From Candidatus Altiarchaeota archaeon (GTDB lineage Archaea > Altiarchaeota > Altiarchaeia > IMC4 > SCGC-AAA252-I15): a stretch of DNA of 64,000 nt. The position numbers and the translations under genes are program-made. The DNA lies in the NCBI GenBank assembly GCA_043800255.1, contig JAZDNF010000009.1:96001-160000 (forward strand), in the 5' to 3' direction. The notes below the pieces were generated by a model. That model ran no database searches. It had not been told where the DNA came from and saw only the letters and a program-made list of their open reading frames with translations. This document shows, piece after piece, positions 1 to 64,000 of the stretch. How positions within the stretch are numbered: position 1 is the stretch's first letter; each line of letters begins with the position of its first letter.

Positions 1-1
1 C

Positions 2-1945
2 TCCCCAGCTGTCGCCGACCTGGATGACGACGGCTACTACGAGATAATATTCGGATCAAACGACAACGTCTTATACGTCATCAACGCCTCGGGCTGGAAG
101 GTCATGAGGTACACGACCAACGACCCCATCGAATCTACTCCCGCGATTGCAGACCTCAACGGCGACGGGACGCTTGAGATAATAGTGGGGTCGAACGACA
201 GGAGACTGTATGTGCTGAACTATCCGATAGGCGGCAGATGGCTTTACACAACCAACGGTTCTGTCAGGTCATCCCCAGCCGTCGCTGACATCAACGGCGA
301 CGGATCGCTTGAGATAATAGTTGGATCAGACGACGGCAGCGTTTACGTTTTCGGGAGCAGGATGCTGTTCAGGCAGAGCAATGCGACCGCCTACTATCTT
401 CTGGCTGAGGCAGCCTATAAGCAGAAGAAGACGGAGAACGTCAGAGAGTACCTGAACAGATCATTGGCAGCATATGATGACATAAAGGACCGGGCAGGGA
501 TATCGAAGATTAACGCCTTCTACAAGAGGCTGGAAGCGGACGAGTATGCGAACATAGCGCTGGATTTCTACAACAGAAGCGATGTCGAAAACGCGACAGA
601 GTACATAGAGAAGGCTGCGATAATCTACTCGTCCATAAACTATCAGGATGGGATCAACAAGGTCAAGACGCTCCTGCAGAGGTCATACGCAGACGCCGTC
701 TACCTTGATGCCGATTACTATTACAGTATAGGCGACTTCGACAACTCCACATCCTATGCCCAGAGATCAGAGAACATATCGAAGGAGGTGCAATACACTG
801 AGGGAGTCAACCGGGCGTTCAGGCTTGTCAACAGAACACAGAAGCACATGGAAGCTGACGGAATCTACTCGAACGCGATAAGAAGATACTATGAGAGGGG
901 TTACAACGAGTCAATAACAAAAGATTTGGAATACGCGAGGTCGATCTATGTCGAGATAGACTTCGAGCTGGGTTTGAACGCGACAGACCGCCTCATAAAA
1001 AGGATGGACGCTGACAGGTATTACGATGCCAGCGTCCAACAGTACGCTGAGAAGGAGTATGTCGACGCGAAGGACCTGTCAGAGAGCTCAGTCCTGTTGT
1101 ACGAGGAGATAAACTACTCCAATGGCATTGAGAGGTCAAGACAGCTGCTTAATACAACCGAAAGCCACCTGCAGGCTGAGAACTATTATAACGATGCTGA
1201 GAGCCTCTACAAGGCGACGGACTTCATAAGCGCGCTGGAGGACGCCGAGAAGGCGAGGCTGCTTTACTTCCATGTCAAAGATGAGGAGGGGATACTGAAA
1301 TCGCAACTCCTGATACAAAGGTCTGAGGAGAGGATAAACGAAGAGGAGTCCAGGACGCCGAACATGGCCGAGATTGCCGTGATAGTGGTTGCTCTGGCAT
1401 TCGCAGCCCTGCGGGTTAGGAAGTATAGGGCAGTGCACAGGAAACTTAAGAAAGATGATACAAGGCCTAAGGATGCGATAAGCGGAGAGACGCTGGGACG
1501 CAAAATCGTCGAGTCGCTCGACAAAAAGCCTTCTGAGACTGCCGATGCGCAGGAGCCTCAAATGGAGGCCGACCAGAAGGCACGTGAGGCCATTAAGCCA
1601 CCGCCATCCGGGAGAAGGCTCCCCGTTTGGGTCGCCTCATTCTGGACGGAATTGAAGCTGGGTTTCCCAAGGTTAAGGTCTAACCCGCCGAAATTTGGCA
1701 GACCAGGCATGCCAGCCTGGATTGACAGGTTCAAGTATGAAGTGCTGGGCGGTTTCCCAGAATTAAAGCGCAATCCGCCGAAGATTTCAGCCCCTGAGAT
1801 ACCGCCGTGGACTAAGAATTTCTACAAGCTGGCGAAGAAGAAGCTCGCTGGCAGGAGAAAGAGGACCCGCCTTGAGGGGAAGCCATTAGATGAGACGATA
1901 GATGAGATCCTTTCAAAGCACGAGAAAGGGCTTAGGGAACTGTAA
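2..1945 (+). CDS. Membrane-anchored FG-GAP repeat / TPR-like surface protein (5'-truncated by window edge)
   Basis: The frame is open from base 2 (SPAVADLDDDGYYEIIFGSNDN...). Repeated S(T/S)PA(I/V)AD(L/I)NGDGxLEIIVGS FG-GAP units are followed by Tyr/Ala-rich helical repeats, one TM (IAVIVVALAFAAL) and a basic tail. Confidence 0.8.
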   Translation, partial: SPAVADLDDDGYYEIIFGSNDNVLYVINASGWKVMRYTTNDPIESTPAIADLNGDGTLEIIVGSNDRRLYVLNYPIGGRWLYTTNGSVRSSPAVADINGDGSLEIIVGSDDGSVYVFGSRMLFRQSNATAYYLLAEAAYKQKKTENVREYLNRSLAAYDDIKDRAGISKINAFYKRLEADEYANIALDFYNRSDVENATEYIEKAAIIYSSINYQDGINKVKTLLQRSYADAVYLDADYYYSIGDFDNSTSYAQRSENISKEVQYTEGVNRAFRLVNRTQKHMEADGIYSNAIRRYYERGYNESITKDLEYARSIYVEIDFELGLNATDRLIKRMDADRYYDASVQQYAEKEYVDAKDLSESSVLLYEEINYSNGIERSRQLLNTTESHLQAENYYNDAESLYKATDFISALEDAEKARLLYFHVKDEEGILKSQLLIQRSEERINEEESRTPNMAEIAVIVVALAFAALRVRKYRAVHRKLKKDDTRPKDAISGETLGRKIVESLDKKPSETADAQEPQMEADQKAREAIKPPPSGRRLPVWVASFWTELKLGFPRLRSNPPKFGRPGMPAWIDRFKYEVLGGFPELKRNPPKISAPEIPPWTKNFYKLAKKKLAGRRKRTRLEGKPLDETIDEILSKHEKGLREL

Positions 1946-1958
1946 TCTGATTCATTAG

Positions 1959-2942
1959 TCAGTATCGCGCCTTCCCCTTAAGCGCTTCGACGTTCTCCGA
2001 GCCTGTCAGGAACATCGCTATCCTGAATTCCTTTAACGTTTTCTGCACGTACTCCCTGACTCCTCCCTTCTTCTTCCTTTCCCATGCCTTCAGCAGCGGC
2101 AGTGCAATCCCAGCGCATGACGCTCCCATCGAAACAGCCTTGGCAATGTCTATCCCGGACCTCACGCCCCCGGAGGCGACTAATGGCATTCCAATGTCCT
2201 TCAGCTGGATTATGCAATCCGCGGTCGGCATTCCCCAGCCTGCGAACGACATGCCGACGTCGTTCCCGCTCCGGTAGCTCTCGACCACGCTCCATGATGT
2301 GCCGCCTACGCCGCCAACGTCTATGGCCGATACTTTCAGTTTCTTGGCGTCGTCTAATGAGACGCCGCTGCCGACGCCCTTCACTATCAGGGGCACGTCC
2401 AGCTTCTTCGCAATCTCGTTTATCTTCTTCGTCAGGCCTTCGAAGTTGGTGTCGCCCTCAGGCTGCACCGCCTCCTGCAGGGGGTTGACGTGCAACGCCA
2501 GCGCGTCGGCGCCTATCATCTCAACCGCTTTCCTGCACTCTTCCAGCCCGTAGCCGCAGTTCAGCTGCACTGCTCCGAGGTTTGCTATCAGGAAGGCACC
2601 GGGAGCGACATCCCTCACACGATAGGTGTCCGCGACCTTAGGGTCTTCCAGGGCCGCCCGCTGGCTTCCGACTCCGAAGCCTATCCCGAACTCCTGAGCA
2701 ACCGCAGCCAAGTCCCTGTTTATCCTCTTTGACATTTTAGTGCCGCCGGTCAACGCCTCGATTATTAGGGGAAATCTGAGGCTCTTGCCCAGGAAACTGG
2801 CTTCCGTGCTTATCTTGTCTAAGTCCAGTTCCGGAAGCTCCGTGTGCGGCAGGCTCACCTTCTCGAAGCCTGCGCTGCCTGCCTCAACGTCCCTGCTGAG
2901 GCATATCCTCAGGTGCTCTGTCTTCCGGTCTGTCGTAGCCAT
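1959..2942 (-). CDS. fni: Type 2 isopentenyl-diphosphate delta-isomerase (FMN)
   Basis: RKTEHL, ALTGG, GVGSQRAAL, HVNPLQEAVQPEGD, GGTSWS and ASGGVRSG motifs. Confidence 0.95.
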   Translation of the reverse strand: MATTDRKTEHLRICLSRDVEAGSAGFEKVSLPHTELPELDLDKISTEASFLGKSLRFPLIIEALTGGTKMSKRINRDLAAVAQEFGIGFGVGSQRAALEDPKVADTYRVRDVAPGAFLIANLGAVQLNCGYGLEECRKAVEMIGADALALHVNPLQEAVQPEGDTNFEGLTKKINEIAKKLDVPLIVKGVGSGVSLDDAKKLKVSAIDVGGVGGTSWSVVESYRSGNDVGMSFAGWGMPTADCIIQLKDIGMPLVASGGVRSGIDIAKAVSMGASCAGIALPLLKAWERKKKGGVREYVQKTLKEFRIAMFLTGSENVEALKGKARY

Positions 2943-2948
2943 TCGTTA

Positions 2949-3938
2949 CTAATAGTTCCTCTCTATTATATAATCAGCCACATCAAGGAGGTTGCTTTTC
3001 GCCTCAGAGTCCTTGAGAACCTTCAGCCTGCCTTTTGCGTCCTCTGTCATGCTCTTGACCATATTCTGGGCGTATTCTATCGCCCCGCTATCAGTTATCA
3101 GTTCTATCGCTTCCCTGACCGCCTGCTCGCTTTTGCTGCTTCTCTCCATGAGACCAATAAGCTGCTTTTTCTCTTTAGCTTTCAGGTTGTTCAGCGCATA
3201 GATGACTAGAATGCTCTTCTTTTTCTTCCTGATGTCGCTTCCTATCGGTTTGCCGAGCTTCTTCTGGTCTGCGATGACGTCCAAGAGGTCGTCGTGCATC
3301 TGGAATGCGGTCCCTATAGAGTCTCCGAAGGATGATAGCGCATTTATCTCCTCTCTCGAGCCGCCTCCGAGTATGGAGCCTATCCTCAGCGACGCATTCA
3401 GCATCACCCCCGTCTTCTTCCGTATCATCTCCATATAGTCGTCGATGCCGATCCGGTCCATGTTCTCGAACATCATGTCAAGTATCTGGCCTTCATGTAT
3501 TTCGGAGTTGGCCCAGTTGAGGACTCCAAGGGCGTCAAGCACCTTGCCGTCTGATATGCCATTCTCCCTCACATCGACGAGAGCCGCATAGGCTTTGGAG
3601 TAGAGCGTGTCCCCGACGATGATTGCCATGTCAACCCCCCATTTGGCGTGCACTGTCGGCTTGCCTCGCCTCTCAAGGTCCCTGTCGACTATGTCGTCAT
3701 GGACCAATGTAAAAGTGTGCAGCAGCTCTATCGATGCAGCCGCAGGAAGCACCTTCATCACGTCTCCGCCGACGGCCTCGCATGCGAGCATCGTAAGCAC
3801 AGGCCGTATCCTCTTGCCGCCAGCCCCGACCGTGTGCTGGAGCATCGTCTCTATCTTCTTGTTCTCGCTTCTCGTGTATTCGAGAAGCACCGGCTGCACC
3901 AGCTCCGCCTTCCTCCTGATGAAATCTCTGACGTCCAT
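2949..3938 (-). CDS. idsA: Geranylgeranyl diphosphate synthase (polyprenyl synthetase)
   Basis: GGKRIRP, first Asp-rich LVHDDIVD..RRG, KT, second Asp-rich FQMHDDLLD, GKPIGSD. Confidence 0.93.
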   Translation of the reverse strand: MDVRDFIRRKAELVQPVLLEYTRSENKKIETMLQHTVGAGGKRIRPVLTMLACEAVGGDVMKVLPAAASIELLHTFTLVHDDIVDRDLERRGKPTVHAKWGVDMAIIVGDTLYSKAYAALVDVRENGISDGKVLDALGVLNWANSEIHEGQILDMMFENMDRIGIDDYMEMIRKKTGVMLNASLRIGSILGGGSREEINALSSFGDSIGTAFQMHDDLLDVIADQKKLGKPIGSDIRKKKKSILVIYALNNLKAKEKKQLIGLMERSSKSEQAVREAIELITDSGAIEYAQNMVKSMTEDAKGRLKVLKDSEAKSNLLDVADYIIERNY

Positions 3939-3957
3939 TGTAAGTTATTGGTAGAAC

Positions 3958-4617
3958 TTAAAATAAACCCTCAAGGACGTGAACGTTGACGACCTCGAGG
4001 GTGTCGACGATCATGTTCGGCTTCTCTTTTTTCAGATGCTCTCTCCTGTGGTTTCCTGTGGTCACTGCTATGACCTTCATCTTCGCCCTCCTGGCGGCCT
4101 GAACTCCGAATGGTGAGTCTTCAAGGACAACGCAGTCTTCTGGCTTTGCTCCTAACCTCTCGGCGGCCTTCAGGAAGATGTCCGGGTTGGGTTTGCCGTT
4201 CTCGACATCGTTGAATGTTGCTATCGCGTCAAAGTACTGCCAGAGGCCTGCGGCTTTCAGCACCAACTCTGTTGTGGACGTATTCGATGATGTGCCGACC
4301 GCGGTTTTGATGCCTTTCTCTCTCAGCTCCTTGAGGAGTTCGCGGACGCCGGGCAGCACTTTAACATCGTCGCCCAGCGTCTGTTCAACAATCCTTGAAC
4401 GTTCCAGCGCCAGCTTCCTCGTGTCAGCCTTGATGTCCTTTTCCTCGAAGAACATGTCCATGATCTGGTCGCCTCTTAGCCCATAACCTTTCATCAGGTC
4501 TTCTGCCGTGAAGTTCAGGTTGAACTGCTCTTCTATGACTCTCTGGAACGCCTTCAGATGGGTTTCGAATATGTCAACGGTCGTCCCGTCCAGGTCGAAT
4601 ATCACAGCCTTCAGCAT
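3958..4617 (-). CDS. HAD-family phosphatase (beta-PGM/CbbY-like)
   Basis: Start corrected to ATG 4617 (MLKAVIFDLDGT); GKPNPDIF and EDSPFG motifs. Confidence 0.88.
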   Translation of the reverse strand: MLKAVIFDLDGTTVDIFETHLKAFQRVIEEQFNLNFTAEDLMKGYGLRGDQIMDMFFEEKDIKADTRKLALERSRIVEQTLGDDVKVLPGVRELLKELREKGIKTAVGTSSNTSTTELVLKAAGLWQYFDAIATFNDVENGKPNPDIFLKAAERLGAKPEDCVVLEDSPFGVQAARRAKMKVIAVTTGNHRREHLKKEKPNMIVDTLEVVNVHVLEGLF

Positions 4618-4683
4618 AGTTCTAAAGTAATCAAAGTACAATATTAAATGCTGTTCCAATCGTCTAAAGTCTTGCTGAGATGC

Positions 4684-6732
4684 TCAGATGAACAGCGGCG
4701 CCAACACCAGCGTGAGGGTGCTGAGCAGTTTTATCAGTACGTGGATTGACGGCCCCGCGGTGTCCTTGAACGGGTCGCCTAGGGTGTCGCCTATGACAGC
4801 AGCCTTGTGCGCGTCGCTCCCCTTCCCGCCGTAAGTCCCCTCCTCGATGTACTTTTTTGCGTTGTCCCATGCGCCGCCGCCCGTGTTAAGCATCAAAGCC
4901 ATCAGTATGCCCGTGATCGTGCTTGTCATCAGATAGGCTCCAACAGCTTCGGCATGCAGCAGTAGGCCGACGATTATTGTCAGGACAACCACGAATACGC
5001 CTGGCAAAACCATCCCCTTCAACGCGGTTTTAGCGCAGATGTCGACGCATTTGGCATAGTCTGGCTTTGCTTTCCCTTCCATAAGCCCTTCAATCTCCCT
5101 GAACTGCCTTCTGACCTCGTTGACAACTTCAAACGCCGTGTTGCTGACCGCCCTTATCGCGAATGATGCGAACAGGAACACCAGCATCGCCCCGAACATG
5201 CCGCCGACGAACACAGGAACCTTTGACAGGTCTATTACCGGAACGCTTCCGGTGTACTTCGCAACCTCGTCCAGATACGCTGAGAACAGTAGGAACGCTG
5301 CCAGAGCTGCTGAGCCTATCGCATACCCTTTTGTCAGAGCCTTTGTCGTGTTCCCGACAGCATCCAACCTGTCGGTTATCTTTCTGAATTTGTCAGCCTG
5401 CCCTGACATCTGGTTTATGCCGCCCGCGTTGTCTGTGATCGGGCCGAAACTGTCCATAGCCAGTATGAAAGCGCACGTGCTCAGCATGCCCATGGTGGCG
5501 ATCGCCGTCCCGTACAGGCCGCCGTTGGATATTCCAGACCACATTCCAAAATCGTAGGCCAGTAGTAATGCTATGCCCAAAACGATTATGGGCAGAGCTG
5601 TTGTCTCCAGCGCGACGGCGAAGCCTGCGATTATGTTTGTGGCGCTGCCTGTCAGAGACGCCTTCGCTATTGACTTTACAGGAGCGTAAGACTGCTCGGT
5701 GTAGTAGACCGTTATCCAGACTATCAGGATTGACGTGATTATTCCCAGCAGCCCGGACATGAAAAACCAGAACCAGTAATCCTTCAACATTACGTACGTT
5801 GTGATCGCAAAGAGCACCGCAGCCAATGCCGCGGTTACGTAGTAGCCCCTGTTCAGCGAAGTCATCGGGTCCTCGTCTTTTTTGTTGTACACCGAGAGTA
5901 TTCCGATTATGCTGGCTACCAGCCCGGACGCCCTTGCCACCAGCGGGAACAGGATTCCAGCGATTCCGAAAATCGGGTACAATGCCACGCCCAGGATCAT
6001 GGCGCCTATGTTCTCAGCAGCCGTTGACTCGAAGAGGTCTGCGCCTCTGCCGGCGCAGTCTCCGACGTTGTCGCCGACGAGGTCGGCTATGACAGCGGGA
6101 TTTCTCGGGTCGTCTTCTGGTATGCCCTGCTCGACTTTTCCGACGAGGTCGGCGCCGACATCAGCCCCTTTGGTGTAGATTCCGCCGCCGAGCTGCGCGA
6201 ACAAGGCGACGAATGACGCCCCGAAGCCGAACCCGACAATCATGAACGGGACCTCTGTGATCGGCAGAGTCAGCGAATAGAGATGGTAGATTATGCTGAC
6301 GCCAAACAGTGACATCGCCACTATTATTATCCCGGAAACTGCCCCGCCCCTCAATGCTATCTTCAGCGCCTCGTCCAGGCTTCTTCTGGATGCTGCCGCA
6401 ACTCGTATGTTCGCCCTGACCGATATCCACATGCCGATGATTCCCGCCAGTCCGGAGCAGAACGCACCGAAGAGGAATGCAATCGCCGTCTTAAAACCGA
6501 AATCAGACTTTCCGATAAAAGCGTATACCGCAATGATTAGGATTCCGACAACCAGCGACATTACCGCTATTGTGGTGTACTGTCTCCTGACAAACGCGTT
6601 CGCGCCATCCTTGATGGCATTAGAGATATCCTGCATCTCCTTGGTTCCGGAGTCCTTTTGGAGAACATGGTAAGCCAGATATCCTGCGAACAAAAAGGAA
6701 AGGATGCTTATCCCAAAGACCAGTTCTAACAA
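4684..6732 (-). CDS. hppA: Membrane-bound ion-pumping pyrophosphatase, K+-independent signature
   Basis: GGIYTKGADVGADLVGKVE, DNVGDCAG, GPITDNAGG, GNTTKA, GDTLGDPFKDTAGP; many TM helices. Confidence 0.95.
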   Translation of the reverse strand: MLELVFGISILSFLFAGYLAYHVLQKDSGTKEMQDISNAIKDGANAFVRRQYTTIAVMSLVVGILIIAVYAFIGKSDFGFKTAIAFLFGAFCSGLAGIIGMWISVRANIRVAAASRRSLDEALKIALRGGAVSGIIIVAMSLFGVSIIYHLYSLTLPITEVPFMIVGFGFGASFVALFAQLGGGIYTKGADVGADLVGKVEQGIPEDDPRNPAVIADLVGDNVGDCAGRGADLFESTAAENIGAMILGVALYPIFGIAGILFPLVARASGLVASIIGILSVYNKKDEDPMTSLNRGYYVTAALAAVLFAITTYVMLKDYWFWFFMSGLLGIITSILIVWITVYYTEQSYAPVKSIAKASLTGSATNIIAGFAVALETTALPIIVLGIALLLAYDFGMWSGISNGGLYGTAIATMGMLSTCAFILAMDSFGPITDNAGGINQMSGQADKFRKITDRLDAVGNTTKALTKGYAIGSAALAAFLLFSAYLDEVAKYTGSVPVIDLSKVPVFVGGMFGAMLVFLFASFAIRAVSNTAFEVVNEVRRQFREIEGLMEGKAKPDYAKCVDICAKTALKGMVLPGVFVVVLTIIVGLLLHAEAVGAYLMTSTITGILMALMLNTGGGAWDNAKKYIEEGTYGGKGSDAHKAAVIGDTLGDPFKDTAGPSIHVLIKLLSTLTLVLAPLFI

Positions 6733-6834
6733 AGTATCACCCCACGACAGCCATGTTCTATTATGACATAGTATGACATAACATATTGTAATGATATTTA
6801 AAAATCACGTTCAGGGAAACTATTCTGGAAAAGA

Positions 6835-8796
6835 TCAGCCCTTTATGCCGAACGATTCTCTGACGTATCTGTCCATCGCCTGCGTGGCAGTCTCATCGGC
6901 GTCGGTTGAACTGGTTATCCTGTCCTTCAGCCCGCTGATGACGTTCGTGAGCTTCTTGTACCCTTTCTCAGCTCTCTCCTTCAGGTTCACGTCGGTTATC
7001 GTCCTGAGTTCAGCTCCTACTGGCCCGGCCTTCAACGCTGCCCTTAGTATGAGCTGCGTCTTTGTCGTAGGCGTCTTAAGCGCATCCCTTAGCTCTGTGA
7101 CGTCCTCACCGAGGGCTTCAAGCCCGTCGGCGACATCCGGGAGAACCTTTGCTAGCTGCTCTATGAACCCTCTCTGCTCGTCAGGCCTCAGCTGCCCGAA
7201 GTAGTCTGCCATCAGCTCCTGCCCCCTTCGCACCTCATCTCTGGTCTTCTCACTCTCTTCTCTCACAACCTCTCTTGTCCTCTCGCCTTCACCTTTACCA
7301 ACCTGCTCGACAGTCCGTCTGGTCTTCTCGCTCTCCAGGGTTATCTGATTGCTTATCTGGTAGAGCTTTTGAAGCAGTTCTGATGTGCCGCCTTCTGAGA
7401 CCGATTCAAGCTTTGATTTGGCGTCCTTCCACATCTGCACGAACCGGCTGGAGTCTTCTAGCACGTAGGACAGGTTCGTGGCCTGCTCGGAGGTTATCTT
7501 GAGCGCGCTCCTGAACAGCTTCGAGTAGGAGTACCCTTTGACACCCTCCGGAGCGTCCGGCATTTCAGCGAGCGATCTCTTCAGTTTTACCGTGAGCGCT
7601 ATCTCATTAGCCCTTGAGGATATGAACCTCTCCTTCACCTCGTCGACTTCAGCGTTCCGGCCTGATTTCTTCATCTCAACGATGTCAGGGTCTACGGAGA
7701 CTATGCCATCCACCGCATCTCGGATGTCATCCTGCCGGACATCATAGCGTAGGGATATTTCCTTTACCATGTCGCCGTAGGGTCTGTCCAGCTTCGCCCC
7801 GAAGTACTGGGGTTCAACGTGTATGCCGAATCTGGTCTTCCCTAATCTTCCAACCGCTGCCGGCCTCTCAGTTATCCTGTGAAGCGACTCGACCTCGCCG
7901 TTCTTCAGCCTGAAGCCGTACTTTGCCGTTCTGCCCTCCTCAGTCACCTCGTGTATTTCCAGGTCGTCCCTCCCTTTTATCGGCATGCTCCCCCTCAGCT
8001 TCGACAGACCATTCTTTCTCATCAGCCTAAGCCATGCGGCGTCTGACTGGCTGACCTCGCCGCCGACTTCCATCCTCCTGTAGTAGTTGTCTTCGGGGGA
8101 GACGATGAACAGGTAGGCGTCGAATGCTGAGCGTATCTTTCCCCCATCCTCGGCCCAGTTCTCTGAGATGCCGGTCACCTCCCCTTCGCTGTTGAATTTC
8201 AGGGCGACCGCTACGTTGCCGGACTTGAAGGGTATCTCCTTCCTGTTGGGAGTGGTCTCGCTCACCGGGAGGTGAGCCAGCAGGTAGCATCCTTGGTCAG
8301 TGTTGATCGGATTCTTGGTGACGTCGGGGTTTATCCTGATGAATCTGAAAGTGTTGATGTCTCCCAGACTGTTGGCGAATCCGTGGGCTGTCAGCTGGGC
8401 GAGAGCTTTCTCAACGCGGGGGTTTATGAAGTCCGGATTGGTGAGAGCCTGATACAGTTCGAGGTTCGAGGTCGCGCTGCCTTGGGGGTAAAGCGACCGG
8501 GGGTGGTTTCTCACTCCCATCATCTTCTGGTCCTTCAGCAGAGCCTCCTCTTCTGAAATCGGGGCGAGAGTTGCCTTGTCTGCTTGCAGGACTCCTAGTT
8601 CTTTTGTCCTGATGTTAGGGTCCTGCGAGAGGTAGTGTTTGAGCCTGTCAGTCGGCATGCGCGGTGATAGAAGTTCCCCGATCGGCTTCTCTGTTATCTC
8701 TCTCAGCAGGCTGGTCAGCTTTCCGACTTCCTCGGCCTGCTCTTCTTTTGGGAGGTCCTTTATTCTGGCGTTCCTGTCAACAGTCCTCTCGGCCAT
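6835..8796 (-). CDS. Hypothetical protein, charged, C-terminal coiled-coil
   Basis: 653-aa ORF with host-like codon usage; no motif recognised. Confidence 0.7.
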   Translation of the reverse strand: MAERTVDRNARIKDLPKEEQAEEVGKLTSLLREITEKPIGELLSPRMPTDRLKHYLSQDPNIRTKELGVLQADKATLAPISEEEALLKDQKMMGVRNHPRSLYPQGSATSNLELYQALTNPDFINPRVEKALAQLTAHGFANSLGDINTFRFIRINPDVTKNPINTDQGCYLLAHLPVSETTPNRKEIPFKSGNVAVALKFNSEGEVTGISENWAEDGGKIRSAFDAYLFIVSPEDNYYRRMEVGGEVSQSDAAWLRLMRKNGLSKLRGSMPIKGRDDLEIHEVTEEGRTAKYGFRLKNGEVESLHRITERPAAVGRLGKTRFGIHVEPQYFGAKLDRPYGDMVKEISLRYDVRQDDIRDAVDGIVSVDPDIVEMKKSGRNAEVDEVKERFISSRANEIALTVKLKRSLAEMPDAPEGVKGYSYSKLFRSALKITSEQATNLSYVLEDSSRFVQMWKDAKSKLESVSEGGTSELLQKLYQISNQITLESEKTRRTVEQVGKGEGERTREVVREESEKTRDEVRRGQELMADYFGQLRPDEQRGFIEQLAKVLPDVADGLEALGEDVTELRDALKTPTTKTQLILRAALKAGPVGAELRTITDVNLKERAEKGYKKLTNVISGLKDRITSSTDADETATQAMDRYVRESFGIKG

Positions 8797-8884
8797 TGTA
8801 CAATGTATATACTAGTCTTTAGAAGATAAAAACCATTCATAAACCCATAGTAACATATGATAAATTGTCCTACTGACACATAAG

Positions 8885-9214
8885 ATGGATGCCAATAACC
8901 TTGAGATTATTCCAGAGGCCATAACCGTGCTAATCGTTGGCAGCGGCCTGCTCTCGAGCATGTACGTGCTCAGGAGGCTTATGGATTTCGAAGACTCAAA
9001 GGAGCAGATCAGGTTTTTTCTTCCCGTGATCTTAGGCATGATCTTGTTCCTGCTGGAGACGGTGGGAAATGCTGCCCACACGTTAGACTCAAACATCCTC
9101 GGCAGCTACGCCAAACTCTGGGAGGACGTTTTCCTGCTGGGAGAGGCTGTCTGCTTCGGGGCGTTCCTTTTCCAGATGAAAAAGGCCTTGATGCCGGCGC
9201 ATCCTGGCGGCTAG
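8885..9214 (+). CDS. Small membrane protein (about 3 TM)
   Basis: Three hydrophobic stretches; first gene of a + strand run ending in mvk. Confidence 0.65.
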   Translation: MDANNLEIIPEAITVLIVGSGLLSSMYVLRRLMDFEDSKEQIRFFLPVILGMILFLLETVGNAAHTLDSNILGSYAKLWEDVFLLGEAVCFGAFLFQMKKALMPAHPGG

Positions 9215-9253
9215 CGGATTTAAATCGTCTGCCTTTTAATATTCTCTCACATT

Positions 9254-10192
9254 ATGGGCTACAGGAAGGTTAAGTCTGTCGCATATCCGGGGCTGCCGGT
9301 CATTTTCGCCGAAGGCTACAGGAAGACCAAGGGCAGGGTATCATATCATGACTCTGTCGGATTGTGCATTACAGACCTGAAGAGGCAGGTCAGGACTGAG
9401 ACTGTCGTTGAGGGCGCTGACGATGGCGTGAGCTTCACTGTGGACGGTGAGGAACTTTCAGGCAACAGGGGCAGGGGCATGCTCAAAATCATCGAAATCA
9501 TGCTCGAGAAGTCAGACTACAGAGGAGGGCTCAACGTAGAGTCCAAAAATCATGGGATACTGACAGGCAGCTCTGACTCGGGAGCTGCTGCACTTCTGAC
9601 AGCCTTGGACTCTTTCCTAGGCCTCAATCTCCCGGATGATGAGCTCCTCGTCATCGGGCTCTGCGGCAGCGAGACCGTCTTCAGGAGCCTCTATGGGGGG
9701 CTCACAGAGTACCGCGTTGGAGGGAGCAAGCCTGAGGCTGAGGTGCTGTCTGAAAGGCTTGGCGTTTCTATTTTCGCAGTCCCGTTCGATGTCGAACGCT
9801 ATCCTGCGGATAAACTCCACAGGAGCGTGGTATCACATCCAGAGTATCCTAGGAGGGAGTCGTCAGTGAGGGAGAGGATAGACACGCTTAAGGCTTACGT
9901 TCGAAAAGGCAACGTCGTCGGAGTCTTACAGTTGATGGAAGACGACGCGAGAGACTGCCACAGGATGTTCACCGAGACAGGCCATGAGGTGATAAAGCCA
10001 GAAATGCAGGAGCTCTGCGACCACGTTGAAAGCCTGAGGAAGAAGGGCCTGAACTCCTACTGGAACGTCTCGGGCGGCAGCGTCGTGTACGTCTTCTGCC
10101 CTGCTGATGAGGGTGAGAAGGTCGCTGGAGAGTTAGGCGGCAGGTGGAAGTGCGCCCAATACAAAACTGCTGTAGCGTCTAGGATTATTTAA
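9254..10192 (+). CDS. GHMP-fold mevalonate-3-kinase-like protein (diphosphomevalonate decarboxylase homolog lacking the catalytic Asp)
   Basis: AYP start motif, GILTGSSDSGAAA P-loop, GSETVFRSLYGGLT and VSGGSVVYV (in place of the decarboxylase DAGPN) match the Thermoplasma Ta1305-type pattern as recalled. Confidence 0.75.
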   Translation: MGYRKVKSVAYPGLPVIFAEGYRKTKGRVSYHDSVGLCITDLKRQVRTETVVEGADDGVSFTVDGEELSGNRGRGMLKIIEIMLEKSDYRGGLNVESKNHGILTGSSDSGAAALLTALDSFLGLNLPDDELLVIGLCGSETVFRSLYGGLTEYRVGGSKPEAEVLSERLGVSIFAVPFDVERYPADKLHRSVVSHPEYPRRESSVRERIDTLKAYVRKGNVVGVLQLMEDDARDCHRMFTETGHEVIKPEMQELCDHVESLRKKGLNSYWNVSGGSVVYVFCPADEGEKVAGELGGRWKCAQYKTAVASRII

Positions 10193-10225
10193 TATCCCTG
10201 ATCTAATCTCTAAAATCGGTGGTTT

Positions 10226-11161
10226 ATGATGGCTGAAGGCTACGGTTACGGGAAGACGATACTTTTCGGGGAGCATTTTGTCGTGTACGGTCTGCCTGCC
10301 ATCGCCTCGGCGTTGGGCAGCAGGACCATTGCAACAGTCGAGAATTCGAAAAAGTACGAGCTGGTTGACAACAGGCCTGCGACGCCAGGCTACAAGAAGG
10401 AGAAGTACGACGAGCAGGTCGTGTCCAACGAGAACATCTTCAGATCATGTGGAGTCGACGTTCAGAGGACTCCAATCAGGATCACCCTAGGGGGCGACCT
10501 GACCGCAGCCTCCGGCGTTGGAGCTTCCGCAGCCTCTGCTGCCGCAATCGCGCGGGCGCTAAATGGGCACTTCAGTCTGGGGTTTAATGATGAGAATATC
10601 AATCAGATTGCTTATGAAGGCGAGAAGGGCTATCATGGTAAGCCGTCAGGCATAGATAACACTGCCGCAGTCTACGGGGGGCTCATCTGGTTCGTCAAAA
10701 ATCTGGAGGGCGGCTCGAACACCATGGAAAGATTGGGTATGAAGGAGCCCTGCGAAATCGTCCTCGGCAACACTGGCCTAACCTCCAGCACCAAAAAAGT
10801 CGTCGCCGACGTCAAGGCCGACAAGGAGGCTGCGCCTGAAAAGTACAGGAGGATATTCGCAGACTACAGTGACATTGTGAGCTCCGCGAGGAAGGCTCTA
10901 ACGTCAGGCAAACTGGATAGGGTCGGCGAACTCATGAGCCAGAATCACAAGCTGCTTCAGGAGATTACAGTATCCTGCGAGGAGCTTGACCTCCTAGTGG
11001 AGACTGCGCTTAAGGCTGGAGCCTTCGGAGCGAAGCTTACTGGCACGGGCCGCGGCGGGCTGATGCAGGCTCTGACGCCCGGCAGGAAGCTGCAGGAGAA
11101 GGTTGCGAATGCTATCGAGGCGAAAGGATTCGCAACGTTCAGAACCAAGATTGGAGTCTAA
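10226..11161 (+). CDS. mvk: Mevalonate kinase
   Basis: GKTILFGEHFVVYG, SGVGASAA, HGKPSGIDN, GAKLTGTGRGG. Confidence 0.92.
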   Translation: MMAEGYGYGKTILFGEHFVVYGLPAIASALGSRTIATVENSKKYELVDNRPATPGYKKEKYDEQVVSNENIFRSCGVDVQRTPIRITLGGDLTAASGVGASAASAAAIARALNGHFSLGFNDENINQIAYEGEKGYHGKPSGIDNTAAVYGGLIWFVKNLEGGSNTMERLGMKEPCEIVLGNTGLTSSTKKVVADVKADKEAAPEKYRRIFADYSDIVSSARKALTSGKLDRVGELMSQNHKLLQEITVSCEELDLLVETALKAGAFGAKLTGTGRGGLMQALTPGRKLQEKVANAIEAKGFATFRTKIGV

Positions 11162-11997
11162 ACCCTGTGGTTGTCTGAGTATATGAGATGCGCTATCTCG
11201 GAGACTGAGTTTCTGTCCCAACCTGGTCCTTTCCTTCGGACTACATGCAGGGAGACTCCGCTGGCTTCGGAGATTCTTCTGATGATGGTTTCGTCAACCT
11301 TCTGATGGACTTTCTTGTCTGTGAGATCTTTTCCAGGCCTCTTCTCGAGTATCAGCTCAGGGTCCTGTGAGACCATCAGTATCGCATTAGGCCGGATAGT
11401 GTTGAAAGCTTCGGAATCCAAGGATACTATAAAACCATTTTTTCCGTAGAGTGTTGCATGAGATTCTATACAGTATGCCTTGCGGGGGTCGTCGCACATT
11501 TTCGCAACCTTTTTCGCAGTCCTTACCCTCAGGCGCTCCTGTTCGACAGGTGACATGTCCTTTATCTGACCTTTTCTGATGTTCTTTTCCTCCAGCGTCA
11601 GGTTCTGCATTTCATCGCCGAAGTTGATTGTTACAATCTTTTCGCCGCCTAATAGTTCGGTTGCCTTTCTCGTGGAGAGCGTCTTCCCTGCGCCTGAAAC
11701 CCCCAGCAGTAGGAACACCTTAGGGCCGCCTGCCCGGGGTTCGAATTTTCCGTATTCTTTAAGTCCCATTTCAAACCCGTCCCTGTCCTCCAAGAGCGAG
11801 AGAGCTTCATCGTCTGTCAGCGTTTGCCCGCGCGCCTCCGCCTCCTCCAGCATCCGCCTGCCGAGGCCATGGGTTGGATCCTTCTTGTTCTTCAGGACGT
11901 CTCTCAGGGTTATCGACTCAAAAGCCTGTCTGAAGAGCCTCTCATCGTCAGTCTCATCAGGGGAGTTTGGCTTCGGGCCTTTTCCTACTGTTTTCAT
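11158..11997 (-). CDS. Archaeal adenylate-kinase (AdkA) paralog with an N-terminal extension of about 90 aa
   Basis: GVSGAGKT P-loop, INFGDEM and ESHATL correspond to AdkA GVPGSGKT, TYGTVM and DTHCTI at 59017-59598. Confidence 0.75.
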   Translation of the reverse strand: MKTVGKGPKPNSPDETDDERLFRQAFESITLRDVLKNKKDPTHGLGRRMLEEAEARGQTLTDDEALSLLEDRDGFEMGLKEYGKFEPRAGGPKVFLLLGVSGAGKTLSTRKATELLGGEKIVTINFGDEMQNLTLEEKNIRKGQIKDMSPVEQERLRVRTAKKVAKMCDDPRKAYCIESHATLYGKNGFIVSLDSEAFNTIRPNAILMVSQDPELILEKRPGKDLTDKKVHQKVDETIIRRISEASGVSLHVVRRKGPGWDRNSVSEIAHLIYSDNHRV

Positions 11998-12002
11998 GGT
12001 GG

Positions 12003-12413
12003 TTAGAACTCTTTCGGCTTTTTCGCGTCAGGCAGCTCTTTCATGCTCGGCGGCGTAGCAGCCTCTTTTATCTCCGTGAACAAGCCCTTATTCACGCGAT
12101 CAAGCAGGTTGGCTGCGAGGTTAGGTTCCATCTCCTTCAAGATGGGATTTTGCGGTTCTCTTGGGTTGTGGGCCGCGGTTTCCTGCAGCAGCTCGATGCC
12201 CTTCAGCAGTGTCAACTTATCTTCAACCGGAAGGCGGCTCGCATAATCGAGCACTCTGCCTTTGGACGGCTGCCTCAGAGAGTATACGATGTTCTGGATG
12301 CCTGATTCTCCAACACTCCTCCCGATGAAGAATAGGAACCCGTTTATCGCGTTCCTGTCCTGGCCGCTGATCCTGTCAGTGCTCGAGTCCTCTTTAGTTT
12401 GCTGTACGGTCAT
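12003..12413 (-). CDS. Hypothetical protein
   Basis: 136-aa ORF co-oriented and tightly packed with its neighbours. Confidence 0.6.
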   Translation of the reverse strand: MTVQQTKEDSSTDRISGQDRNAINGFLFFIGRSVGESGIQNIVYSLRQPSKGRVLDYASRLPVEDKLTLLKGIELLQETAAHNPREPQNPILKEMEPNLAANLLDRVNKGLFTEIKEAATPPSMKELPDAKKPKEF

Positions 12414-12466
12414 CCTGATAACTAACTACTAGGTAAAACAAATCTAAAAGTAGTCTGGCAGGGGAA

Positions 12467-12850
12467 TTATCTGACGGTTACAGTGCCGCCGTCTATCCTG
12501 ACAGTGGCGCCTGTCTTGATCTTATTGACATCAATCTTGTCAACTGCTGGGATGTCGCTGATTATGCACCCGACTGCGACTATCGTCTCCGCTTCAGAGT
12601 TTATCATCGCCTTCGGGGCTTTACCGTTCTTTGCAAGCTGGTAGATTGTATAAGGCGCTACAGTCGAGCCTTTGCCGTAGGGGAACACCAGAATCTTCCC
12701 TGTTATGCACTGCCCGTTGATGTCGCTGTCCTTGTCTGACATGATACCTGTCACAGGATCAACTCCGCCGTAGAAGCTTATCGGGTTCTTGCTGACCAAA
12801 GCCTCACCCTCCACCGTCCCCTTGTTGATTATCCTGCCCTTCAGTTCCAT
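12467..12850 (-). CDS. Phosphomevalonate dehydratase small subunit (AcnX swivel domain, DUF126)
   Basis: Start corrected to ATG 12850 (MELKGR); ISFYGGVDP and GKGST motifs; overlaps the large-subunit stop. Confidence 0.9.
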   Translation of the reverse strand: MELKGRIINKGTVEGEALVSKNPISFYGGVDPVTGIMSDKDSDINGQCITGKILVFPYGKGSTVAPYTIYQLAKNGKAPKAMINSEAETIVAVGCIISDIPAVDKIDVNKIKTGATVRIDGGTVTVR

Positions 12851-14040
12851 TTTCCTGTCACCGCCGTGTTCAGGCACTGTTTGAAGTCGCCTATGTGGAC
12901 GTTCAATTTGTTCTTGCCTCTCGCGTAGAAGCATGCTTTCGCACTTGTGGTGGCCATCGTCTTGAACCTGCCTTTTATGGGGGCGACGACCATGCAGGTG
13001 TCGACTGCCATCTTCCCGCCAGCCTGTTCGATCACTTGGGTGTAGCCTCTCTCGTCTGCGATATCCTTTGTCGGGCGGGCGGTGGCAACCCAGAGTTCAA
13101 CGCCGTCCCTCACCTTCCTGTTCTTCAGATAATCTGAAATCTCAGCTATCTCCTGGATTGACGCGTGCGGGCACCCCAGCGAGACGAAATCGACATCAGC
13201 CGCATCATCGTTCAATGCCTTATACGCTTCCTTCATGTCCTTGTCTGCCACAGTCACAGTCTCCTTGGGAGGCTTGTGCTGTGAGGCTTCAGGCGTTATC
13301 CCTCTTATGTGGTACAGGGGCGGGCTGCCGTAGGTTATAGCCGATGCTCCGAAGCTTTTCAGACTGTCTGTTGACGCCTGCTTCAGACCTGTGATATAAG
13401 GAACCTTGCCATCGCTTGCCTTGCCAATCACGTAACCCAAGGCGCCCCAATCAGAAAGCGACTCTACTTTCGCGTCGACTTTGACATGAAATTTCGGAGC
13501 CCGATTCTCATCCAGATGCAGCCCATACGCTGGGGTCTTGCCTATCATCGCAGCAGCTATCGCTGAGGGGCCGCCTTCCCTGTTACTGCGGGCGCCTATG
13601 ACGGAGTTCACGAAGGTTACCGCGCTGGATTCGGCCCAGGCGACGTGCTCTCCGAATGCTGGGAGGTTTCCGATCAGGTAGGGCGTGCACGTGCACGTCG
13701 TAATAACGCCCATCTTCGCGAACGCCTCAACAACCTTCTTCTGCTTTGCCGCGAACTCGTCTGATATGCCGAGCTTCTTCCACTCGCGCATGTCCATCCC
13801 CGCAGGATTCAACGTCGTGAGAACCTTCACCTGTCCGTCCCTGGCAAGCTCAGACAGGTACTCCAGACCAGCATCTCCGAGGTTGTCGTAGGATACGCCG
13901 GCAATCTGAACGCTTCCAACAGGGATAAGCCGCTCGGCGCCGTAGATCTCGCCCAATGCTATGAGAATCTTCATCGACTTCGCAGCTGCATTACCCTGCC
14001 CGCCCCCTAGGATTTTCTCCTCCTCCCTTGTGAGTTCCAT
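12841..14040 (-). CDS. Phosphomevalonate dehydratase large subunit (AcnX, DUF521)
   Basis: GVSYDNLG, TTLNPAG, CTCTPY, WAESSAV, LGCPHAS, DTCMVV Fe-S ligand motifs. Confidence 0.92.
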   Translation of the reverse strand: MELTREEEKILGGGQGNAAAKSMKILIALGEIYGAERLIPVGSVQIAGVSYDNLGDAGLEYLSELARDGQVKVLTTLNPAGMDMREWKKLGISDEFAAKQKKVVEAFAKMGVITTCTCTPYLIGNLPAFGEHVAWAESSAVTFVNSVIGARSNREGGPSAIAAAMIGKTPAYGLHLDENRAPKFHVKVDAKVESLSDWGALGYVIGKASDGKVPYITGLKQASTDSLKSFGASAITYGSPPLYHIRGITPEASQHKPPKETVTVADKDMKEAYKALNDDAADVDFVSLGCPHASIQEIAEISDYLKNRKVRDGVELWVATARPTKDIADERGYTQVIEQAGGKMAVDTCMVVAPIKGRFKTMATTSAKACFYARGKNKLNVHIGDFKQCLNTAVTGKWN

Positions 14041-14105
14041 CCCCAGTTAAATTATTACCGGCCAAATAAAAAGCTTTTAAGCTTAGGAGGGGGATATTAA
14101 CCACT

Positions 14106-14921
14106 ATGTCTGAGATAAAAGAACGTAGGGAAAAGTCCGTTGACATACGTACTGATCAGCTTCCTGATTCGATAGCCATCAAGAAGCCAGCCTCTGACTT
14201 CGACCAGCTTGTCAGCACCATCAGAGGCGATGCTGATTCTAAAGTCAAGGAGGACGCCTTGCATGAGTTAAGAAATATCGGCGCAGATCGTGAAAGCGGC
14301 AAAAGTTCTGACGCTGCCCAGGCGATTGTAGATTTTGTAAGAGATGACACGAAGGATTCTAGGCTTAAAAGCGGGGTTATGCAGGACCTGGCATATGTCG
14401 TGTGGAGCGGCCCCAAGGATTCTTCAACTGTGGCAGAGAGGGGCTTGGTCTCATTCATGAATGACGAGAAATTTGACTCTGATACAAGGAAGGCTGCTAT
14501 CCGGTGGCTGGGTGAGACATCATCACCTGGAGCGACTAGTGAGTTGATAAAATTCGCAAAAAACAGGAAAATTGACTCTGATCTCAGGGATGATGCAACA
14601 ACATCCTTAGCTTATATCGGCCGTTGGGGGCGCCGTTCTGAGGGTAGGAAAGCGGTGAACGCTCTTGTCGACATCATGAAAGACGTGGGAGAGGATGTAA
14701 ATCTAAGAAAGGAGGTTATAATGGATGTCAGCAGGATCGGCTACCATGGCGAAAACGAGGCGACGTCTTTGGATGCAGTCACTGGTTTGAGAGAATTCAT
14801 CGGAGAAACCGATAACAGGAATCTGAAAAAAATTGCTAGGGAACGACTTAACACTGTCGGCGAATGGTCCCGCAAGGATGATGTGCGCGCAAGAGCGAAA
14901 GAGAGCCTGAGACTTAAGTAA
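14106..14921 (+). CDS. HEAT/ARM-like repeat protein
   Basis: Recurring helical units DSKVKEDA, DSRLKSGV, DSDTRKAA, DSDLRDDA, DVNLRKEV. Confidence 0.7.
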   Translation: MSEIKERREKSVDIRTDQLPDSIAIKKPASDFDQLVSTIRGDADSKVKEDALHELRNIGADRESGKSSDAAQAIVDFVRDDTKDSRLKSGVMQDLAYVVWSGPKDSSTVAERGLVSFMNDEKFDSDTRKAAIRWLGETSSPGATSELIKFAKNRKIDSDLRDDATTSLAYIGRWGRRSEGRKAVNALVDIMKDVGEDVNLRKEVIMDVSRIGYHGENEATSLDAVTGLREFIGETDNRNLKKIARERLNTVGEWSRKDDVRARAKESLRLK

Positions 14922-14942
14922 GGCAGGCGTTCTCTGTGAGGA

Positions 14943-16229
14943 TTATTCTCCGAGTTTTACTTTCAGGAATTTTTGTTTGTTCTTTGATGAGGGTATGGTT
15001 GCGTCTAATGCGACTTTGGCTGTCTGCCGTCTGTCTGAGCCTTCCATGCATTCTGCGGTGCAGTCCAATGATGAGCCCGGGCCTTTGAATATGTTCGCCC
15101 TCTTGTCGGCCTGGACTCGGGTCGCTATCGCCCATTCTATCTCATCCGGGCTGTAGATGTTGATATCGTCGTCTACCACGATGCAGTGTTTGAGGCTGCC
15201 GTGTCCTTTGAAGGCTGCGTCAGCAGCCTTTTTTCCGTCGTCATCGTTCTTCTTTGATATCTGGACTATGGCATGGAACCATGAGCAGCCTCCGACAGTG
15301 AGGAGCACGTTCTTCACGTCAGCGACCTCTTTTACCGCATTGTATATTGTCGGCTCCTTGGGCATTCCCATCAGCAGCCTGTGCTCATTATAAGCAGGGA
15401 GGAGGCCCTGATAGATCGGGTCCTTCCGGTGGGTTATGCAGTTGATTGTGACTACTGGCTCCTCTCTGACGACGTCCGCAGTCCCGGTGATGTCCGGGAA
15501 CGGGCCCTCCTTGGCGCGTTCCTTCTGCGTGAGAGTTCCCTCGAGTATTATCTCAGCGTCTGCCGGCACCAATAAGTCGTTGGTTTTGCACTTGACCAGC
15601 TCGACCGGCTTCATCGTGTTCGCGATGTCATACTCACTCAAGTCTGATTTCGCGGAAATTGATGCCGCCAGCGATATTGTCGGATGCAACCCCAAACAGA
15701 TTGCAACAGGCAGCGGATCCTGAGCCTGAAGGTTCTTGTAGGTGTCCCGGTGGCATATCCTCGCAACCAGCTTGTTCTTCGCTATGGGTGAGGCCCTGTG
15801 ATATGCCAGGTTCAGTATGCTGTCCTTGTTAGAGCTGACCCAGACTCCGGCGCTAACGTAAGGCCCTAGATCGTTGGTGCAGTGGGTGAGTATCGGCATC
15901 TTCGAAAGATCAACGTCTTTTTCCACGACCTCCTGGCAGGCGCCCTTCTTCACAGCCTTCGGTTTCGTGGGTTTGCCTATTACGTCGGCTATCTTGAACA
16001 GCAGGTCTTCTTTTTTTATCCCCAATGCCTTCGCGAAGTTCTCCCTGCTGCTGCATAAGCCGGCGGCAACCTTGTACTCGGAGCCTTTGACCTTGGTGAA
16101 TAGCACGGCTTTGCCGTCGTATTCCATCAGGACCCTAGCCATCTCAAGGTAGGGGTCAACTTCCCTGTCGAATTTAACGAGCTGTCCTGCCCTGTCAAGC
16201 TCGTCCAAAAAGGCGCGCATGCTCATCAC
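14943..16229 (-). CDS. UbiD-family prFMN decarboxylase, probable trans-anhydromevalonate-5-phosphate decarboxylase
   Basis: EGPFPD, VVDDDINI..EWAIATR, SSLD motifs; context with AcnX, ipk and ubiX. Confidence 0.88.
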   Translation of the reverse strand: MMSMRAFLDELDRAGQLVKFDREVDPYLEMARVLMEYDGKAVLFTKVKGSEYKVAAGLCSSRENFAKALGIKKEDLLFKIADVIGKPTKPKAVKKGACQEVVEKDVDLSKMPILTHCTNDLGPYVSAGVWVSSNKDSILNLAYHRASPIAKNKLVARICHRDTYKNLQAQDPLPVAICLGLHPTISLAASISAKSDLSEYDIANTMKPVELVKCKTNDLLVPADAEIILEGTLTQKERAKEGPFPDITGTADVVREEPVVTINCITHRKDPIYQGLLPAYNEHRLLMGMPKEPTIYNAVKEVADVKNVLLTVGGCSWFHAIVQISKKNDDDGKKAADAAFKGHGSLKHCIVVDDDINIYSPDEIEWAIATRVQADKRANIFKGPGSSLDCTAECMEGSDRRQTAKVALDATIPSSKNKQKFLKVKLGE

Positions 16230-16312
16230 AAATCACCCGCTTAGATATAGTCTTTAAAAAAAATAAGCGATATAATATGTCCCAATGGACCTGTTCACCG
16301 AAGCCATTGCAT

Positions 16313-17095
16313 TCAACATCTGATTACCGTGCCTTTGACTTTCTTCCCTAGGAGGGCATCCCTGACGTTGCCTCTTTTGAGGGCGCTTATGATTTTGGCT
16401 TCGGTCTCTGATGACATGATCTCCCTGACTTTGCCTTCCATCCCTCCTGTGACGTCGGTCGCCTTCGAGCCGGATAGTTTGATCCTGGAGATGTTCTTTT
16501 TGGTTATCAGCGGGATGTGCATTCCGCCGCCATTTTTCGGGTCTCTGTCGTATATGCCGTCGACGTCGGTCGCAATTACCATCCTCTTGGCTTTCAGCTT
16601 TTTGGCGATGTAGGGCGCAAGCTGGTCTCCTGAGAGTATCCCCACCCCCCGTTTTATGTCTATGAGCACGTCGCCGTAGGATACGGGGACCATCCCTATC
16701 TGGAGCATCATCCTGATTGTGTTCACCGGGAACTGCACTAGCTTCCCGTCTTCGAGGATGCCGCCTGCTGAGGGTTGGAATGATATGGCGTTCACGCCAT
16801 TCTTCTGGAGCGTTTCGACGACGTCCTGGTTGAGCTTCTCCATCGACTGGTGCGTTATCGAGAAGCCTATGACCTGCCTCTTTGATTTCAGCCCCCCTTT
16901 CAGCTTGTGCTTTTTGGCGGGGACGTGTCCGAAGGGCCCTGCGCCGTGGACTATCACCAGCCGGGTCCTCTTCTCATTCAATGCTGAGGCTATCTCCGAC
17001 GATAGCCTGCCCAGGTTCTTCTTGTTGATTTCCAGCTTATCCTGCGACTTTTTGGTTATCACCGAGCCGCCGAGCTTCAGCACCACGGTCTCCAT
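16313..17095 (-). CDS. ipk: Isopentenyl phosphate kinase
   Basis: KLGGSVIT, HGAGPFGH (IPK His), SGD, DVDGIY, DVTGGM. Confidence 0.93.
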   Translation of the reverse strand: METVVLKLGGSVITKKSQDKLEINKKNLGRLSSEIASALNEKRTRLVIVHGAGPFGHVPAKKHKLKGGLKSKRQVIGFSITHQSMEKLNQDVVETLQKNGVNAISFQPSAGGILEDGKLVQFPVNTIRMMLQIGMVPVSYGDVLIDIKRGVGILSGDQLAPYIAKKLKAKRMVIATDVDGIYDRDPKNGGGMHIPLITKKNISRIKLSGSKATDVTGGMEGKVREIMSSETEAKIISALKRGNVRDALLGKKVKGTVIRC

Positions 17096-17118
17096 TGTAA
17101 TGAATTTTGAATGAGGGA

Positions 17119-17961
17119 TTATATACCTTCTGTGAGCTTCCGGTACTGCCTGTGAACGGCCTCAGTCATCTTACCTAGCTTCCCTTTCCCGATTTTTTCG
17201 CCGTCTACTTCCACTATGGGGCTTATCTCAGCGACGGAGCTGGTTTGGAAGCATTCGTCGGATTTCAGCAGCCGTTCAAGTTTGAAGTCCTCTTCGCTGG
17301 CTGTCAGTCCGAGTCCGCCTGCGATTCCCATCACAGTCTCCCTGGTTATGCCGTTCAGGATTCCCGCACTCTCTGGCGGCGTTATCAGCTGCTCCCCGGA
17401 CACGATGAACACGTTCGAGGTTGTTCCCTCAGCAACGTTGCCGTCGCAGTTCAAGAGGAGGGCATCGTCGTATCCTCTCTCCTGGGCGTTCTTCCTCGCC
17501 AGCGCGCTGTCCAGGCAGTTCAATGTCTTGATCCTGGAGATTGGAGAATGGTTGTTCCTCCTGTTCTCCGCTACCGTGACTCTTATGCCGTTCTCATACC
17601 TTTTGGAGTAGTCCGGTATTTTGGATGCGATTATTATCATGTTCGGCTTTTCTTTTCCTGTGAATCTCATCCCCCCAGGCCCTTTTCCATAGGTTACGAT
17701 GATCTTCAGCGATGCGTCTTTCAGTCTGTTCTCTGTTAGGGTTGAATCCAATGCAGCAGATAGTTGTTCCTTGTTCAGGCCCACGCTTATCCCCAACGTC
17801 TCAGCTCCCCTGAGCAGCCGACTGATATGCTCTTCTTCTTTGAATATTCTTCCATGGTAGGCTCTCATGGTCTCGTACAGGCCGTAGCCGTACGTGAGGC
17901 CGTAGTCGTCTGCCGGGATTCTCGCATCCGTTATGAGTTTTCCGTTCAGGTAGGCTTTCAT
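17119..17961 (-). CDS. Class IV PLP aminotransferase family; probable aminodeoxychorismate lyase (PabC/IlvE-like)
   Basis: YGYGLYET, catalytic K in IKTLN, EGTTSNVF, GILNGITR; overlaps the pabB stop. Confidence 0.85.
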   Translation of the reverse strand: MKAYLNGKLITDARIPADDYGLTYGYGLYETMRAYHGRIFKEEEHISRLLRGAETLGISVGLNKEQLSAALDSTLTENRLKDASLKIIVTYGKGPGGMRFTGKEKPNMIIIASKIPDYSKRYENGIRVTVAENRRNNHSPISRIKTLNCLDSALARKNAQERGYDDALLLNCDGNVAEGTTSNVFIVSGEQLITPPESAGILNGITRETVMGIAGGLGLTASEEDFKLERLLKSDECFQTSSVAEISPIVEVDGEKIGKGKLGKMTEAVHRQYRKLTEGI

Positions 17962-19319
17962 TTCAGCGCTTCCATCAGTGCTTTTGCCTTGTCCAAGGTC
18001 TCCTGGTATTCTTTCTCAGGGTCTGAGTCTGCCACTATGCCGCCTCCGACTTGGAAGTAGGCTCTCCCATCTTTTAGGATATATGATCTTATTATGATAT
18101 TCAGGTCCATGTTGCCGTTGAAGCTCAGGTAACCTATGGCTCCGGTGTAGGCGCTCCTCTTGGTCGGTTCAAGTTCGTCTATTATTTCCATGGCTCTGAC
18201 TTTGGGCGCGCCGGTGATGGACCCCCCTGGAAAAGTTGCCCGGAGTATGTCCACCTGATTTACGTCTTCCCTGAGTCTGCCTTCTACTGCGGAGACCATC
18301 TGGAACACTGTCGCATATTCTTCTATTATCTCAAACTCTGACACCTTGACTGTCCCATATTCGCACACCTTTCCCAGGTCGTTTCTTTCCAAGTCTACTA
18401 TCATGATATTCTCAGCCCGGTCTTTTTCGCTCTCCTCCAACTCTTCTTTCAGTTTCCTGTCTTCTTCCCTGTCCTTTCCTCTCGGCCTCGTCCCCTTTAT
18501 GGGGCGTGTCTCGATATGCCTGCCTTCCACTTTGAGGAATCTTTCAGGGGATGCGCTCACAACTTGCACGTCTCCGAAGTTCAGGAAAGCTGCGAATGGA
18601 GCAGGGTTTATCTCTCTCAGCCTCTTGTAGAGCTGCCAGAGGTCTGCTTCTGTTTCTGCTGTGAATCTCTGTGACAGGTTCACCTGGTATATGTCTCCTT
18701 TTCTGATGTATTCTTTAGCCTTTGTTATCGCTTTCAGGTAGTCTTCTTTTCTGAAGTTGGATTCCACATTGGGCGGTTTCAGAGTCGCCTCTCCCTTCTT
18801 TTCCGCTGGCTGGGAGGCCAGCTTCAGCAGCTCTTCTTTTCCATCTTCCGACTGTGAGATGAGAGTGTATTCCCTTTTGAGGTTATCGTAGGCTATTATG
18901 CTGTCGTAGAATCCCAGGCAGCAGTCCCACGCTCTTATGTCGTCTGCCGCTTTGTTGGGCAGGCCTTTTATCGTGAATTTTCCGAGGTCGTATCCGAAGT
19001 ACCCTACGGCACCGCATTGGAAGGGGAATCTTTTTTTCTCGTATCTTTTCCCGTGTCTTTTGAGCAGCTTTCTCAGGACATCGAATGGGTTTCCTCTGGT
19101 CTCTTCTGCTTCCCCGTCCTTTTCGATCAGTATCCTGTCGTCTTTCGTCTTCAGGACTAGGAAGGGGTTGCAGCTCATGTAGCTGTTCCTTCCCAGCTTC
19201 TCGTGGTTCATCCCGCTGTCCAGGAAAAAGCTGTTAGCCTCGCCTGAGATTCTTTCGAATATCTCTGCAGGAGGTTGTCCCAGTCTTATCTTCTCCTCTG
19301 TCATCACTTGCCTTCCCAT
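17958..19319 (-). CDS. pabB: Aminodeoxychorismate synthase component I
   Basis: GDIYQVNLSQR, SPERFL, PIKGTRPRG (PabB Lys), IVDLERND, FPGGSITGAPK. Confidence 0.9.
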   Translation of the reverse strand: MGRQVMTEEKIRLGQPPAEIFERISGEANSFFLDSGMNHEKLGRNSYMSCNPFLVLKTKDDRILIEKDGEAEETRGNPFDVLRKLLKRHGKRYEKKRFPFQCGAVGYFGYDLGKFTIKGLPNKAADDIRAWDCCLGFYDSIIAYDNLKREYTLISQSEDGKEELLKLASQPAEKKGEATLKPPNVESNFRKEDYLKAITKAKEYIRKGDIYQVNLSQRFTAETEADLWQLYKRLREINPAPFAAFLNFGDVQVVSASPERFLKVEGRHIETRPIKGTRPRGKDREEDRKLKEELEESEKDRAENIMIVDLERNDLGKVCEYGTVKVSEFEIIEEYATVFQMVSAVEGRLREDVNQVDILRATFPGGSITGAPKVRAMEIIDELEPTKRSAYTGAIGYLSFNGNMDLNIIIRSYILKDGRAYFQVGGGIVADSDPEKEYQETLDKAKALMEALK

Positions 19320-19855
19320 TTCCTGTAGAGTTTGTGTTCTATTCCGAGGACGTCGAGTATCTTTCCCACGATGAAGGCTGACATGTCGTCTGCCGTCTCA
19401 GGCTTGTGGTAGTATGCGACTTCGGGTGGGAGTATTATGGCTCCTCCCATCTTCAGCTTTCTCATGTTCTCTATGGCTGCCAGCGTGAGTGGGGTTTCTC
19501 TTGGCACTACTATCAGCTTCCATCCCATCTTGAGCATGTTCTCCGCGGCCCTCGTCACCAGGTTATCGGAGTAGCCGTTCGCGACTCCTGAGAGCGTCTT
19601 CATCGAGCATGGCACTATGACCATCCCGTCAACCTTGTATGAGGAGGAGGCTATCTTCGCCATCAGGTTGTCCTCATCGTATGAGCGTGATGCTAGCTTC
19701 CTTATCTCCTTCGGGCTCTTGTTCTCCTCGAACCGGGCGACATCCTCCGCTGCTGAGGTCATTATCAGGTGAGTCTCATGGCCTCTGAGCTCTTCCAGCA
19801 GCCTCTGACCTAGTATTATCCCTGAGGCGCCGGTGATGGCTATTATCAGCTTCAT
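19304..19855 (-). CDS. ubiX: Flavin prenyltransferase
   Basis: ITGASG, PCSMKTL, RETPL motifs. Confidence 0.92.
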   Translation of the reverse strand: MKLIIAITGASGIILGQRLLEELRGHETHLIMTSAAEDVARFEENKSPKEIRKLASRSYDEDNLMAKIASSSYKVDGMVIVPCSMKTLSGVANGYSDNLVTRAAENMLKMGWKLIVVPRETPLTLAAIENMRKLKMGGAIILPPEVAYYHKPETADDMSAFIVGKILDVLGIEHKLYRKWEGK

Positions 19856-19915
19856 CCTTCATTATTATGGTGAGGGGTTATTTATTCTTGTCCTCCTGTG
19901 ATTATTCAATAGACT

Positions 19916-21265
19916 ATGGAGAAGCAGGTCAGGTGGGTTTACAGGGCTGGAAAGGGCGGCAGTATGGAGAGCATCCAGGAGGAGGCTGGCCTGTTCAAGC
20001 CTATGGGAGATGCGCAGAAGTGGTATCGTAAGAGGTTTGTCAGCCCCATTGCCGTGGAGAGCCTGCCTGCCATCAAGGAGCATCCTGGTGAGTTCTTCCA
20101 GAAGCAGGCTGATGGATTGTATCATAAGCTCGAGGTCGAGCCGTATGACATCAGAGAGGAGTTTGCGAGGGTGAGGCCTGATGACATCCTCAACCCGGGG
20201 GAGGAGCAGCAGGTCTCATGGAGTCCGTCTGACAGGGGAGTGCAATCTTCACCAGAGTTGGCCTCTGCCAGCGGCGTGGAGTCTTCCAGCGGGTTGATTT
20301 CCGACAGGGAGAGGGGGTATATCGGCAGTTTCCTGTCGGGTTTGAGGGGGTCGATAAAGTCGGAGCCTGACGGCGTGAGAAAGAGCGTTTCGAAGCTTAT
20401 CAAACAGATCGATAAGGCGTTTGGTAGGCGTGAGACCTTGGATGAGTTCGAGGCCGGCCTGTCTAAACTGTCAGTGGACGATCAGTTGAAGCTGTCGGCA
20501 GCCTTGAGTGGGGAGGTCCGGTCTGACAGTTGGTTCAGCGGCAGCCAGGATAAGGCTGATAGGAGCGGGTTCATGTCAAGGTTGTATAACATCAACCTGA
20601 AGTCCATCGGCGGTAAGTCGAAGATAAAGGCTGACATCCCTGACGAGTTTAAGGGGGCGTTTGAGGTCTTGAGGCCTGATTTTTTCAGCATGATGGATCG
20701 GGACTCTTTAGCTCTCATAGAGCAGATGGAGAGGGCGAGGTCTGCGAACATAGCATCCTCCGATCCTTCGGCGGTGAATGCCATGATGGAGCTTTCGCTT
20801 CCGATGTTGAGGGCGCAGATTGAGGAGTCTTTGCGGTTCTTGGACAGGCCTGACATTGGGAAGAGCACGGGGGATGAGTTTGACAATATCATGGGAATCT
20901 ACGGCATCGCTAAGACGGCGGGCATAACGCATAAGAACGAGCTGAGCCTTTTGAAGCTTTCGGAGAGGCCGGAGCATCTGGTGGGGGTTTTCAAGTTTTT
21001 TGACAGCCGGATTAAGGGAGTGCAGGAGGAGGCCGGCGTCGGCGATGATTTCGTGAGTTCTTTCATGAGGAGGAGGGCGTTCTTCTTTGACTCGAATGGG
21101 ATGCCTTATAAGCTGTCGGCTGAAGACTTGAAGGAGATAGTAAAGTCTAAGCGGGGGGAGGATGATGTCCGGCGGATTGGCACTAATCGGGAGGCTGATG
21201 ACGTGCATCGTCTCGGCACCAACTTCAAAGCCTTGGGGAAGCTGATAAAGGTCTATTCCCGCTGA
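19916..21265 (+). CDS. Hypothetical protein
   Basis: 449-aa ORF whose stop overlaps the trm1 start; no motif recognised. Confidence 0.65.
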   Translation: MEKQVRWVYRAGKGGSMESIQEEAGLFKPMGDAQKWYRKRFVSPIAVESLPAIKEHPGEFFQKQADGLYHKLEVEPYDIREEFARVRPDDILNPGEEQQVSWSPSDRGVQSSPELASASGVESSSGLISDRERGYIGSFLSGLRGSIKSEPDGVRKSVSKLIKQIDKAFGRRETLDEFEAGLSKLSVDDQLKLSAALSGEVRSDSWFSGSQDKADRSGFMSRLYNINLKSIGGKSKIKADIPDEFKGAFEVLRPDFFSMMDRDSLALIEQMERARSANIASSDPSAVNAMMELSLPMLRAQIEESLRFLDRPDIGKSTGDEFDNIMGIYGIAKTAGITHKNELSLLKLSERPEHLVGVFKFFDSRIKGVQEEAGVGDDFVSSFMRRRAFFFDSNGMPYKLSAEDLKEIVKSKRGEDDVRRIGTNREADDVHRLGTNFKALGKLIKVYSR

Positions 21266-22374
21266 TGATGGACGTTTCCGAGTTTTCTGAGGGCAGCGTT
21301 CGGCTGAAGATCCCCGCAGTCGAGAGGCTCCTTAGGAAGAACCCGGTCTTCTTTAATCCTCTTATGGAGTTGAACCGTGATATCTCTGTAGCCTCCTGCA
21401 GACTTCTTAAACCAAATGACTTCTGCGACGCTCTCGCGGGGAGCGGGGCGAGGGGCTTCCGTGTCGCCAGGGAGGCTGGCGTCGACGTCACCTTGGTTGA
21501 CATGAATTCCACGGCTTGTGAATTCATGGAGGAGAACGCGAAACTTAACAAGTTAAAGGTGAATGTCGTCAACGATGACTGCACTCATTTCTTGTCGGGG
21601 AGGAAGTTCGATTATATCGACGTTGACCCGTTCGGCCCTCCGGTCCGCTATCTGGACTCTGCCATCCGAGCCTGCAGGAAGAGGTCTTTTCTCGGCGTCG
21701 CCGCCACGGACACCAGCGCTCTCTGCGGCACCTATCCGCGGGCGTGCAAACGGAAGTATGATTCCGTCTCTCTCCGGACTGACTGTTATGATGAGCTTGG
21801 TCTTCGCATCCTTCTCGGTTTCATCGCCCGGTCTGCGGTCCGTTATGATTATGGCGTCTCGTTTCTCTTTTCCCACTGTACGAGGCATTATTTTAGGACT
21901 TACGCGGAGTTGAACCGCGGCCGTTCTCATGTTAGAAAATCTCAGGACAGTCTCGGCTTCGTCCAGCATTGTTTCAAGTGCCTTTGGAGAGGTTACAGGA
22001 AACTTGAGGAGCTGGAGCAAACGTGCAAGTGTGGTTCTCCTCTCTCGACTGCAGGCCCCTTATGGACTGCCGAATTCGCCGACCCTGTCTTCTGCGGGAA
22101 CCTCATAGGGGAGCTTGAGTCCGGGTCTTATGGCACAAAGTCCTCAGCTGTGAAGCTCATCAGCGCAGTCTCCGATGAGCAGCCTATCCTCACACCCTAT
22201 TATGACCTGCACAAGATAGCTAAGCGGGAGAGGAAGCCTGCACCAGCCCGGGACGCCTTCTTCAAGAAGGTAACCGGTGGAGGCCACAGGATAACGCGGA
22301 CTCATTTCTCAGACCTCGGCATCAGGTCTGACGCTGACGTGGACGAGATTGCAGGATATCTGGGCAAACTTTAG
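21265..22374 (+). CDS. trm1: tRNA (guanine26-N2)-dimethyltransferase
   Basis: VFFNPLMELNRDIS, LAGSGARG, DVDPFG, ATDTSALCG, CxxC..CxCG, GPLW, RTHFS. Confidence 0.93.
   Translation: MMDVSEFSEGSVRLKIPAVERLLRKNPVFFNPLMELNRDISVASCRLLKPNDFCDALAGSGARGFRVAREAGVDVTLVDMNSTACEFMEENAKLNKLKVNVVNDDCTHFLSGRKFDYIDVDPFGPPVRYLDSAIRACRKRSFLGVAATDTSALCGTYPRACKRKYDSVSLRTDCYDELGLRILLGFIARSAVRYDYGVSFLFSHCTRHYFRTYAELNRGRSHVRKSQDSLGFVQHCFKCLWRGYRKLEELEQTCKCGSPLSTAGPLWTAEFADPVFCGNLIGELESGSYGTKSSAVKLISAVSDEQPILTPYYDLHKIAKRERKPAPARDAFFKKVTGGGHRITRTHFSDLGIRSDADVDEIAGYLGKL
22236..22353 (+). repeat. Direct repeat copy 1A: trm1 3' end (118 bp)
   Basis: Ungapped match to 23907-24024, 19 mismatches by hand count. Confidence 0.9.
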
Positions 22375-23036
22375 CTCATGCGCATCGCTTTTCTTATCTT
22401 TCCGAGGTTGAAGTTGGGATGGGTTCTATTCTTGTCTTTGATCATCTTCAGTTCATTCAGCGCCATCTCCGGGCTTTTATCCCATTTTTTGAGGCTGCTT
22501 TTTATGACCGTCCAGTCAAATGTGGGGGAGTTGTAGTTCACGATGATATTGTATATGTCTTCCATATCCTGGGATTTCGCATGGTATACCAGGTCTGCTG
22601 AGCTTCTCTCCAGGAGCATCTTCGTCGCCAGCAGGTCCTCAACTCTCGGGAGTGGTAGGCTGTCCAGTATCTGGCTGCGGTCCCATAGTTCCGAGTCGAA
22701 TTCCAGGGTGTCGCATACGCCTCCAACCCACAGTTCAACGTAGTTTTTTATCTCTTCTTCGAGGGGCGACTTGGAGAACAGGTATCTCTTGAAATGGTAT
22801 TCAGTGTTCTCTCCCTCGAAATGCCAGCCGATCCTCCTCAGGTTGTTTTTGATCTTCCGCAGAACGTCTTTTGGTACATCCTCTCTGATGACGAAGTCGA
22901 TGTCCTTGGTCGACCGGGGTTGGACTAGGGCGGACACGGCCACGCCGCCTATGATGACGTGTTCTATGTGGAATCTTTTGAGTATCCTTGATATCCGTAT
23001 GGCTGTCTCCTGCGCTTTGTCGGCTTCGATTTTCAT
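22371..23036 (-). CDS. Pol-beta-fold nucleotidyltransferase (AbiEii/DUF6036-like putative toxin)
   Basis: IIGGVAV..PRSTKDIDF signature, EDLLATK, DMEDI. Confidence 0.75.
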   Translation of the reverse strand: MKIEADKAQETAIRISRILKRFHIEHVIIGGVAVSALVQPRSTKDIDFVIREDVPKDVLRKIKNNLRRIGWHFEGENTEYHFKRYLFSKSPLEEEIKNYVELWVGGVCDTLEFDSELWDRSQILDSLPLPRVEDLLATKMLLERSSADLVYHAKSQDMEDIYNIIVNYNSPTFDWTVIKSSLKKWDKSPEMALNELKMIKDKNRTHPNFNLGKIRKAMRMS

Positions 23037-23806
23037 AGGATGCCAAGCTTTTCTTTTATCGGTTTTATCAGCTCTGGGGGGAGGCCCATCCTCTTCTTAT
23101 CGGCATGAGAGAGGTCTGGGAGGTTCGGCGCATATGGTCTCAGCCCGGATAGGATGCCGATGATGAAGTCTTTGACGTGCCATTTTTCTGATCTTTCGAT
23201 CACGTATGCCCAGTCGGTGTTTTGTTCCCGGAGCATGATGGAGAGCAGGTCTTCTAGGGGGAGCTGGCCTTTTTGTACTAGGTGCGCGTATGCGAGTATC
23301 GCGTCTTCGCGTTCGGGTATTCGGACGCCTCCGTAGTCTGTTTTTTTGTAGAAGAGTTTGTATTCTCTGACGTAGTCGGCCTTTTTGTCCTTGGTTTGTT
23401 TTTCTGCGAATACAAAGACGCGCTCGTCGTATCTGTCGAACCCGTACAGTTTCGTCAGAAAGGGCCCGACGAGGACCGTGTCTATCCCCTCTCTTCTGAA
23501 TTTGCCCGACATCTCCAGCAGCCTGTCTTCGATCCCTGTTGTCTGTTCTTTTGAGGTTTCGATGAGTTCTTTGAATTTTCGCATGAATTTTGAGCCCATC
23601 ACCGGCTGGTATTTGGGGTATAGGCCTTCTCCGACGGGCTCTACGAGGCCTGCTTCTGCGAGGGTGTCTATCGCAGTTGCCGCCGTCGACGTGCTTGTCT
23701 TCGTCTGCGACGCGTAGTCTTTCTTGTGCATCGGCTGCGGGTGCTCTACCATGTACGCCAGGATCTTTACCGTGGGTTTTTCCCCTAATATGTCGGAAAC
23801 CTGCAT
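23033..23806 (-). CDS. wHTH + degenerate NTase-fold protein (AbiEi-like putative antitoxin/regulator)
   Basis: Start likely ATG 23806 (MQVSDILG); N-terminal winged HTH (TLAEAGLVE); 4-bp overlap with the NTase gene. Confidence 0.65.
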   Translation of the reverse strand: MQVSDILGEKPTVKILAYMVEHPQPMHKKDYASQTKTSTSTAATAIDTLAEAGLVEPVGEGLYPKYQPVMGSKFMRKFKELIETSKEQTTGIEDRLLEMSGKFRREGIDTVLVGPFLTKLYGFDRYDERVFVFAEKQTKDKKADYVREYKLFYKKTDYGGVRIPEREDAILAYAHLVQKGQLPLEDLLSIMLREQNTDWAYVIERSEKWHVKDFIIGILSGLRPYAPNLPDLSHADKKRMGLPPELIKPIKEKLGIL

Positions 23807-23834
23807 CTTGCGTATATACATAGGGTGAGGCGAG

Positions 23835-23877
23835 TATTTAAATGTTTCGATTTTAAGAAACAATTGTTTTCGAACAT
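23835..23877 (-). promoter_or_regulatory. TATA box plus inverted-repeat operator upstream of the AbiE-like pair
   Basis: TTTAAATA on the minus strand about 30 nt before ATG 23806; palindrome AAACAATTGTTT (23858-23869) inside ATGTTTCGA...TCGAACAT. Confidence 0.5.
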
Positions 23878-23906
23878 GAAAACATTCTCGGACAGCGTAA
23901 GAAGAG

Positions 23907-24036
23907 GCCTGCACCAGCCCGGAACACCTTCTTCAAGAAGGTAACGGATGGCGGCTACAAGATAACGCGAACACACTTCTCAGACTTGGGCATACGATGC
24001 GACGCCGATGTGGACGAGATTGCAAAACTAATCTGA
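23907..24036 (+). pseudogene. Direct repeat copy 1B: orphan trm1 3' fragment
   Basis: Translates PAPARNTFFKKVTDGGYKITRTHFSDLGIRCDADVDEIAKLI*, the Trm1 C-terminus. Confidence 0.9.
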
Positions 24037-24058
24037 ACAACAAAAGAAGGTTCATAGT

Positions 24059-24406
24059 TTGGCTGAGACTGCGGGCAAGGGGGGCGAAAAGTATAAGGTC
24101 AAAATCTGTCCCAGGTGCGATGAGAAGAATTCTCCGAGTGTTGATGTCTGCCAGAAGTGCGGGACCACATTGGACATAAAAACCCTCCTGGAAGAGGATG
24201 AAAGAAGAAACACTACTATGGGCGTGTTGTCGACGATACTCTCGGATGACCGGGTTAAGGAGGCGATAGCTGCCAGCATAAAATCGCAGGAAGAACACGC
24301 CCGAAAAACCCAACAGGAGACAATATCAGACCAACTCATCAAACTACTCAACCCCGGAGCATACGACCTACAACTGACAACACAACCCACAAAAACCAAA
24401 AAATGA
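24059..24406 (+). pseudogene. C-terminal zinc-ribbon remnant of an archaeal tyrosine integrase
   Basis: KVKICPRCDEKNSPSVDVCQKCGTTLD followed by a helical tail resembles the C-terminal extension of archaeal site-specific integrases; no catalytic R-H-R-Y domain upstream. Confidence 0.55.
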
Positions 24407-24505
24407 TAAAAACAGAGTCCCGGGAGAGGTTTTACTGTTGCTTTAAACCCCTAGTTATTACTTTAGTTTCCATATATAAATACGTATATGCTAAAGTTTA
24501 TACTA

Positions 24506-24664
24506 ATGAAACTCCAAGAATCAAAGGGCAAGTACAGCATATTCCTACCGACAAGAATAGTCGAAGGATTTAGTTGGAAGAAAGGCCAAGAGCTTGAGGT
24601 TAAGATACTTGGTAAAGATAGATTAGAAATTAGGAAAAGACCGCTTAGAACTCAAGAGAGTTAA
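24506..24664 (+). CDS. AbrB/MazE/SpoVT-family DNA-binding protein (52 aa, absent from the ORF track)
   Basis: Hand translation MKLQESKGKYSIFLPTRIVEGFSWKKGQELEVKILGKDRLEIRKRPLRTQES*; TATA-like TATATAAATA upstream. Confidence 0.75.
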   Translation: MKLQESKGKYSIFLPTRIVEGFSWKKGQELEVKILGKDRLEIRKRPLRTQES

Positions 24665-24739
24665 ATAAACAGATTTTAATTAAAGTATTCTCTAATCTTT
24701 TAAGGATATAGTTTTTTTATAACACTTGGAGGGGTTGGA

Positions 24740-25732
24740 TTGGCAAAGGAATTTAAGAAAAAAACTGATTTTTCAGTCCCTAGAGGTTCAACAGAAGTAG
24801 ATTCTGATAAATGGGAGGATGACACATATGCTTCAAAAATATCCTATGAGATTACCCAACAAGGACGAGAAGGGATAAGAGTATTGTCAGCTAAAAAAAC
24901 AAACTATACTCCTCATTATGGAGTATGGTTAGACAAAAAAATAGATTATTCTAATTGGTATAAGTGGTTCTCTTCTGCTTTTAAAAAATTAGCCAGAATA
25001 TTTGGAAAAAAGATAGAAACAGCGGAAGATATAGTCCAAAGATATGAAAAGGAATTGCAAGATATGTCAAAAACAATCACTGAACTTACTTTAAAATATG
25101 AAAGAGCAAAAAACGAATTGGAACAAAATAAAAAAGACTTTGAATTAGCAAGAAAATTAGTTGACAATATTGATGTGTATGAGAAAGGATTAGAGGAAAT
25201 ACGAGATGCTATTAATAAGTCATATGATGAGAATTCAAGACTAGAGGGATTAATAAAACAAAAAATCATCGAGAATAGATGGGTTCTTGGACTAGACTGT
25301 GAAGTTCAAGCCAAAGAAAGACGTATAGACAATCAGACTTCACTTGATTTGCATATTAAAACTGATTTAGGAGAAGATAGAGTTTTTGAATTCAAAAGTC
25401 CGAATATCCGTCCTTTCTTTAAAGAGAATCAGCAGGGTAGGTTTCACATAAATTCTGAAATTGCCGAGGGATTAAATCAATTAATGATATATCTAACAAA
25501 AATTGATTTTTGGGGTAGAATCAAAGAGGGTGGCATTTATGGAGTGACAAAACCTGCAGGGGTTGTAATAACGGGCTATAAACTTCCGGAGGAAGATATT
25601 GATGTTCTTAAAACATGGAATTTTCATTTAAGACCACATATAAGATTCGTTACTTACGATGAACTCATAAGAAGTGCTGAAAATAATCTGGACATTATTA
25701 GAAAAGCCAGGCAATTGGACAAGGTAGATTAA
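24740..25732 (+). CDS. sduA: Shedu-like (DUF4263) anti-viral nuclease with an N-terminal coiled-coil/sensor region
   Basis: ENRWVLG, D..(VF)EFKSP, EGLNQL..Y, P.GVVITG, FVTYDELI pattern; TTG start after GGAGGGGT. Confidence 0.75.
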   Translation: MAKEFKKKTDFSVPRGSTEVDSDKWEDDTYASKISYEITQQGREGIRVLSAKKTNYTPHYGVWLDKKIDYSNWYKWFSSAFKKLARIFGKKIETAEDIVQRYEKELQDMSKTITELTLKYERAKNELEQNKKDFELARKLVDNIDVYEKGLEEIRDAINKSYDENSRLEGLIKQKIIENRWVLGLDCEVQAKERRIDNQTSLDLHIKTDLGEDRVFEFKSPNIRPFFKENQQGRFHINSEIAEGLNQLMIYLTKIDFWGRIKEGGIYGVTKPAGVVITGYKLPEEDIDVLKTWNFHLRPHIRFVTYDELIRSAENNLDIIRKARQLDKVD

Positions 25733-26961
25733 TGATTGAAGATAAATCTAAAATTGGGGTTCTCTGTAGAAAATTCATTGAGAATTATGATGAGTATACG
25801 AAAGTAGATTTCAAGTCTACGCTTGATTTATCCTCCTCTGAGAATAAAGCCGAACTCTGTAAATTGATTTGTGCGATTGGTAACTCAAATAGCCCTAAAT
25901 ATGATAACATTGGCTATATAATCCTAGGTGCTAAACGTGGTGAACTCATTGGCGGTATTAATGAACTAGCTAAGGATTCTACCTCAGCTAGTATCCGTCA
26001 GATTGTTGCTTCTTTTTTAGATTATCCCGTAAAGTTTGAGATTCTGGCCTTTAAGGATGAGGTAAAAGGGTTATGGGGAGCTATTGAAATCTTCGATGAC
26101 CCCCAGAATCGACCTCTTAAATTCAAGCGTTCTGTTGGGACATTGGGCATAAAAAAAGATGATGCATTCATCCGGGATGGTGACTCAATTAGACTAGCAA
26201 ATCCTCGGGAGATAGAAGAAATTACTAGTCGAAAATTCACATTAAGAGTTCCGTCACTCAATATTGCCTTCTTTGATGGTAAGGATTACACTAAATTCCT
26301 ACTCGTTGAGCCAGAAGTAGTAAAAATTATTGAAAAAAAGATGCCAGAAACACCTCTTCTAAAGCCGTCTCCAATGATAGAGCGATTCTCTGGGCTATCA
26401 GAGACAGTTAATAGGATTAATGCTGTTTGTGCCATTATCCCTAGACCATTATGGGTGGGTAAAAGCCAAAGCGAATATGAAGCTGAGATGGGAGAATATA
26501 GAGAGTTAATGCGACAACTGCCAATCCTCACTTTGGTTTTGAGGAATGACGGAACAGCTCGTGCGAGAGATATTGATGTAACAATAAGTTTTCCACGAGA
26601 GATTGAAATTATGTTGGAGGACGATATTCCAGATGAACCATCTAAACCTGGGCGTTCTCTATTACTGAAACCGTCATATACTCCCTTACCCGACTTTCTT
26701 GGTATTAGCCCCACATTAGAAGAACTAGATGAAGAAAAGTTACTGTCATTTTATGTTAAAACGCTAAAGCATACAAATAAAGCAGAGTGTAGATTTGCCA
26801 TAACAAATGAAACTCCTGAGGGGAATTATTCTATTAAGTATGAGGTTCATTGTGAGGAGGATATCAAACCCACAAAGGGAGAGTTAAAGCTAATTGTTAA
26901 AAAGAAAATTAGAGAAGAAATTAAATGGATTTCAGATGGGGGGATACACTTAAGTAAATGA
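25732..26961 (+). CDS. Schlafen/AlbA_2-domain protein with a C-terminal Ig-like beta domain
   Basis: EYTKVDFK...ELCKLICAIGNS...GYIILG...FIRDGDS (AlbA_2); LVLRNDGTARARDIDVTISFP beta-sandwich; TAATG coupling to the Shedu gene. Confidence 0.75.
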   Translation: MIEDKSKIGVLCRKFIENYDEYTKVDFKSTLDLSSSENKAELCKLICAIGNSNSPKYDNIGYIILGAKRGELIGGINELAKDSTSASIRQIVASFLDYPVKFEILAFKDEVKGLWGAIEIFDDPQNRPLKFKRSVGTLGIKKDDAFIRDGDSIRLANPREIEEITSRKFTLRVPSLNIAFFDGKDYTKFLLVEPEVVKIIEKKMPETPLLKPSPMIERFSGLSETVNRINAVCAIIPRPLWVGKSQSEYEAEMGEYRELMRQLPILTLVLRNDGTARARDIDVTISFPREIEIMLEDDIPDEPSKPGRSLLLKPSYTPLPDFLGISPTLEELDEEKLLSFYVKTLKHTNKAECRFAITNETPEGNYSIKYEVHCEEDIKPTKGELKLIVKKKIREEIKWISDGGIHLSK

Positions 26962-27022
26962 ACCCCTGACAATTCTATTTATTGGGTGGGTTCTTTGGCA
27001 CTTTGTCCCTGGCTTTGGGTGC

Positions 27023-27101
27023 AATCCTTCTGTGGAAGGGCAACGTCCTTGGGTGGGGTCTTGTTGCAGTCGGAATTGCGAACTACGTAAGAATCTGGTC
27101 G
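27023..27101 (+). repeat. Direct repeat copy 2A (79 bp; fragment of a small membrane-protein gene)
   Basis: Ungapped match to 27688-27766, 16 mismatches; both read GWGL(V/I)AVGIANYVRIWS. Confidence 0.85.
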
Positions 27102-27105
27102 GGGA

Positions 27106-27639
27106 TTAAGGAGATGAAGCATGAGGCATCCGTTTATTTAGATTTTTCATCTCCTCTTTTGCCGTGTCAACAAGCAGATCATTTACCGTAACACTCATAA
27201 CTATGGAGATAAATATAACCATCAATAATCCATGGATAGTAGCCCTCTTGTCTAGAGGTGTCGGAAGGTCATCAATCAATATCTGTGTCATTATGACAGC
27301 CACTAATAGTGTCATTGGGATTATGTAAATGAACATTATCTTCAAGATTAGGTTTTTTTCCCAATACACCCAATACTCATTCTTCATACCCCCCAGCATC
27401 TTGTGGGTAAACATGACACAGAAAACAAAGCAATCTACAATATAAATCGATACAAAGATGAAAGTACTTATCAAAATAGATATTATAAGTTGAGAACTAT
27501 CTAGTGGTTTGAAACCAAAGAATGCACCGTGCAGAACATATCCCACCGCAACAAATCCAAAGATTATAAAAGGTATGGAAATCAGCTTGTCTGGTTCTTT
27601 AAATACCTCCTGGAAATTTTTGAGAGATTCGTCCCACAT
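27106..27639 (-). CDS. Membrane protein (about 4 TM)
   Basis: Start likely ATG 27639 (MWDESLK); four hydrophobic segments; sits exactly between repeats 2A and 2B. Confidence 0.65.
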   Translation of the reverse strand: MWDESLKNFQEVFKEPDKLISIPFIIFGFVAVGYVLHGAFFGFKPLDSSQLIISILISTFIFVSIYIVDCFVFCVMFTHKMLGGMKNEYWVYWEKNLILKIMFIYIIPMTLLVAVIMTQILIDDLPTPLDKRATIHGLLMVIFISIVMSVTVNDLLVDTAKEEMKNLNKRMPHASSP

Positions 27640-27687
27640 AGTATATACTGAATATTTCGTGTATAAAAAACTCTTCACACATACGAT

Positions 27688-27766
27688 AATCCTATTGTTG
27701 AAAGACAATGTCATCGGCTGGGGTCTTATCGCCGTCGGGATTGCGAACTATGTGAGGATCTGGTCG
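27688..27766 (+). repeat. Direct repeat copy 2B
   Basis: See copy 2A. Confidence 0.85.
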
Positions 27767-27805
27767 AGAACTAAGATGGAAAAATCTGGAGATTGAGGAT
27801 TAGAG

Positions 27806-27991
27806 ATGGAAGTTAAGATTGAAAAATGTAGTTATCCGAACTGTAATGATAGCGCTGAACATAAGCATCATATTCTTGGAAAAGATAACCTTGACCCAAA
27901 GAAGCGGATGAGAATAGCAGGGTTATGTAAACGTCATCATGAAGACATCACATACTTAAATGGCTTTTGTGTAGTGATAATTCTGCATTAG
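27806..27991 (+). CDS. Small HNH-like zinc-binding protein, possibly truncated
   Basis: CSYPNC....HKHHI.....LCKRHH pattern. Confidence 0.45.
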   Translation: MEVKIEKCSYPNCNDSAEHKHHILGKDNLDPKKRMRIAGLCKRHHEDITYLNGFCVVIILH

Positions 27992-27993
27992 AA

Positions 27994-28893
27994 TTATATT
28001 GTGCAGGGATTATCTTCTAACGTATGAGAGTCTACCATACTTACTAATTTTTGAAATGCGCATAAACCCTTAGTAGTACAGTATGGATCATATATCACCT
28101 TAACGGGAGATAATGATCTACATTCAATCTTCTCGTAACTTTGACCACAATCTAAATTAGTACGACAAGGGATTTCACCAGGTTCTCTTTCTATTGGTGA
28201 TGCTACACCATCAGCTTTAGCAATCTCTTCAACATACCATTCTATGTCCTTAGAAGCCTGGGTTGCATAATAGGTTCCAGTTGTAATATGGTCTTGTATA
28301 AAATCATCACAGTATTCGTCCAATTCATACAAGGCTAAGTAAAGACCTGCTGAACCCTCTGTTAAATATTCATGCACCGTTGAATACTTCGCTGGAGCTT
28401 TCAGTTCCTTAACTTTATCTGCTATCATGAGTGACCTACCAGACAAACCATTGGTCAGGATACCACCTTCAATTACTTTGCACATTTCTGTTCTGGTTAT
28501 TCCGCCTGATGCATAGGTAGTAAGAACTCCAACAGTACTGGTTGAAATACTGTTTATCTCATCTAAAAGGACACGAACGTTGTTTTTGTAAGTACTGGCT
28601 TCCTGTTCTAGAGTTAGACTGGTAGTCTGTTCCATCGTAGTTTGCCTTACAGTGTTGGTGTGGGTCGGAGTTGGATCATCTCTCCCAAGCAACGCAAATA
28701 TTACCATAATCGCCATAATTATAAGACCTACTTTCAGCAGATTCTGAACCGATTGTGCAAAACTTATTCTCTTTTTTGGAGTCCCTAGTTTTTTAGATGG
28801 TTCAACATCTTCTTGAGAACCACCACATTTTTTACAAAATTCGTCATCCTCCCCTATCTTAGCTCCACACTTTCGACAGAAAACCATATCCAA
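27994..28893 (-). CDS. Zinc-ribbon membrane protein
   Basis: FCRKCG...FCKKCG N-terminus, one TM, Thr-rich linker, Cys-rich C-terminus. Confidence 0.75.
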   Translation of the reverse strand: MDMVFCRKCGAKIGEDDEFCKKCGGSQEDVEPSKKLGTPKKRISFAQSVQNLLKVGLIIMAIMVIFALLGRDDPTPTHTNTVRQTTMEQTTSLTLEQEASTYKNNVRVLLDEINSISTSTVGVLTTYASGGITRTEMCKVIEGGILTNGLSGRSLMIADKVKELKAPAKYSTVHEYLTEGSAGLYLALYELDEYCDDFIQDHITTGTYYATQASKDIEWYVEEIAKADGVASPIEREPGEIPCRTNLDCGQSYEKIECRSLSPVKVIYDPYCTTKGLCAFQKLVSMVDSHTLEDNPCTI

Positions 28894-28968
28894 CCACCAA
28901 TCAACTATTAGACCAACATTATAAAAGGTTCCATTTTTTAACCCAGGTTTAACAGTGTTTAATGGTGG

Positions 28969-29439
28969 TTGGTGGTGATGTTGAAAAAAATAGGGTTAAT
29001 TCTGTTGGTAATTGGGGTAGTGTTAACTAGTGGTTGTATTACTGAGGAAACCCAACAGTCAACCACGATTTCACACATCTCAACGACTTCAATAGTGGTA
29101 ACTACGACATCAACTCTTTCATCTATAAATTATTCTATAAGAGATTACATAGATATTGTACTCCAACAGCAAGATGAGATTGAGAACGATTTAGGCATTT
29201 TAATACAGGTTTCTGAAGACAAGTCAAAATACTGGGATGGCAGTTGGTATGTGAACATACTATCGCCTCCTGAAGAAGGGCCAATGTGCATAAGTTGTTG
29301 TGATCAGGGATATGCCGTTTTGACACCTGAGGGTGAGATTGAGAAGATATTCTTAGAGTATCGTGACTGCAATAATATCGAATGTGACGCTTACAACTGT
29401 GAGAGGTTACCCCGATTCAAAGAACCGTGGGACATCTGA
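28969..29439 (+). CDS. Putative lipoprotein/exported protein
   Basis: KKIGLILLVIGVVLTSGC lipobox-like signal, Thr-rich linker. Confidence 0.65.
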   Translation: MVVMLKKIGLILLVIGVVLTSGCITEETQQSTTISHISTTSIVVTTTSTLSSINYSIRDYIDIVLQQQDEIENDLGILIQVSEDKSKYWDGSWYVNILSPPEEGPMCISCCDQGYAVLTPEGEIEKIFLEYRDCNNIECDAYNCERLPRFKEPWDI

Positions 29440-29444
29440 TTAAA

Positions 29445-32400
29445 ATGAAAAATGCTAGATTAATCATTCTACTTTTTGCCCTACTGTCTGTTTTTTTGAG
29501 TGTACAAACCATATCTGTTAAAGATAATCAATTTGACATCATAACTGTAAAGTTTCCAGATCCCACAATCAGTAATCGTGATAGTTTCGATGTTATTGAG
29601 ATAGAAGGGCTTGAGTTTACGGTTGATACTGGGAAGCCTATGCTTCCTATGAAGAGTATCTCAATTCTCATTCCTGATTATGAGATTACTGATGTAGAGT
29701 TGATTTACTTTGAAAACATTTCCATTGACGGAAAATTCCAAATTTTTCCAGTCCAACCTTCTCAGCCGATATCCTTGAGTAATGTGACGATAAATTTTAC
29801 AGAGCCGGATTCATCTGTTTACAATTCAAATGAAATCTATCCTTCAGAGATTTTCAAAATTGTTGGGGAGAATAAGATTAGAGACCATAGGATATTGAAT
29901 CTTATTGTGTTCCCAATTCAATACATCCCCCTTGAGGGAAAAGCGTTCTTTTTGAACAACCTAACCTTTAGAATATCCTATTCAAAGCACATTTCAATTG
30001 CAAATTCAATACAAGACCCTGATTCAGAGTACTTTGATAATATTGTAAAGAATCTAGTGATTAATCCTGAAAAATTATCTGAAATAAGAGAAGCAGATAC
30101 AAATAATAAAGTCTCCATACAAGGTTTACCAAGTCCTACATACTGTCCTGGACTATCGTCTTGGACGGACTCAGATTTAGAATATATAATAATCACGGAT
30201 TCAGAGTTTGTGTCCGAGTTCCAAACATTGGCAGATTGGAAAACGCAGAAGGGAGTTCCTGCTAAGGTTGTATCGATTGACACGATTACAAACACCTTAA
30301 GTTGTAATGGATCAGACACTCAGGAAAAAATTAGGAATTTCATAAAGGATGTTTATGATGGTTGGAGTATTGATTGGGTGCTCCTTGGCGGGGATATCGA
30401 TGTAGTTCCACATAGAGGAGGATACGGAAAAGTCCAGCCATATATAGACAATACAATAGCAACAGATCTATACTATGCTGATTTGGATAGAACTTGGAAC
30501 AACGATGGAGATTCAATTTTTGGAGAGATCGAGGACAACATCAGCCTGACATACGAGGTTTTCATAGGCAGGGCACCTGTAAGTTCCCTGTCGGATGTTC
30601 GAGTTTTCATAAACAAGACATTAACTTATGAAAAAAGTCCACCAACAGATTATGAGAAAACCGCATTGTTCTTGGCAGAATGGCTTGATGCATCTACTAA
30701 TTCTGGATTAGGAAAGGATATAATCGATTCTGACTATTTTCCTGATGATTTTTCGATTACAAAACTATATGAGGCAAATGGCACTGAAAACCATACAAGT
30801 GTTGTACAGAATCTAAACCAAGGGTATGGAATTGTGAATCACATGGGTCACTCTAATCCAACAGTTATGGGTATTGGTTCTGGTAGCCTCTCAACCTCTG
30901 ATATGAACTCCTTAACCAACTCTCCAAAATATTCTGTATTATACTCAATGGGTTGTTTACCTAATGCCTTTGATTGTAGTTCTTCAAACTACAATATCTA
31001 TTGTTTAAGTGATTCTATATCTGAAAAATGGATTCTTAATTCTAATGGTGGAGGAGTTGCTTTCATAGGAAACACACGGTATGGTTGGTTCGCCCCGGCA
31101 AGTCCAGGTCAGGGTACCTCAGAAAAATATGACCAAAAGTTCTTCAATTCGTTATTCAATAAAGATTTGTATCATATAGGCCAAACATTAGCCGATTCAA
31201 AAGCAGATTATGTATCGTATTCAAATTCATATGGATCATACAGATGGGTTCAATTCGAGCTAAACTTGCTCGGGGATCCCGAATTAGAAATATGGACTGA
31301 CAACCCCCAAAACTTTTCAGTTTCTCATGTAAATTCTATTACCTCTCAATCCAGTTCTTTTTCTGTGCATGTTGAGAACTTAAGTGGGAGTCCAATACAA
31401 AGTGCAAGAGTCACATTGTGGAAGTCGAATGATGTCTATGAATCAGCTTTGACAGGTTCCAGTGGAAATGTCAGCTTTTCTATCTCACCACATAGTACTG
31501 GAAATATCACGGTGACAGTCACAAAACACAATTTCATACCCTATCAGGGCATAATTGTAGTCTCTAGCACGGGCGCATCTGATACTAATCCACCCATTAT
31601 TACGCTAAATTCTCCTTTTAGTAGTGCTACAGATACAGACGGGAATATAACATTCTCCTATACCCCTACTGATGACTCAACAATACTAAATTGCTCCTTG
31701 TATGGAAATTTCACGGGCTCATGGGCTTTGAATCAGACAGATACAGCAATAACGAAGAATGTACAGGATACTTTCAATGTATTTAGTTTACCCAATGGCC
31801 GTTATATCTGGAATGTGGGATGTTATGATAACTACAGCAATCGTGGTTTTGCAACATCAAACCGTACCTTAATTGTTGGATCTTCTGGGGGCATAATAAG
31901 GTTTAATGCATTTATGATAGATGATGACAGATTGGGTGCTAGTTATGGTGATAACAATAGCCAAGTTAATCCTGGCGAATGGATAGAGCTAAATGTCCAG
32001 TTGGCGAACACTCAGAGCATTGACGCATACAGTGTTAATGCGACAATAAGCACATTGGACCCCTACATCTGGATATACGATAATTTCGAGACCTTCTCTG
32101 ATATAACTGCAGGATCTACAAGGTATTCGGACTCAGATTATGATTTCTATGTGTCATCATTGGCTCCGGGTAATCATTGGGTTGTTTTTGAAATCAATAT
32201 CAGCGACTCCACCGGAAACCATTGGACTAACACTTTTACACTTCAGATAATCGACAATGTCGCACCGGCAATATCGAATGTTATGATAGAGCCGAGACGA
32301 CCGACATACGGGGGGCCAATTAATGTCAGTACTACTGTCTATGACGGAAGCGAATTATCAAGTGTTACTTATCATTTCCGTTCATTTATATTTGGGTCAG

Positions 32401-35400
32401 CTACCAAGAACCTTTATGATGATGGATTACATAATGATGGTTTGGCAAATGATAGTGTTTTCGGAAATTATGAAACATTTTATTTCGGAAATCCTGACCT
32501 AAATTTTACATTAAAAATAAATGCAATTGATATTTTCAATAATTCAGTTATATCCTCTATCGATTTTACAACTAAACCCTTTAACATTACCTCAAATGTT
32601 CTAATCGTTGACGATGACGATGGTCAATCCTATGAAGGCTACTATACCGATGCCTTGGATGCCATTGGCTATTCCTACGATGTTTGGAATGTAGATTTTC
32701 GCGGTTCTCTAAAAAGTGAAGTTATAGACAATTATACTGATGGAATAGTAATCTGGTTCACTGGAAATGATTGGGTAACAACATTGACGACTGATGACCA
32801 GAACAATCTCAAAAGATACCTGAACAGAGGGGGAAAATTATTCATATCGGGACAGGATATTGGGTATGACATTGGAACAACAACATTTTTCTCGAAGTAT
32901 CTACACGGGAAATATGAGTCCGATGATAGCAATTCCTACAAGATCAATGGAATTTCAGGGGATTCAATTACAAATGGGATGAGTATAGGAATATCGGGTG
33001 GGGATGGTGCTAACAATCAATATTATCCTAGTATCGTATCAGGTATAAATGGAGCAGAAACAATCGTGTATTATGATATCTCTCCAACTGTTCTCCCACT
33101 TGTAATAAATAAGACAAGTAGGGCAAAATTTGCTAGGGAGAACATAAGTATAATATCCTTCGAAGAGTATAGAGATATTTTTGACATAATAGCCGTAAAA
33201 TTGGAGGGCAATAACATTGAGGAAGAGCCAGTGGGAATAGCACAACCTCCTTCTCCACCATTCTGCACAGTAGAGGTCGAATCGTACCCTCTCGCTATAG
33301 GCTATGGTAAAACGGGAACAATTTACTGGAATATATCGTGTTCGACAAGTCATACCAATACCCATTATTGCAAACCTAGTTACGGTTCCACTTGTGATCC
33401 TCCATATACTTACCAATATGCTACATTTAATACCCAAACCGGACCTAGTGGCAAGTATAGTGATACCCTAACATTCGATGAACAGGGAACTTGGTCGTTC
33501 TTCATCCACGTGATTAACGATAGCTTTAATTACTATTCAGATGCTTACACAATTGAGGTAACAGGTTGCGTGCCGTCTGTCATCAGCTATCCTTCGTCTA
33601 CCAATAGTGGAGAAACAAAGACTATTACTTGGAATAATGGTTGCAATTCAACCCATACAAATGTGCACTATTGTACCCCCGGCTTTGATTGTGATAGTAA
33701 TACAAACACCTACGAAGCCGTAACCACTATGCAATCAGGATCTAGTGGGGTATATAGTGCTAATTTAACTCTAAATGAAGTTGGCACTTGGGAGTTTTTT
33801 GTCCACACGACAAGCAATTCCACAGACTATTTCTCGCGAGAGTATTCCTTCAACGTCACTGGAGAGATTAACACATCAGCAGGAATCCGTGCAGACGAGG
33901 GATCGTACAAGGTCGTGTATCTTGCGTTCGGGTTTGAGGCGATAAACAATTCCAATGATAGAACAAATTTACTTAACAAGAGCATTTCTTGGTTACTGAA
34001 CACAACCAGAGAGATTGCTTATGATGATGGAAGTTACGGATCATCACTATGGGCTGATTCGAGTACTGAGCTTTCTGTAAAAATGGACCCATTTAAATAC
34101 CCATTTAATTTAACAGCAATAAGTTATTATTTTTCTGTATCATCTCAACCTGGAACCCTTGAGTTACATATCCGGGATGACAATGGAGCAAACGGGGGTC
34201 CTAGCTCAGATTTGTTAGATCCCATAATCATAAATGCAACTTCAGGATGGAATACAATAAATCTTTCAGAAAATTCTATTCTAATAACTGCTGGTAGTTT
34301 TTACGTTGGCTATAGACCCAATGTGTCTTACGGTGTGGGTATAATGGCGGATACAAGCCCACCTATACATAATAGATCCTTTGCTGGGACTTCTATGTAC
34401 CCAGGTTATAATATTGCAATTAGAGCCAATGGCGTTATAATGGCAGATATTTCACCACCAAATATAACGATAAATTATCCACTTGATAACAACACGTATG
34501 TTACAAGCTCAGTAACAATTAATTATACGGTTGAAGATAGTTCTAACATCTCCAACTGTTCGATATATACAAACCGAACTGGAAATTGGTTAATTGGTAA
34601 TACAAGTTCAACAATCAATGCAACTGGAGAAAATATCTTTGTGCTTGTAAATTTAACGAATGGAACATATACGTGGAGCATCAAGTGTATTGATGATGTC
34701 GAGAATGTTGGCTATGCGCTTCAGAATTACACTTTCACGATAAGTCCATATTCAACTGCACAAATATCATCCTTCGGAAGTTACGGATATACTGATGACA
34801 AATTTGAGTACCCCGGTGATATTGATATCGATGGCTTAGGGAATATATACGTGGCTGGTGGAGGTAAGAACAAAATACAGATTTTCTACTCAAATGGTTC
34901 GTTAAAACAAGCCTTTGGATCCTATGGCAACGAAAGTGGTCAATTCAGCAACCCTAGGGGGATTTCAGTAACTGACGATAGGATATATATTGCAGATACG
35001 TTTAACCACAGGATTCAGGTTTTCAATCTATCTGGTACTTTTCTGTTTAGTTTTGGAAGTTATGGGGCTGGCGATACACAATTCAACTATCCCTATTCAA
35101 TTGTTGTGTCTGGCAATAGGATATATGTAACAGATACACACCACTGGAAAGTGAAGATTTTCGATCTTTCAGGTAACTTATTAACTAGTTTTCAGGGGGT
35201 AACCTCAGATGCTTACATAACCGCGCCTGAGGGTATAGCTGTGAGTGCGAATAAAATTTTTGTTAGCAGCTCTTACCAAGATAACTATGTACCAGGTCAT
35301 GATATTGACGTTTTTAACTTATCTGGTTCCTACTTATACAGTTTTGGTAATCATGGAAATCAAACTGGACAATTTGATAGGCCAGGAGCATTAGTGATTG

Positions 35401-37292
35401 ATAATAATAGCAGATTGTATGTTCTGGATTGCGATAATAATCGAATACAATTATTCAACTTAGATGGCACCCATATATTATCATTCGGACGTTATGGTTC
35501 AAATCCTGAACAATTTAACAGCTTGACTGGCATCGGTGTTGATGATGATGGGGGATTATATGTTACTGATAACAACTATAAAGTCCAGATATTTGACGTA
35601 TTTGCTTGGAGAGATACAACACCCCCATCGACACCTACTCTAAATGATCCTGGAAGCGCGGATGATGATGGCACATACACCCTAGGTTGGTCCGAGGCGA
35701 GCGATGATGTTAGGATTGCAATTTATGAAATTGGTGAGATAGCGAGTAGTACACCCACATTTCTAAGTGATAACTCAGAGGGTTCGAATAATTGGACGGT
35801 TGAAGGATATTGGAATCAAACTTTGTTGACATATCACTCTGGTCAAAAGAGTTATTGGGCATCTGCCAATGGAAATGGGTCATTGTGCTCTTCAACAAGC
35901 ATTCTAGGAGCATGCTATAATAGTAGCACTTCCTCGTATATGACTCAAGAAATTGATTTAAGTTCCTGCACTAATGCCACTCTAAAGTATTGGTACTATT
36001 ACCAGATTGAATATCAGGCAAATTGTGTCTGGGACAGAGCTTACGTCCAAATATCCACAAATAACCTTTCATACACCAATCTTGTTAATCCTTTCTGTGG
36101 CGAGGGGGGAGCACAATCTGACACATCAGGGAGTGCATATGGTTTGGCTGAAACATGGAATGAGGAAACAGGAATAAATATCAGTAATTACTGTGGAAAT
36201 GAAAATGTTTATATACGCTTTGGATTTACATCTGACTCTAGTGTAGAACATTCAGGTTTCTTCGTTGATGACATAGTTGTGGAAAGTGACGACTGGTTGT
36301 TTATTGGAAACACGACAGGGACAAACTACACATTCTATGGTAAACAACCCAATAGTTACTACTACAGAGTGAGGGCTCTAGACACAAGTGAAAATGAGGG
36401 GAACTGGAGTAATGTAGAGAACATAACAGTAACTCAAACAGGGACCACGACAACAGTAACTACAACAATACCTGACAATGACCCCCCAGACATAACTCTG
36501 ATCTCACCATCAGATAACTACAACGATAGAGATGGAAATGTGTTTTTTGTTTACACAGCCAGCGATAGATCCACATTAAATTGTTCCATTTTCACAGACA
36601 TCACTGGACCTTTCACATCAGTTTTGGATGACACAACTATTTTAAATAACAGTAGGAACAGCTTCTTCTTACAGAACATATCCGATGGCGAATACAGCTG
36701 GAGTATCTCATGTACAGATAATCACGGCAACTTGAATTTAAAGCAGCCATACAGAATCCTAAGAGTGTCAAAGATCTCGAATAAGACACACTACACGTCT
36801 CTAAATGTAACTACGAATACGACTGCAAGAGTGAATTCCTCAGAAACAAACACCATCATCGACTTAACCACCTCAGAAGATATTACTGATTCGTTTGTTT
36901 CTATCTCACTATCCTCAAATAATACTGCAAATGCATCCCTCACCCTAATTGGTCTTAATAAATATGTCACAATAGATGCAAGTCCAGAATTAGAGATGTG
37001 TCTATCCTCAGCACTAATCAAGGTTTATTATACTGATAGTGAAGTTCAAAATGCAGGCATAAATGAAACTGATTTAGCAATCTACTGGTTTAACGAAACC
37101 GAATCAGAATGGCAAAGACTAAATAGCAATACAATGGGGTGGGTGTATGGAACAGGCGTAGAAACAGATTTAAATTATGTGTGGGCCAATGTATCGCACT
37201 TCAGCGATTATACAATAGCGGAAGGTGTAGAGACACAATCTATACCACTACTATCAGGTTGGAACCTGATTTCTATTCCGCTGGTTGCTTAG
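29445..37292 (+). CDS. Giant secreted C25 (gingipain-family) cysteine peptidase with Ig-like, choice-of-anchor-X-like, NHL-repeat, jelly-roll and FN3 modules
   Basis: Signal peptide (MKNARLIILL), propeptide (GKPMLP), WKTQKG, VLLGGD, TDLYYADLD, NHMGHS and SMGC dyad, NLLGDP; LYDDGLHNDG; F.NP.GI...IYIADT.NHRIQVF repeats; YYYRVRA. Confidence 0.85.
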   Translation: MKNARLIILLFALLSVFLSVQTISVKDNQFDIITVKFPDPTISNRDSFDVIEIEGLEFTVDTGKPMLPMKSISILIPDYEITDVELIYFENISIDGKFQIFPVQPSQPISLSNVTINFTEPDSSVYNSNEIYPSEIFKIVGENKIRDHRILNLIVFPIQYIPLEGKAFFLNNLTFRISYSKHISIANSIQDPDSEYFDNIVKNLVINPEKLSEIREADTNNKVSIQGLPSPTYCPGLSSWTDSDLEYIIITDSEFVSEFQTLADWKTQKGVPAKVVSIDTITNTLSCNGSDTQEKIRNFIKDVYDGWSIDWVLLGGDIDVVPHRGGYGKVQPYIDNTIATDLYYADLDRTWNNDGDSIFGEIEDNISLTYEVFIGRAPVSSLSDVRVFINKTLTYEKSPPTDYEKTALFLAEWLDASTNSGLGKDIIDSDYFPDDFSITKLYEANGTENHTSVVQNLNQGYGIVNHMGHSNPTVMGIGSGSLSTSDMNSLTNSPKYSVLYSMGCLPNAFDCSSSNYNIYCLSDSISEKWILNSNGGGVAFIGNTRYGWFAPASPGQGTSEKYDQKFFNSLFNKDLYHIGQTLADSKADYVSYSNSYGSYRWVQFELNLLGDPELEIWTDNPQNFSVSHVNSITSQSSSFSVHVENLSGSPIQSARVTLWKSNDVYESALTGSSGNVSFSISPHSTGNITVTVTKHNFIPYQGIIVVSSTGASDTNPPIITLNSPFSSATDTDGNITFSYTPTDDSTILNCSLYGNFTGSWALNQTDTAITKNVQDTFNVFSLPNGRYIWNVGCYDNYSNRGFATSNRTLIVGSSGGIIRFNAFMIDDDRLGASYGDNNSQVNPGEWIELNVQLANTQSIDAYSVNATISTLDPYIWIYDNFETFSDITAGSTRYSDSDYDFYVSSLAPGNHWVVFEINISDSTGNHWTNTFTLQIIDNVAPAISNVMIEPRRPTYGGPINVSTTVYDGSELSSVTYHFRSFIFGSATKNLYDDGLHNDGLANDSVFGNYETFYFGNPDLNFTLKINAIDIFNNSVISSIDFTTKPFNITSNVLIVDDDDGQSYEGYYTDALDAIGYSYDVWNVDFRGSLKSEVIDNYTDGIVIWFTGNDWVTTLTTDDQNNLKRYLNRGGKLFISGQDIGYDIGTTTFFSKYLHGKYESDDSNSYKINGISGDSITNGMSIGISGGDGANNQYYPSIVSGINGAETIVYYDISPTVLPLVINKTSRAKFARENISIISFEEYRDIFDIIAVKLEGNNIEEEPVGIAQPPSPPFCTVEVESYPLAIGYGKTGTIYWNISCSTSHTNTHYCKPSYGSTCDPPYTYQYATFNTQTGPSGKYSDTLTFDEQGTWSFFIHVINDSFNYYSDAYTIEVTGCVPSVISYPSSTNSGETKTITWNNGCNSTHTNVHYCTPGFDCDSNTNTYEAVTTMQSGSSGVYSANLTLNEVGTWEFFVHTTSNSTDYFSREYSFNVTGEINTSAGIRADEGSYKVVYLAFGFEAINNSNDRTNLLNKSISWLLNTTREIAYDDGSYGSSLWADSSTELSVKMDPFKYPFNLTAISYYFSVSSQPGTLELHIRDDNGANGGPSSDLLDPIIINATSGWNTINLSENSILITAGSFYVGYRPNVSYGVGIMADTSPPIHNRSFAGTSMYPGYNIAIRANGVIMADISPPNITINYPLDNNTYVTSSVTINYTVEDSSNISNCSIYTNRTGNWLIGNTSSTINATGENIFVLVNLTNGTYTWSIKCIDDVENVGYALQNYTFTISPYSTAQISSFGSYGYTDDKFEYPGDIDIDGLGNIYVAGGGKNKIQIFYSNGSLKQAFGSYGNESGQFSNPRGISVTDDRIYIADTFNHRIQVFNLSGTFLFSFGSYGAGDTQFNYPYSIVVSGNRIYVTDTHHWKVKIFDLSGNLLTSFQGVTSDAYITAPEGIAVSANKIFVSSSYQDNYVPGHDIDVFNLSGSYLYSFGNHGNQTGQFDRPGALVIDNNSRLYVLDCDNNRIQLFNLDGTHILSFGRYGSNPEQFNSLTGIGVDDDGGLYVTDNNYKVQIFDVFAWRDTTPPSTPTLNDPGSADDDGTYTLGWSEASDDVRIAIYEIGEIASSTPTFLSDNSEGSNNWTVEGYWNQTLLTYHSGQKSYWASANGNGSLCSSTSILGACYNSSTSSYMTQEIDLSSCTNATLKYWYYYQIEYQANCVWDRAYVQISTNNLSYTNLVNPFCGEGGAQSDTSGSAYGLAETWNEETGINISNYCGNENVYIRFGFTSDSSVEHSGFFVDDIVVESDDWLFIGNTTGTNYTFYGKQPNSYYYRVRALDTSENEGNWSNVENITVTQTGTTTTVTTTIPDNDPPDITLISPSDNYNDRDGNVFFVYTASDRSTLNCSIFTDITGPFTSVLDDTTILNNSRNSFFLQNISDGEYSWSISCTDNHGNLNLKQPYRILRVSKISNKTHYTSLNVTTNTTARVNSSETNTIIDLTTSEDITDSFVSISLSSNNTANASLTLIGLNKYVTIDASPELEMCLSSALIKVYYTDSEVQNAGINETDLAIYWFNETESEWQRLNSNTMGWVYGTGVETDLNYVWANVSHFSDYTIAEGVETQSIPLLSGWNLISIPLVA

Positions 37293-37705
37293 GGGGGTCT
37301 GAGAGTTGTTGATGTTATAGTTTGGGCGAATAGCTTCGCCAGAGACATACGCGGTTTGATCGCTTCTCCTGATAGTTTCAACATGATTTTAACGTACCCC
37401 CTGGTGATGCCTATCCTCTTATTTTGCAGCCCCTGTGGCGTCAATGTCCACCATAGGTGTGCTTCGCCCCGGTCCGTTATTTTGTAGACAAAGCCCTTAC
37501 CCACTCTCTCACGGGCTAGCAGGCCTTGCTCATAGTACCTCTTCAAGGCTGTTGAAGCGGCAGTCAGGCTCATATTCAACCCATTGGCCACATCATGGGA
37601 GAACATATACTTCCTATCTTTGACCAGCCTCAGGATTTCTTCCTTACGGTACGAATATATCATCTTCATAATTGCTGGTTCACACTTATACGGTGAACCA
37701 ACCAT
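37289..37705 (-). CDS. Winged-helix transcription regulator
   Basis: EILRLV....HDVANGLNMSLTAASTALKRYYEQGLL.R....FVYKITDRG; true start probably an internal Met. Confidence 0.7.
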   Translation of the reverse strand: MVGSPYKCEPAIMKMIYSYRKEEILRLVKDRKYMFSHDVANGLNMSLTAASTALKRYYEQGLLARERVGKGFVYKITDRGEAHLWWTLTPQGLQNKRIGITRGYVKIMLKLSGEAIKPRMSLAKLFAQTITSTTLRPP

Positions 37706-37854
37706 AATCTATCCTAAACATTTTCATATAAAAGCATGTTGCAGTTTGCGGCGGATTTTTCGTGTTAGAACAGTAATCCAGTGCCCTAATCTTTTTTCTT
37801 TAGTCCGCTCCCGGGGGCTTCCATTGGTAAGTTCAAGTCCTGTCCGTTAACATG

Positions 37855-37874
37855 TGTCAAACACGTGTTTGACA
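37855..37874. promoter_or_regulatory. Perfect 20-bp palindrome TGTCAAACACGTGTTTGACA
   Basis: Directly readable; further enclosed by CCTGTC (37839) and GACAGG (37875). Confidence 0.7.
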
Positions 37875-38063
37875 GACAGGCAACAAAGCCCTCTTAATCG
37901 CTATTATATCCCTTTTGATTTATCAAAAGTTCGAGGCGAAGCCGAGAAAATCCGCCGTAGCCCGTTGCTCGGAATGGTTAGGTTAAGGACAGTACAAAGA
38001 GCGCGAAGACATAATTTCGCATGAGGTAGAACAAATCAATAAACACCCTACTGTTTCGGCATT

Positions 38064-38993
38064 TCATTGTTTTGCCGTAAGATTCAGACAGATGTCTTTC
38101 ATATTATATGCTGCGCTTTTTATTTCATTGCATAGGCTTGCGTTTCTGTTTTCGATTGCGTACCATTGGATACATAAATCCTGCTGAGTCTCGATTTTTT
38201 CCATAACGCATGAGAAATCACATGAAATTTTTCGACATTCTGTCCAGTCCTTGGTCGCTTTAGCCTTGCAGAATCCCCTGGATTTCGGCATGCCGGTAAG
38301 GTCGCATGCTGAGGTATCTCCCGTAGCAATCGCATAGTTTCTTATGCACTCTTCATATCCTATGGCAGTTAGATTAAACGCTTTGAGTGACATGCTACAT
38401 GCGTCAACGTTTCCTAGTTCAGCCCCAACCTTTGCCGCACATTCACCAAGTTTACCCTCACGCGACCATCCGTCCGCATCAACAATGGGTTCAGACATTA
38501 AGTAGCTACAATTATCAATAATTGCCTTCTCAAGCTCCGCGTGCTGTGCTTCTAAGTTGAATATAGAGAGATTAGTTCGTGCAATTATGGCCCCGCTGTC
38601 GTCTTTAATTGTCAGAAGCTCGATTATGTATTTGCCTGGCATGAGATTATGGTAATACTTGTTTTGTTCTACCCAACCAGGTGCCTTTGCAACGAATGTT
38701 TCATACACTGGCATTATCTCATTTCCGCCTTCATCAATGACTCTAAACCCATACGTTGTTCCTTTAGGAAGTCCTCTTTGCTGGAGAAAAAACCATTCGT
38801 TTGTTCCAAGGGATGTTACTACGTTTTTATCATTGTCTAGAACAACCACTTCGGCATCAGGAGAAATATTTTCAGAAATGCTCAAATTTAATCCGGGAGG
38901 GGTGGTGTGGGGAATAAGACCATTGAGAAAAAATATTAATAAAAGTATGAGAACAGCGAAAACGATGAATAAAAACAAATATTTTAGTCGCAT
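38064..38993 (-). CDS. Membrane-anchored exported protein with Cys-rich repeats
   Basis: N-terminal TM; C-terminal C..A....D...C..I repeats. Confidence 0.7.
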   Translation of the reverse strand: MRLKYLFLFIVFAVLILLLIFFLNGLIPHTTPPGLNLSISENISPDAEVVVLDNDKNVVTSLGTNEWFFLQQRGLPKGTTYGFRVIDEGGNEIMPVYETFVAKAPGWVEQNKYYHNLMPGKYIIELLTIKDDSGAIIARTNLSIFNLEAQHAELEKAIIDNCSYLMSEPIVDADGWSREGKLGECAAKVGAELGNVDACSMSLKAFNLTAIGYEECIRNYAIATGDTSACDLTGMPKSRGFCKAKATKDWTECRKISCDFSCVMEKIETQQDLCIQWYAIENRNASLCNEIKSAAYNMKDICLNLTAKQ

Positions 38994-39074
38994 ATATCAA
39001 GAATATACGTAACAATTTAAGAATATTGCTATTGTGGGTGGCCTCCGGGGGGGCTTTATACTTCTTATTAAACA

Positions 39075-40127
39075 ATGCTTACTATGAAAAATCGTGCTCT
39101 TTTCATGATTTTTATCTTGATTCTTATCGGAGTATCTTTTTACTACTATGAATTTGTTTATATTCCCAGTTCCGTAAAACTTTCTCCCCCCAGGGATTTG
39201 CCCTTTTTCAGTGTTTCATATGTCTACCAGATTCAACCTACTTCACCCATCACCTTTGCCTTTGGATCAGAGGCGGTATCGTCCATGGAATTAAGTCAGA
39301 AAATCGAGGGTGATTTGCACAATATAAAACAGATGGGGTTTGAGGGGGTTAAGTTATCGTTCCATTTTAGGGAGAACAATTATCTTCCAGAGAGGATTGC
39401 CCTGAAGGCTGCTAAAGAAGACTTGTATCCGATAGGTATTCTCATGGGCCATGACACCAAGCCCAGAGATAGGGCGTTTACTGAGGATGAACTGAGGGAA
39501 TGGGAATCCTTTGTAAGAACGGAGGTGAGGGCGAACAAGGGCATAATCTATTTTTGGGAGGTCTGGAATGAGCCAGACATTGATTTGTTCAGATATGGAA
39601 CGCCTGAAGAATTTCTAACGCTCCTTGAGAGGACGTACAAAATAATCAAAGAAGAGAACCCTCAAGCTAGGGTCATAGTAACCCTTGATGCTTTTGACAG
39701 GCGGCCGCGTGAATTTTCCGAGGGTTTATTGTCGTTGGGTGGTGGGGATTATTTTGATATTCTTAGCTTTCATCCCTATGGAGCGAATCCATACATACGG
39801 GAGGATGTTTTTAATGAGTCGATAGTCGAGGAGAAAGAGATGCTGGCAAGGTATAACAATCGGTGGCCGCTTTGGATAACTGAGATAGGCCAGCCAACAA
39901 GCGAAGTCTCTGAGGGAACACAGGCAGATTTGGCGGAATTAGTTTTCAAAACCGCTCACAAAGAGAGAATACCAATAATCTGGCTTCACTATTCTGATCA
40001 GAGACTATATCAGATTGGAGAAAGTTCTGGTTGGGGGTTGTTAGACATAAACGGTAATCCTAAACCAGTTTTTGAAAGAATAAAAGGAATTTTACAAGAG
40101 GCAGGTAAAGGAACAGTGAATTCTTGA
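39075..40127 (+). CDS. Membrane-anchored clan-A glycoside hydrolase (GH5/GH39-like)
   Basis: WEVWNEPD acid/base, SFHPY, WITEIG nucleophile, WGLL...PKP. Confidence 0.85.
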   Translation: MLTMKNRALFMIFILILIGVSFYYYEFVYIPSSVKLSPPRDLPFFSVSYVYQIQPTSPITFAFGSEAVSSMELSQKIEGDLHNIKQMGFEGVKLSFHFRENNYLPERIALKAAKEDLYPIGILMGHDTKPRDRAFTEDELREWESFVRTEVRANKGIIYFWEVWNEPDIDLFRYGTPEEFLTLLERTYKIIKEENPQARVIVTLDAFDRRPREFSEGLLSLGGGDYFDILSFHPYGANPYIREDVFNESIVEEKEMLARYNNRWPLWITEIGQPTSEVSEGTQADLAELVFKTAHKERIPIIWLHYSDQRLYQIGESSGWGLLDINGNPKPVFERIKGILQEAGKGTVNS

Positions 40128-40403
40128 ATCTTGTCAGGAACTTATTTTTTTGGACGTTATCTGCTTTTTCCCCCGAATATAATTGTGAATTTTTCTTTTT
40201 CTTGCCCTTTTCCTTTCTTCGGCTTCAAAATATAAAAACCGCATACTCTTCCGCAACCCAACAATCTAACATTCCCCAACAGCTCCATTATCCCACTGGC
40301 TGCGGCTCAGACGGCGAAATCCACTATCACACAGGAAACCAAACCCGCACGGACAACCAAAAAATCAGCGAAAACAAAATAGAAAAACCATGGTTTATTG
40401 TAT

Positions 40404-40559
40404 GTTATTTAAAATGGGATTCAATGTTCTATTATGGACTCTGCTCACATTCAAATCGCTGAGGTGGAGGGTATCTCAGACCTACTGCAAAAGCTTTTCT
40501 GGAAGCAGCCTGCGATGGCTGGGAAGGCTGTGGAGTTTTTGGAGTATGTGAGGCAGTGG
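40404..40559 (+). pseudogene. Direct repeat copy 3A: promoter plus first 42 codons of the wHTH gene at 41632
   Basis: 156-bp ungapped match to 41602-41757; first 59 bp identical, 21 mismatches thereafter. Confidence 0.9.
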
Positions 40560-40636
40560 TGCCATATTATGAAACGGATGGTAGGCGGTTTGGGATTCGC
40601 TTATATTTATACTAGTTCATATCTGTTATACGTAGG

Positions 40637-40924
40637 TTGTCGGTCATGCAAACTCACATTGACTCTCCACAGCAGCTTCGGGATTTCATAGATCACCGGA
40701 TGGATGAGGCTGTTAGGGATGCTCGAAGGACTGCTGAGAGGGTTGCTAGGACTGAGGCGAAGCTTGCTGAATTCGAACTTCTGTATTCTGCTGTTGTCGA
40801 TGGAGGGGAGAGTAGGAAGAATCTCGAACTGCTGAGAAGGGACAGGGAAACCCGGTGGAAGAAGGCTTTGAAAAAGGCTGGCGGCAATGAGGATGAGGCC
40901 TTGCTCATCTACGACGAGTTTTAG
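40637..40924 (+). CDS. Small helical hypothetical protein (start perhaps 40646)
   Basis: 95-aa ORF convergent with and overlapping the PIN gene. Confidence 0.55.
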   Translation: MSVMQTHIDSPQQLRDFIDHRMDEAVRDARRTAERVARTEAKLAEFELLYSAVVDGGESRKNLELLRRDRETRWKKALKKAGGNEDEALLIYDEF

Positions 40925-41456
40925 ACCTTCTGCCGTATGTTTGCCTGAAGAAGTCTTTGATTTTTTTGTCCATAGTGGGGAATTCGCCGACTCCCATGCC
41001 CATGAGTTTGCAGGCTTGTTTGAAGTGGTTGTTGGTTGAGTAGACGAGGTTGATGCGTTCCTTTTTGAAGTCGGCGATGATGTAACAGTCTGGGGGGTGC
41101 ATTTCTATGTTGTTTTTCTTGCACAGGTTGAAGAGTTCTCTGACCGTTTCTCTGTTAGTGGAATCCCTTTCTATGACCTGGATTTTGTTGTTTTTTAGGA
41201 ATTCGGTCAGCTCTTGGGTAGCTTCCTTTAGGCTGCGTCCTTTCTTTTGTAGGATGTGGGTGGCTTCTTTGTCGGGTTCTAGGGATATGCGATGTACGAA
41301 AGCGGTGTCTCCGAGTATTTGGTCACCTTCGTTGGAGAAGAATCGTGGATTCTCTATGAGGTCGACTAGGATGTTAGTGTCCAATCCTATTCTGCGTTCT
41401 CCTTGGAATCTGGCTGTTCTCTTCAGCCGGTAGATTTGTTCCCTCTTTTCGCCCAT
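40905..41456 (-). CDS. PIN-domain (VapC-like) nuclease
   Basis: GLDTNILV, E, HPPDCYIIA and STNNHF acidic pattern; start likely ATG 41456. Confidence 0.7.
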   Translation of the reverse strand: MGEKREQIYRLKRTARFQGERRIGLDTNILVDLIENPRFFSNEGDQILGDTAFVHRISLEPDKEATHILQKKGRSLKEATQELTEFLKNNKIQVIERDSTNRETVRELFNLCKKNNIEMHPPDCYIIADFKKERINLVYSTNNHFKQACKLMGMGVGEFPTMDKKIKDFFRQTYGRRSKTRRR

Positions 41457-41631
41457 TGCAGAAGATATTGAGAGGGGAGAGGTATAAGAGCGGTATCTGG
41501 TTAGGTAGTAGCTTCCATAGCCCACCCCATTAACCAACCACCATGCTCTCAGCTTCCCCACCATTTCTGTCAATTGGGGCAGGACGCCGAAGAAATTTCA
41601 CGTTATTTAAAATGGGATTCAATGTTCTATT

Positions 41632-41985
41632 ATGGACTCTGCTCACATTCAAATCGCTGAAGTGGAGGGTGTCGCAGACCTCCTTCAGAGGTTGTTCTGG
41701 AAGCAGCCGCAGATGGCGGGGAAAGCTGTCGAGTTCTTGGATTACATCAGACAGTGGGGGCGGAGTGAGACGCCCTATAGGGTGGACCAGTGGGAGAACT
41801 ACTGTGAGAGGCATGGGATAACGCAGAGCAAATACCATAACATGCTGAAAAGGCTGAAAAGGGCGGGGATGATAGAGAAAAAATACAATAAGACGAAGAA
41901 GACGCACGAGCTGTTCCTGTCCGAAGGATTCTCAGAACGGCTGGAGAGTATGACATCAGCGTGGGACAACTTCAGAAAGAATTAG
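41632..41985 (+). CDS. Conserved winged-helix protein
   Basis: YHNMLKRLKRAGMIEK...LSEGFSERL; its 5' end is repeat copy 3B (41602-41757). Confidence 0.75.
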   Translation: MDSAHIQIAEVEGVADLLQRLFWKQPQMAGKAVEFLDYIRQWGRSETPYRVDQWENYCERHGITQSKYHNMLKRLKRAGMIEKKYNKTKKTHELFLSEGFSERLESMTSAWDNFRKN

Positions 41986-43106
41986 AGACGCAGGAAGTCG
42001 ACGACAGGATTCCTTCTGAGGTCAACCGCATGATGGGGGCACATCTCATGACAACAATAACAGCGGATGCACATGCTAAGGTCCATGCGCGCCCTCCCGT
42101 CCTTCAAGGTTATGGCATCCACAGGACAGTTCTCCACGCAGATGCCGCAACCGACACAATTGCTGTTGCTGTGAGGGCTGGGAATGAACAGAGAACGGGA
42201 GACGCTCCCAAGCAAGGACATCAGAGTGCTTGAAGCAGGAGACAACGGAGGCCTGAAACCAGAAACCCGGACGGAATCCAAAGGCTCACCGATGATGCTG
42301 ATATCCTCCAACCTGCCAGACCAGAGGCCTCTTTGGATGGCAGCCCAGAGAGTAGGAACAGAACCAGGGTCAAAGCCCACAACAGAACAGGCAACGGCGT
42401 CCAAGGCAACGCTGTCAGAAGAAGCTAGAATGAGACCAACCTGCTTAGGACTGCCGGCAGCAGGCCCGTCGCCGTCCATCCCAATAACACCGTCCATGAT
42501 GGACAGTTCAGGCTTCACCAACTGGAGTAAGTCCACAAGCATCTCGGCGAAATTCTCCCTGCTCTTGAGCTTACCATGGTAGCCGGACTTCAGGAGACCT
42601 GGAATCAAACCGAACAAAATCTTAGTAGAACCGGTGAACTGCATGAGAACATGAGTCTTCAACTTCGGCAACGTGACGACAGAGTCAACAGAATCAAGGA
42701 CGTTGAGAACCTGGAAGCCTTTGATCAGCTTCCCCCCAGGATTGGGAACATACTTGTATGAGACGTCATAATTGAGACTGGCGCCAGTCTCCTCAACCAC
42801 CTGCAGCAGACCAGCCAACTTGTAAGCGCGCTTCAGCATCCTCTCCACCATCGGCCCCCCAGGACTGTCGCCGATGACAACCTCATGACCGCGAGACTGC
42901 AATAGCTCGACGACTGCCTTCACTACCATAGGATGAGTCACGATAGCCTCCTCAGGACGGGAAGGCCTGAGAAGATTGACCTTCAACAGGACCCTGGAAC
43001 CAAGATTGTTAAGGCCACCGGAAAGCTCCGCAGCCCTCCTGACAGAGGCTGAGACCGCATCATACGAGTAACTGCCGCAGCCCACAATGGAGACCGTGGA
43101 TTTCAC
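41982..43106 (-). CDS. DUF362 + 2x[4Fe-4S] ferredoxin protein
   Basis: LLKVNL, THP, GDSPG, PKLKTH, GDGP; CVGCGICVENCP and CIRCYCCHEMCP. Confidence 0.9.
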   Translation of the reverse strand: MKSTVSIVGCGSYSYDAVSASVRRAAELSGGLNNLGSRVLLKVNLLRPSRPEEAIVTHPMVVKAVVELLQSRGHEVVIGDSPGGPMVERMLKRAYKLAGLLQVVEETGASLNYDVSYKYVPNPGGKLIKGFQVLNVLDSVDSVVTLPKLKTHVLMQFTGSTKILFGLIPGLLKSGYHGKLKSRENFAEMLVDLLQLVKPELSIMDGVIGMDGDGPAAGSPKQVGLILASSDSVALDAVACSVVGFDPGSVPTLWAAIQRGLWSGRLEDISIIGEPLDSVRVSGFRPPLSPASSTLMSLLGSVSRSLFIPSPHSNSNCVGCGICVENCPVDAITLKDGRARMDLSMCIRCYCCHEMCPHHAVDLRRNPVVDFLRL

Positions 43107-43119
43107 CTGACCTTGAACC

Positions 43120-43749
43120 TCACCGCAGCCCCTCCAACAAGACAGGCAGCCGCGCTATGGAATCGATGACATACTGCGCGCCGTTGCTCAAGAACATGTC
43201 ACGCCTCGTGCCGCCGCTGAGAACAGCGACGAACACGACGCCAGCATTGATGGCACACTCCAAGTCCACGATGGAATCCCCGACATATAACATGTCATCC
43301 ATGCCAACCATGAGCTTCCTCGAGATCTGAAAAAGCGCCGAAGGATCGGGCTTATGCCGGGTTATCGAACCCTTATGCAGTATCACATAGAAGATGCCAG
43401 GATCGATCCCCATCAGCTTAAGATGAGAGTACAACGTGTCCTCCCCACGCGACGTCAATATCGCAAGCCTGTACTTTTTGGAAAGCAGCTCCAGAGTCTC
43501 CTTCACCCCCACTATTGGAGTGGACTTCTCGACATTCCCCCTGTAAAGCTTGTTGAACCTGTCGATGTCGACGTCAGGCCATAACCCCATCAAAGCCGCA
43601 ACCCACGGCTTCCCAAGCTGGGACGTGAACTTCTCGAACTCCACCTCCTCCAGCCCCATGAGAGCGGCAACACGCTTATACTCCCCCCAGATGCTGTTGG
43701 TAGTGTCAATCAACGTCCCGTCGAAATCGAAGACTATCGCCCTGAGCAT
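43120..43749 (-). CDS. HAD-family phosphatase (Gph-like)
   Basis: FDFDGTL, TSR, KPDP, VGDS..D. Confidence 0.88.
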   Translation of the reverse strand: MLRAIVFDFDGTLIDTTNSIWGEYKRVAALMGLEEVEFEKFTSQLGKPWVAALMGLWPDVDIDRFNKLYRGNVEKSTPIVGVKETLELLSKKYRLAILTSRGEDTLYSHLKLMGIDPGIFYVILHKGSITRHKPDPSALFQISRKLMVGMDDMLYVGDSIVDLECAINAGVVFVAVLSGGTRRDMFLSNGAQYVIDSIARLPVLLEGLR

Positions 43750-43816
43750 GTTAAGGATTGTTAAAAGAAGTAATTATGCATTTTTATCCCCATATTAGGA
43801 TATTTAACGACAAAAA

Positions 43817-44779
43817 ATGCCATCACCGTGGGTTCTGGGACCTATTTTCAACTTCATCGCGATAGTAATCTCACTCTTCGCAGTCCTCTACTGGATCAGA
43901 CTGTACAGGGCCCTCTACAAGAAGGATGAGAGGGAGATAAGAGGATGGAGGTGGATCTTCGTGGCCGTCCTGGGGATACTTCTATTCAACATAACATCCG
44001 CCTACCTTCTGGTCAACATCTCAGACCTCTACGTGGCCGTGAACGTGGAGAAACTGTTCCCCAACGCCAAGAACAAAGTCTACGTACTCGACATGGGCAT
44101 GATGGAAGTCTTCAACACCCTCGGCAGGACCATAATAGGCCTCTCCATGACAGTCGGCGCCTACCTCATCTACGCCCCAATGAGAAGGGTCAAGGGAGTC
44201 CAATACAGGTTCGTCCCAGTCACTCCCACAACGGAGACGAAAAGCCAGGAAGAATCAAAATACAGCCTCGCGAAATCCAGCATCTACATGATAAAGGACG
44301 AGCGGCCCACCGCAGGAAGCAGGGACTACATGGTGAAAGGCACGATGCCGAACAAGGCCCTGTCAATCTTCAAAGACCTCGTCACCCACGACATAGAAGG
44401 CCTCTGCATCTCCAGAACCCACCCTGAGAAGATAAGGGAGATGTACGACCTCAGGAAGATCCCAGTCTTATGGCTGAGCCGCTCCCAAGAATACAGAGGA
44501 CATCTCGAACCGTCAGACCTCGTCGAGCTGATGCAAACCATAAAGGAATTCGTGACAAAGAGCGCTAACAGCGTCGTCCTCCTTGATGGGCTGGAATACC
44601 TGATAACCCAGAACAGCTTCGATGACATACTAAGGTTCATCCAGTCCCTCAACGACATAATATCGACCAGCAACGCCCGTGTCATCATCCCCGTCGATCC
44701 GACGACGATAGAGGAGAAGCAGCTCCACCTCCTGCAGAGGGAGATGAACGAGATAACCAGCGTCTGGGACAGAGCCTAA
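43817..44779 (+). CDS. Membrane protein with a C-terminal DUF835 (RecA-fold) domain
   Basis: 3 TM then GLCISRTHPE, VLWLS, VVLLDGLEYLI..NSF. Confidence 0.85.
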   Translation: MPSPWVLGPIFNFIAIVISLFAVLYWIRLYRALYKKDEREIRGWRWIFVAVLGILLFNITSAYLLVNISDLYVAVNVEKLFPNAKNKVYVLDMGMMEVFNTLGRTIIGLSMTVGAYLIYAPMRRVKGVQYRFVPVTPTTETKSQEESKYSLAKSSIYMIKDERPTAGSRDYMVKGTMPNKALSIFKDLVTHDIEGLCISRTHPEKIREMYDLRKIPVLWLSRSQEYRGHLEPSDLVELMQTIKEFVTKSANSVVLLDGLEYLITQNSFDDILRFIQSLNDIISTSNARVIIPVDPTTIEEKQLHLLQREMNEITSVWDRA

Positions 44780-45081
44780 CGGAAGCCGGTGAACAGCACC
44801 CTCCTGAAATCAACTACCCTGCCGTCAACTATTCCGACACCCTCAGACCTGAGCAGCCGAATCTTCCTCTCAATACCCTGGTTGTATCCTCCAACCTCCC
44901 CGTTCGAGCGCACCACCCTGTGGCACGGCATCTCCACAGGATCAGGGTTAGAGCGCATCAGCATGCCAACAGCCCGCGCCGCCTTCCTGTTGCCCAACGC
45001 CCTCGCAACCTCTCCATAGGTTGACACACTCCCCCGCGGAATCTGCCTCACCAGAAAGTAGGCTTCCTCTCTGATGCCCAT
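44776..45081 (-). CDS. ogt: O6-methylguanine DNA methyltransferase, stand-alone C-terminal domain
   Basis: IPRGSVSTYG, RAVG, PCHRVV active-site Cys. Confidence 0.88.
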   Translation of the reverse strand: MGIREEAYFLVRQIPRGSVSTYGEVARALGNRKAARAVGMLMRSNPDPVEMPCHRVVRSNGEVGGYNQGIERKIRLLRSEGVGIVDGRVVDFRRVLFTGFR

Positions 45082-45110
45082 GATATTTACTCTAGGAGTT
45101 AATCATTAAT

Positions 45111-46100
45111 ATGAGAGACCTTTCCCCGGAGTTCAAATTCGACGAGGACATTCTCAGAAGGGAGTTCGCAAAACTTGCGAACAGGATGGAACGCCCCAAG
45201 ATTGACAGGAAAGACCTGCTGAGAAGACTGTCTGCAGCAGGCCTCAAGGTTGAGAGGATCGTACCAGCCGCTCCCAAGAACGTCGGCATGCTGTGCGCTG
45301 ACTCCTCCTTCACGGTGAGAAACTTCAGATTCCACAGCATCTGGGGAGGGCACTGCGCGACAGTCTACGCCACCTACGACGGCGGAGAGCACGTTGACCC
45401 GCTCTCAGGCTCAGCCATCCTCGGATACACGAGGATGATGCACGACTCCTACGTCGACTTCGGAACCCTGACAGCAGGCATGAACGACGACGAAGCCTCC
45501 GGCCTTCGAAGAGTGAGACTCGAATACAGCTGCCTGCTGAGGTCCAAAGAGGACATAAGGAACATGGACCTAAAGGCAGACCTGCTGCTGGTGGACGGGA
45601 GCATCGCAACCCTGAAAAGATTCCTCGCCGAGAAAGCTGACAAGGAGATGATAGGACTGCAGGACTCCCTGCTAAAGAACAGAGTCGTTGGCATGGTCGA
45701 GGACTCCAGAGCCTCCGACGTCTCAAATTCCATGGGAGTGGACTGCCCCAACACGCTCCTATTCGACATGATACTCGAACCCCTCGAATACGTCAAAGTA
45801 GTCCATGACAGCGTCTGCGTATGCTACCTGAAGCTTCCGCCGAAGAAGGTTGACTTCCTCCCAGAATCACGTACGCCGCCGATAACCGTGAGATGGGAGT
45901 TCAGCTTTCCCGAATTTTTGAAGGATCTGAACGAGCTGGCAGGCATCTGGTCCTCAGAGGAGGACACCCTACACCCTCAGCTCTACCCCATCAGGGTTGC
46001 GGATTACCTGACCAGGAAGGTCAGGATTCAGCCGATCATCGACGAACTGGCCGCAGAATACGGCCTCCAGCCGGAATACCGGAGCATGAGGAGCTTATAG
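45111..46100 (+). CDS. NurA-family nuclease
   Basis: CADSS, LLVDGSI, GMVEDS, LYPIRVAD(Y) pattern (divergent). Confidence 0.65.
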   Translation: MRDLSPEFKFDEDILRREFAKLANRMERPKIDRKDLLRRLSAAGLKVERIVPAAPKNVGMLCADSSFTVRNFRFHSIWGGHCATVYATYDGGEHVDPLSGSAILGYTRMMHDSYVDFGTLTAGMNDDEASGLRRVRLEYSCLLRSKEDIRNMDLKADLLLVDGSIATLKRFLAEKADKEMIGLQDSLLKNRVVGMVEDSRASDVSNSMGVDCPNTLLFDMILEPLEYVKVVHDSVCVCYLKLPPKKVDFLPESRTPPITVRWEFSFPEFLKDLNELAGIWSSEEDTLHPQLYPIRVADYLTRKVRIQPIIDELAAEYGLQPEYRSMRSL

Positions 46101-46134
46101 ATTATTTATTCTGTCATTCACATCATTTACGATC

Positions 46135-47640
46135 ATGAAATACAAGGTAAGATTGTATGAGATCGAGACTGGGAAGCCTATCGTAGTCCTCAACGATGAG
46201 GACGTCGCGGAGATGGGCATCCACGTCGGCGACAGAGTCAAGATCATAAAAGGCAGCAAGGCAGTCACAGGCATCGTAGACACCACCACATCCTTCGTCA
46301 ACCCCGATGAGATAGGGATCTTCGAGGAAGTCAAAGAGTGCCTGGACGTGAAAGACGGAGACACCGTCGAAGTAAAGTCCACGGTGAGGCCGAAGTCGGT
46401 AGAGTTCCTGAAGAAGAAACTAAAAGGCGAGGAACTCCACGGCCACGAGATTAGGACCATAATACAGGATATCGTGGACAACAACTTGAGCGACATCGAA
46501 TTGAGCGCCTTCGTAACCGCATCATACATCAACGGCTACACGATGGACGAGATAGTAGCCCTTACAAACTCTATGGTCGAGACAGGAGACACCTTCGACT
46601 TCGGCGACGACACGGTGGACAAGCACTGCATCGGCGGCGTCGCAGGCAACAGAACGACTATGATACTCGTGCCAATTGTCGCGGCAGCAGGCCTCACCAT
46701 CCCGAAGACCAGCTCGAGGGCGATAACGTCGCCTGCTGGAACAGCCGACACCATGGAATTCCTCGCCAACGTCGAATTCGACATCGAAGAGCTCAAGAAG
46801 ATCGTGGCAAAGACCAACGGATGCATAGTCTGGGGTGGTGCAGTCAACCTCGCGCCAGCCGATGACAAGATAATAAGGGCAGAATATCCGCTCTCAATAG
46901 ACCCTGAAGGGCAGGTGCTGGCTTCGGTCATGGCCAAGAAGAAGTCAGTCGGCTCCGACTATGTGGTAATAGACATACCAGTCGGCAAGGGAACGAAGAT
47001 AGAGGACATGGACCAGGCTAACCTCCTCGCGAGGAAGTTCATCGAACTAGGCAACCGCCTTGAGATTTCAACAGAATGCATCGTCACCGACGGCAGCGCG
47101 CCCATAGGGAACGGCATCGGCCCAGCCCTGGAGGCACGCGATGTTTTGGACGTGCTCAACGGGAAGGGGCCGACAGACCTCGCTAACAAGTCAGTTGACC
47201 TAGCTGGCGTCCTCCTGGAGCTGTCTGGGAAGGTGAGGAAAGGCGAGGGCAGGAAAACCGCTGAAAGCATCCTCGAATCCGGCAAGGCGAAGAAGAAGAT
47301 GATGGAAATCATCGAAGCCCAGGGCGGCAACCCCAGGATAAAATCATCTGACATCCAGCTGGGGGACAAAACCTACGAAGTCCTCTCTGACATCAAGGGA
47401 AGGGTCAAGTTCATAGACAACAGCCTCATCTCAAAGGTCGCCAGGGCCGCTGGCGCGCCGAAGAACAAGGGCGCAGGCATCCTATTGCACGTAGGCGTCG
47501 GCGACAAGATCGAGAAGAACCAGAAGCTCTTCACCATATACTCTGAAGTCGAGGACAAGCTCGATTACGCGATAAAGACTAACGAGCAGCTGATACCAAT
47601 AAGAGTCGGCGGAGTCATACTGAAATCAGTCGTCAAGTGA
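46135..47640 (+). CDS. AMP phosphorylase
   Basis: N-terminal double-psi domain, DKHCIGGVAGN, PKTSSRAITSPAGTAD, GNGIGPALEA, ARAAGAP. Confidence 0.93.
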   Translation: MKYKVRLYEIETGKPIVVLNDEDVAEMGIHVGDRVKIIKGSKAVTGIVDTTTSFVNPDEIGIFEEVKECLDVKDGDTVEVKSTVRPKSVEFLKKKLKGEELHGHEIRTIIQDIVDNNLSDIELSAFVTASYINGYTMDEIVALTNSMVETGDTFDFGDDTVDKHCIGGVAGNRTTMILVPIVAAAGLTIPKTSSRAITSPAGTADTMEFLANVEFDIEELKKIVAKTNGCIVWGGAVNLAPADDKIIRAEYPLSIDPEGQVLASVMAKKKSVGSDYVVIDIPVGKGTKIEDMDQANLLARKFIELGNRLEISTECIVTDGSAPIGNGIGPALEARDVLDVLNGKGPTDLANKSVDLAGVLLELSGKVRKGEGRKTAESILESGKAKKKMMEIIEAQGGNPRIKSSDIQLGDKTYEVLSDIKGRVKFIDNSLISKVARAAGAPKNKGAGILLHVGVGDKIEKNQKLFTIYSEVEDKLDYAIKTNEQLIPIRVGGVILKSVVK

Positions 47641-47823
47641 GTTCAGACGTTCTTTTTTTCTCTTACATTGCCTTGCGCTTTCTGCCATCTCCTTCGACTC
47701 TGGAATCTCAATCACGCCCTTATGCTTTGAGTAATCTTCTCCAGCGGCAGCGCCGCCCACCTTCACATTAGGAAGCTCAACACCCTCAAAAGTCCTGTGC
47801 CTCAGCCGGTTGATCATCATCAC
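47626..47823 (-). CDS. Small hypothetical protein
   Basis: 65 aa; 4-bp overlap with the upstream gene. Confidence 0.4.
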   Translation of the reverse strand: MMMINRLRHRTFEGVELPNVKVGGAAAGEDYSKHKGVIEIPESKEMAESARQCKRKKERLNSLDD

Positions 47824-48362
47824 TCCTCGTCTGCCTTCCTAGCAGCCTTCTTGATGTCCTGTTTTTTATCATCGGTTAGCTCTTTGCCTTTGCGGAATTC
47901 GTTTACTGCGTCTAACACTCCGTCATCACCGGCCCACGCGTTCTCCTCTATCTTCTGAACGTACTGCTCGACTTCAGCCTTGTCGACGTATCCCGCCCCA
48001 TAACCTTTCATTATGTCAGGCGACACCCTCACAAGATGCTGTAATGAATCAGACCACTCCCGGGATTCCATGCTACCCTTAGCCAGGTTTATGCCCTCAT
48101 CGATTCTGTCAAGGGTAGGCTGCCATGCCTCAGACTGTACTCTCTCGCCTATCACCTTCCGGGCGAACTCAGCCTCCTCTATCTTCCTCTTCACCAGGTT
48201 AGCCCAGTCCTCGTCCCTCGTTGCCTTCCGTATCTCGTTTATGTCCTCCCTACTGAGGCCGTACATGTCCTCCCTAGTCATCTGATCAGGGTCCTTCTCC
48301 TTCGACATCTTCCCCAGCTGAGCCAGCTTCGCAATGCACGAAGGGCATAAATCGTGTGCCAA
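47820..48362 (-). CDS. Hypothetical helical protein with N-terminal CxxC
   Basis: TTG start 7 nt after GAGGT; begins AHDLCPSC. Confidence 0.65.
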   Translation of the reverse strand: MAHDLCPSCIAKLAQLGKMSKEKDPDQMTREDMYGLSREDINEIRKATRDEDWANLVKRKIEEAEFARKVIGERVQSEAWQPTLDRIDEGINLAKGSMESREWSDSLQHLVRVSPDIMKGYGAGYVDKAEVEQYVQKIEENAWAGDDGVLDAVNEFRKGKELTDDKKQDIKKAARKADEE

Positions 48363-48363
48363 T

Positions 48364-50571
48364 TTATTTACCTCTCTTCTGTTTTATGAACGGCATACCG
48401 CATTCCTCGCATACCGCAACCTCCCAACCCTTCAGCTCCTCCTCAGGGTTCTCGGCCTCGGCAGCCTTCCTGATCATCTTATCAGCCACACTCCGCCCGT
48501 CAGCGCCCTCCTCCAGAATCTGAGGCGCCTTCTCCGCCTTGCCGACTAAGTCACCCACCACAGCGCCCTTATCCTTGAATCTGTCCGAGAGGCCGGCCTC
48601 CTCAACCCTGCCGAACACCTCCTTCACCCTCTCAGCCTCATCAGGCTTCAACCTCTCAAGCCTCCGCTCATCCACATGAGCCTTCCAAGCCCCAAGCTCG
48701 GCAGGAGCACCACGCCTCGGCCTCTCAACAGCAGACGGAGCCTCGATGGCAGCCTCAGGCCCGGCATGCGGGACTTCAGCACCCAAACCCTCGCCAGCTC
48801 TCCTGGGTTTGCCTTTGACTGCGTAGTCGCTCTCTGTTATTCTGGCTCCGGATGTTGCTGGAGGCATCTCGCCTTCTGGGATTGCTTCGCCGGCAGCCTC
48901 TGACAGCTCTTCTTTCCTCTCATGCTCAGCCTCGGTGAACTTCTCACGCTCCCTATCCCTCCACAGGCTGCTGAGATCCTTCTGCCTGCCAGCCTCCTCG
49001 CCAGCCGTCTCACCCTCCATCTGAGTCTCAGGAGGAACAACCGGCTTGGAAGGAACACCAGTCTCAGAGACGACACCGCCCTCGCCGGCAGCCGGGCGCG
49101 AAACCCTCGCGCCCCTGACAGCCTCAGTGGCTTTTCTGACATCATCCAGAGGAGCATGCCTGCCAGGCTCCTTCGCAGAAGCAGAGGGAATTATCTTAGA
49201 CGGCTCCCTCGCCCTCTCAACCGAAGCGGGAGTGACATCATTCAAATCCCTGCCAGGCCTCTGCACGCTGGGTGAGCCGGCTCCGGGAGCAGTATGCCTG
49301 CGAGAACTCCAGAACGAACACCCAGGACGATTATACTCGTAGTCGCCGGTCGCCCTGAAAGCCATCCTACCGGCGCCAGGCGTCATACTATACCATCCTG
49401 ACCTCTCCCCCGCATAATAGCCGCCCTCGGTGTAGGCGACAACCTCCTCACCGGATAGGCCTCGGGAATAGTAGAGTGCGGAACCAAGCCTCTCACCGCC
49501 ACGCTCACTCCACCCCATAGTATGAGTCGTCTGATAACGGCCGCCTGCCGCAGCTATCGCCGAGGAGAAGCTGCTGCCCTGCATCATAAGCGCTATCGGC
49601 CTCGTGAAAGTCGCACCACCCCTCGACGAGTAAGCGAACACTGTGCCGCCAATCCACGGCAGAATCTTGGAAACGAGGAGCGGCGTCAACACTATGCCCA
49701 AAAAGCTCGCCAATGTGAGCACAGCATTGATTATGCCAGAGCCGCCGGAACTTAGGAAGGTGATGCCCATCGCGAGGAAGCCCATCTGGAAGACCTGAGT
49801 GAAAATCACAGCAATCGAGAAATTTATTATGGCATTGCCCATACCCTTAGTCAGCCTGAAAGACCACAGGAATATGCCAAGAGGGAACAGCGCAGCGCAC
49901 ACTACCACAACAAAATACCGTATAGCCGCAACCAGCACCGCCATCTGAACAAACCATAAACCAAACTGCCATATGCAGAACCCGATTATCAGCGCACCCG
50001 CCGGCACCTTGAATATGTCAAAGACGCTCGTAAGCTCAGTGTCAACAGACAACGCCATAGCATCCACAATCTCCCCAGAAATGTTAAGCAAAGTCTGGAA
50101 TATCAAAGGCGAAATCGAAGTCAACACCAAGCCTATGAAAACGTCCAACAGCATCGACTTCGCCTGAGCCCTCCCCCGAACAGAACCCTGCATGAAAATC
50201 AGATACAACCCCAACAGTATCAGCAGAGTCACGAAAAACGGGACGAAAAGCTTCAGCAACGTCCCGTTAATATTCTTCACGGTAGTGTCCTCCTGCAGCG
50301 GGAAATAGAAGAATGAGCTGCTCTCGAAGTACTCGCAGTAGCCGCCAGTCTCCCCCACCACGCACGGGTTAACCCGTATTATAAAAACCAGAAAATAGAA
50401 CGCCTTCTCCAGGAAGAGGTTAGCGCCAGTCGTGAGGAAATCAGCACTCTCCGCAGGAGTCGTCTCCTTATAAGGCGGGACAGCAGCAAACACCAAAGGA
50501 GAGAACAAGAGAGTTAACACTATGAGCAAGGCAAACCAACTCATCCCGGATTTCAGAATACGTTTCATCAT
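48364..50571 (-). CDS. VirB6/TrbL/CedA-like polytopic membrane protein with a long disordered C-terminal tail
   Basis: Multiple TM; GLYLIF..RAQAK and RYFVVVVCAALFPLGIFLW..TKGMG pattern; ends in CEEC. Confidence 0.65.
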   Translation of the reverse strand: MMKRILKSGMSWFALLIVLTLLFSPLVFAAVPPYKETTPAESADFLTTGANLFLEKAFYFLVFIIRVNPCVVGETGGYCEYFESSSFFYFPLQEDTTVKNINGTLLKLFVPFFVTLLILLGLYLIFMQGSVRGRAQAKSMLLDVFIGLVLTSISPLIFQTLLNISGEIVDAMALSVDTELTSVFDIFKVPAGALIIGFCIWQFGLWFVQMAVLVAAIRYFVVVVCAALFPLGIFLWSFRLTKGMGNAIINFSIAVIFTQVFQMGFLAMGITFLSSGGSGIINAVLTLASFLGIVLTPLLVSKILPWIGGTVFAYSSRGGATFTRPIALMMQGSSFSSAIAAAGGRYQTTHTMGWSERGGERLGSALYYSRGLSGEEVVAYTEGGYYAGERSGWYSMTPGAGRMAFRATGDYEYNRPGCSFWSSRRHTAPGAGSPSVQRPGRDLNDVTPASVERAREPSKIIPSASAKEPGRHAPLDDVRKATEAVRGARVSRPAAGEGGVVSETGVPSKPVVPPETQMEGETAGEEAGRQKDLSSLWRDREREKFTEAEHERKEELSEAAGEAIPEGEMPPATSGARITESDYAVKGKPRRAGEGLGAEVPHAGPEAAIEAPSAVERPRRGAPAELGAWKAHVDERRLERLKPDEAERVKEVFGRVEEAGLSDRFKDKGAVVGDLVGKAEKAPQILEEGADGRSVADKMIRKAAEAENPEEELKGWEVAVCEECGMPFIKQKRGK

Positions 50572-50583
50572 CTCATTGACCTC

Positions 50584-53500
50584 TCAAGCCCCCTCTATCG
50601 CCTCCCTCGATTTAGTCTTATGATTGTAAGCTTCCACCCTGTCTCCGTCGAATATTATGCCGCCCCCTCCCCCACCGTAGGCGTCTGCCATCCCAGCATC
50701 AACGTTGATTATTCTCCCACCATACTGCTGGTTGACTCGGTTATCTCTCCTGTCAGGGATGTGCGCGTGGACTATCCGCTCAACTCCAAGCTCTCCTAGA
50801 AGCTGACCTAATGCCCGCTCTTTCTTTGGAGTTCCAATTGCCCAGTAATCTTGCAAATTGAGATTAGGATCCCTGCGAGTTGCATCGAATGCTCCATTAA
50901 CATCACCGAAACGCTTTTTCCCTTCACCATTCAACTCTAATCCGCCTAGAGCATGATACCATTCCCAATTACGCTGCGTATCCCCAGCCCACATGGGAGA
51001 GTTCCCGCTATTCCACCTGTTAAAATCGAGGTTCCCTCCGCTCATGTCTTTTTGCATCTCCTGCATGCCCTCAAGGCCAGTCTTTCCTTTGTAGGGTATC
51101 CAGTCGCCATTCTGATCCAACGGCAATCCAGCGTGCACGAAGAGTGCGTTGTTCTCAAGATGGTATATGCTGCCTTTCGCCCCCATCTGCTCCGCCATCC
51201 TCTGAAGCCGCGGATTGTTCATAGCGCCCCGCTGGTCTGAAGCACCCACCTCATTCAGAACTTTGTCACCTCCGTTGTACATCCAGTTCTGGTACGCATT
51301 CGTATCCCCCTGCATCGCTGCCATGAAGAAGAGATCGTGATTTCCTAACAGTCCAACCGCCCTGCCCTGGTCGATAAGACCGCCATCTCCGAACACCTGC
51401 TCAGCTACAGCAACCCCCTGATCACCCCTGTCCATATAGTCCCCATGGAATACGAACCTGTCGCCGCTGTGAGCCTCCATGATCTCCTGAAACCTGCCCA
51501 ACTCCCCATGCTGGTCTCCGACCGCCATAAGCCTGTTGTATTTACCGCCAGTCGATTCACCGACGGGGATGATACTGCCGTCAGACTGTGGTCCCGCCAA
51601 AATCACAGGCTCGCCGGCGGCTGCTTCGGTTACGGGCTGGGCGTTTGGCGTCGACTCATGCGCATGAGCAGGAGCAACAGGTGGCTTCTCCGGCTCCGGA
51701 GGTCTCTCTGGCCTAGGGCCGCCTGAGGATGGTGGCCGGCCTCCTGACGGACCAGCACCTCCTCCAGAGCTGCCCGGCTTTTCGACCCTGCGCTTCCCGC
51801 GCCGTTCCTTAGCCAGCCTCCTCGCGCCCAACGCGGCCCCAATCCCCAAGCCTATGGCCGAACCTAAGAACGGAACAGGAAGAACGGTTCCAACAGCCAT
51901 TCCAGCACCAAGATAAGGAGCTAACGTCCTCAAACGCTTCCATTTCGGATACTTGTACTTGCCGCTCACTATGTCATCGTATATGCCGAACGCCTTTCTT
52001 TTCGACTTGGTGCCCTGGAGGTTCATCTCATCCAGGCGTTTCTTTGCCTTCCACTCCTCATTCTTGCCTACTGCACCAACAGCGTATTCGTTTGGAGACT
52101 TCACATGCAGCATCCCATTCCTCTTCGAGGCGAGCTCCCGGTGCCTGTAACCCAACGTCTTATCCCCGGTTGCCTTCTCAGCGAACTTCAACTTATCATC
52201 AAAGCCCATTGTTCTCTTCTCATCCCTGTTAAGACCTCTGACGCCGTCTTCAAACTGGGCGTCAGCTTTAATCCAGCGCTCATTGTCCACGACGCTGGAA
52301 AAACCGTTCTCCTTCGCGCGTGCGAGCATCTCCCCGTACTCGCCCTCATCTCTAAGACCTTCAAGATCGGATTTCCCCGGCCCCAACAGCTCGTCCAGAG
52401 ACTGCAACTTGTCGAATGCGTCGCCGGCATTAACAAGGCCTAAATCCTCGCCCAAGGGATTGTCAATCTCCTCATCCCTGAGATTTTGAATCTCGTCACT
52501 AACCCTGCTTATCTCCCCAGTATCCTCGATCATTCTGCCTAACCGCTCATCATGCTCATCCCCAAGTTTGAGCTTATCCTTAACAGACTCAACTCTCTCC
52601 TCGGGTTTCCCGGCGGAATCTTTTATCGCCTTCTCAATATCCCTCTTACTGTTGCCTGTCTGAGCCTCAAGATCCGCGATGTCAGACTGCCTCCTATCCT
52701 TCCTGTGCTCAACCTCGGCGTTCAGGACTTCCAGCTTCCGCATCTTCTCGTTTTTCCCCAACGCCTTCTGCTTACCCCTGAGACCGTCAACCTCATGATC
52801 GTATGCGCTGCCTCTCGTCTGAAGCACCTCCGCCACATCGCCAACTCCAGCGTCTATCTCAAGAAGAGAGTAAGCGCCTAAAACCTTCTTACCGTCTGCT
52901 GATGGGATGGCTCCAGGGCCCCCGCCAGGCTTCCCGCCTGCTGAACCCTCCCCACCGGATCCGCCCTTATCAGGCGCTCCACCAGGCTTGCCTCCCGGAG
53001 GCCCACCACCAGGCGTCCCCCCAGCACCAGGAGCAGGCCCTCTAGCAGCAGCCCTTGTCGTATCAGCCATCTGCTCCCGCCTACGTTTATCAACCCCTTT
53101 GACTATTTTGCTGACTCCGATGGTGGCCGCGATTCCGATGCCGACGCCGCCGAAAAGGGACATGGATGACAGGAGTGCCAAGCTGACGCCAGCATGCGAT
53201 GCGAGCATGCTAGTGGGAGCCTGCGCTATCTTCCTGCGCATGTAAGTGCCGAAGATGCTCACACTATTCGGACCCTTGTAACCTTTGTCAGACTTGCCCT
53301 TACCCCTCATCCTATCCCTGGCTCTCACATCCAGCTCAGCCTTCGCGAGCTTCCAATCCCTGTCTTTAGTAATCTGGGGGAACAATTTACCCCACTCAGT
53401 ATACTCTTTCGTTTCCTTATCCCGCTCAATGCCAGCGCCAAGCGCCCGCCCCATATGACGAGCGTAACCCTTAAGGAACGGCGGCAAAACGTACATCTTC

Positions 53501-54855
53501 TCCGCCCCGGCAGCTGTGAACACCTTCCCAATAGGCTGCACCGCAGTCAAAAGGCCATCCTTTGCAGCACCAGTCAGAGACTCCATAAGACCCCTCTTCT
53601 GCTGCGTGCTGGTCGAGCCCATCCGCCCCCCATACAAGAAATTGTCGACAGCCCCATCCCAACCACTCCGACTGAAAACGCCCTTACTGAGTTTACCGCC
53701 TCCAGCATCCTTGATACCATGATAGACTCCTCGCACGCCTCGGGCAGGCTTGCTGACGTCTCCTCCCGGGCGGGCGACTTCAGGCCTGCTGTCCTGATAC
53801 TCATCCCATCCCGCCTTTCGGAATCCTGTGAACGAGCCCGCAGCCTCCAAAGCCCACGGGCCGCTGCCCATCATAAGCTGACCTACCGCTATCATCTTCG
53901 GACTGCCCCAGTACCCTCCAGCTGCATTAACATAACTCCCCAGTGAGCTCATGAGGGTGGTCATCATCAGAGGCGAGATGATGATCATGGCAAAGCAGAC
54001 TATGGCAAGCAGAGCGCCTAACACGCCCTGAAAGTCAGCTAACAATGAGAGGAACATGACATAGAACAGCGTCTGGAGAACGGGGATTGAAATCCAAATG
54101 AGCGTCCACCTCATCAACTTAGCGCCCAACTTCTTCGTGTAATCCCACATGTAGAAGAAGATGGTTATGGGAAAGAAGGCGCCAAGTATGGCAACCACAA
54201 GATACCTCACATAGACCATGATAGCAGCAAGAAGTATCAGAAGTAGCACAATCCATCCGACCGTGCAAAGGAAATGAGGGAAGAACAGGAGAACCAGGAG
54301 GAGTATGACGCCGTTCATGGCCGCATTCCAGTCCCCTCCCGGAAACGCGGTCGTGAATATGGAATCAACCATCGCCTTCTCGATGTCAAGAATCATCTGA
54401 TATATCATCGGGGCGAAAGTCACGATAACGAGGCCGAAAAACAGCCGAGTGATGTACTGTTTAGCGTGCGCCCTCCGCCTATAGTCCATGGACACGAATA
54501 TCAGATACATCCCAGCCAGGATGATCACGCCCATGTAAGCTGGGATAACAATCAGCATCGCAAGCCTACTGATGTCCTTATAGGAACCGGTAAGCTGGCC
54601 AGTGCCCCAGTCGTAGATGTTAGGATTTAAGGACAAACCATCGAGAAGCAATCCAGTAAACCACCTCACGCCGTCCATCAAAAACCCTGAGAGCCAGTCG
54701 ATGATCTTACCTATCAGCCCCGGACCAGCACCAACGCCCTTGCCCATAGCGCCCGTCGAACCAACCTTCTCATCCCCAGAAGCAAAAAACGAGAACAATA
54801 GGAGTAAGGACGAGAAGAGTAGCGTCAACTTGATAATCTGATGCCTACTTTTCAT
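50584..54855 (-). CDS. VirB6/TrbL/CedA-like membrane protein fused to a C-terminal PPP-family metallophosphoesterase
   Basis: N-terminal TM block paralogous to 48364-50571; C-terminal GDQHG, GDYMDRG, GNHD, FVHAG, HAH and VDAG motifs. Confidence 0.75.
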   Translation of the reverse strand: MKSRHQIIKLTLLFSSLLLLFSFFASGDEKVGSTGAMGKGVGAGPGLIGKIIDWLSGFLMDGVRWFTGLLLDGLSLNPNIYDWGTGQLTGSYKDISRLAMLIVIPAYMGVIILAGMYLIFVSMDYRRRAHAKQYITRLFFGLVIVTFAPMIYQMILDIEKAMVDSIFTTAFPGGDWNAAMNGVILLLVLLFFPHFLCTVGWIVLLLILLAAIMVYVRYLVVAILGAFFPITIFFYMWDYTKKLGAKLMRWTLIWISIPVLQTLFYVMFLSLLADFQGVLGALLAIVCFAMIIISPLMMTTLMSSLGSYVNAAGGYWGSPKMIAVGQLMMGSGPWALEAAGSFTGFRKAGWDEYQDSRPEVARPGGDVSKPARGVRGVYHGIKDAGGGKLSKGVFSRSGWDGAVDNFLYGGRMGSTSTQQKRGLMESLTGAAKDGLLTAVQPIGKVFTAAGAEKMYVLPPFLKGYARHMGRALGAGIERDKETKEYTEWGKLFPQITKDRDWKLAKAELDVRARDRMRGKGKSDKGYKGPNSVSIFGTYMRRKIAQAPTSMLASHAGVSLALLSSMSLFGGVGIGIAATIGVSKIVKGVDKRRREQMADTTRAAARGPAPGAGGTPGGGPPGGKPGGAPDKGGSGGEGSAGGKPGGGPGAIPSADGKKVLGAYSLLEIDAGVGDVAEVLQTRGSAYDHEVDGLRGKQKALGKNEKMRKLEVLNAEVEHRKDRRQSDIADLEAQTGNSKRDIEKAIKDSAGKPEERVESVKDKLKLGDEHDERLGRMIEDTGEISRVSDEIQNLRDEEIDNPLGEDLGLVNAGDAFDKLQSLDELLGPGKSDLEGLRDEGEYGEMLARAKENGFSSVVDNERWIKADAQFEDGVRGLNRDEKRTMGFDDKLKFAEKATGDKTLGYRHRELASKRNGMLHVKSPNEYAVGAVGKNEEWKAKKRLDEMNLQGTKSKRKAFGIYDDIVSGKYKYPKWKRLRTLAPYLGAGMAVGTVLPVPFLGSAIGLGIGAALGARRLAKERRGKRRVEKPGSSGGGAGPSGGRPPSSGGPRPERPPEPEKPPVAPAHAHESTPNAQPVTEAAAGEPVILAGPQSDGSIIPVGESTGGKYNRLMAVGDQHGELGRFQEIMEAHSGDRFVFHGDYMDRGDQGVAVAEQVFGDGGLIDQGRAVGLLGNHDLFFMAAMQGDTNAYQNWMYNGGDKVLNEVGASDQRGAMNNPRLQRMAEQMGAKGSIYHLENNALFVHAGLPLDQNGDWIPYKGKTGLEGMQEMQKDMSGGNLDFNRWNSGNSPMWAGDTQRNWEWYHALGGLELNGEGKKRFGDVNGAFDATRRDPNLNLQDYWAIGTPKKERALGQLLGELGVERIVHAHIPDRRDNRVNQQYGGRIINVDAGMADAYGGGGGGIIFDGDRVEAYNHKTKSREAIEGA

Positions 54856-55315
54856 AAGAACCCCATAATCTTCCGGAGCTCCTGTGAGAGGTTAAAGTCC
54901 TGTTGTCAAGATAGTCAACCGCAAGAAGCACCTCAAACCTCCCGCCAGCCTCACCCTCGCGTATAACCGTTGTGTTAATGTTCTGTATGCTCCCCGGCGG
55001 GACTTCAACAGGAAGCGACGGTTGGAGAACGACAGACTGTAATGTTCCACCGACTACAACCTGAACGTCGGTGATGTTAACAGACCCCCCGACTTCGTTA
55101 ACAAACGATATTGATAGGTTGCCCTCTTCAACCATTTTGAAATCTGCAGGCATTAGACCCCAGAAACCCAGAGAACCAGGAGCGATATCACCGCCGATGT
55201 TGAACAGGCCCAGCTGCCATGCCATCAGGATGGCAACAATAAGCAGGAGAAGAGCCCAACCATAGGTCATAAGAAACTCTAACGCGCCCTGACCTTTGGT
55301 GGACTGGATTCTCAT
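54845..55315 (-). CDS. Type IV pilin-like protein with class III signal peptide
   Basis: KG|QGALEFLMTYGWALL; 11-bp overlap with the downstream gene. Confidence 0.85.
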   Translation of the reverse strand: MRIQSTKGQGALEFLMTYGWALLLLIVAILMAWQLGLFNIGGDIAPGSLGFWGLMPADFKMVEEGNLSISFVNEVGGSVNITDVQVVVGGTLQSVVLQPSLPVEVPPGSIQNINTTVIREGEAGGRFEVLLAVDYLDNRTLTSHRSSGRLWGSYEK

Positions 55316-55394
55316 CTTAGAGGCTAGAATAACCCAATACTATATTAAAAGCAGAACAATAAAAGGTGTTAGAAGCTGGAGAAAGCTGCAGATT

Positions 55395-57155
55395 TCAACG
55401 TCTGACAGAGGTCTCGCTATCCCACATGTCACCTGGATTATCTTCCCGCCTTATCAGGAACCTCCCAATGACCAGACAGTCTATTCTGGTCCCCATCATG
55501 CACTTGTACGCATCAGACGGCGTGCAGACTATCGGCTCCCCGCGCACATTATAGGATGTGTTTATCAGCATCGGCACTCCTGAAAGTTTTCCGAACTCCT
55601 TGATCAGGTCATGGTAGAGTGGATTCTGGGATCGCCTGATGGTTTGCAGCCTCCCCGTGCCGTCAACGTGGGTTACGGCAGGTATTCTCTGACGCCACTT
55701 TTCTTTGACAGGATATACCATCAGCATATAGTATGTGGGCTCAGGCAGGGGAACATCACATTCGAAAAAATCCAGCGCATCGTCCTCGCACACTACGGGA
55801 GCGAACGGCCTGAAACCCTCCCTATGCTTCACCTTCATGTTGAGTATGTCCTTCATCTCCGGGTTGATAGGGTTCGCAAGTATGCTCCTCGATCCTAATG
55901 CCCTCGGCCCCCACTCCATCCTACCCTGGAACCATCCGACAATCTTGTCGTCGAATATCAGCTTAGCGGTCTGTCCTATGAGGTCACCATCATTCTCGAA
56001 CTGGGAGTAGATTATTCCGTTCCCGTCTAAGAACTCCCTTATCTCATCGGCTGAGAACTCCGGGCCCAGGTAGGCTGTTGAAAGTGGCGTCTCGCGCGGT
56101 CTCTTGAGCAGCGTATGGTAGAGGTAGGCTGCGACGCCTGCGCTTGTCCCGCCGTCGCCTGGATCCGGATGGATCCAGACATTCTTGAAAGGAGTATTCT
56201 TCAGTATCTTCCCGTTCAACACGCTGTTCAAGCCGACGCCACCAGCCAGCACAAGATTCTCGCAGCCGGTCTCATCATACAGGCTGTTGACAAGTTTAAG
56301 AACGATATCCTCCGTCAGAAGCTGAAGGGCTGCGGCAATGTCCTTGTGCCTCTGCGTCAACTCAGCACCTTCCGTTCTTACTGGGCCTCCGAGAAGATCA
56401 CAAAGTTCTCGGCTCGGCATTCTGTCCTTGTAATGATATGCAAAGTAGCGCATGTCAAGCCTGAAGCTTCCATCATCTTTCACGTCAACCGCTTTTTTCA
56501 GCCGTGAAAAATAGTTGTTAGTCTCCCTGTCCATGTCACCGTAGGCGCTCAGACCCATAACCTTGTACTCGGAGTTGTTCACCTTGAAGCCGAGGTAAGC
56601 TGTTATGGTCGAATACAGCAGCCCGACAGAATGCGGAAACCGTATCTCCCTGAAGAGGGCGATGTCATTCCCCTCAGCGGTTCCATAGGCTGTGGTGGTC
56701 CACTCTCCAACGCCGTCTACGGTAAGAACTGCCGCCTTCTTGAACGGACTAATGAGATAACTTGAGGCTGCGTGCGCCATATGATGTTCCACGAACAGCA
56801 CATTCCCCCTATAGCCTATGGACTTCCGAACTTTCCGCACAACCCTCAGCTTCTCGGTCAGCCAGGAGGGCATAGAAGTGACGAACGTCTTAAGGCTCCG
56901 GGGGAACGTCTGGATGTGCTGGTAGAGCACTCTCTCGAACTTTATGAACGGTTTCTCATAGAAGCCGACATAGTCCAAGTCGGCTGAGGTAATGCCTTCG
57001 CTTTCAAGACAGAACCTTATCGCGTTGATTGGAAACGAATTATCATGCTTCTTTCTCGTGAACCTCTCCTCCGCAGCAGCTGCGACAATTCTGCCGTCCT
57101 TCAGGAGGCATGCTGAAGAATCGTGGTAGTAACATGATATTCCTAGGATGTGCAT
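55395..57155 (-). CDS. NodU/CmcH/SxtI-family O-carbamoyltransferase
   Basis: YHDSSA..EERFTR.KH, HHMAHA, DGVGE, EYKVMGL, GGVGLN, GPRALG.RS, KHREGFRPFAP. Confidence 0.93.
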   Translation of the reverse strand: MHILGISCYYHDSSACLLKDGRIVAAAAEERFTRKKHDNSFPINAIRFCLESEGITSADLDYVGFYEKPFIKFERVLYQHIQTFPRSLKTFVTSMPSWLTEKLRVVRKVRKSIGYRGNVLFVEHHMAHAASSYLISPFKKAAVLTVDGVGEWTTTAYGTAEGNDIALFREIRFPHSVGLLYSTITAYLGFKVNNSEYKVMGLSAYGDMDRETNNYFSRLKKAVDVKDDGSFRLDMRYFAYHYKDRMPSRELCDLLGGPVRTEGAELTQRHKDIAAALQLLTEDIVLKLVNSLYDETGCENLVLAGGVGLNSVLNGKILKNTPFKNVWIHPDPGDGGTSAGVAAYLYHTLLKRPRETPLSTAYLGPEFSADEIREFLDGNGIIYSQFENDGDLIGQTAKLIFDDKIVGWFQGRMEWGPRALGSRSILANPINPEMKDILNMKVKHREGFRPFAPVVCEDDALDFFECDVPLPEPTYYMLMVYPVKEKWRQRIPAVTHVDGTGRLQTIRRSQNPLYHDLIKEFGKLSGVPMLINTSYNVRGEPIVCTPSDAYKCMMGTRIDCLVIGRFLIRREDNPGDMWDSETSVRR

Positions 57156-57159
57156 TTTA

Positions 57160-57462
57160 TCAAAACTGTCGATAGTAATCCTTAAAACTTTTTTGTTTCA
57201 GGTTCATGTCTTCCCAGTAGCTGTCCCTGTCTTCGGTTCTCAGCGACAGGAAGTCTTTTTCGAAAAGTCTTGCAAACAGTGAGGTGAATCCAACACCAAA
57301 AAAATACACAAATGTTAGCGATATATAGTTCACAGCATTTGAGACAATTTTGCCGAACTCTTGGAAGAGCCGCCTAAAATCCTTGGATATTAAGTTCAGG
57401 ATGAGAACAAGCGCGATAACATACAAAAGTATCATGTAGGGGATATTAGAAAGAAGGTTCAA
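57160..57462 (-). CDS. SxtJ-like membrane protein
   Basis: TM, then L..VYFF.V....L.....D.L......SYW and terminal YYRQF. Confidence 0.7.
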   Translation of the reverse strand: MNLLSNIPYMILLYVIALVLILNLISKDFRRLFQEFGKIVSNAVNYISLTFVYFFGVGFTSLFARLFEKDFLSLRTEDRDSYWEDMNLKQKSFKDYYRQF

Positions 57463-57465
57463 AAA

Positions 57466-57627
57466 TCAGAATAAAGTGTATATGAAAGGAGACACTGCAG
57501 TACTCTGCCCGAATACTATGAGAATGCCGACCAAAAGTAGCATTATTACTATGGGAGTGAGCCACCACGCCTTCCTCACCCTGAGAAAATCCCACATTTC
57601 AACGATCAGAGACTTATTTTTTGCCAT
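57466..57627 (-). CDS. DUF5989/SxtK-like small membrane protein (53 aa, absent from the ORF track)
   Basis: Hand translation MAKNKSLIVEMWDFLRVRKAWWLTPIVIMLLLVGILIVFGQSTAVSPFIYTLF*. Confidence 0.85.
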   Translation of the reverse strand: MAKNKSLIVEMWDFLRVRKAWWLTPIVIMLLLVGILIVFGQSTAVSPFIYTLF

Positions 57628-58135
57628 CTTTCATTCCCCTCACCGCAGCCAACACAATCTCCAGAGTGCCGGGGATGTCCCAGTGTTCCGTGTTCAGGAT
57701 GATATCGTATATCATTAGGTCTTCCAAGTCGATGCCGTATATCCCCTTATACCTTTTTCTCTCGCTCGCCTCCCGCCCCAGTATCGCATCCTCCGGGTCT
57801 CTCGTCTTGTCCCTGACGCTGACGCGCCGAGCCCTGACTTCGAGAGGAGCCGTCAGGAAGATCTTCAGATCAGAGTCTATGAAGTGCGCTGAAATCCTGC
57901 CGTCGACCACGCAGTCGCCCTTCGCCTCACGCCTCTGCCGCTCGTCGATCTCCCTGTCGACTTCCGGATGGCGTTCAGCGTATTCTGAGAATTCCAAAAG
58001 ACGCATATTCCTCTCAGAAGCCATCTGCCGCATTATACTGCCTGCGGATATGTGCCGGTATCCGAGTTCGCGGGCGAGGCCCTCAGCCAGCGTCGTCTTG
58101 CCAGAACCTGCTGAACCGGCTACGGTTATGATCAT
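57614..58135 (-). CDS. cmk: Cytidylate kinase (archaeal type)
   Basis: GSAGSGKTT, SAGSIMR, DREID, DGRIS; conserved position after rpl34e. Confidence 0.92.
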   Translation of the reverse strand: MIITVAGSAGSGKTTLAEGLARELGYRHISAGSIMRQMASERNMRLLEFSEYAERHPEVDREIDERQRREAKGDCVVDGRISAHFIDSDLKIFLTAPLEVRARRVSVRDKTRDPEDAILGREASERKRYKGIYGIDLEDLMIYDIILNTEHWDIPGTLEIVLAAVRGMKDGKK

Positions 58136-58136
58136 C

Positions 58137-58592
58137 CTACGCTTTCTTCGGTTTTTTCTTAGAAGTCTTCTTGGACGATCTCTTTTCCTTCACAGGCTTC
58201 TCTTCCTTTTTCTTCTCGACTACCTTCTTAGCCTTCCTCTTGAATGGCTTCTTAGGCGTCCTCCCCATCTTCTGGCCTGAGCTTACTCGCTCCCACCAGC
58301 CCCTCGGAAGGAACTCCTCCAGTGTGAGGTCTCGTCTGAGGTCAAGGTCATTGTGCTCCGGATAGTGGAATTTGACCCTGAACCGGGTACCATATCTTAT
58401 AAGCTCTTCGGTGCAGTTCACGCACAACAGGCCGGCGTACATCCTCTCGCCGCCGTCGGTTATCTGCACGCCGCATCTCCCGCACGCAGGCAGGTTCTTC
58501 TTCTTGTCCTTGTAGTGTGTTACAGTCCTGCCGCCCGGCGTCCTCCTCTTCACCTTCTTCGTTGACCGTGACCTGTACTTTGGTGCGACCAT
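58137..58592 (-). CDS. rpl34e: 50S ribosomal protein L34e with a C-terminal extension
   Basis: P.YRSRS....RRTPGGR...HY, CGRCG, RMYAGLLCVNC. Confidence 0.85.
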   Translation of the reverse strand: MVAPKYRSRSTKKVKRRTPGGRTVTHYKDKKKNLPACGRCGVQITDGGERMYAGLLCVNCTEELIRYGTRFRVKFHYPEHNDLDLRRDLTLEEFLPRGWWERVSSGQKMGRTPKKPFKRKAKKVVEKKKEEKPVKEKRSSKKTSKKKPKKA

Positions 58593-58594
58593 CC

Positions 58595-59020
58595 TTAGTA
58601 ATTACCAAACATCTTATTTAATACCATCGAAACCAGCATCGAACATATGAAATACCACCCGAACCAGCCGAGCTGGATTCCGAACACGGTTGCAACGATT
58701 CCGATTTCGGCATACCTGCGCTGAATCCAGGAGAACACGAGCAGGAAGGGTATCATCGTGTACATCATCGGCTTGAAGGAGTGCTTCATGTTATCCATCA
58801 TGTGAGTCATCATCTCGTCCTGCGCCTTCTTCGCCTTCTTGGAGTCGCCGGACTTCGTAGCCTCCTTCAGCAGCTGCTGGTTCTTTTTCATCTTCTCCTT
58901 CGCCTCCAGCATCTTATCCTTGTCGACGACGGCCCTCCTGACGAGGGAGCTCATCATCATAAGAGCGAACGATATCACCGCTATCTCCCAGCCAGCAGTC
59001 GTAATCAGAAAATCCATCAC
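58595..59020 (-). CDS. DUF106/EMC3-TMCO1 (Oxa1 superfamily) membrane insertase
   Basis: TM, coiled coil, FKPM.YT.IP, GWFGWYF.CS. Confidence 0.9.
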   Translation of the reverse strand: MMDFLITTAGWEIAVISFALMMMSSLVRRAVVDKDKMLEAKEKMKKNQQLLKEATKSGDSKKAKKAQDEMMTHMMDNMKHSFKPMMYTMIPFLLVFSWIQRRYAEIGIVATVFGIQLGWFGWYFICSMLVSMVLNKMFGNY

Positions 59021-59598
59021 CCGCTCCCCAATATCCCCTTCATCTCCTTCACGGCCTTCCCTATCTGCCCCTGGGGATTTTCGACAACCTTTATCGAGGC
59101 GCCGCTTATCACAGAATACGCCCCCGCTACGATACGGTTGAAATCTTGGTGGAACATCAGCTCTTTCACGCCGTCATCGTCCCTGTCTCTCGACTTGTCA
59201 CCCTCTCTCCGCTTTAGGATATCCTCGCCCTTCACTTCGACGATGACTATGCAGTCAGCGTCCAATATCTTGAGAACCTCCTCAGGCAGCCCGGGGAGGA
59301 AACCACGCGACGTTTTGATGGTGCAGTGAGTGTCCAACAGCACATTCCCCCGCTGGCTCTTCTTGTGAATCGCCTCAGCAGCGGTCTTCTGTATCCTCTT
59401 CTGGTCTTCCAACGGCAGCTTCCTCATCTCATCCCTGTCCTCGACCAGTTTCTTGGCTTTGGCTATGTCGAACATCACAGTCCCATAGGTGATGATCTCA
59501 TAGTCCACGCCCTCCGACTTCAGCTCCTCCACAGCCTTCCCGGCCACGGTCGTCTTCCCAGATCCTGGAACGCCGGTCACAATAACAAGCATTTTCAA
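59017..59598 (-). CDS. adkA: Adenylate kinase (archaeal type)
   Basis: TGVPGSGKTT, YGTVM, DRDEMRKL, DTHCTIKT..GFLPGLP. Confidence 0.93.
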   Translation of the reverse strand: MKMLVIVTGVPGSGKTTVAGKAVEELKSEGVDYEIITYGTVMFDIAKAKKLVEDRDEMRKLPLEDQKRIQKTAAEAIHKKSQRGNVLLDTHCTIKTSRGFLPGLPEEVLKILDADCIVIVEVKGEDILKRREGDKSRDRDDDGVKELMFHQDFNRIVAGAYSVISGASIKVVENPQGQIGKAVKEMKGILGSG

Positions 59599-59656
59599 AA
59601 AAAAGATGAGTTAATAATGAGGTGGATATGTATTTAAAATAACTTAAGAAGAAGGT

Positions 59657-59995
59657 TTAGCCGGCGCATCCGCCTCCCATCACCAGCGCCACAATCTCCA
59701 CAGCCAAGACCACGATAATCAATCCGACGATGGTGTGAGTTATGCTCTCCTTCGCCTTCTTCGCCGAACCCTCCTCGGCAGAATCCCGCATAATCCTCCA
59801 GCCGTTAACTGCAATCAGAACTATCGCAAGGCCTGCTGCAACTATCTCGAAGAAAACCTTAACGTTAGTCAAAATCCCGCAGACAAGCGAGGCGGCGGCC
59901 GTCGCCGCTGTCGTCCCAGGCACCTGCGCGCTAACAGCGCCAACCATCAGAAACAAAAGCGCTAAAGCAACTTTTGCCATGTAATATATGCTCAA
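59657..59995 (-). CDS. TrbC/VirB2-like pilin
   Basis: Signal-like leader, two TM helices separated by a G..I....E....KAK...IVGLII loop; start possibly 59980. Confidence 0.65.
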   Translation of the reverse strand: MSIYYMAKVALALLFLMVGAVSAQVPGTTAATAAASLVCGILTNVKVFFEIVAAGLAIVLIAVNGWRIMRDSAEEGSAKKAKESITHTIVGLIIVVLAVEIVALVMGGGCAG

Positions 59996-60094
59996 ACATG
60001 ATTAAAAAATAAGGGGTACGGAAGAAGAGATTCGAAATCGAATTCCAGAAGTTGCTGTTAGCGACTTAGGTACAAAAACGTCCAGATGATACAC

Positions 60095-60290
60095 TTCTTT
60101 CTTTTTTCGTCAACGTTTCTCTTTTTCGTCAACGCTTAACTTTTCTTTCTCTTTCCTCAAAATCGATAACATCGATTTTGGGACACGCGAATCTCCGATT
60201 CGCATTATCGTCAACGTTTCTCTTTCTTTGAAACTTTTGAAAAAAGTTTCATCAAAAGTTTTGGCCAACCTTTTTCTAAAAGGTTGAAAG
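60095..60290. repeat. Cluster of short REP-like repeats and palindromes
   Basis: CGTCAACG at 60108, 60127 and 60209 in T/C-rich context; hairpins GCGAATCTCCGATTCGC, GAAACTTTT..AAAAGTTTC, CAACCTTTT..AAAAGGTTG. Confidence 0.7.
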
Positions 60291-60433
60291 CAGGGGGAGA
60301 GATTTGAACTCCCGTTAGTCGGTCGCTGTGTTCTTCCTTTTTCTTTCTTTTTCGTGAACGTTTTTCTTTCTTTCCTAAAGAAAGAAAAAGGTTCTCTGCA
60401 GCCGACTGCCGAACCAGGCTAGGCAACCCCTGC
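60289..60433 (-). tRNA. tRNA-Cys(GCA) with a 72-nt intron in the anticodon loop (about 60324-60395)
   Basis: Minus strand: GCAGGGG acceptor, GCCTAGCCTGGTTCGGC D-arm, GTCGG-CTGCAG|intron|A-CCGAC, GGGAGTTCAAATCTCTC T-arm, CCCCTGC-T; mature length 73 nt. Confidence 0.9.
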
Positions 60434-60651
60434 GAATCTTTTTTAAAATATTCCGAGAAATCGGATTTGCCGATTTCTGGACGCAAAATTGCTCTGCAAT
60501 TTTGCTGTCATCGAAAGGTGCAGCGTGCGCTCGCATTCGCTCGCTTAGCTGCACTTAATGGAGTATATTATAGTTATTTTTTGGTTTAAATGTTTGCGCT
60601 TTTTAACACCTGTTTGTAATATATTAGCCTATTGTTTTGAGGTCTTATAAG

Positions 60652-61047
60652 ATGGCTGTAGAGGATGTTAAGAAGGGGGGGGAACCTGTTGAGGATGATG
60701 ATGAGGCTATGGACGCGAAAGAGCAGCTTGCCTTCGCGACCGCCCCGATTGTGAGGCTGATAAAGGAGGAGCTTGACAACGACAAGATGGTAAGGCGGCA
60801 GGTTAAGGTCGCCATGAACAAGTGGCTTGAGAAGCTCGTCCGCAAGGTCTCGAAGAAGATGAACGAGAGCGAGTACACGGTTGTCGAGATTGATGACTTT
60901 AAGACTGCGATAGAGCCTTATGAGATGATAGACGACGTCGAAGGGGAGAGGCACAGGATTGTCGCCTCGCTTGAGAAGATAAAACAGGACTGCGACAGCC
61001 TTATCAGGGACGTCAACAGGAAGTTCTTAAGCCCGGACGAAGTCTAG
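60652..61047 (+). CDS. Atypical histone-fold protein with an acidic N-tail and C-terminal coiled coil
   Basis: FATAPIVRLIK....MV...VK.AM...L.......VEIDDF..A histone-fold pattern; start corrected to ATG 60652. Confidence 0.7.
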   Translation: MAVEDVKKGGEPVEDDDEAMDAKEQLAFATAPIVRLIKEELDNDKMVRRQVKVAMNKWLEKLVRKVSKKMNESEYTVVEIDDFKTAIEPYEMIDDVEGERHRIVASLEKIKQDCDSLIRDVNRKFLSPDEV

Positions 61048-62045
61048 ATTAGTATAAGTCGGTCTGATTTGTTGTTCCCTAGGACGGCTCTGACAGTCCC
61101 GTTGGCCCCTACTTCTGCCGTTCCGGATATTAGCACCCGCTCACCTTTCTTTGCGTTCTCAGAGAACCTGCCCCTGAAGGAGAGAGCATAATCCAGGCTG
61201 CTCACATGGCCGTCCGTTATTTTTACATCCTCCAGAGGATAGACTGACGGAGTGAAGATGCTATCGGAATCGTCAGCTATTACTGCAGAGGCCCGCACAC
61301 CGCCAACCCGCTTGGATGATACGGAGAACATGCCATCATCAACCTCCCTCGGGCGCCTGACCATCCTGATGAAAAACTCCGAACTATTGTAGATTCCCTG
61401 CAGGAGCTTCCTGCTCTCCGCCCGGACGAACTCATCCAGCTTGTAGCCGAGTGGTGCGCCCCTCATCGCATACAATTTGCTGATTGTGCCTATGTCATAT
61501 CCTTTTAGGGCGGCGTCAAAGAGGTTAGGAAGGCAATCATAGACCATCCGGCAGCTGCCCTCGCCGTATACTATGAGATCCAAGTCAGAGGAGGGATTAT
61601 GCAGTCCAACCGACATTGACCCGGTAACCCCGACAGACTCCACAGGCACTCCGGAAGACTCAACAAGCATATCGGAAAAGTCAACTGCCAGCCTCTGGAG
61701 GCTGTCCAACCTGGAAGACCCTCTGAGAGCATCCAAACGCTGAACAGGGTCGTAGACTTCAACTATGGAGTCAAAGGGAACTCTCTGAACCTCAAAGCCC
61801 AGAGTCTTGTCGAATCCCATGTACTGAGGAAACCTGGCCTTCACGAGGGAGTTGCTATCTTCGAGAGTATCAAGCTTCCGGTAACCTCGTCTGCTGCCTT
61901 CTCTGTTAGGATAGTATCTCAGCACAGCATATGAGCAACCGTCCGGCTGCACGACACCCTTGACAGAGAAGATAAGATTCTCGGCTGTTTTAATGGAATA
62001 GCCCTCGATTATGCTGCCAGCCGACCTTCCTTTTATAGTAGTCAT
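61044..62045 (-). CDS. Archaeal predicted nucleotidyltransferase (COG1665-like)
   Basis: LRYYP, GVTGS..GL....SDLDLIVYG, C-terminal OB-like region. Confidence 0.8.
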   Translation of the reverse strand: MTTIKGRSAGSIIEGYSIKTAENLIFSVKGVVQPDGCSYAVLRYYPNREGSRRGYRKLDTLEDSNSLVKARFPQYMGFDKTLGFEVQRVPFDSIVEVYDPVQRLDALRGSSRLDSLQRLAVDFSDMLVESSGVPVESVGVTGSMSVGLHNPSSDLDLIVYGEGSCRMVYDCLPNLFDAALKGYDIGTISKLYAMRGAPLGYKLDEFVRAESRKLLQGIYNSSEFFIRMVRRPREVDDGMFSVSSKRVGGVRASAVIADDSDSIFTPSVYPLEDVKITDGHVSSLDYALSFRGRFSENAKKGERVLISGTAEVGANGTVRAVLGNNKSDRLILI

Positions 62046-62067
62046 TTCTATATTATATGAACCTGAG

Positions 62068-62481
62068 ATGGACTATAACTATGAGAATCTGCTGGACAGG
62101 GCGTGGAAGAACCTGCCTGAAAAGCTGAAAAGCCCGACAAGATTCGAAGTACCGACGGCGGATACGCTCATTGAAGGAAATCAGACCATAATAAAGAACA
62201 TCAACGACATCGAGAGCACCCTCAACAGGGAGGGCAAATACATACTAAAGTACCTTTCGAAGGACCTCGCAGCCCCTGTGCTGATGGAGGGCAGCAGGGC
62301 CATAGTCCAGAGGAAGATCAGGAACAGCATCATCAACGAGAAAATCCAGGCATACGCTAAGGAATACGTCATCTGCCACGAGTGCGGGAGACCTGACACG
62401 AAGATAACGACCCTGGAAGGCCAGAAGATAATAAAATGCGAGGCCTGCGGCGGATGGTGGCCTCTTAAGAGGATAAAATAG
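62068..62481 (+). CDS. eif2b: Translation initiation factor aIF-2 beta
   Basis: YENLLDRA, RFEVP, YVICHECGRPDT, CEACG; start corrected to ATG 62068. Confidence 0.93.
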   Translation: MDYNYENLLDRAWKNLPEKLKSPTRFEVPTADTLIEGNQTIIKNINDIESTLNREGKYILKYLSKDLAAPVLMEGSRAIVQRKIRNSIINEKIQAYAKEYVICHECGRPDTKITTLEGQKIIKCEACGGWWPLKRIK

Positions 62482-62778
62482 ATGTACTACGTCAAAGTAC
62501 ATGAGGTTGACGGGGACCGCATCGTCGCCGCCTGCGACAAAGAGCTTCTAGGCAAGAGTCTGAGCGAGGGTGAGATAATGTTTGAAGTCAGCAGATCCTT
62601 TTACGGCGACAGGCTTGTGGACGAGACAACACTGCTCACCGAACTGGACAGCGCAACCATAGCCAACCTGGTGGGCAACAAAACAATCCAGACTGCGGTA
62701 GATAACGGCATCATAGGCGCGGAGAACGTCATAACCATAGCTGGGGTAAAACACGCCCAGATAATAAGCGTACAATGA
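62482..62778 (+). CDS. DUF424 family protein
   Basis: VAACDKELLGK, FYG, ANLVG, GVKHAQ. Confidence 0.9.
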   Translation: MYYVKVHEVDGDRIVAACDKELLGKSLSEGEIMFEVSRSFYGDRLVDETTLLTELDSATIANLVGNKTIQTAVDNGIIGAENVITIAGVKHAQIISVQ

Positions 62779-63764
62779 AGGACATAGAACTCCCCCGAAA
62801 AGTGTTGGTCGGACACGGCGTGCTGAAGAAGACCGGAGGCCTGATCAAAAGCCTACACCTGAGAGGAAGGTCATACGTCATATGCGATAGGATTACAAGA
62901 GAGGTCGCCGGCAACTCCGTCGCCAGCCAGACGCATTCTGAGATCGTCGAGGAAACAACCGCTGAGGGGATAAAGGAGCGGATTCACAAGAGCGCCAAGT
63001 ACCTTATCGCAGTCGGAGGGGGCACGGTGATAGACGCTGTCAAGATAGCAGCCTATGACGCCGGCATACCCTACATCAGCATACCAACGGCAGCATCCCA
63101 TGACGGGATAGCCTCGCCCAGGGCGTCAGTCAAAAAGGACAAGCCGATGTCCTTCATGACGAACTCCCCGCTGGGCATAGTCGCTGACACCCTGATAATC
63201 GCAAACGCCCCTGAAAGACTTTTATCCGCAGGCTGCGCTGACGCGATCAGCAACTACACTGCCGTTTTGGACTGGCAGCTCGCAAAGAAGGAGAAAAACG
63301 AATACTACGGCGATTACGCTGCCGCCCTGTCGATGCTGAGCGCGGAGATTGTGATGGACAACGCCGACAAGGTCAAGGAGAACGTTAGCATAGTAGTCGA
63401 GGCGCTGATATCAAGCGGCGTCGCCATTGGGATTGCAGGCTCTTCGAGGCCGTGCTCCGGAAGCGAACACCAGTTCAGCCACTCCCTGGACATCATATGC
63501 GAGAAGCCTGCCCTCCACGGGGAGCAGTGCGGAGTCGGCACCATAATGATGGCATACCTCCACAAGGCGGACTGGAAGAGGGTGAGGAGGTCACTGGAGA
63601 AGGTCGGGGCGCCGGTCAACGCAAGACAGCTTGGGATTGACGATTCCACGATCATTGAGGCGCTTACCAAGGCCCACAACGTCAGGGACAGGTATACAAT
63701 ACTGAGAGACGGCCTGTCGGAGAGGAGGGCTGAGAACCTTGCCAAAAAGACGGGAGTGATATGA
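62775..63764 (+). CDS. egsA: sn-glycerol-1-phosphate dehydrogenase
   Basis: GGGTVID, PTAASHDGIASP, SRPCSGSEH, HGEQCG. Confidence 0.95.
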   Translation: MKDIELPRKVLVGHGVLKKTGGLIKSLHLRGRSYVICDRITREVAGNSVASQTHSEIVEETTAEGIKERIHKSAKYLIAVGGGTVIDAVKIAAYDAGIPYISIPTAASHDGIASPRASVKKDKPMSFMTNSPLGIVADTLIIANAPERLLSAGCADAISNYTAVLDWQLAKKEKNEYYGDYAAALSMLSAEIVMDNADKVKENVSIVVEALISSGVAIGIAGSSRPCSGSEHQFSHSLDIICEKPALHGEQCGVGTIMMAYLHKADWKRVRRSLEKVGAPVNARQLGIDDSTIIEALTKAHNVRDRYTILRDGLSERRAENLAKKTGVI

Positions 63765-64000
63765 GGAACATCATAGAATCATGGGTCAAACAGAGGGGGA
63801 AGCTCCATTTCACGCTGATAGACCCTGACAGGCAGACGCCGGAAGACGCCGCCAAGCTTGCGCTGACAGCGCAGGAGAACGGCTCTGATGCGATAATGGC
63901 GGGCGGGTCAACGGCAGGCATCGAAACCGTTGACAGAGCTTGTAAAAGCATAAAAGAGGCGGTCGACATTCCCATCATCCTATTTCCCTCAGGCTCTGCG
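63761..64000 (+). CDS. Geranylgeranylglyceryl phosphate synthase (3'-truncated by window edge)
   Basis: Hand translation MRNIIESWVKQRGKLHFTLIDPDRQ...DAIMAGGST...PIILFPS; ATGA overlap with egsA. Confidence 0.9.
   Translation, partial: MRNIIESWVKQRGKLHFTLIDPDRQTPEDAAKLALTAQENGSDAIMAGGSTAGIETVDRACKSIKEAVDIPIILFPSGSA

Follow-up and report, generated by a model that had tools for sequence, protein, structure and literature searches.

A mevalonate 3-kinase-like gene beside the mevalonate kinase gene of an Altiarchaeota genome with a complete AcnX/UbiD pathway

What is a gene that resembles the mevalonate 3-kinases (M3K) of the Thermoplasmatales doing beside a mevalonate 5-kinase gene in a member of the Altiarchaeota? 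Such a pair is found in the window, by which we mean the whole stretch of 64,000 nucleotides that was analysed, and an earlier note on this DNA had suggested that the two enzymes together might open a second route to isoprenoids. The features of the window on which the argument turns are the following:

1962..2942, minus strand, type 2 IPP isomerase (IDI2; TIGR02151 391.1 bits, cut-off 281.3)
2952..3938, minus strand, short-chain isoprenyl diphosphate (GGPP-type) synthase (GGPPS; NF040698 347.3 bits and NF041003 284.6 bits, both under the equivalog cut-offs)
3961..4659, minus strand, HAD-IA (beta-phosphoglucomutase family) hydrolase (TIGR02009 161 bits, cut-off 153.35)
9217..9253, plus strand, AT-rich stretch upstream of the M3K-like gene (TTTAAAT at 9219-9225, TTTTAATATT at 9235-9244)
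9254..10192, plus strand, M3K-like protein of the GHMP/MVD superfamily (312 aa; Ser273 where the decarboxylases have their catalytic Asp)
10226..11161, plus strand, mevalonate (5-)kinase (MVK; 311 aa; TIGR00549 230.5 bits, cut-off 163.05)
12470..12934, minus strand, AcnX small (swivel) subunit of phosphomevalonate dehydratase (PF01989 113.9 bits; NF003046 179.5 bits, the alignment starting at residue 29; true start probably near 12850)
12844..14040, minus strand, AcnX large subunit (PF04412 514 bits)
14946..16229, minus strand, UbiD-family decarboxylase (TIGR00148 353.7 bits)
16316..17095, minus strand, isopentenyl phosphate kinase (IPK; NF040647 240.9 bits, cut-off 120)
19307..19855, minus strand, UbiX flavin prenyltransferase, the supplier of prFMN for UbiD (TIGR00421 207.9 bits)

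The full archaeal lower pathway (MVK, both AcnX subunits, UbiD, UbiX, IPK and IDI2, with the GGPPS in addition) is thus contained within about 18 kb, from 1962 to 19855 of the window. The UbiD protein is a candidate trans-anhydromevalonate-5-phosphate decarboxylase, a role suggested by its neighbouring genes, and with its substrate read in this way from context the M3K-like gene coexists with a complete AcnX/UbiD pathway, as the earlier note had claimed; the large and small AcnX subunits, UbiD, UbiX and IPK were all detected. The HAD gene heads a HAD-GGPPS-IDI2 run. The M3K-like gene and mvk lie on the same strand, separated by a gap of 33 bp (10193-10225), and a Shine-Dalgarno-like GGTGG (10218-10222) stands just ahead of the mvk ATGs at 10226 and 10229. 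The two genes are probably co-transcribed, and the AT-rich stretch in front of them may hold an archaeal TATA box, which would leave a very short leader.

The translation of ORF 9254-10192 contains AYP (as VAYPGLP), GILTGSSDSGAA, SETVFRSLYGGLT and SGGSVVYV, and neither IKYWG nor DAGPN is found in it; the ORF translations and coordinates confirm what had been noted of these motifs and of the position 33 bp upstream of mvk. The Pfam models M3K_C (PF21433, 71.2 bits) and MVD-like_N (PF22700, 57.4 bits) are both matched above their cut-offs of 27, and the best NCBIfam model is that of M3K itself (NF040848, 158.5 bits), followed by PMD (NF040704, 77.8 bits) and DMD (TIGR01240, 34.1 bits). The equivalog cut-off of NF040848 (440 bits) is not reached, nor is it reached by L037, a close Thermoplasmataceae relative of Ta1305, which scores 407.9 bits. 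When the sequences of solved structures were searched, Ta1305 (4rkp) was the top match (E 6.3e-33, 117.5 bits) and the best decarboxylase scored 34.2 bits; an AF2 model of the protein (pLDDT 93.8) has 4rkp and 4rkz as its top Foldseek matches, with TM 0.89-0.91 and an identity to Ta1305 of 27-28%. Given the Pfam scores and the match to the Ta1305 structure, a chance resemblance to M3K can be dismissed.

The phylogenetic analysis agrees with this assignment. In a careful tree of 46 rows an Asp-less superclade stands apart from the PMD-like and DMD clades (support 100/100), and ORF 9254-10192 lies within an Altiarchaeota clade of its own (100/99); the anchor of the Thermoplasmata M3K clade (100/99) is L037, with a score of 359.3 bits against Ta1305. 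The topology recurs in a quick tree of 79 rows, where the M3K grouping has 99 SH-aLRT, both trees being built from rows other than those of MBD. By its sequence the protein belongs to the Asp-less branch of the diphosphomevalonate-decarboxylase superfamily, the same branch as the characterised Thermoplasma M3Ks. Grouping with true PMD or DMD enzymes, which the earlier note had named beforehand as a refutation, is not seen in the trees, and its description of the protein as M3K-like rather than a decarboxylase stands, with a grouping beside Thermoplasmata M3K and a Ser at the Asp position. Its restriction of the M3K pattern to the Thermoplasmatales is outdated; homologues are reported from the Altiarchaeota, Micrarchaeota, Aenigmarchaeota and Heimdallarchaeia (Microorganisms 2024;12:707; PMC11052028). 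The homologues and gene sets are therefore not new: those of the Altiarchaeota were tabulated there already in 2024 and treated as belonging to the spread of the Thermoplasma-type pathway, while the orphan status of the gene, its synteny with mvk and HAD and its function are not discussed in sections 3.1 and 3.3 or Table S5 of that paper. For GCA_014727915 (Bin_400; locus L021) Table S5 gives M3K 1, M3P5K 0, MBD 0, MVK 1, IPK 1, AcnX1/2 1 and AMPD 1, which is the gene set of this window. The literature searched contained no biochemical work on an M3K homologue from the Altiarchaeota.

What such an enzyme might catalyse is best approached through its active site. In the alignment, PVIFAEGY occupies the position of the decarboxylase IKYWGK and VSGGSV that of DAGPN or DTGA. 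Column 273 is Asp in all 13 PMD-like and all 22 DMD rows, Thr in all 28 Thermoplasmata rows, Ala in 25 of the 26 Altiarchaeota-clade rows, Ser in ORF 9254-10192 and Gly in the Micrarchaeota-type clade. The catalytic Asp is reported to be conserved in DMD, PMD and MBD and not in M3K, and the SsoDMD mutants D281T and D281V to be 3-kinases without decarboxylase activity (PMC9254496). PMD and DMD have the same fold as the M3K-like protein, and at the Arg144 column no row of any of the five clades has a residue other than Arg; by our reading of the alignment this column would be equivalent to S. epidermidis position 144, one of the residues described as contacting ATP or the C-1 carboxylate (PMC4357925). 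They differ from it in their catalytic Asp and KYWGK region as well as in score and clade.

The likeness to the Thermoplasmatales M3Ks (Ta1305, PDB 4rkp/4rks/4rkz; PTO1356; EC 2.7.1.185) extends beyond branch and fold. Both lack the catalytic Asp as well as the KYWGK-region Lys and Tyr, an invariant Glu20 being gained in the Altiarchaeota clade; GSSDSGAAA is retained, together with the motifs SE[ST]..RS and R..[SA]D..H; and of the 83 positions with at least 85% conservation in Thermoplasmata M3K, 38 are common to the Altiarchaeota clade, 14 of them M3K-specific (among these D108, E140, R182 and D186). The KYWGK region is named as one of several that hold the phosphate tail (diphosphate moiety) or contribute to catalysis, and the 38%-identical P. 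torridus M3K is active, among mevalonate substrates, on mevalonate (MVA) only (PMC4357925), so the loss of the Lys and Tyr speaks weakly against a 5-phosphorylated substrate.

The two clades are not interchangeable, however. Apart from the low identity and the score far under the equivalog cut-off, there are 13 positions conserved within each of them yet different between them, and these are clustered at residues 13-20; the Thermoplasmata enzymes have Thr and LLGG where the Altiarchaeota clade has Ala or Ser and FAEG. The phosphate-tail region thus differs consistently, and the substrate could therefore differ as well. The protein might then be a kinase for another 3-hydroxy acid or a modified isoprenoid precursor, its link with mevalonate being ancestral only, and P. 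torridus M3K is indeed reported to accept 3-hydroxyisovalerate and 3-hydroxybutyrate (PMC4357925). The neighbourhood, though, is consistently one of isoprenoid genes (mvk, IDI2, GGPPS, IPK), and the universal Arg144, at a position that may contact the C-1 carboxylate, also tells against this reading, which we consider quite unlikely. Arg72, which is invariant in the Altiarchaeota clade, also present in the Micrarchaeota-type clade and not found at that column in Thermoplasmata M3K, could be a phosphate binder; it was dropped as a marker of a phosphorylated substrate, the loop alignment being ambiguous there.

If mevalonate 5-phosphate (MVA-5-P) were nonetheless the substrate, MVK and the M3K-like enzyme would together yield mevalonate 3,5-bisphosphate and from it isopentenyl phosphate, with IPK as the finishing enzyme; the Fe-S dehydratase and the prFMN decarboxylase would both be bypassed, as the earlier note had proposed. 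The close spacing of the two genes on one strand with the GGTGG ahead of mvk, the location of mvk directly downstream in 7 of the 19 related loci, the presence of IPK and the invariant Arg72 of the Altiarchaeota clade are all consistent with such a hybrid route. But it needs a bisphosphomevalonate decarboxylase (MBD), and a search of the source genome, which is 93% complete, gave no match to the MBD model (NF040847); its sole MVD-superfamily gene (PF22700, TIGR01240, NF040847) is the M3K-like gene itself. The M3P5K model (NF008996) likewise had no match there at E <= 0.001, and profile searches found no PMD, DMD or PMK. With M3P5K, MBD, PMD, DMD and PMK all missing from the genome, the proposed second route is without a decarboxylase. 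The wider survey gave a similar picture: of 41 genomes five are matched by NF008996, all weakly (at most 78.5 bits against a cut-off of 250), the only match to NF040847 is the DMD of genome G007 at 50 bits, and G007 is the only one of the 23 carriers of the M3K-like gene to have a decarboxylase above cut-off. Also at odds with the bypass are the loss of the KYWGK-region Lys and Tyr and the case of LFW-28, in which Table S5 of PMC11052028 lists an M3K homologue together with PMK and DMD and no IPK. On balance we regard it as unlikely.

Some candidates for the missing partners were tried and rejected. The P-loop ORF beside mvk (11161-11997, minus strand) was considered as an M3P5K; its matches are confined to AAA_17 and an adenylate-kinase model (66.4 bits, under the cut-off of 155) and do not include NF008996, and of three Thermoplasmatales genomes searched with it two gave nothing and the third a single weak match (E 1.8e-4). 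The other GHMP genes of the source genome, considered as a hidden PMK or MBD, are an archaeal shikimate kinase, a shikimate-kinase-like protein and a beta-RFAP synthase.

A recognisable Thermoplasma-type gene set does occur around related genes. The Micrarchaeota-type M3K-like genes (L033, L035, L039, L041, L045) form the sister of the Altiarchaeota clade (100/98) and, like it, are Asp-less and have Arg72. In their loci, unlike in the source genome, an M3P5K homologue (NF008996, 128-211 bits) comes after the M3K-like gene, with an MBD (409 bits) or DMD-like gene close by, giving operons of M3K-M3P5K-MBD/DMD-like-IPK. In the present genome, M3P5K and MBD are missing and a hallmark of the Thermoplasma-type pathway, the absence of mevalonate 5-kinase, does not hold: mvk adjoins the M3K-like gene, and MVK is an enzyme of which the Thermoplasmata reportedly make no use (PMC6107057). 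The hosts differ too, Thermoplasma being acid-loving and the Altiarchaeota host a non-acidophile by the groundwater source labels of the sequencing runs. The missing partners and the complete operons of the sister clade would be expected if the gene were a relic of an earlier pathway of this type, now decaying or without catalytic activity. Against this, the reading frame is intact, GSSDSGAAA and the 14 M3K-specific positions are kept, 30 columns including the ATP motif are invariant in 24 homologues, the gene is kept in 19 of the 20 genomes of the same family at 40-51% identity, and the AF2 model is a confident one; a relic is most improbable.

Among 41 relatives (the source genome counted) 23 have an M3K-like homologue. 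AcnX is kept in 21 of these 23 carriers, and it is also present in all 14 genomes of the sister family, which is without the M3K-like gene; G007 has the M3K-like gene without AcnX. These counts agree with an accessory status for the enzyme, and they also bear on a further reading, in which the enzyme is an ATP-driven back-up for the O2-sensitive AcnX step only: the 3-hydroxyl of MVA-5-P would be phosphorylated and the phosphate eliminated, giving trans-anhydromevalonate 5-phosphate for UbiD. The operon with mvk near AcnX and UbiD would suit it, decarboxylation is not expected of an enzyme without the Asp (PMC9254496), and no missing decarboxylase is required. We consider it very unlikely all the same: no precedent was found in the literature searched, the Asp-less enzymes and mutants that have been characterised are reported to halt at a stable 3-phosphate (PMC4357925; PMC9254496), AcnX is retained by nearly all carriers, and G007 has the gene but no AcnX.

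The 19 Altiarchaeota-clade loci bring in one more gene. IDI2 and/or GGPPS are found upstream in 11 of the 19, and in 13 a HAD gene, orthologous to that at 3961-4659 of the window, lies divergently upstream of the M3K-like gene; this association is one of neighbourhood and co-occurrence among related, non-independent genomes. The HAD proteins of the Micrarchaeota operon L035 gave no tblastn match to it at E <= 1e-6 and were rejected as orthologues.

The explanation that we prefer, and to which we give about an even chance, is that ORF 9254-10192 encodes a functional, non-decarboxylating kinase acting on the 3-hydroxyl of mevalonate and accessory to the main pathway. The enzyme, a member of a subclade specific to the Altiarchaeota, would transfer phosphate from ATP to the tertiary 3-hydroxyl of (R)-mevalonate and go no further; neither phosphate elimination nor decarboxylation would be expected of it, because the catalytic aspartate is missing. 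It would be transcribed with mevalonate kinase inside the isoprenoid neighbourhood, while the main flux to IPP would run from MVK through the AcnX dehydratase and the UbiD decarboxylase, with UbiX, to IPK. Since the genome is without M3P5K and MBD, the enzyme would represent an accessory branch at mevalonate and not a second complete pathway; its likeliest role may be that of a side sink or buffer, converting MVA to MVA-3-phosphate, which the co-conserved HAD phosphatase could perhaps reverse.

Some observations weigh against this accessory kinase. Its proposed product looks like a dead end, because mevalonate 3-phosphate has no known consumer in the genome. An operon with mvk more naturally implies consecutive steps and so points to MVA-5-P as what the enzyme acts on. 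The distance from the Thermoplasma enzymes is also considerable (158.5 against 440 bits, 27-28% identity to Ta1305), and the phosphate-tail region is clade-specific.

The M3K-like kinase, MVK and the HAD protein might instead make up, in one lineage of the Altiarchaeota, a branch of mevalonate metabolism that has not been described before, an idea that we think improbable in either of its two forms. It could be an Fe-S-independent, ATP-driven route that starts at phosphomevalonate and passes through mevalonate 3,5-bisphosphate to either trans-anhydromevalonate phosphate or isopentenyl phosphate, the decarboxylase or eliminase being unrelated to those already known, or it could be a cycle of phosphorylation and dephosphorylation (or a phosphomutase-like one) on mevalonate that gates the flux into archaeal lipids.

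The variants of the mevalonate pathway that have been reported differ in the activation of the 3-hydroxyl and the loss of the carboxylate. Here an enzyme of the 3-kinase type is under selection where the known route has no need of one and its two known partners are missing, which would mean either an undescribed use of mevalonate 3-phosphate or a different substrate for the Altiarchaeota clade. The function of that clade would bear on the origin of M3K from PMD-like ancestors.

The earlier note had read a gene of the window as an enzyme resembling mevalonate 3-kinase (M3K) lying beside a mevalonate kinase gene, and in this it was right, as family scores, trees and one catalytic column all attest. 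Every motif it quoted is present in the protein, IKYWG and DAGPN are both missing as it had claimed, and the neighbour, 33 bp away on the same strand, scores as a mevalonate kinase:

9254-10192, + strand: M3K-like protein, 312 aa (ORF listing)
10226-11161, + strand: mevalonate kinase (mvk), 311 aa (TIGR00549 230.5 bits, cut-off 163.05)

Just 5' of the two ATG codons of mvk stands a GGTGG (10218-10222).

Scores of the M3K-like protein, in bits
Pfam M3K_C: 71.2 (cut-off 27)
Pfam MVD-like_N: 57.4 (cut-off 27)
NCBIfam NF040848, mevalonate-3-kinase: 158.5 (cut-off 440)
NCBIfam NF040704, PMD: 77.8 (cut-off 475)
NCBIfam TIGR01240, DMD: 34.1 (cut-off 171.35)
PDB Ta1305, the Thermoplasma M3K (4rkp): 117.5 (E 6.3e-33)
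Best PDB decarboxylase: 34.2

A HMMER search of 1.84 billion representative proteins returned 167 relatives at E <= 0.001, 23 of them at E <= 1e-30. An alignment of 167 rows was made from the window protein, the proteins from the homologous loci L014-L059 that reached 280 aa, and the representatives 270-420 aa long; fragments below these lengths and fusion proteins above them were excluded. Two trees were built from subsamples of it, a quick one of 79 rows and a careful one of 46, with the decarboxylase rows thinned hardest, and they agree in topology. The DMD-type rows carry the DAGPN motif (TIGR01240 is the best family, above cut-off, in three sampled members) and the PMD-like rows carry DTGA and IKYHG (NF040704 is the best family, below cut-off, in five sampled members). 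The phylogeny, which had been proposed as a check, separates from both of these at 100/100, on a long stem and in trees that took in no sequences of bisphosphomevalonate decarboxylase (MBD), a superclade without the catalytic Asp. It consists of the clade of Thermoplasmata M3K (100/99), in which L037 with its 359.3 bits against Ta1305 serves as anchor, a Micrarchaeota-type clade and an Altiarchaeota clade; the window protein lies inside the last (100/99), sister of the Micrarchaeota-type clade (100/98).

At column 273, the position of the decarboxylase catalytic Asp, this residue is found in 13/13 PMD-like and 22/22 DMD rows, Thr in 28/28 rows of Thermoplasmata M3K, Ala in 25/26 rows of the Altiarchaeota clade and Ser in the window protein. 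According to the available text of PMC9254496, the Asp is a conserved residue of DMD, PMD and MBD, though not of M3K, and an archaeal DMD in which it is replaced by Thr or Val is a 3-kinase that does not decarboxylate; the M3K-like protein, which has no such Asp, should therefore be a kinase and not a decarboxylase. An AlphaFold2 model (24 homologues; mean pLDDT 93.8, pTM 0.91) has the Ta1305 structures at the top of its Foldseek ranking (TM 0.89-0.91, 27-28% identity), with decarboxylases close behind (TM 0.83-0.89); the predicted fold confirms the superfamily and scarcely tells its branches apart. Of the 83 positions at which Thermoplasmata M3K reaches at least 85% conservation, the Altiarchaeota clade shares 38, and 14 of these 38, among them D108, E140, R182 and D186, are outside the PMD and DMD consensus. 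Across 24 Altiarchaeota-type homologues 30 columns are invariant, a pattern that looks like that of an enzyme under selection and argues against the gene being a relic, which we consider highly improbable.

The Altiarchaeota clade and Thermoplasmata M3K nevertheless differ at 13 positions that are conserved within each, clustered at residues 13-20, where the former has FAEG and the latter LLGG, as against KYWG or KYHG in decarboxylases. This region (S. epidermidis positions 17-21) is counted, in the available portion of PMC4357925, with the regions involved in diphosphate-tail binding or catalysis; the same source shows P. torridus M3K (38% identical to Ta1305) to be active on mevalonate and inactive on MVA-5-P and MVA-5-PP. 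The Lys and Tyr of the region are lost in all Asp-less clades and an invariant Glu20 is gained in the Altiarchaeota clade, changes from which we lean towards an unphosphorylated substrate. Arg72 is invariant in the Altiarchaeota and Micrarchaeota-type clades, at a loop whose alignment is ambiguous. That the enzyme acts on some substrate other than mevalonate we judge distinctly unlikely, and that it is an ATP-driven dehydratase very unlikely.

The window is C7:96001-160000 of the source assembly (1.75 Mb, 17 contigs, 93% complete) and holds, at 1962-19855, an isoprenoid neighbourhood with the order IDI2, GGPP-type prenyl synthase, HAD-IA hydrolase, membrane pyrophosphatase, two ORFs without family match, M3K-like gene, mvk, P-loop kinase-like ORF, AcnX small and large subunits, HEAT-repeat ORF, UbiD, IPK, two pABA-type genes and UbiX. 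These genes provide the whole of the lower archaeal mevalonate pathway, and the coexistence of the M3K-like gene with a full AcnX/UbiD pathway, asserted earlier, is borne out. Further features are:

11161-11997, - strand: P-loop AAA_17, adenylate-kinase-like ORF, extended at its N terminus by ~90 residues and converging on mvk (ends overlap by 4 nt)
12467-12934, - strand: AcnX small-subunit ORF, as listed overlapping the large subunit by 94 nt
17122-19319, - strand: class IV aminotransferase (PabC/IlvE-like) and PabB/TrpE-like gene, between IPK and UbiX
24001-41000: low-GC island, 36-41% GC against ~53% elsewhere

The AcnX small subunit has a family match from residue 29 only, so its true start is probably a Met near 12850. 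In L019 and L020 the M3K-like gene likewise has the aminotransferase and PabB/TrpE-like pair in its vicinity; in L027 it has only the aminotransferase there.

The earlier note went on to suggest a hybrid or second route, in which MVK and the M3K-like enzyme would act via mevalonate 3,5-bisphosphate. In Micrarchaeota-type loci a homologue of mevalonate-3-phosphate 5-kinase (M3P5K; NF008996 128.3, 129.8, 210.6 and 211 bits in L033, L035, L039 and L045) comes after the M3K-like gene, with MBD (NF040847, 409 bits in both L039 and L041) or else a DMD-like gene near by; in L033 and L045 the pair is accompanied by a gene scoring as DMD (259 and 290 bits), not MBD. These five loci carry compact operons with recognisable Thermoplasma-type gene sets, often near an IPK gene (within ~5 kb in L041, L045 and L035). 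In contrast, the genome of the window has no match to the M3P5K model NF008996 at E <= 0.001, and the search for an MBD that had been proposed gave no match to NF040847; the sole MVD-like gene found with PF22700 is the M3K-like ORF itself, and the five GHMP-superfamily genes are MVK, M3K-like, shikimate kinase, shikimate-kinase-like and beta-RFAP synthase. A mevalonate 3,5-bisphosphate route would therefore be without a known decarboxylase here, and, as the gene content does not support it, we regard this route as unlikely. The P-loop ORF beside mvk was considered as an M3P5K and rejected, being adenylate-kinase-like and without a match to NF008996. In L013 and L040 a homologue of this ORF with 28% identity is situated ~1.1 kb downstream of the M3K-like gene.

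Among 41 genomes (that of the window and 40 relatives) the M3K-like gene occurs in 23: that of the window, 19/20 others of its own family f1, 2/2 of f3 and 1/1 of f4, with 0/14 in f5 and 0/3 in f2, f6 and f7. AcnX is found in 37/41, including 21/23 carriers and 14/14 genomes of the family lacking the gene; two carriers, G007 (91% complete) and G009 (71% complete), gave no match to AcnX, and G007 alone among the 41 has a decarboxylase above the DMD cut-off (338.7 bits). Thus the M3K-like gene adds to whichever complete lower pathway is present and replaces no missing step. One MAG, G015, has two M3K-like paralogues on separate contigs (L017, L020).

Synteny was compared over 19 loci of the Altiarchaeota clade, drawn from 18 MAGs (L014-L029, L031, L032, L040). 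The mvk gene is immediately downstream on the same strand in seven and 2.2-5.8 kb downstream in three more, and cannot be assessed in another three because the contig ends at the M3K-like gene; 11 loci have IDI2 and/or prenyl synthase on the upstream side. In 13/19 the divergent neighbour (upstream, opposite strand, <= 1.5 kb) is a HAD hydrolase. In the window it heads a HAD-GGPPS-IDI2 run:

3961-4659, - strand: HAD-IA (beta-phosphoglucomutase family) hydrolase
2952-3938: GGPPS
1962-2942: IDI2
4687-9211: membrane pyrophosphatase gene, 653-aa ORF without family match and 109-aa ORF, separating the HAD and M3K-like genes

The loci of the relatives yielded none of these last three, and 4687-9211 has the appearance of a segment inserted between two genes that were ancestrally a divergent pair. 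A HAD orthologue (at least 145 bits) is present in 17/23 carriers and 0/18 non-carriers (best score 103 bits), a co-occurrence that is not independent evidence because the genomes are kin.

In the available texts, M3K was confined to Thermoplasmata and a small number of Micrarchaeota (PMC6107057, 2018) and Ta1305 had no detectable homologue outside Thermoplasmatales (PMC5177888, 2016), while homologues in Altiarchaeota, Micrarchaeota, Aenigmarchaeota and Heimdallarchaeia are listed by PMC11052028 (2024). Its Table S5 gives GCA_014727915 (Bin_400; L021) the same gene set as the window (M3K 1, M3P5K 0, MBD 0, MVK 1, IPK 1, AcnX1/2 1, AMPD 1, PMK 0, DMD 0) and GCA_902384455 (LFW-28; L040) M3K 1, M3P5K 0, MBD 0, MVK 1, IPK 0, AcnX1/2 0, AMPD 0, PMK 1, DMD 1; sections 3.1 and 3.3 and that table do not discuss orphan status, synteny or function. 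The literature searched yielded no assay of an Altiarchaeota M3K homologue. Altiarchaeota homologues of the gene of the window, with their gene sets, are already published in the table of PMC11052028. The reading we favour, with about an even chance of being correct, is that it encodes a working kinase of the M3K branch, which would phosphorylate the 3-hydroxyl, most likely of mevalonate, without decarboxylation, and which, probably co-transcribed with MVK, would be retained in an accessory role alongside the archaeal pathway.

Follow-up and report, generated by a model that had tools for sequence, protein, structure and literature searches.

Overlapping Shedu and Schlafen genes on a low-GC island of an archaeon look like two single-protein defenses and not a new two-part system

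Do two overlapping genes that encode different nucleases form one antiviral system, or are they two defenses that share an operon? This question is raised by ORF A and ORF B, two adjacent genes in a 64,000-nucleotide stretch (the window) of a Candidatus Altiarchaeota genome. An earlier, sequence-only reading of this DNA proposed that a Shedu-like DNase and a Schlafen-type tRNase had been joined in a two-layer antiviral system, and its author knew of no described archaeal pairing of this kind. Within the literature that we searched, the latter statement stands: Shedu (Gu et al. preprint) and prokaryotic Schlafen, or pSlfn (PMC13056530), are both published as single-gene systems in surveys that include archaea. 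If the two genes were truly coupled, they would set a precedent both for Shedu systems with two effectors and for such systems in archaea, and they would serve as a compact model for immunity in DNA and RNA layers. We found that ORF A and ORF B look like new members of known families and not like a new two-part system.

The two genes overlap by one base on a low-GC island

The genes and the signals around their starts are as follows.

24740..25732, + strand: ORF A, 330 aa, TTG start; Type-1 Shedu (SduA-like) nuclease
25732..26961, + strand: ORF B, 409 aa, ATG start; pSlfn with a C-terminal sensor-like module
25730..25734, + strand: TAATG stop/start overlap of ORF A and ORF B, from the sequence
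24506..24664, + strand: small 52-aa MazE/AbrB-like ORF, 75 nt upstream of ORF A
24712-24722, + strand: TATA-like AT-rich stretch TTTTTTTATAA, upstream of the ORF A TTG, read by eye
24728-24732, + strand: GGAGG, 5' of the ORF A TTG start, read by eye

The TAATG overlap described earlier was borne out, in that the stop codon of ORF A (TAA, 25730-25732) and the start codon of ORF B (ATG, 25732-25734) share base 25732. The start of ORF B is preceded by a weak AGGT alone. Judging from this AGGT and the 1-nt overlap, the two genes are very probably cotranscribed, which agrees with the coexpression that had been proposed for the two effectors. The overlap also suggests that transcription and translation of ORF A and ORF B are probably joint and thus that both defenses would reach the cell at once. 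A sigma-70 promoter scan of this region returned 12 sites versus 9.6 expected; the sigma-70 and terminator scans are uninformative for an archaeon.

The 52-aa ORF matched PF04014 (MazE_antitoxin) at 21.7 bits, under the cutoff of 24.7. We found no counterpart of it upstream of the relatives of ORF A (49 loci; best tblastn E value, 1.2), which indicates that it is context only and not a conserved partner of ORF A. An NCBIfam search with ORF A, ORF B, and the 52-aa ORF returned nothing meaningful.

Both genes lie in a low-GC island that spans ~24.1 to 40.5 kb of the window, in a host genome of ~1.75 Mb. ORF A has a GC3 of 0.24 and ORF B one of 0.31, versus ~0.6 in the flanking genes. The island also holds an AbiEii-like nucleotidyltransferase pair, the MazE-like ORF, and a PIN gene. 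We saw no genes for an integrase, a transposase, or a tRNA in it. Our searches did not find ORF B in 40 related genomes or in the other 60 genomes of the phylum. A search for ORF B in 401 genomes of another phylum (that of genome G063) gave no match, nor did a scan of viral contigs (alignment A2) for its relatives. The low GC3 and the lack of ORF B matches in related genomes indicate that the island was horizontally acquired.

ORF A is a Shedu nuclease whose N-terminal domain modestly resembles Pur-alpha

ORF A comprises three parts, listed here with its motif residues.

24779..25006, + strand: N-terminal domain, residues ~14-89, from the AlphaFold2 (AF2) model; candidate nucleic-acid-binding sensor
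25013..25234, + strand: coiled-coil hairpin linker, residues ~92-165, from AF2 helices and weak Pfam matches
25253..25669, + strand: DUF4263/SduA_C PD-(D/E)xK nuclease domain, residues 172-310, by Pfam
25244-25246, + strand: motif residue E169, by alignment
25346-25348, + strand: motif residue D203, by alignment
25388-25390, + strand: motif residue E217, by alignment
25394-25396, + strand: motif residue K219, by alignment
25478-25480, + strand: motif residue Q247, by alignment

ORF A is a Shedu/SduA nuclease by its Pfam domain, its motifs, and its fold matches. The DUF4263 pattern had been recognized by eye, and the profile search agreed: residues 172-310 match PF14082 (SduA_C) with an E value of 9.9e-9 and 36 bits (cutoff, 27), and the score in a whole-genome profile search was 35.7 bits. 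Four PADLOC SduA models also match ORF A (best E value, 1.7e-7). In the family alignment, E169, D203, E217, and K219 are found in 16 of 16 sequences and Q247 is found in 15 of 16. ORF A thus carries all of motifs I (E), II (D), III (ExK), and IV (Q) as defined for Bacillus cereus Shedu (Gu et al. preprint). The best fold match in VIA-align was 8ps4_A (Z, 11.5; rmsd, 5.0; 168 aligned residues), followed by 8ti9_E (Z, 10.7) and 8ti8_A (Z, 10.0), and Foldseek matched ORF A to solved Shedu structures with an E value of 9.3e-7. Direct sequence searches of the PDB gave chance or coiled-coil matches only.

The solved Type 1 Shedu enzymes (B. cereus B4264 SduA, 8ti8/8ti9; Escherichia coli SduA, 8ps4/8ps5) are built like ORF A, with motifs I to IV in a C-terminal DUF4263 domain that a helical linker connects to a regulatory domain at the N terminus. 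In contrast, identity to these enzymes is just 12 to 18%, and the linkers differ. That of ORF A is modeled as two long helices (residues 95-138 and 141-163) and has weak matches to coiled-coil Pfam families over residues ~88-167, which upholds the coiled coil proposed earlier; that of B. cereus Shedu is described as a short four-helix spiral.

The N-terminal domain had been called unrecognized. In the AF2 model it consists of four strands (residues 17-22, 30-38, 44-52, and 62-65) and a helix (residues 70-87), and it is kept in most of 15 relatives. Over the whole domain (residues 14-89), VIA-align gave modest alignments with Pur-alpha structures 3n8b_B (Z, 6.3; rmsd, 4.7; 71 aligned residues) and 3nm7_A (Z, 6.1; rmsd, 4.6; 73 aligned residues). 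The Pur-alpha fold is Whirly-like. Our yardstick for Type 1A Shedu was an sPC4/Whirly-fold N-terminal domain, with which ORF A was compared through these Pur-alpha matches; set against the solved Shedu enzymes, the resemblance of the ORF A domain to Pur-alpha is at a Z of ~6 only. This Pur-alpha/Whirly-like domain probably binds nucleic acid. By analogy with the solved Shedu enzymes, ORF A would assemble through its nuclease core, and its N-terminal part would sense a nucleic-acid signal linked to infection, upon which the invading DNA would be cut.

ORF B is a prokaryotic Schlafen protein

The N-terminal part of ORF B contains the following features.

25792..26199, + strand: Schlafen/AlbA_2 nuclease domain, residues 21-156, by Pfam
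25792-25815, + strand: active-site motif E21-x4-D26-x-K28, from the sequence

ORF B is a prokaryotic Schlafen by its Pfam domain, its Ex4DxK motif, and its fold matches. Residues 21-156 match PF04326 (SLFN_AlbA_2) with an E value of 5.8e-7 and 30.5 bits (cutoff, 25.3) and cover profile positions 1 to 117 of 118. ORF B therefore has a PF04326 domain of more than 100 residues, which is how pSlfn proteins are delimited in PMC13056530. The AlbA_2 assignment had been made from the pattern E...DFK...K..CA..NS, and we found this pattern in place as E21, D26-F-K28, K44, C47-A48, and N51-S52. The motif is spelled E21-YTKV-D26-F-K28, and Ex4(E/D)xK is given as the catalytic motif in PMC13056530. In our alignment, E21, D/E26, and K28 are each found in 20 of 22 sequences, and 139 of 148 proteins among the deep-search matches listed have Ex4(E/D)xK.

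The AF2 model of ORF B is confident at residues 1-167 only. Foldseek matched ORF B to SLFN13 (5yd0; E value, 3.7e-4), SAMD9 (7ksp and 9o0d, the latter being the SAMD9 tRNase), SLFN14 (9jr9), and SLFN5 (7cux); its best fold match is the uncharacterized protein DIP2311 (3lmm). No PADLOC model matches ORF B. Schlafen domains like that of ORF B also bear other tails, for example, TPR, SH3, and AbiTii.

The C-terminal module of ORF B occurs behind several effector domains

The remainder of ORF B is a single module.

26239..26940, + strand: C-terminal module, residues ~170-403, beta-rich, by sequence and structure matches; candidate viral-protein sensor

The sequence-only reading saw an Ig-like sandwich here. 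We found a beta-rich module of ~230 residues; the Ig-like fold itself was not confirmed. The AF2 pLDDT is below 50 over residues 168-409, the TM score against a DUF11/CARDB cluster in ESM-Atlas is 0.43, and NPCBM_assoc gave a weak match (E value, 0.02) in 1 of 10 module-bearing proteins; these values point only faintly to an Ig-like fold. A Pfam search with residues 170-409 returned no family even at an E value of 10, and a profile search of PDB sequences with the module gave nothing useful.

Sequence matches to the module, at 41 to 42% identity, include a protein that consists of the module alone (P0022) and one with another N terminus (P0023). The module also follows PIN_4 in four proteins and DUF4062 in one (P0075), again by sequence matches. 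Structure matches in ESM-Atlas (TM score, 0.50 to 0.61) linked it to clusters with AlbA_2, PIN_4, TIR, DUF4062, and Mrr_cat_2; the TIR and Mrr links come from the structure match alone. A protein that combines sensor and effector in itself would be expected to have a module that recurs in this way, behind varied effector domains.

The DUF4062-headed protein P0075, which shares the module by sequence alignment, further supports the idea that the module is a sensor joined to interchangeable effectors. By its DUF4062 head, P0075 can be likened to Swarozyc (10.64898/2026.05.01.722283) and Evangelion (10.64898/2026.06.25.731849), which are reported as single-gene DUF4062 TIR-like NADases with C-terminal auxiliary sensor regions. 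The effector differs, being an NADase in these systems and an RNase in ORF B.

The closest described parallel to ORF B itself is pSlfn5 (RorSlfn5) of Raoultella ornithinolytica, a single-gene defense reported to combine a Schlafen nuclease with a C-terminal Ig-like sensor (PMC13056530). As that source describes it, RorSlfn5 resembles ORF B in its overall size (43.1 kDa and 409 aa, respectively), in a catalytic pair near the N terminus (E15/D20 in RorSlfn5 and E21/D26 in ORF B), in a nonenzymatic C-terminal domain of about equal size, and in a setting like a defense island. In contrast to RorSlfn5, ORF B has an archaeal host and overlaps a Shedu gene, and the two are likened by description and not by sequence. 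This parallel favors the earlier suggestion that the C-terminal part of ORF B senses a viral protein. By analogy with RorSlfn5, the module would bind a viral protein and thereby turn on tRNA cleavage, which would arrest translation.

Taken together, these matches suggest that the module may be an unnamed viral-protein sensor common to Schlafen, PIN, DUF4062-NADase, TIR, and Mrr effectors in bacteria and archaea. We consider a shared sensor more likely to hold than a coupled Shedu-Schlafen module. If the module is one sensor family, the trigger of one effector class may predict the triggers of the others. A tblastn search of plasmids gave one partial match to the module, in a hypothetical gene that stands alone between HipA toxin-antitoxin pairs of a Novosphingobium plasmid and has no Pfam domain.

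An AlbA_2 gene is rarely found next to relatives of ORF A

To ask if the pair is conserved, we counted pairing from the Shedu side, at 49 loci (41 nonredundant) that encode relatives of ORF A. The searched genomes are incomplete MAGs, and for 4 of the 41 loci the sequence ends with the Shedu gene. We found no ORF B homologue at any of the 49 loci (phmmer), and an AlbA_2 neighbor was found at only 1 of the 41, L023. There, a Shedu gene of the same subfamily is followed by an AlbA_2 gene with a 20-nt overlap, and ExxxxExK is kept. The L023 AlbA_2 protein gave no phmmer match to ORF B and so is not its orthologue; it has no fused sensor and lacks the C-terminal module. A PF04326 match was absent from 8 of the 10 genomes that have an ORF A relative; in one genome (G065), the contig that carries the ORF A relative also has an AlbA_2 gene, at a distance of ~8 kb. 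Among 401 genomes of another phylum we examined 26 further Shedu loci, and none had AlbA_2 within flanks of up to 5 kb. The local AlbA_2 profile used here recovered four of four controls, the weakest at 15 bits, so a very divergent AlbA_2 domain could have escaped it. We also looked for fusions and found SduA_C in none of 108 ORF B-like proteins, which derive from 121 matches of at least 250 aa among the 148 listed. On these counts, the Shedu-Schlafen pair does not appear to be a conserved unit, as seen from the Shedu side. The two-layer, coevolved system proposed earlier was to be abandoned if the genes never co-occur and act independently, and as regards co-occurrence 1 of 41 is close to that; our data do not support the proposal.

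A coevolved two-component system, in which a Shedu DNase and a Schlafen RNase either both fire when one of them senses infection or are related as first line and abortive backup, would nevertheless fit the local layout: the genes are on the same strand, they overlap at TAATG, ORF B has a weak ribosome-binding site of its own, and the gene order with an overlap recurs in L023. Schlafen RNases are discussed as "backup" effectors beside DNA-targeting systems at BREX loci (PMC12839542), and Shedu can in principle have two components, as in KELShedu (PMC12577705), which, like ORF A, is reported as a DUF4263 nuclease in a tight bicistronic operon. However, the KELShedu partner, KELA, is described as a 12.6-kDa dsDNA-binding protein that is encoded upstream and needed for defense, whereas the partner of ORF A is a downstream 409-aa Schlafen nuclease. 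Each of the two window proteins, moreover, has its own sensor-like domain. With the counts above and a recurrence in L023 that involves no orthologue of ORF B and no C-terminal module, we regard such a system as unlikely. We give somewhat less credence still to the stronger proposal that the Shedu-then-Schlafen operon of the window, together with that of L023 and its sensorless Schlafen, is a real coupled module, made at a fixed ratio and cross-regulated, in which DNA targeting is the first line and abortive tRNA cutting the second.

We also considered the MazE-like ORF upstream of ORF A as a KELA-like partner and rejected this role, since the ORF is not kept in the ORF A family. Prediction of an ORF A-ORF B complex gave a score of 0.00 and a mark of 0.32, which we counted neither for nor against an interaction.

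ORF A and ORF B are likely self-contained genes of one operon

AlbA_2 domains have long been annotated as nucleic-acid binding or regulatory. ORF B might accordingly lack nuclease activity and instead bind nucleic acid or act as a regulator, with ORF A or the island under its control. Regulators do follow some relatives of ORF A (HTH and IrrE genes in L026; an HTH gene in L032), the best fold match of ORF B is uncharacterized, and PMC13056530 reports that 30.4% of pSlfn genes lie away from known defense genes and leaves nonimmune roles open. Against this, Ex4DxK is intact and conserved, ORF B has no HTH or other DNA-binding Pfam domain, and its module recurs in effectors (PIN, DUF4062 NADase, TIR, and Mrr) and not in regulators. 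A regulatory ORF B is therefore very unlikely in our judgment. We find it most improbable that the pair serves a mobile island, through addiction or the exclusion of competing elements, and not antiviral host defense, as the AbiEii-like pair, the MazE-like ORF, and the PIN gene alongside might suggest, given that the island has no integrase, transposase, or tRNA gene, that neither gene has a conserved antitoxin-like partner, and that direct experimental anti-phage evidence is reported for both families (PMC13056530; Gu et al. preprint).

We consider it likely that each of the two genes is a complete one-protein antiviral defense and that both belong to a single operon on a low-GC island gained by horizontal transfer. 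The two would be expressed jointly, neither would need the other, and each would act independently. Such stacking is unsurprising because defense genes cluster and Shedu habitually nests beside other systems. Published Shedu genes often lie in restriction-modification (R-M) operons (602 of 5,499 inside R-M systems; Gu et al. preprint), and so do the relatives of ORF A, for which R-M genes were coupled to the Shedu gene at at least 11 of the 41 nonredundant loci.

The window offers a clean archaeal case in which two published single-gene defense families share an operon of a mobile island, and recognition of this stacking is useful for annotation. In the literature, judged mostly from titles and abstracts, we found no experimental test of an archaeal Shedu or Schlafen protein, so that ORF A or ORF B would be a reasonable first archaeal test case. 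The subfamily to which ORF A belongs is represented for the most part by DPANN-type and other archaeal MAGs.

ORF A is a Shedu nuclease, and ORF B is a prokaryotic Schlafen

The two genes overlap at TAATG (25730-25734), where the stop codon of ORF A and the start codon of ORF B have one base in common.

24740..25732, +, ORF A, 330 aa, TTG start; Shedu (SduA)-like
25732..26961, +, ORF B, 409 aa; Schlafen (AlbA_2) domain followed by a C-terminal module

We found that SduA_C (PF14082, DUF4263) matches ORF A residues 172-310 (36 bits; Pfam cutoff, 27) and that four PADLOC SduA models match the protein as well. Its full architecture is common to 15 relatives, which are 31-51% identical in the alignment. 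The PD-(D/E)xK motifs of Bacillus cereus Shedu described by Gu et al. are E, D, ExK, and Q. Their counterparts in ORF A are E169, D203, E217-x-K219, and Q247; the last is kept in 15 of 16 sequences and the other four residues in all 16. When we searched with the AlphaFold2 model (mean pLDDT, 82.5), Escherichia coli SduA and B. cereus Shedu were the best Foldseek matches (E, 9.3e-7 to 8e-4), and an independent structure aligner placed the same proteins first (Z, 11.5, 10.7, and 10.0). The model has a two-helix coiled-coil hairpin (residues 95-138 and 141-163) in the linker before the nuclease and an N-terminal domain of four strands and a helix (residues 17-87). Pur-alpha aligns with this entire domain at a modest score (Z, 6.1-6.3), with which a predicted Whirly/PC4-type domain of "Type 1A" Shedu is compatible. 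By domain, motifs, and fold, ORF A is a Shedu nuclease, and we predict that it has nuclease activity.

SLFN_AlbA_2 (PF04326) matches ORF B residues 21-156 (30.5 bits; Pfam cutoff, 25.3). The structural model is confident for residues 1-167 only, and this part matches the folds of SLFN13, SLFN14, SLFN5, the SAMD9 tRNase domain, and bacterial AlbA_2 structures. According to Perez Taboada et al. (PMC13056530), the catalytic motif of prokaryotic Schlafens is Ex4(E/D)xK. ORF B carries E21-x4-D26-x-K28, and each of these positions is conserved in 20 of the 22 relatives aligned. Of the 148 matches listed from a deep search with ORF B, 139 have the pattern. In the same study, RorSlfn5, in which an Ig-like sensor lies C-terminal to the Schlafen domain, was shown to act as a single-gene defense: it cuts tRNA, is triggered by a phage tail-assembly chaperone, and has E15A/D20A as its dead mutant. 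We concluded that ORF B is a prokaryotic Schlafen carrying its own sensor-like module, with predicted RNase activity. Both domain assignments of the sequence-only reading, a DUF4263-pattern nuclease and an AlbA_2 protein, are thus borne out.

The C-terminal module of ORF B is found with several effector classes

An exhaustive HMMER search with ORF B gave 253 matches (E ≤ 1e-3) and delimited a separable module at residues ~170-403 (window 26239-26940). Among the matching proteins, P0022 consists of the module without another domain (41% identity), P0023 carries it after an unrelated membrane-anchored N terminus (42% identity), and P0075 carries it C-terminal to DUF4062; P0110, P0127, P0139, and P0152 also bear it. 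PIN_4 precedes the module in four proteins. In an ESM-Atlas search, by structure match only, it also occurred in clusters with TIR and Mrr_cat_2 heads (TM, 0.50-0.61). Within the module, N, G, K-H, Y, and G are invariant. Conversely, Schlafen domains like that of ORF B carry alternative tails, including TPR, SH3, and AbiTii. Recent work describes DUF4062 as the TIR-like NADase effector of the single-gene systems Swarozyc (10.64898/2026.05.01.722283) and Evangelion (10.64898/2026.06.25.731849), whose proteins have C-terminal auxiliary or sensor regions. Such module swapping is usual for self-contained sensor-effector defense proteins, and the module looks like an unnamed candidate sensor domain common to several effector classes. 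The part of ORF B proposed to be a C-terminal Ig-like sandwich is this separable module; its Ig-like fold is weakly supported, by an Atlas match to a DUF11/CARDB cluster (TM, 0.43) and an NPCBM_assoc match (E, 0.02) in 1 of 10 module members.

Schlafen genes are rare neighbors of Shedu genes in the loci examined

We retrieved 49 loci with ORF A relatives, of which 38 came from metagenomes and 11 from genomes. The sources were chiefly DPANN-type and other archaeal MAGs, plus one Saccharibacteria and one Anaerolineales MAG. All loci but one (48 of 49) yielded the relative as an ORF, giving 41 distinct proteins. Neither ORF B homologues nor homologues of its C-terminal module were found in any of the 49 loci. 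We ran Pfam on 20 representative and 91 further neighbors and a local AlbA_2 profile on every ORF. Among the 41 nonredundant loci, 4 of which lack downstream sequence, a single one (L023) had an AlbA_2 neighbor. This gene shares 20 nt with the Shedu gene and encodes a 224-aa protein that has no domain besides AlbA_2. In L023, a 234-aa ORF without a Pfam family (2450-3154, +) begins 8 nt after the AlbA_2 gene and precedes an HTH protein; it might encode a separate sensor.

The other neighbors were diverse, with restriction-modification (R-M) genes commonest (Eco57I/MmeI-like enzymes; N6_N4 methylase with ResIII). At least 11 of the 41 loci had R-M genes coupled to Shedu, in agreement with the 602 of 5,499 Shedu genes that Gu et al. 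place within R-M systems. In four loci (L004, L008, L041, and L042), an Eco57I/MmeI-like enzyme, a ~308-aa protein with a weak MauJ match, and a ~225-aa PDDEXK_1 nuclease precede the ORF A relative, which suggests a recurrent R-M-type cassette carrying this Shedu subfamily.

Eight of 10 genomes with an ORF A relative lacked a PF04326 match. In the others, the match was nonadjacent (G070) or ~8 kb away on the same contig (G065; position 37136, with the ORF A relative ending at ~29154). Searches found ORF B neither in 40 related genomes nor in the remaining 60 of the phylum. As a wider baseline we took another phylum with 401 genomes, 26 of which had Shedu matches, at 29 places. We dropped 3 below the Pfam cutoff and examined all 26 above it (flank, ≤5 kb); none had an AlbA_2 domain beside Shedu by the local profile, which recovered 4 of 4 controls. 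No fused Shedu domain was found in 108 ORF B-like proteins (of 121 of at least 250 aa, among the 148 matches listed).

In this neighborhood check, run from the ORF A side, the proposed co-evolved unit did not hold up. We consider ORF A and ORF B to be, quite probably, two autonomous members of known single-gene defense families that act independently; a mobile island would have brought them together, and one transcript would express both. That they form a coupled system is improbable given these counts, and this reading survives because of the overlap of the two genes and the second overlapping Shedu-AlbA_2 locus, L023. For BREX loci that carry Schlafen and Shedu add-ons, a layered DNase with a backup RNase is an idea already under discussion (PMC12839542). 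The pairing itself does appear undescribed: in the literature searched we found neither a Shedu-Schlafen pair nor an experimentally tested archaeal Shedu or Schlafen, though the supplements of both survey papers may list such architectures. The two sequences are new and divergent, inside known families.

ORF A and ORF B lie in a low-GC island

Both genes are at the left end of an island (~24.1 to ~40.5 kb) with a GC content of 30-42%, versus ~50-55% on either side. GC3 values are 0.24 (ORF A) and 0.31 (ORF B), compared with ~0.6 in the genes on the flanks, Trm1 and DUF362. The source is contig 7 of a 1.75-Mb genome (93% complete), which has exactly one SduA_C and exactly one AlbA_2 match. No tRNA genes were found within the 64-kb window and no integrase among the window ORFs scanned. 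The rest of the island encodes small membrane and zinc-ribbon proteins, a peptidase C25-like surface protein, a MarR-like ORF, and a PIN gene. An AbiEii-like nucleotidyltransferase pair borders the island on the left, as do a zinc-ribbon ORF and a 52-aa MazE/AbrB-like ORF. A two-component Shedu with a partner of a different kind than Schlafen has been published (PMC12577705); we rejected the 52-aa ORF as the counterpart of that partner because it is not conserved with the ORF A family.

22371-23914, -, island's left edge: overlapping genes for a 221-aa AbiEii-like nucleotidyltransferase (22.8 bits; cutoff, 22.5) and a 293-aa HTH-containing partner, with host-like GC; possibly an AbiE/type IV toxin-antitoxin-like pair
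24059-24406, +, GC transition: 115-aa zinc-ribbon ORF with a subthreshold match to OapC, an origin-associated protein (18.8 bits; cutoff, 23)
27106-27714, -, 202-aa membrane-protein gene
29427-37292, +, 2,621-aa ORF with peptidase C25 (gingipain-like) propeptide, catalytic, and Ig-like domains, occupying almost half of the island
40905-41573, -, island's right edge: PIN-domain gene

The membrane-protein gene is bracketed by an 88-nt direct repeat (27023-27110/27688-27775; 78% identity), both copies of which encode the peptide GWGL[VI]AVGIANYVRIWS as part of a small plus-strand ORF. A 163-nt direct repeat (40397-40559/41595-41757; 85% identity) flanks the PIN-domain gene and may mark an insertion boundary.
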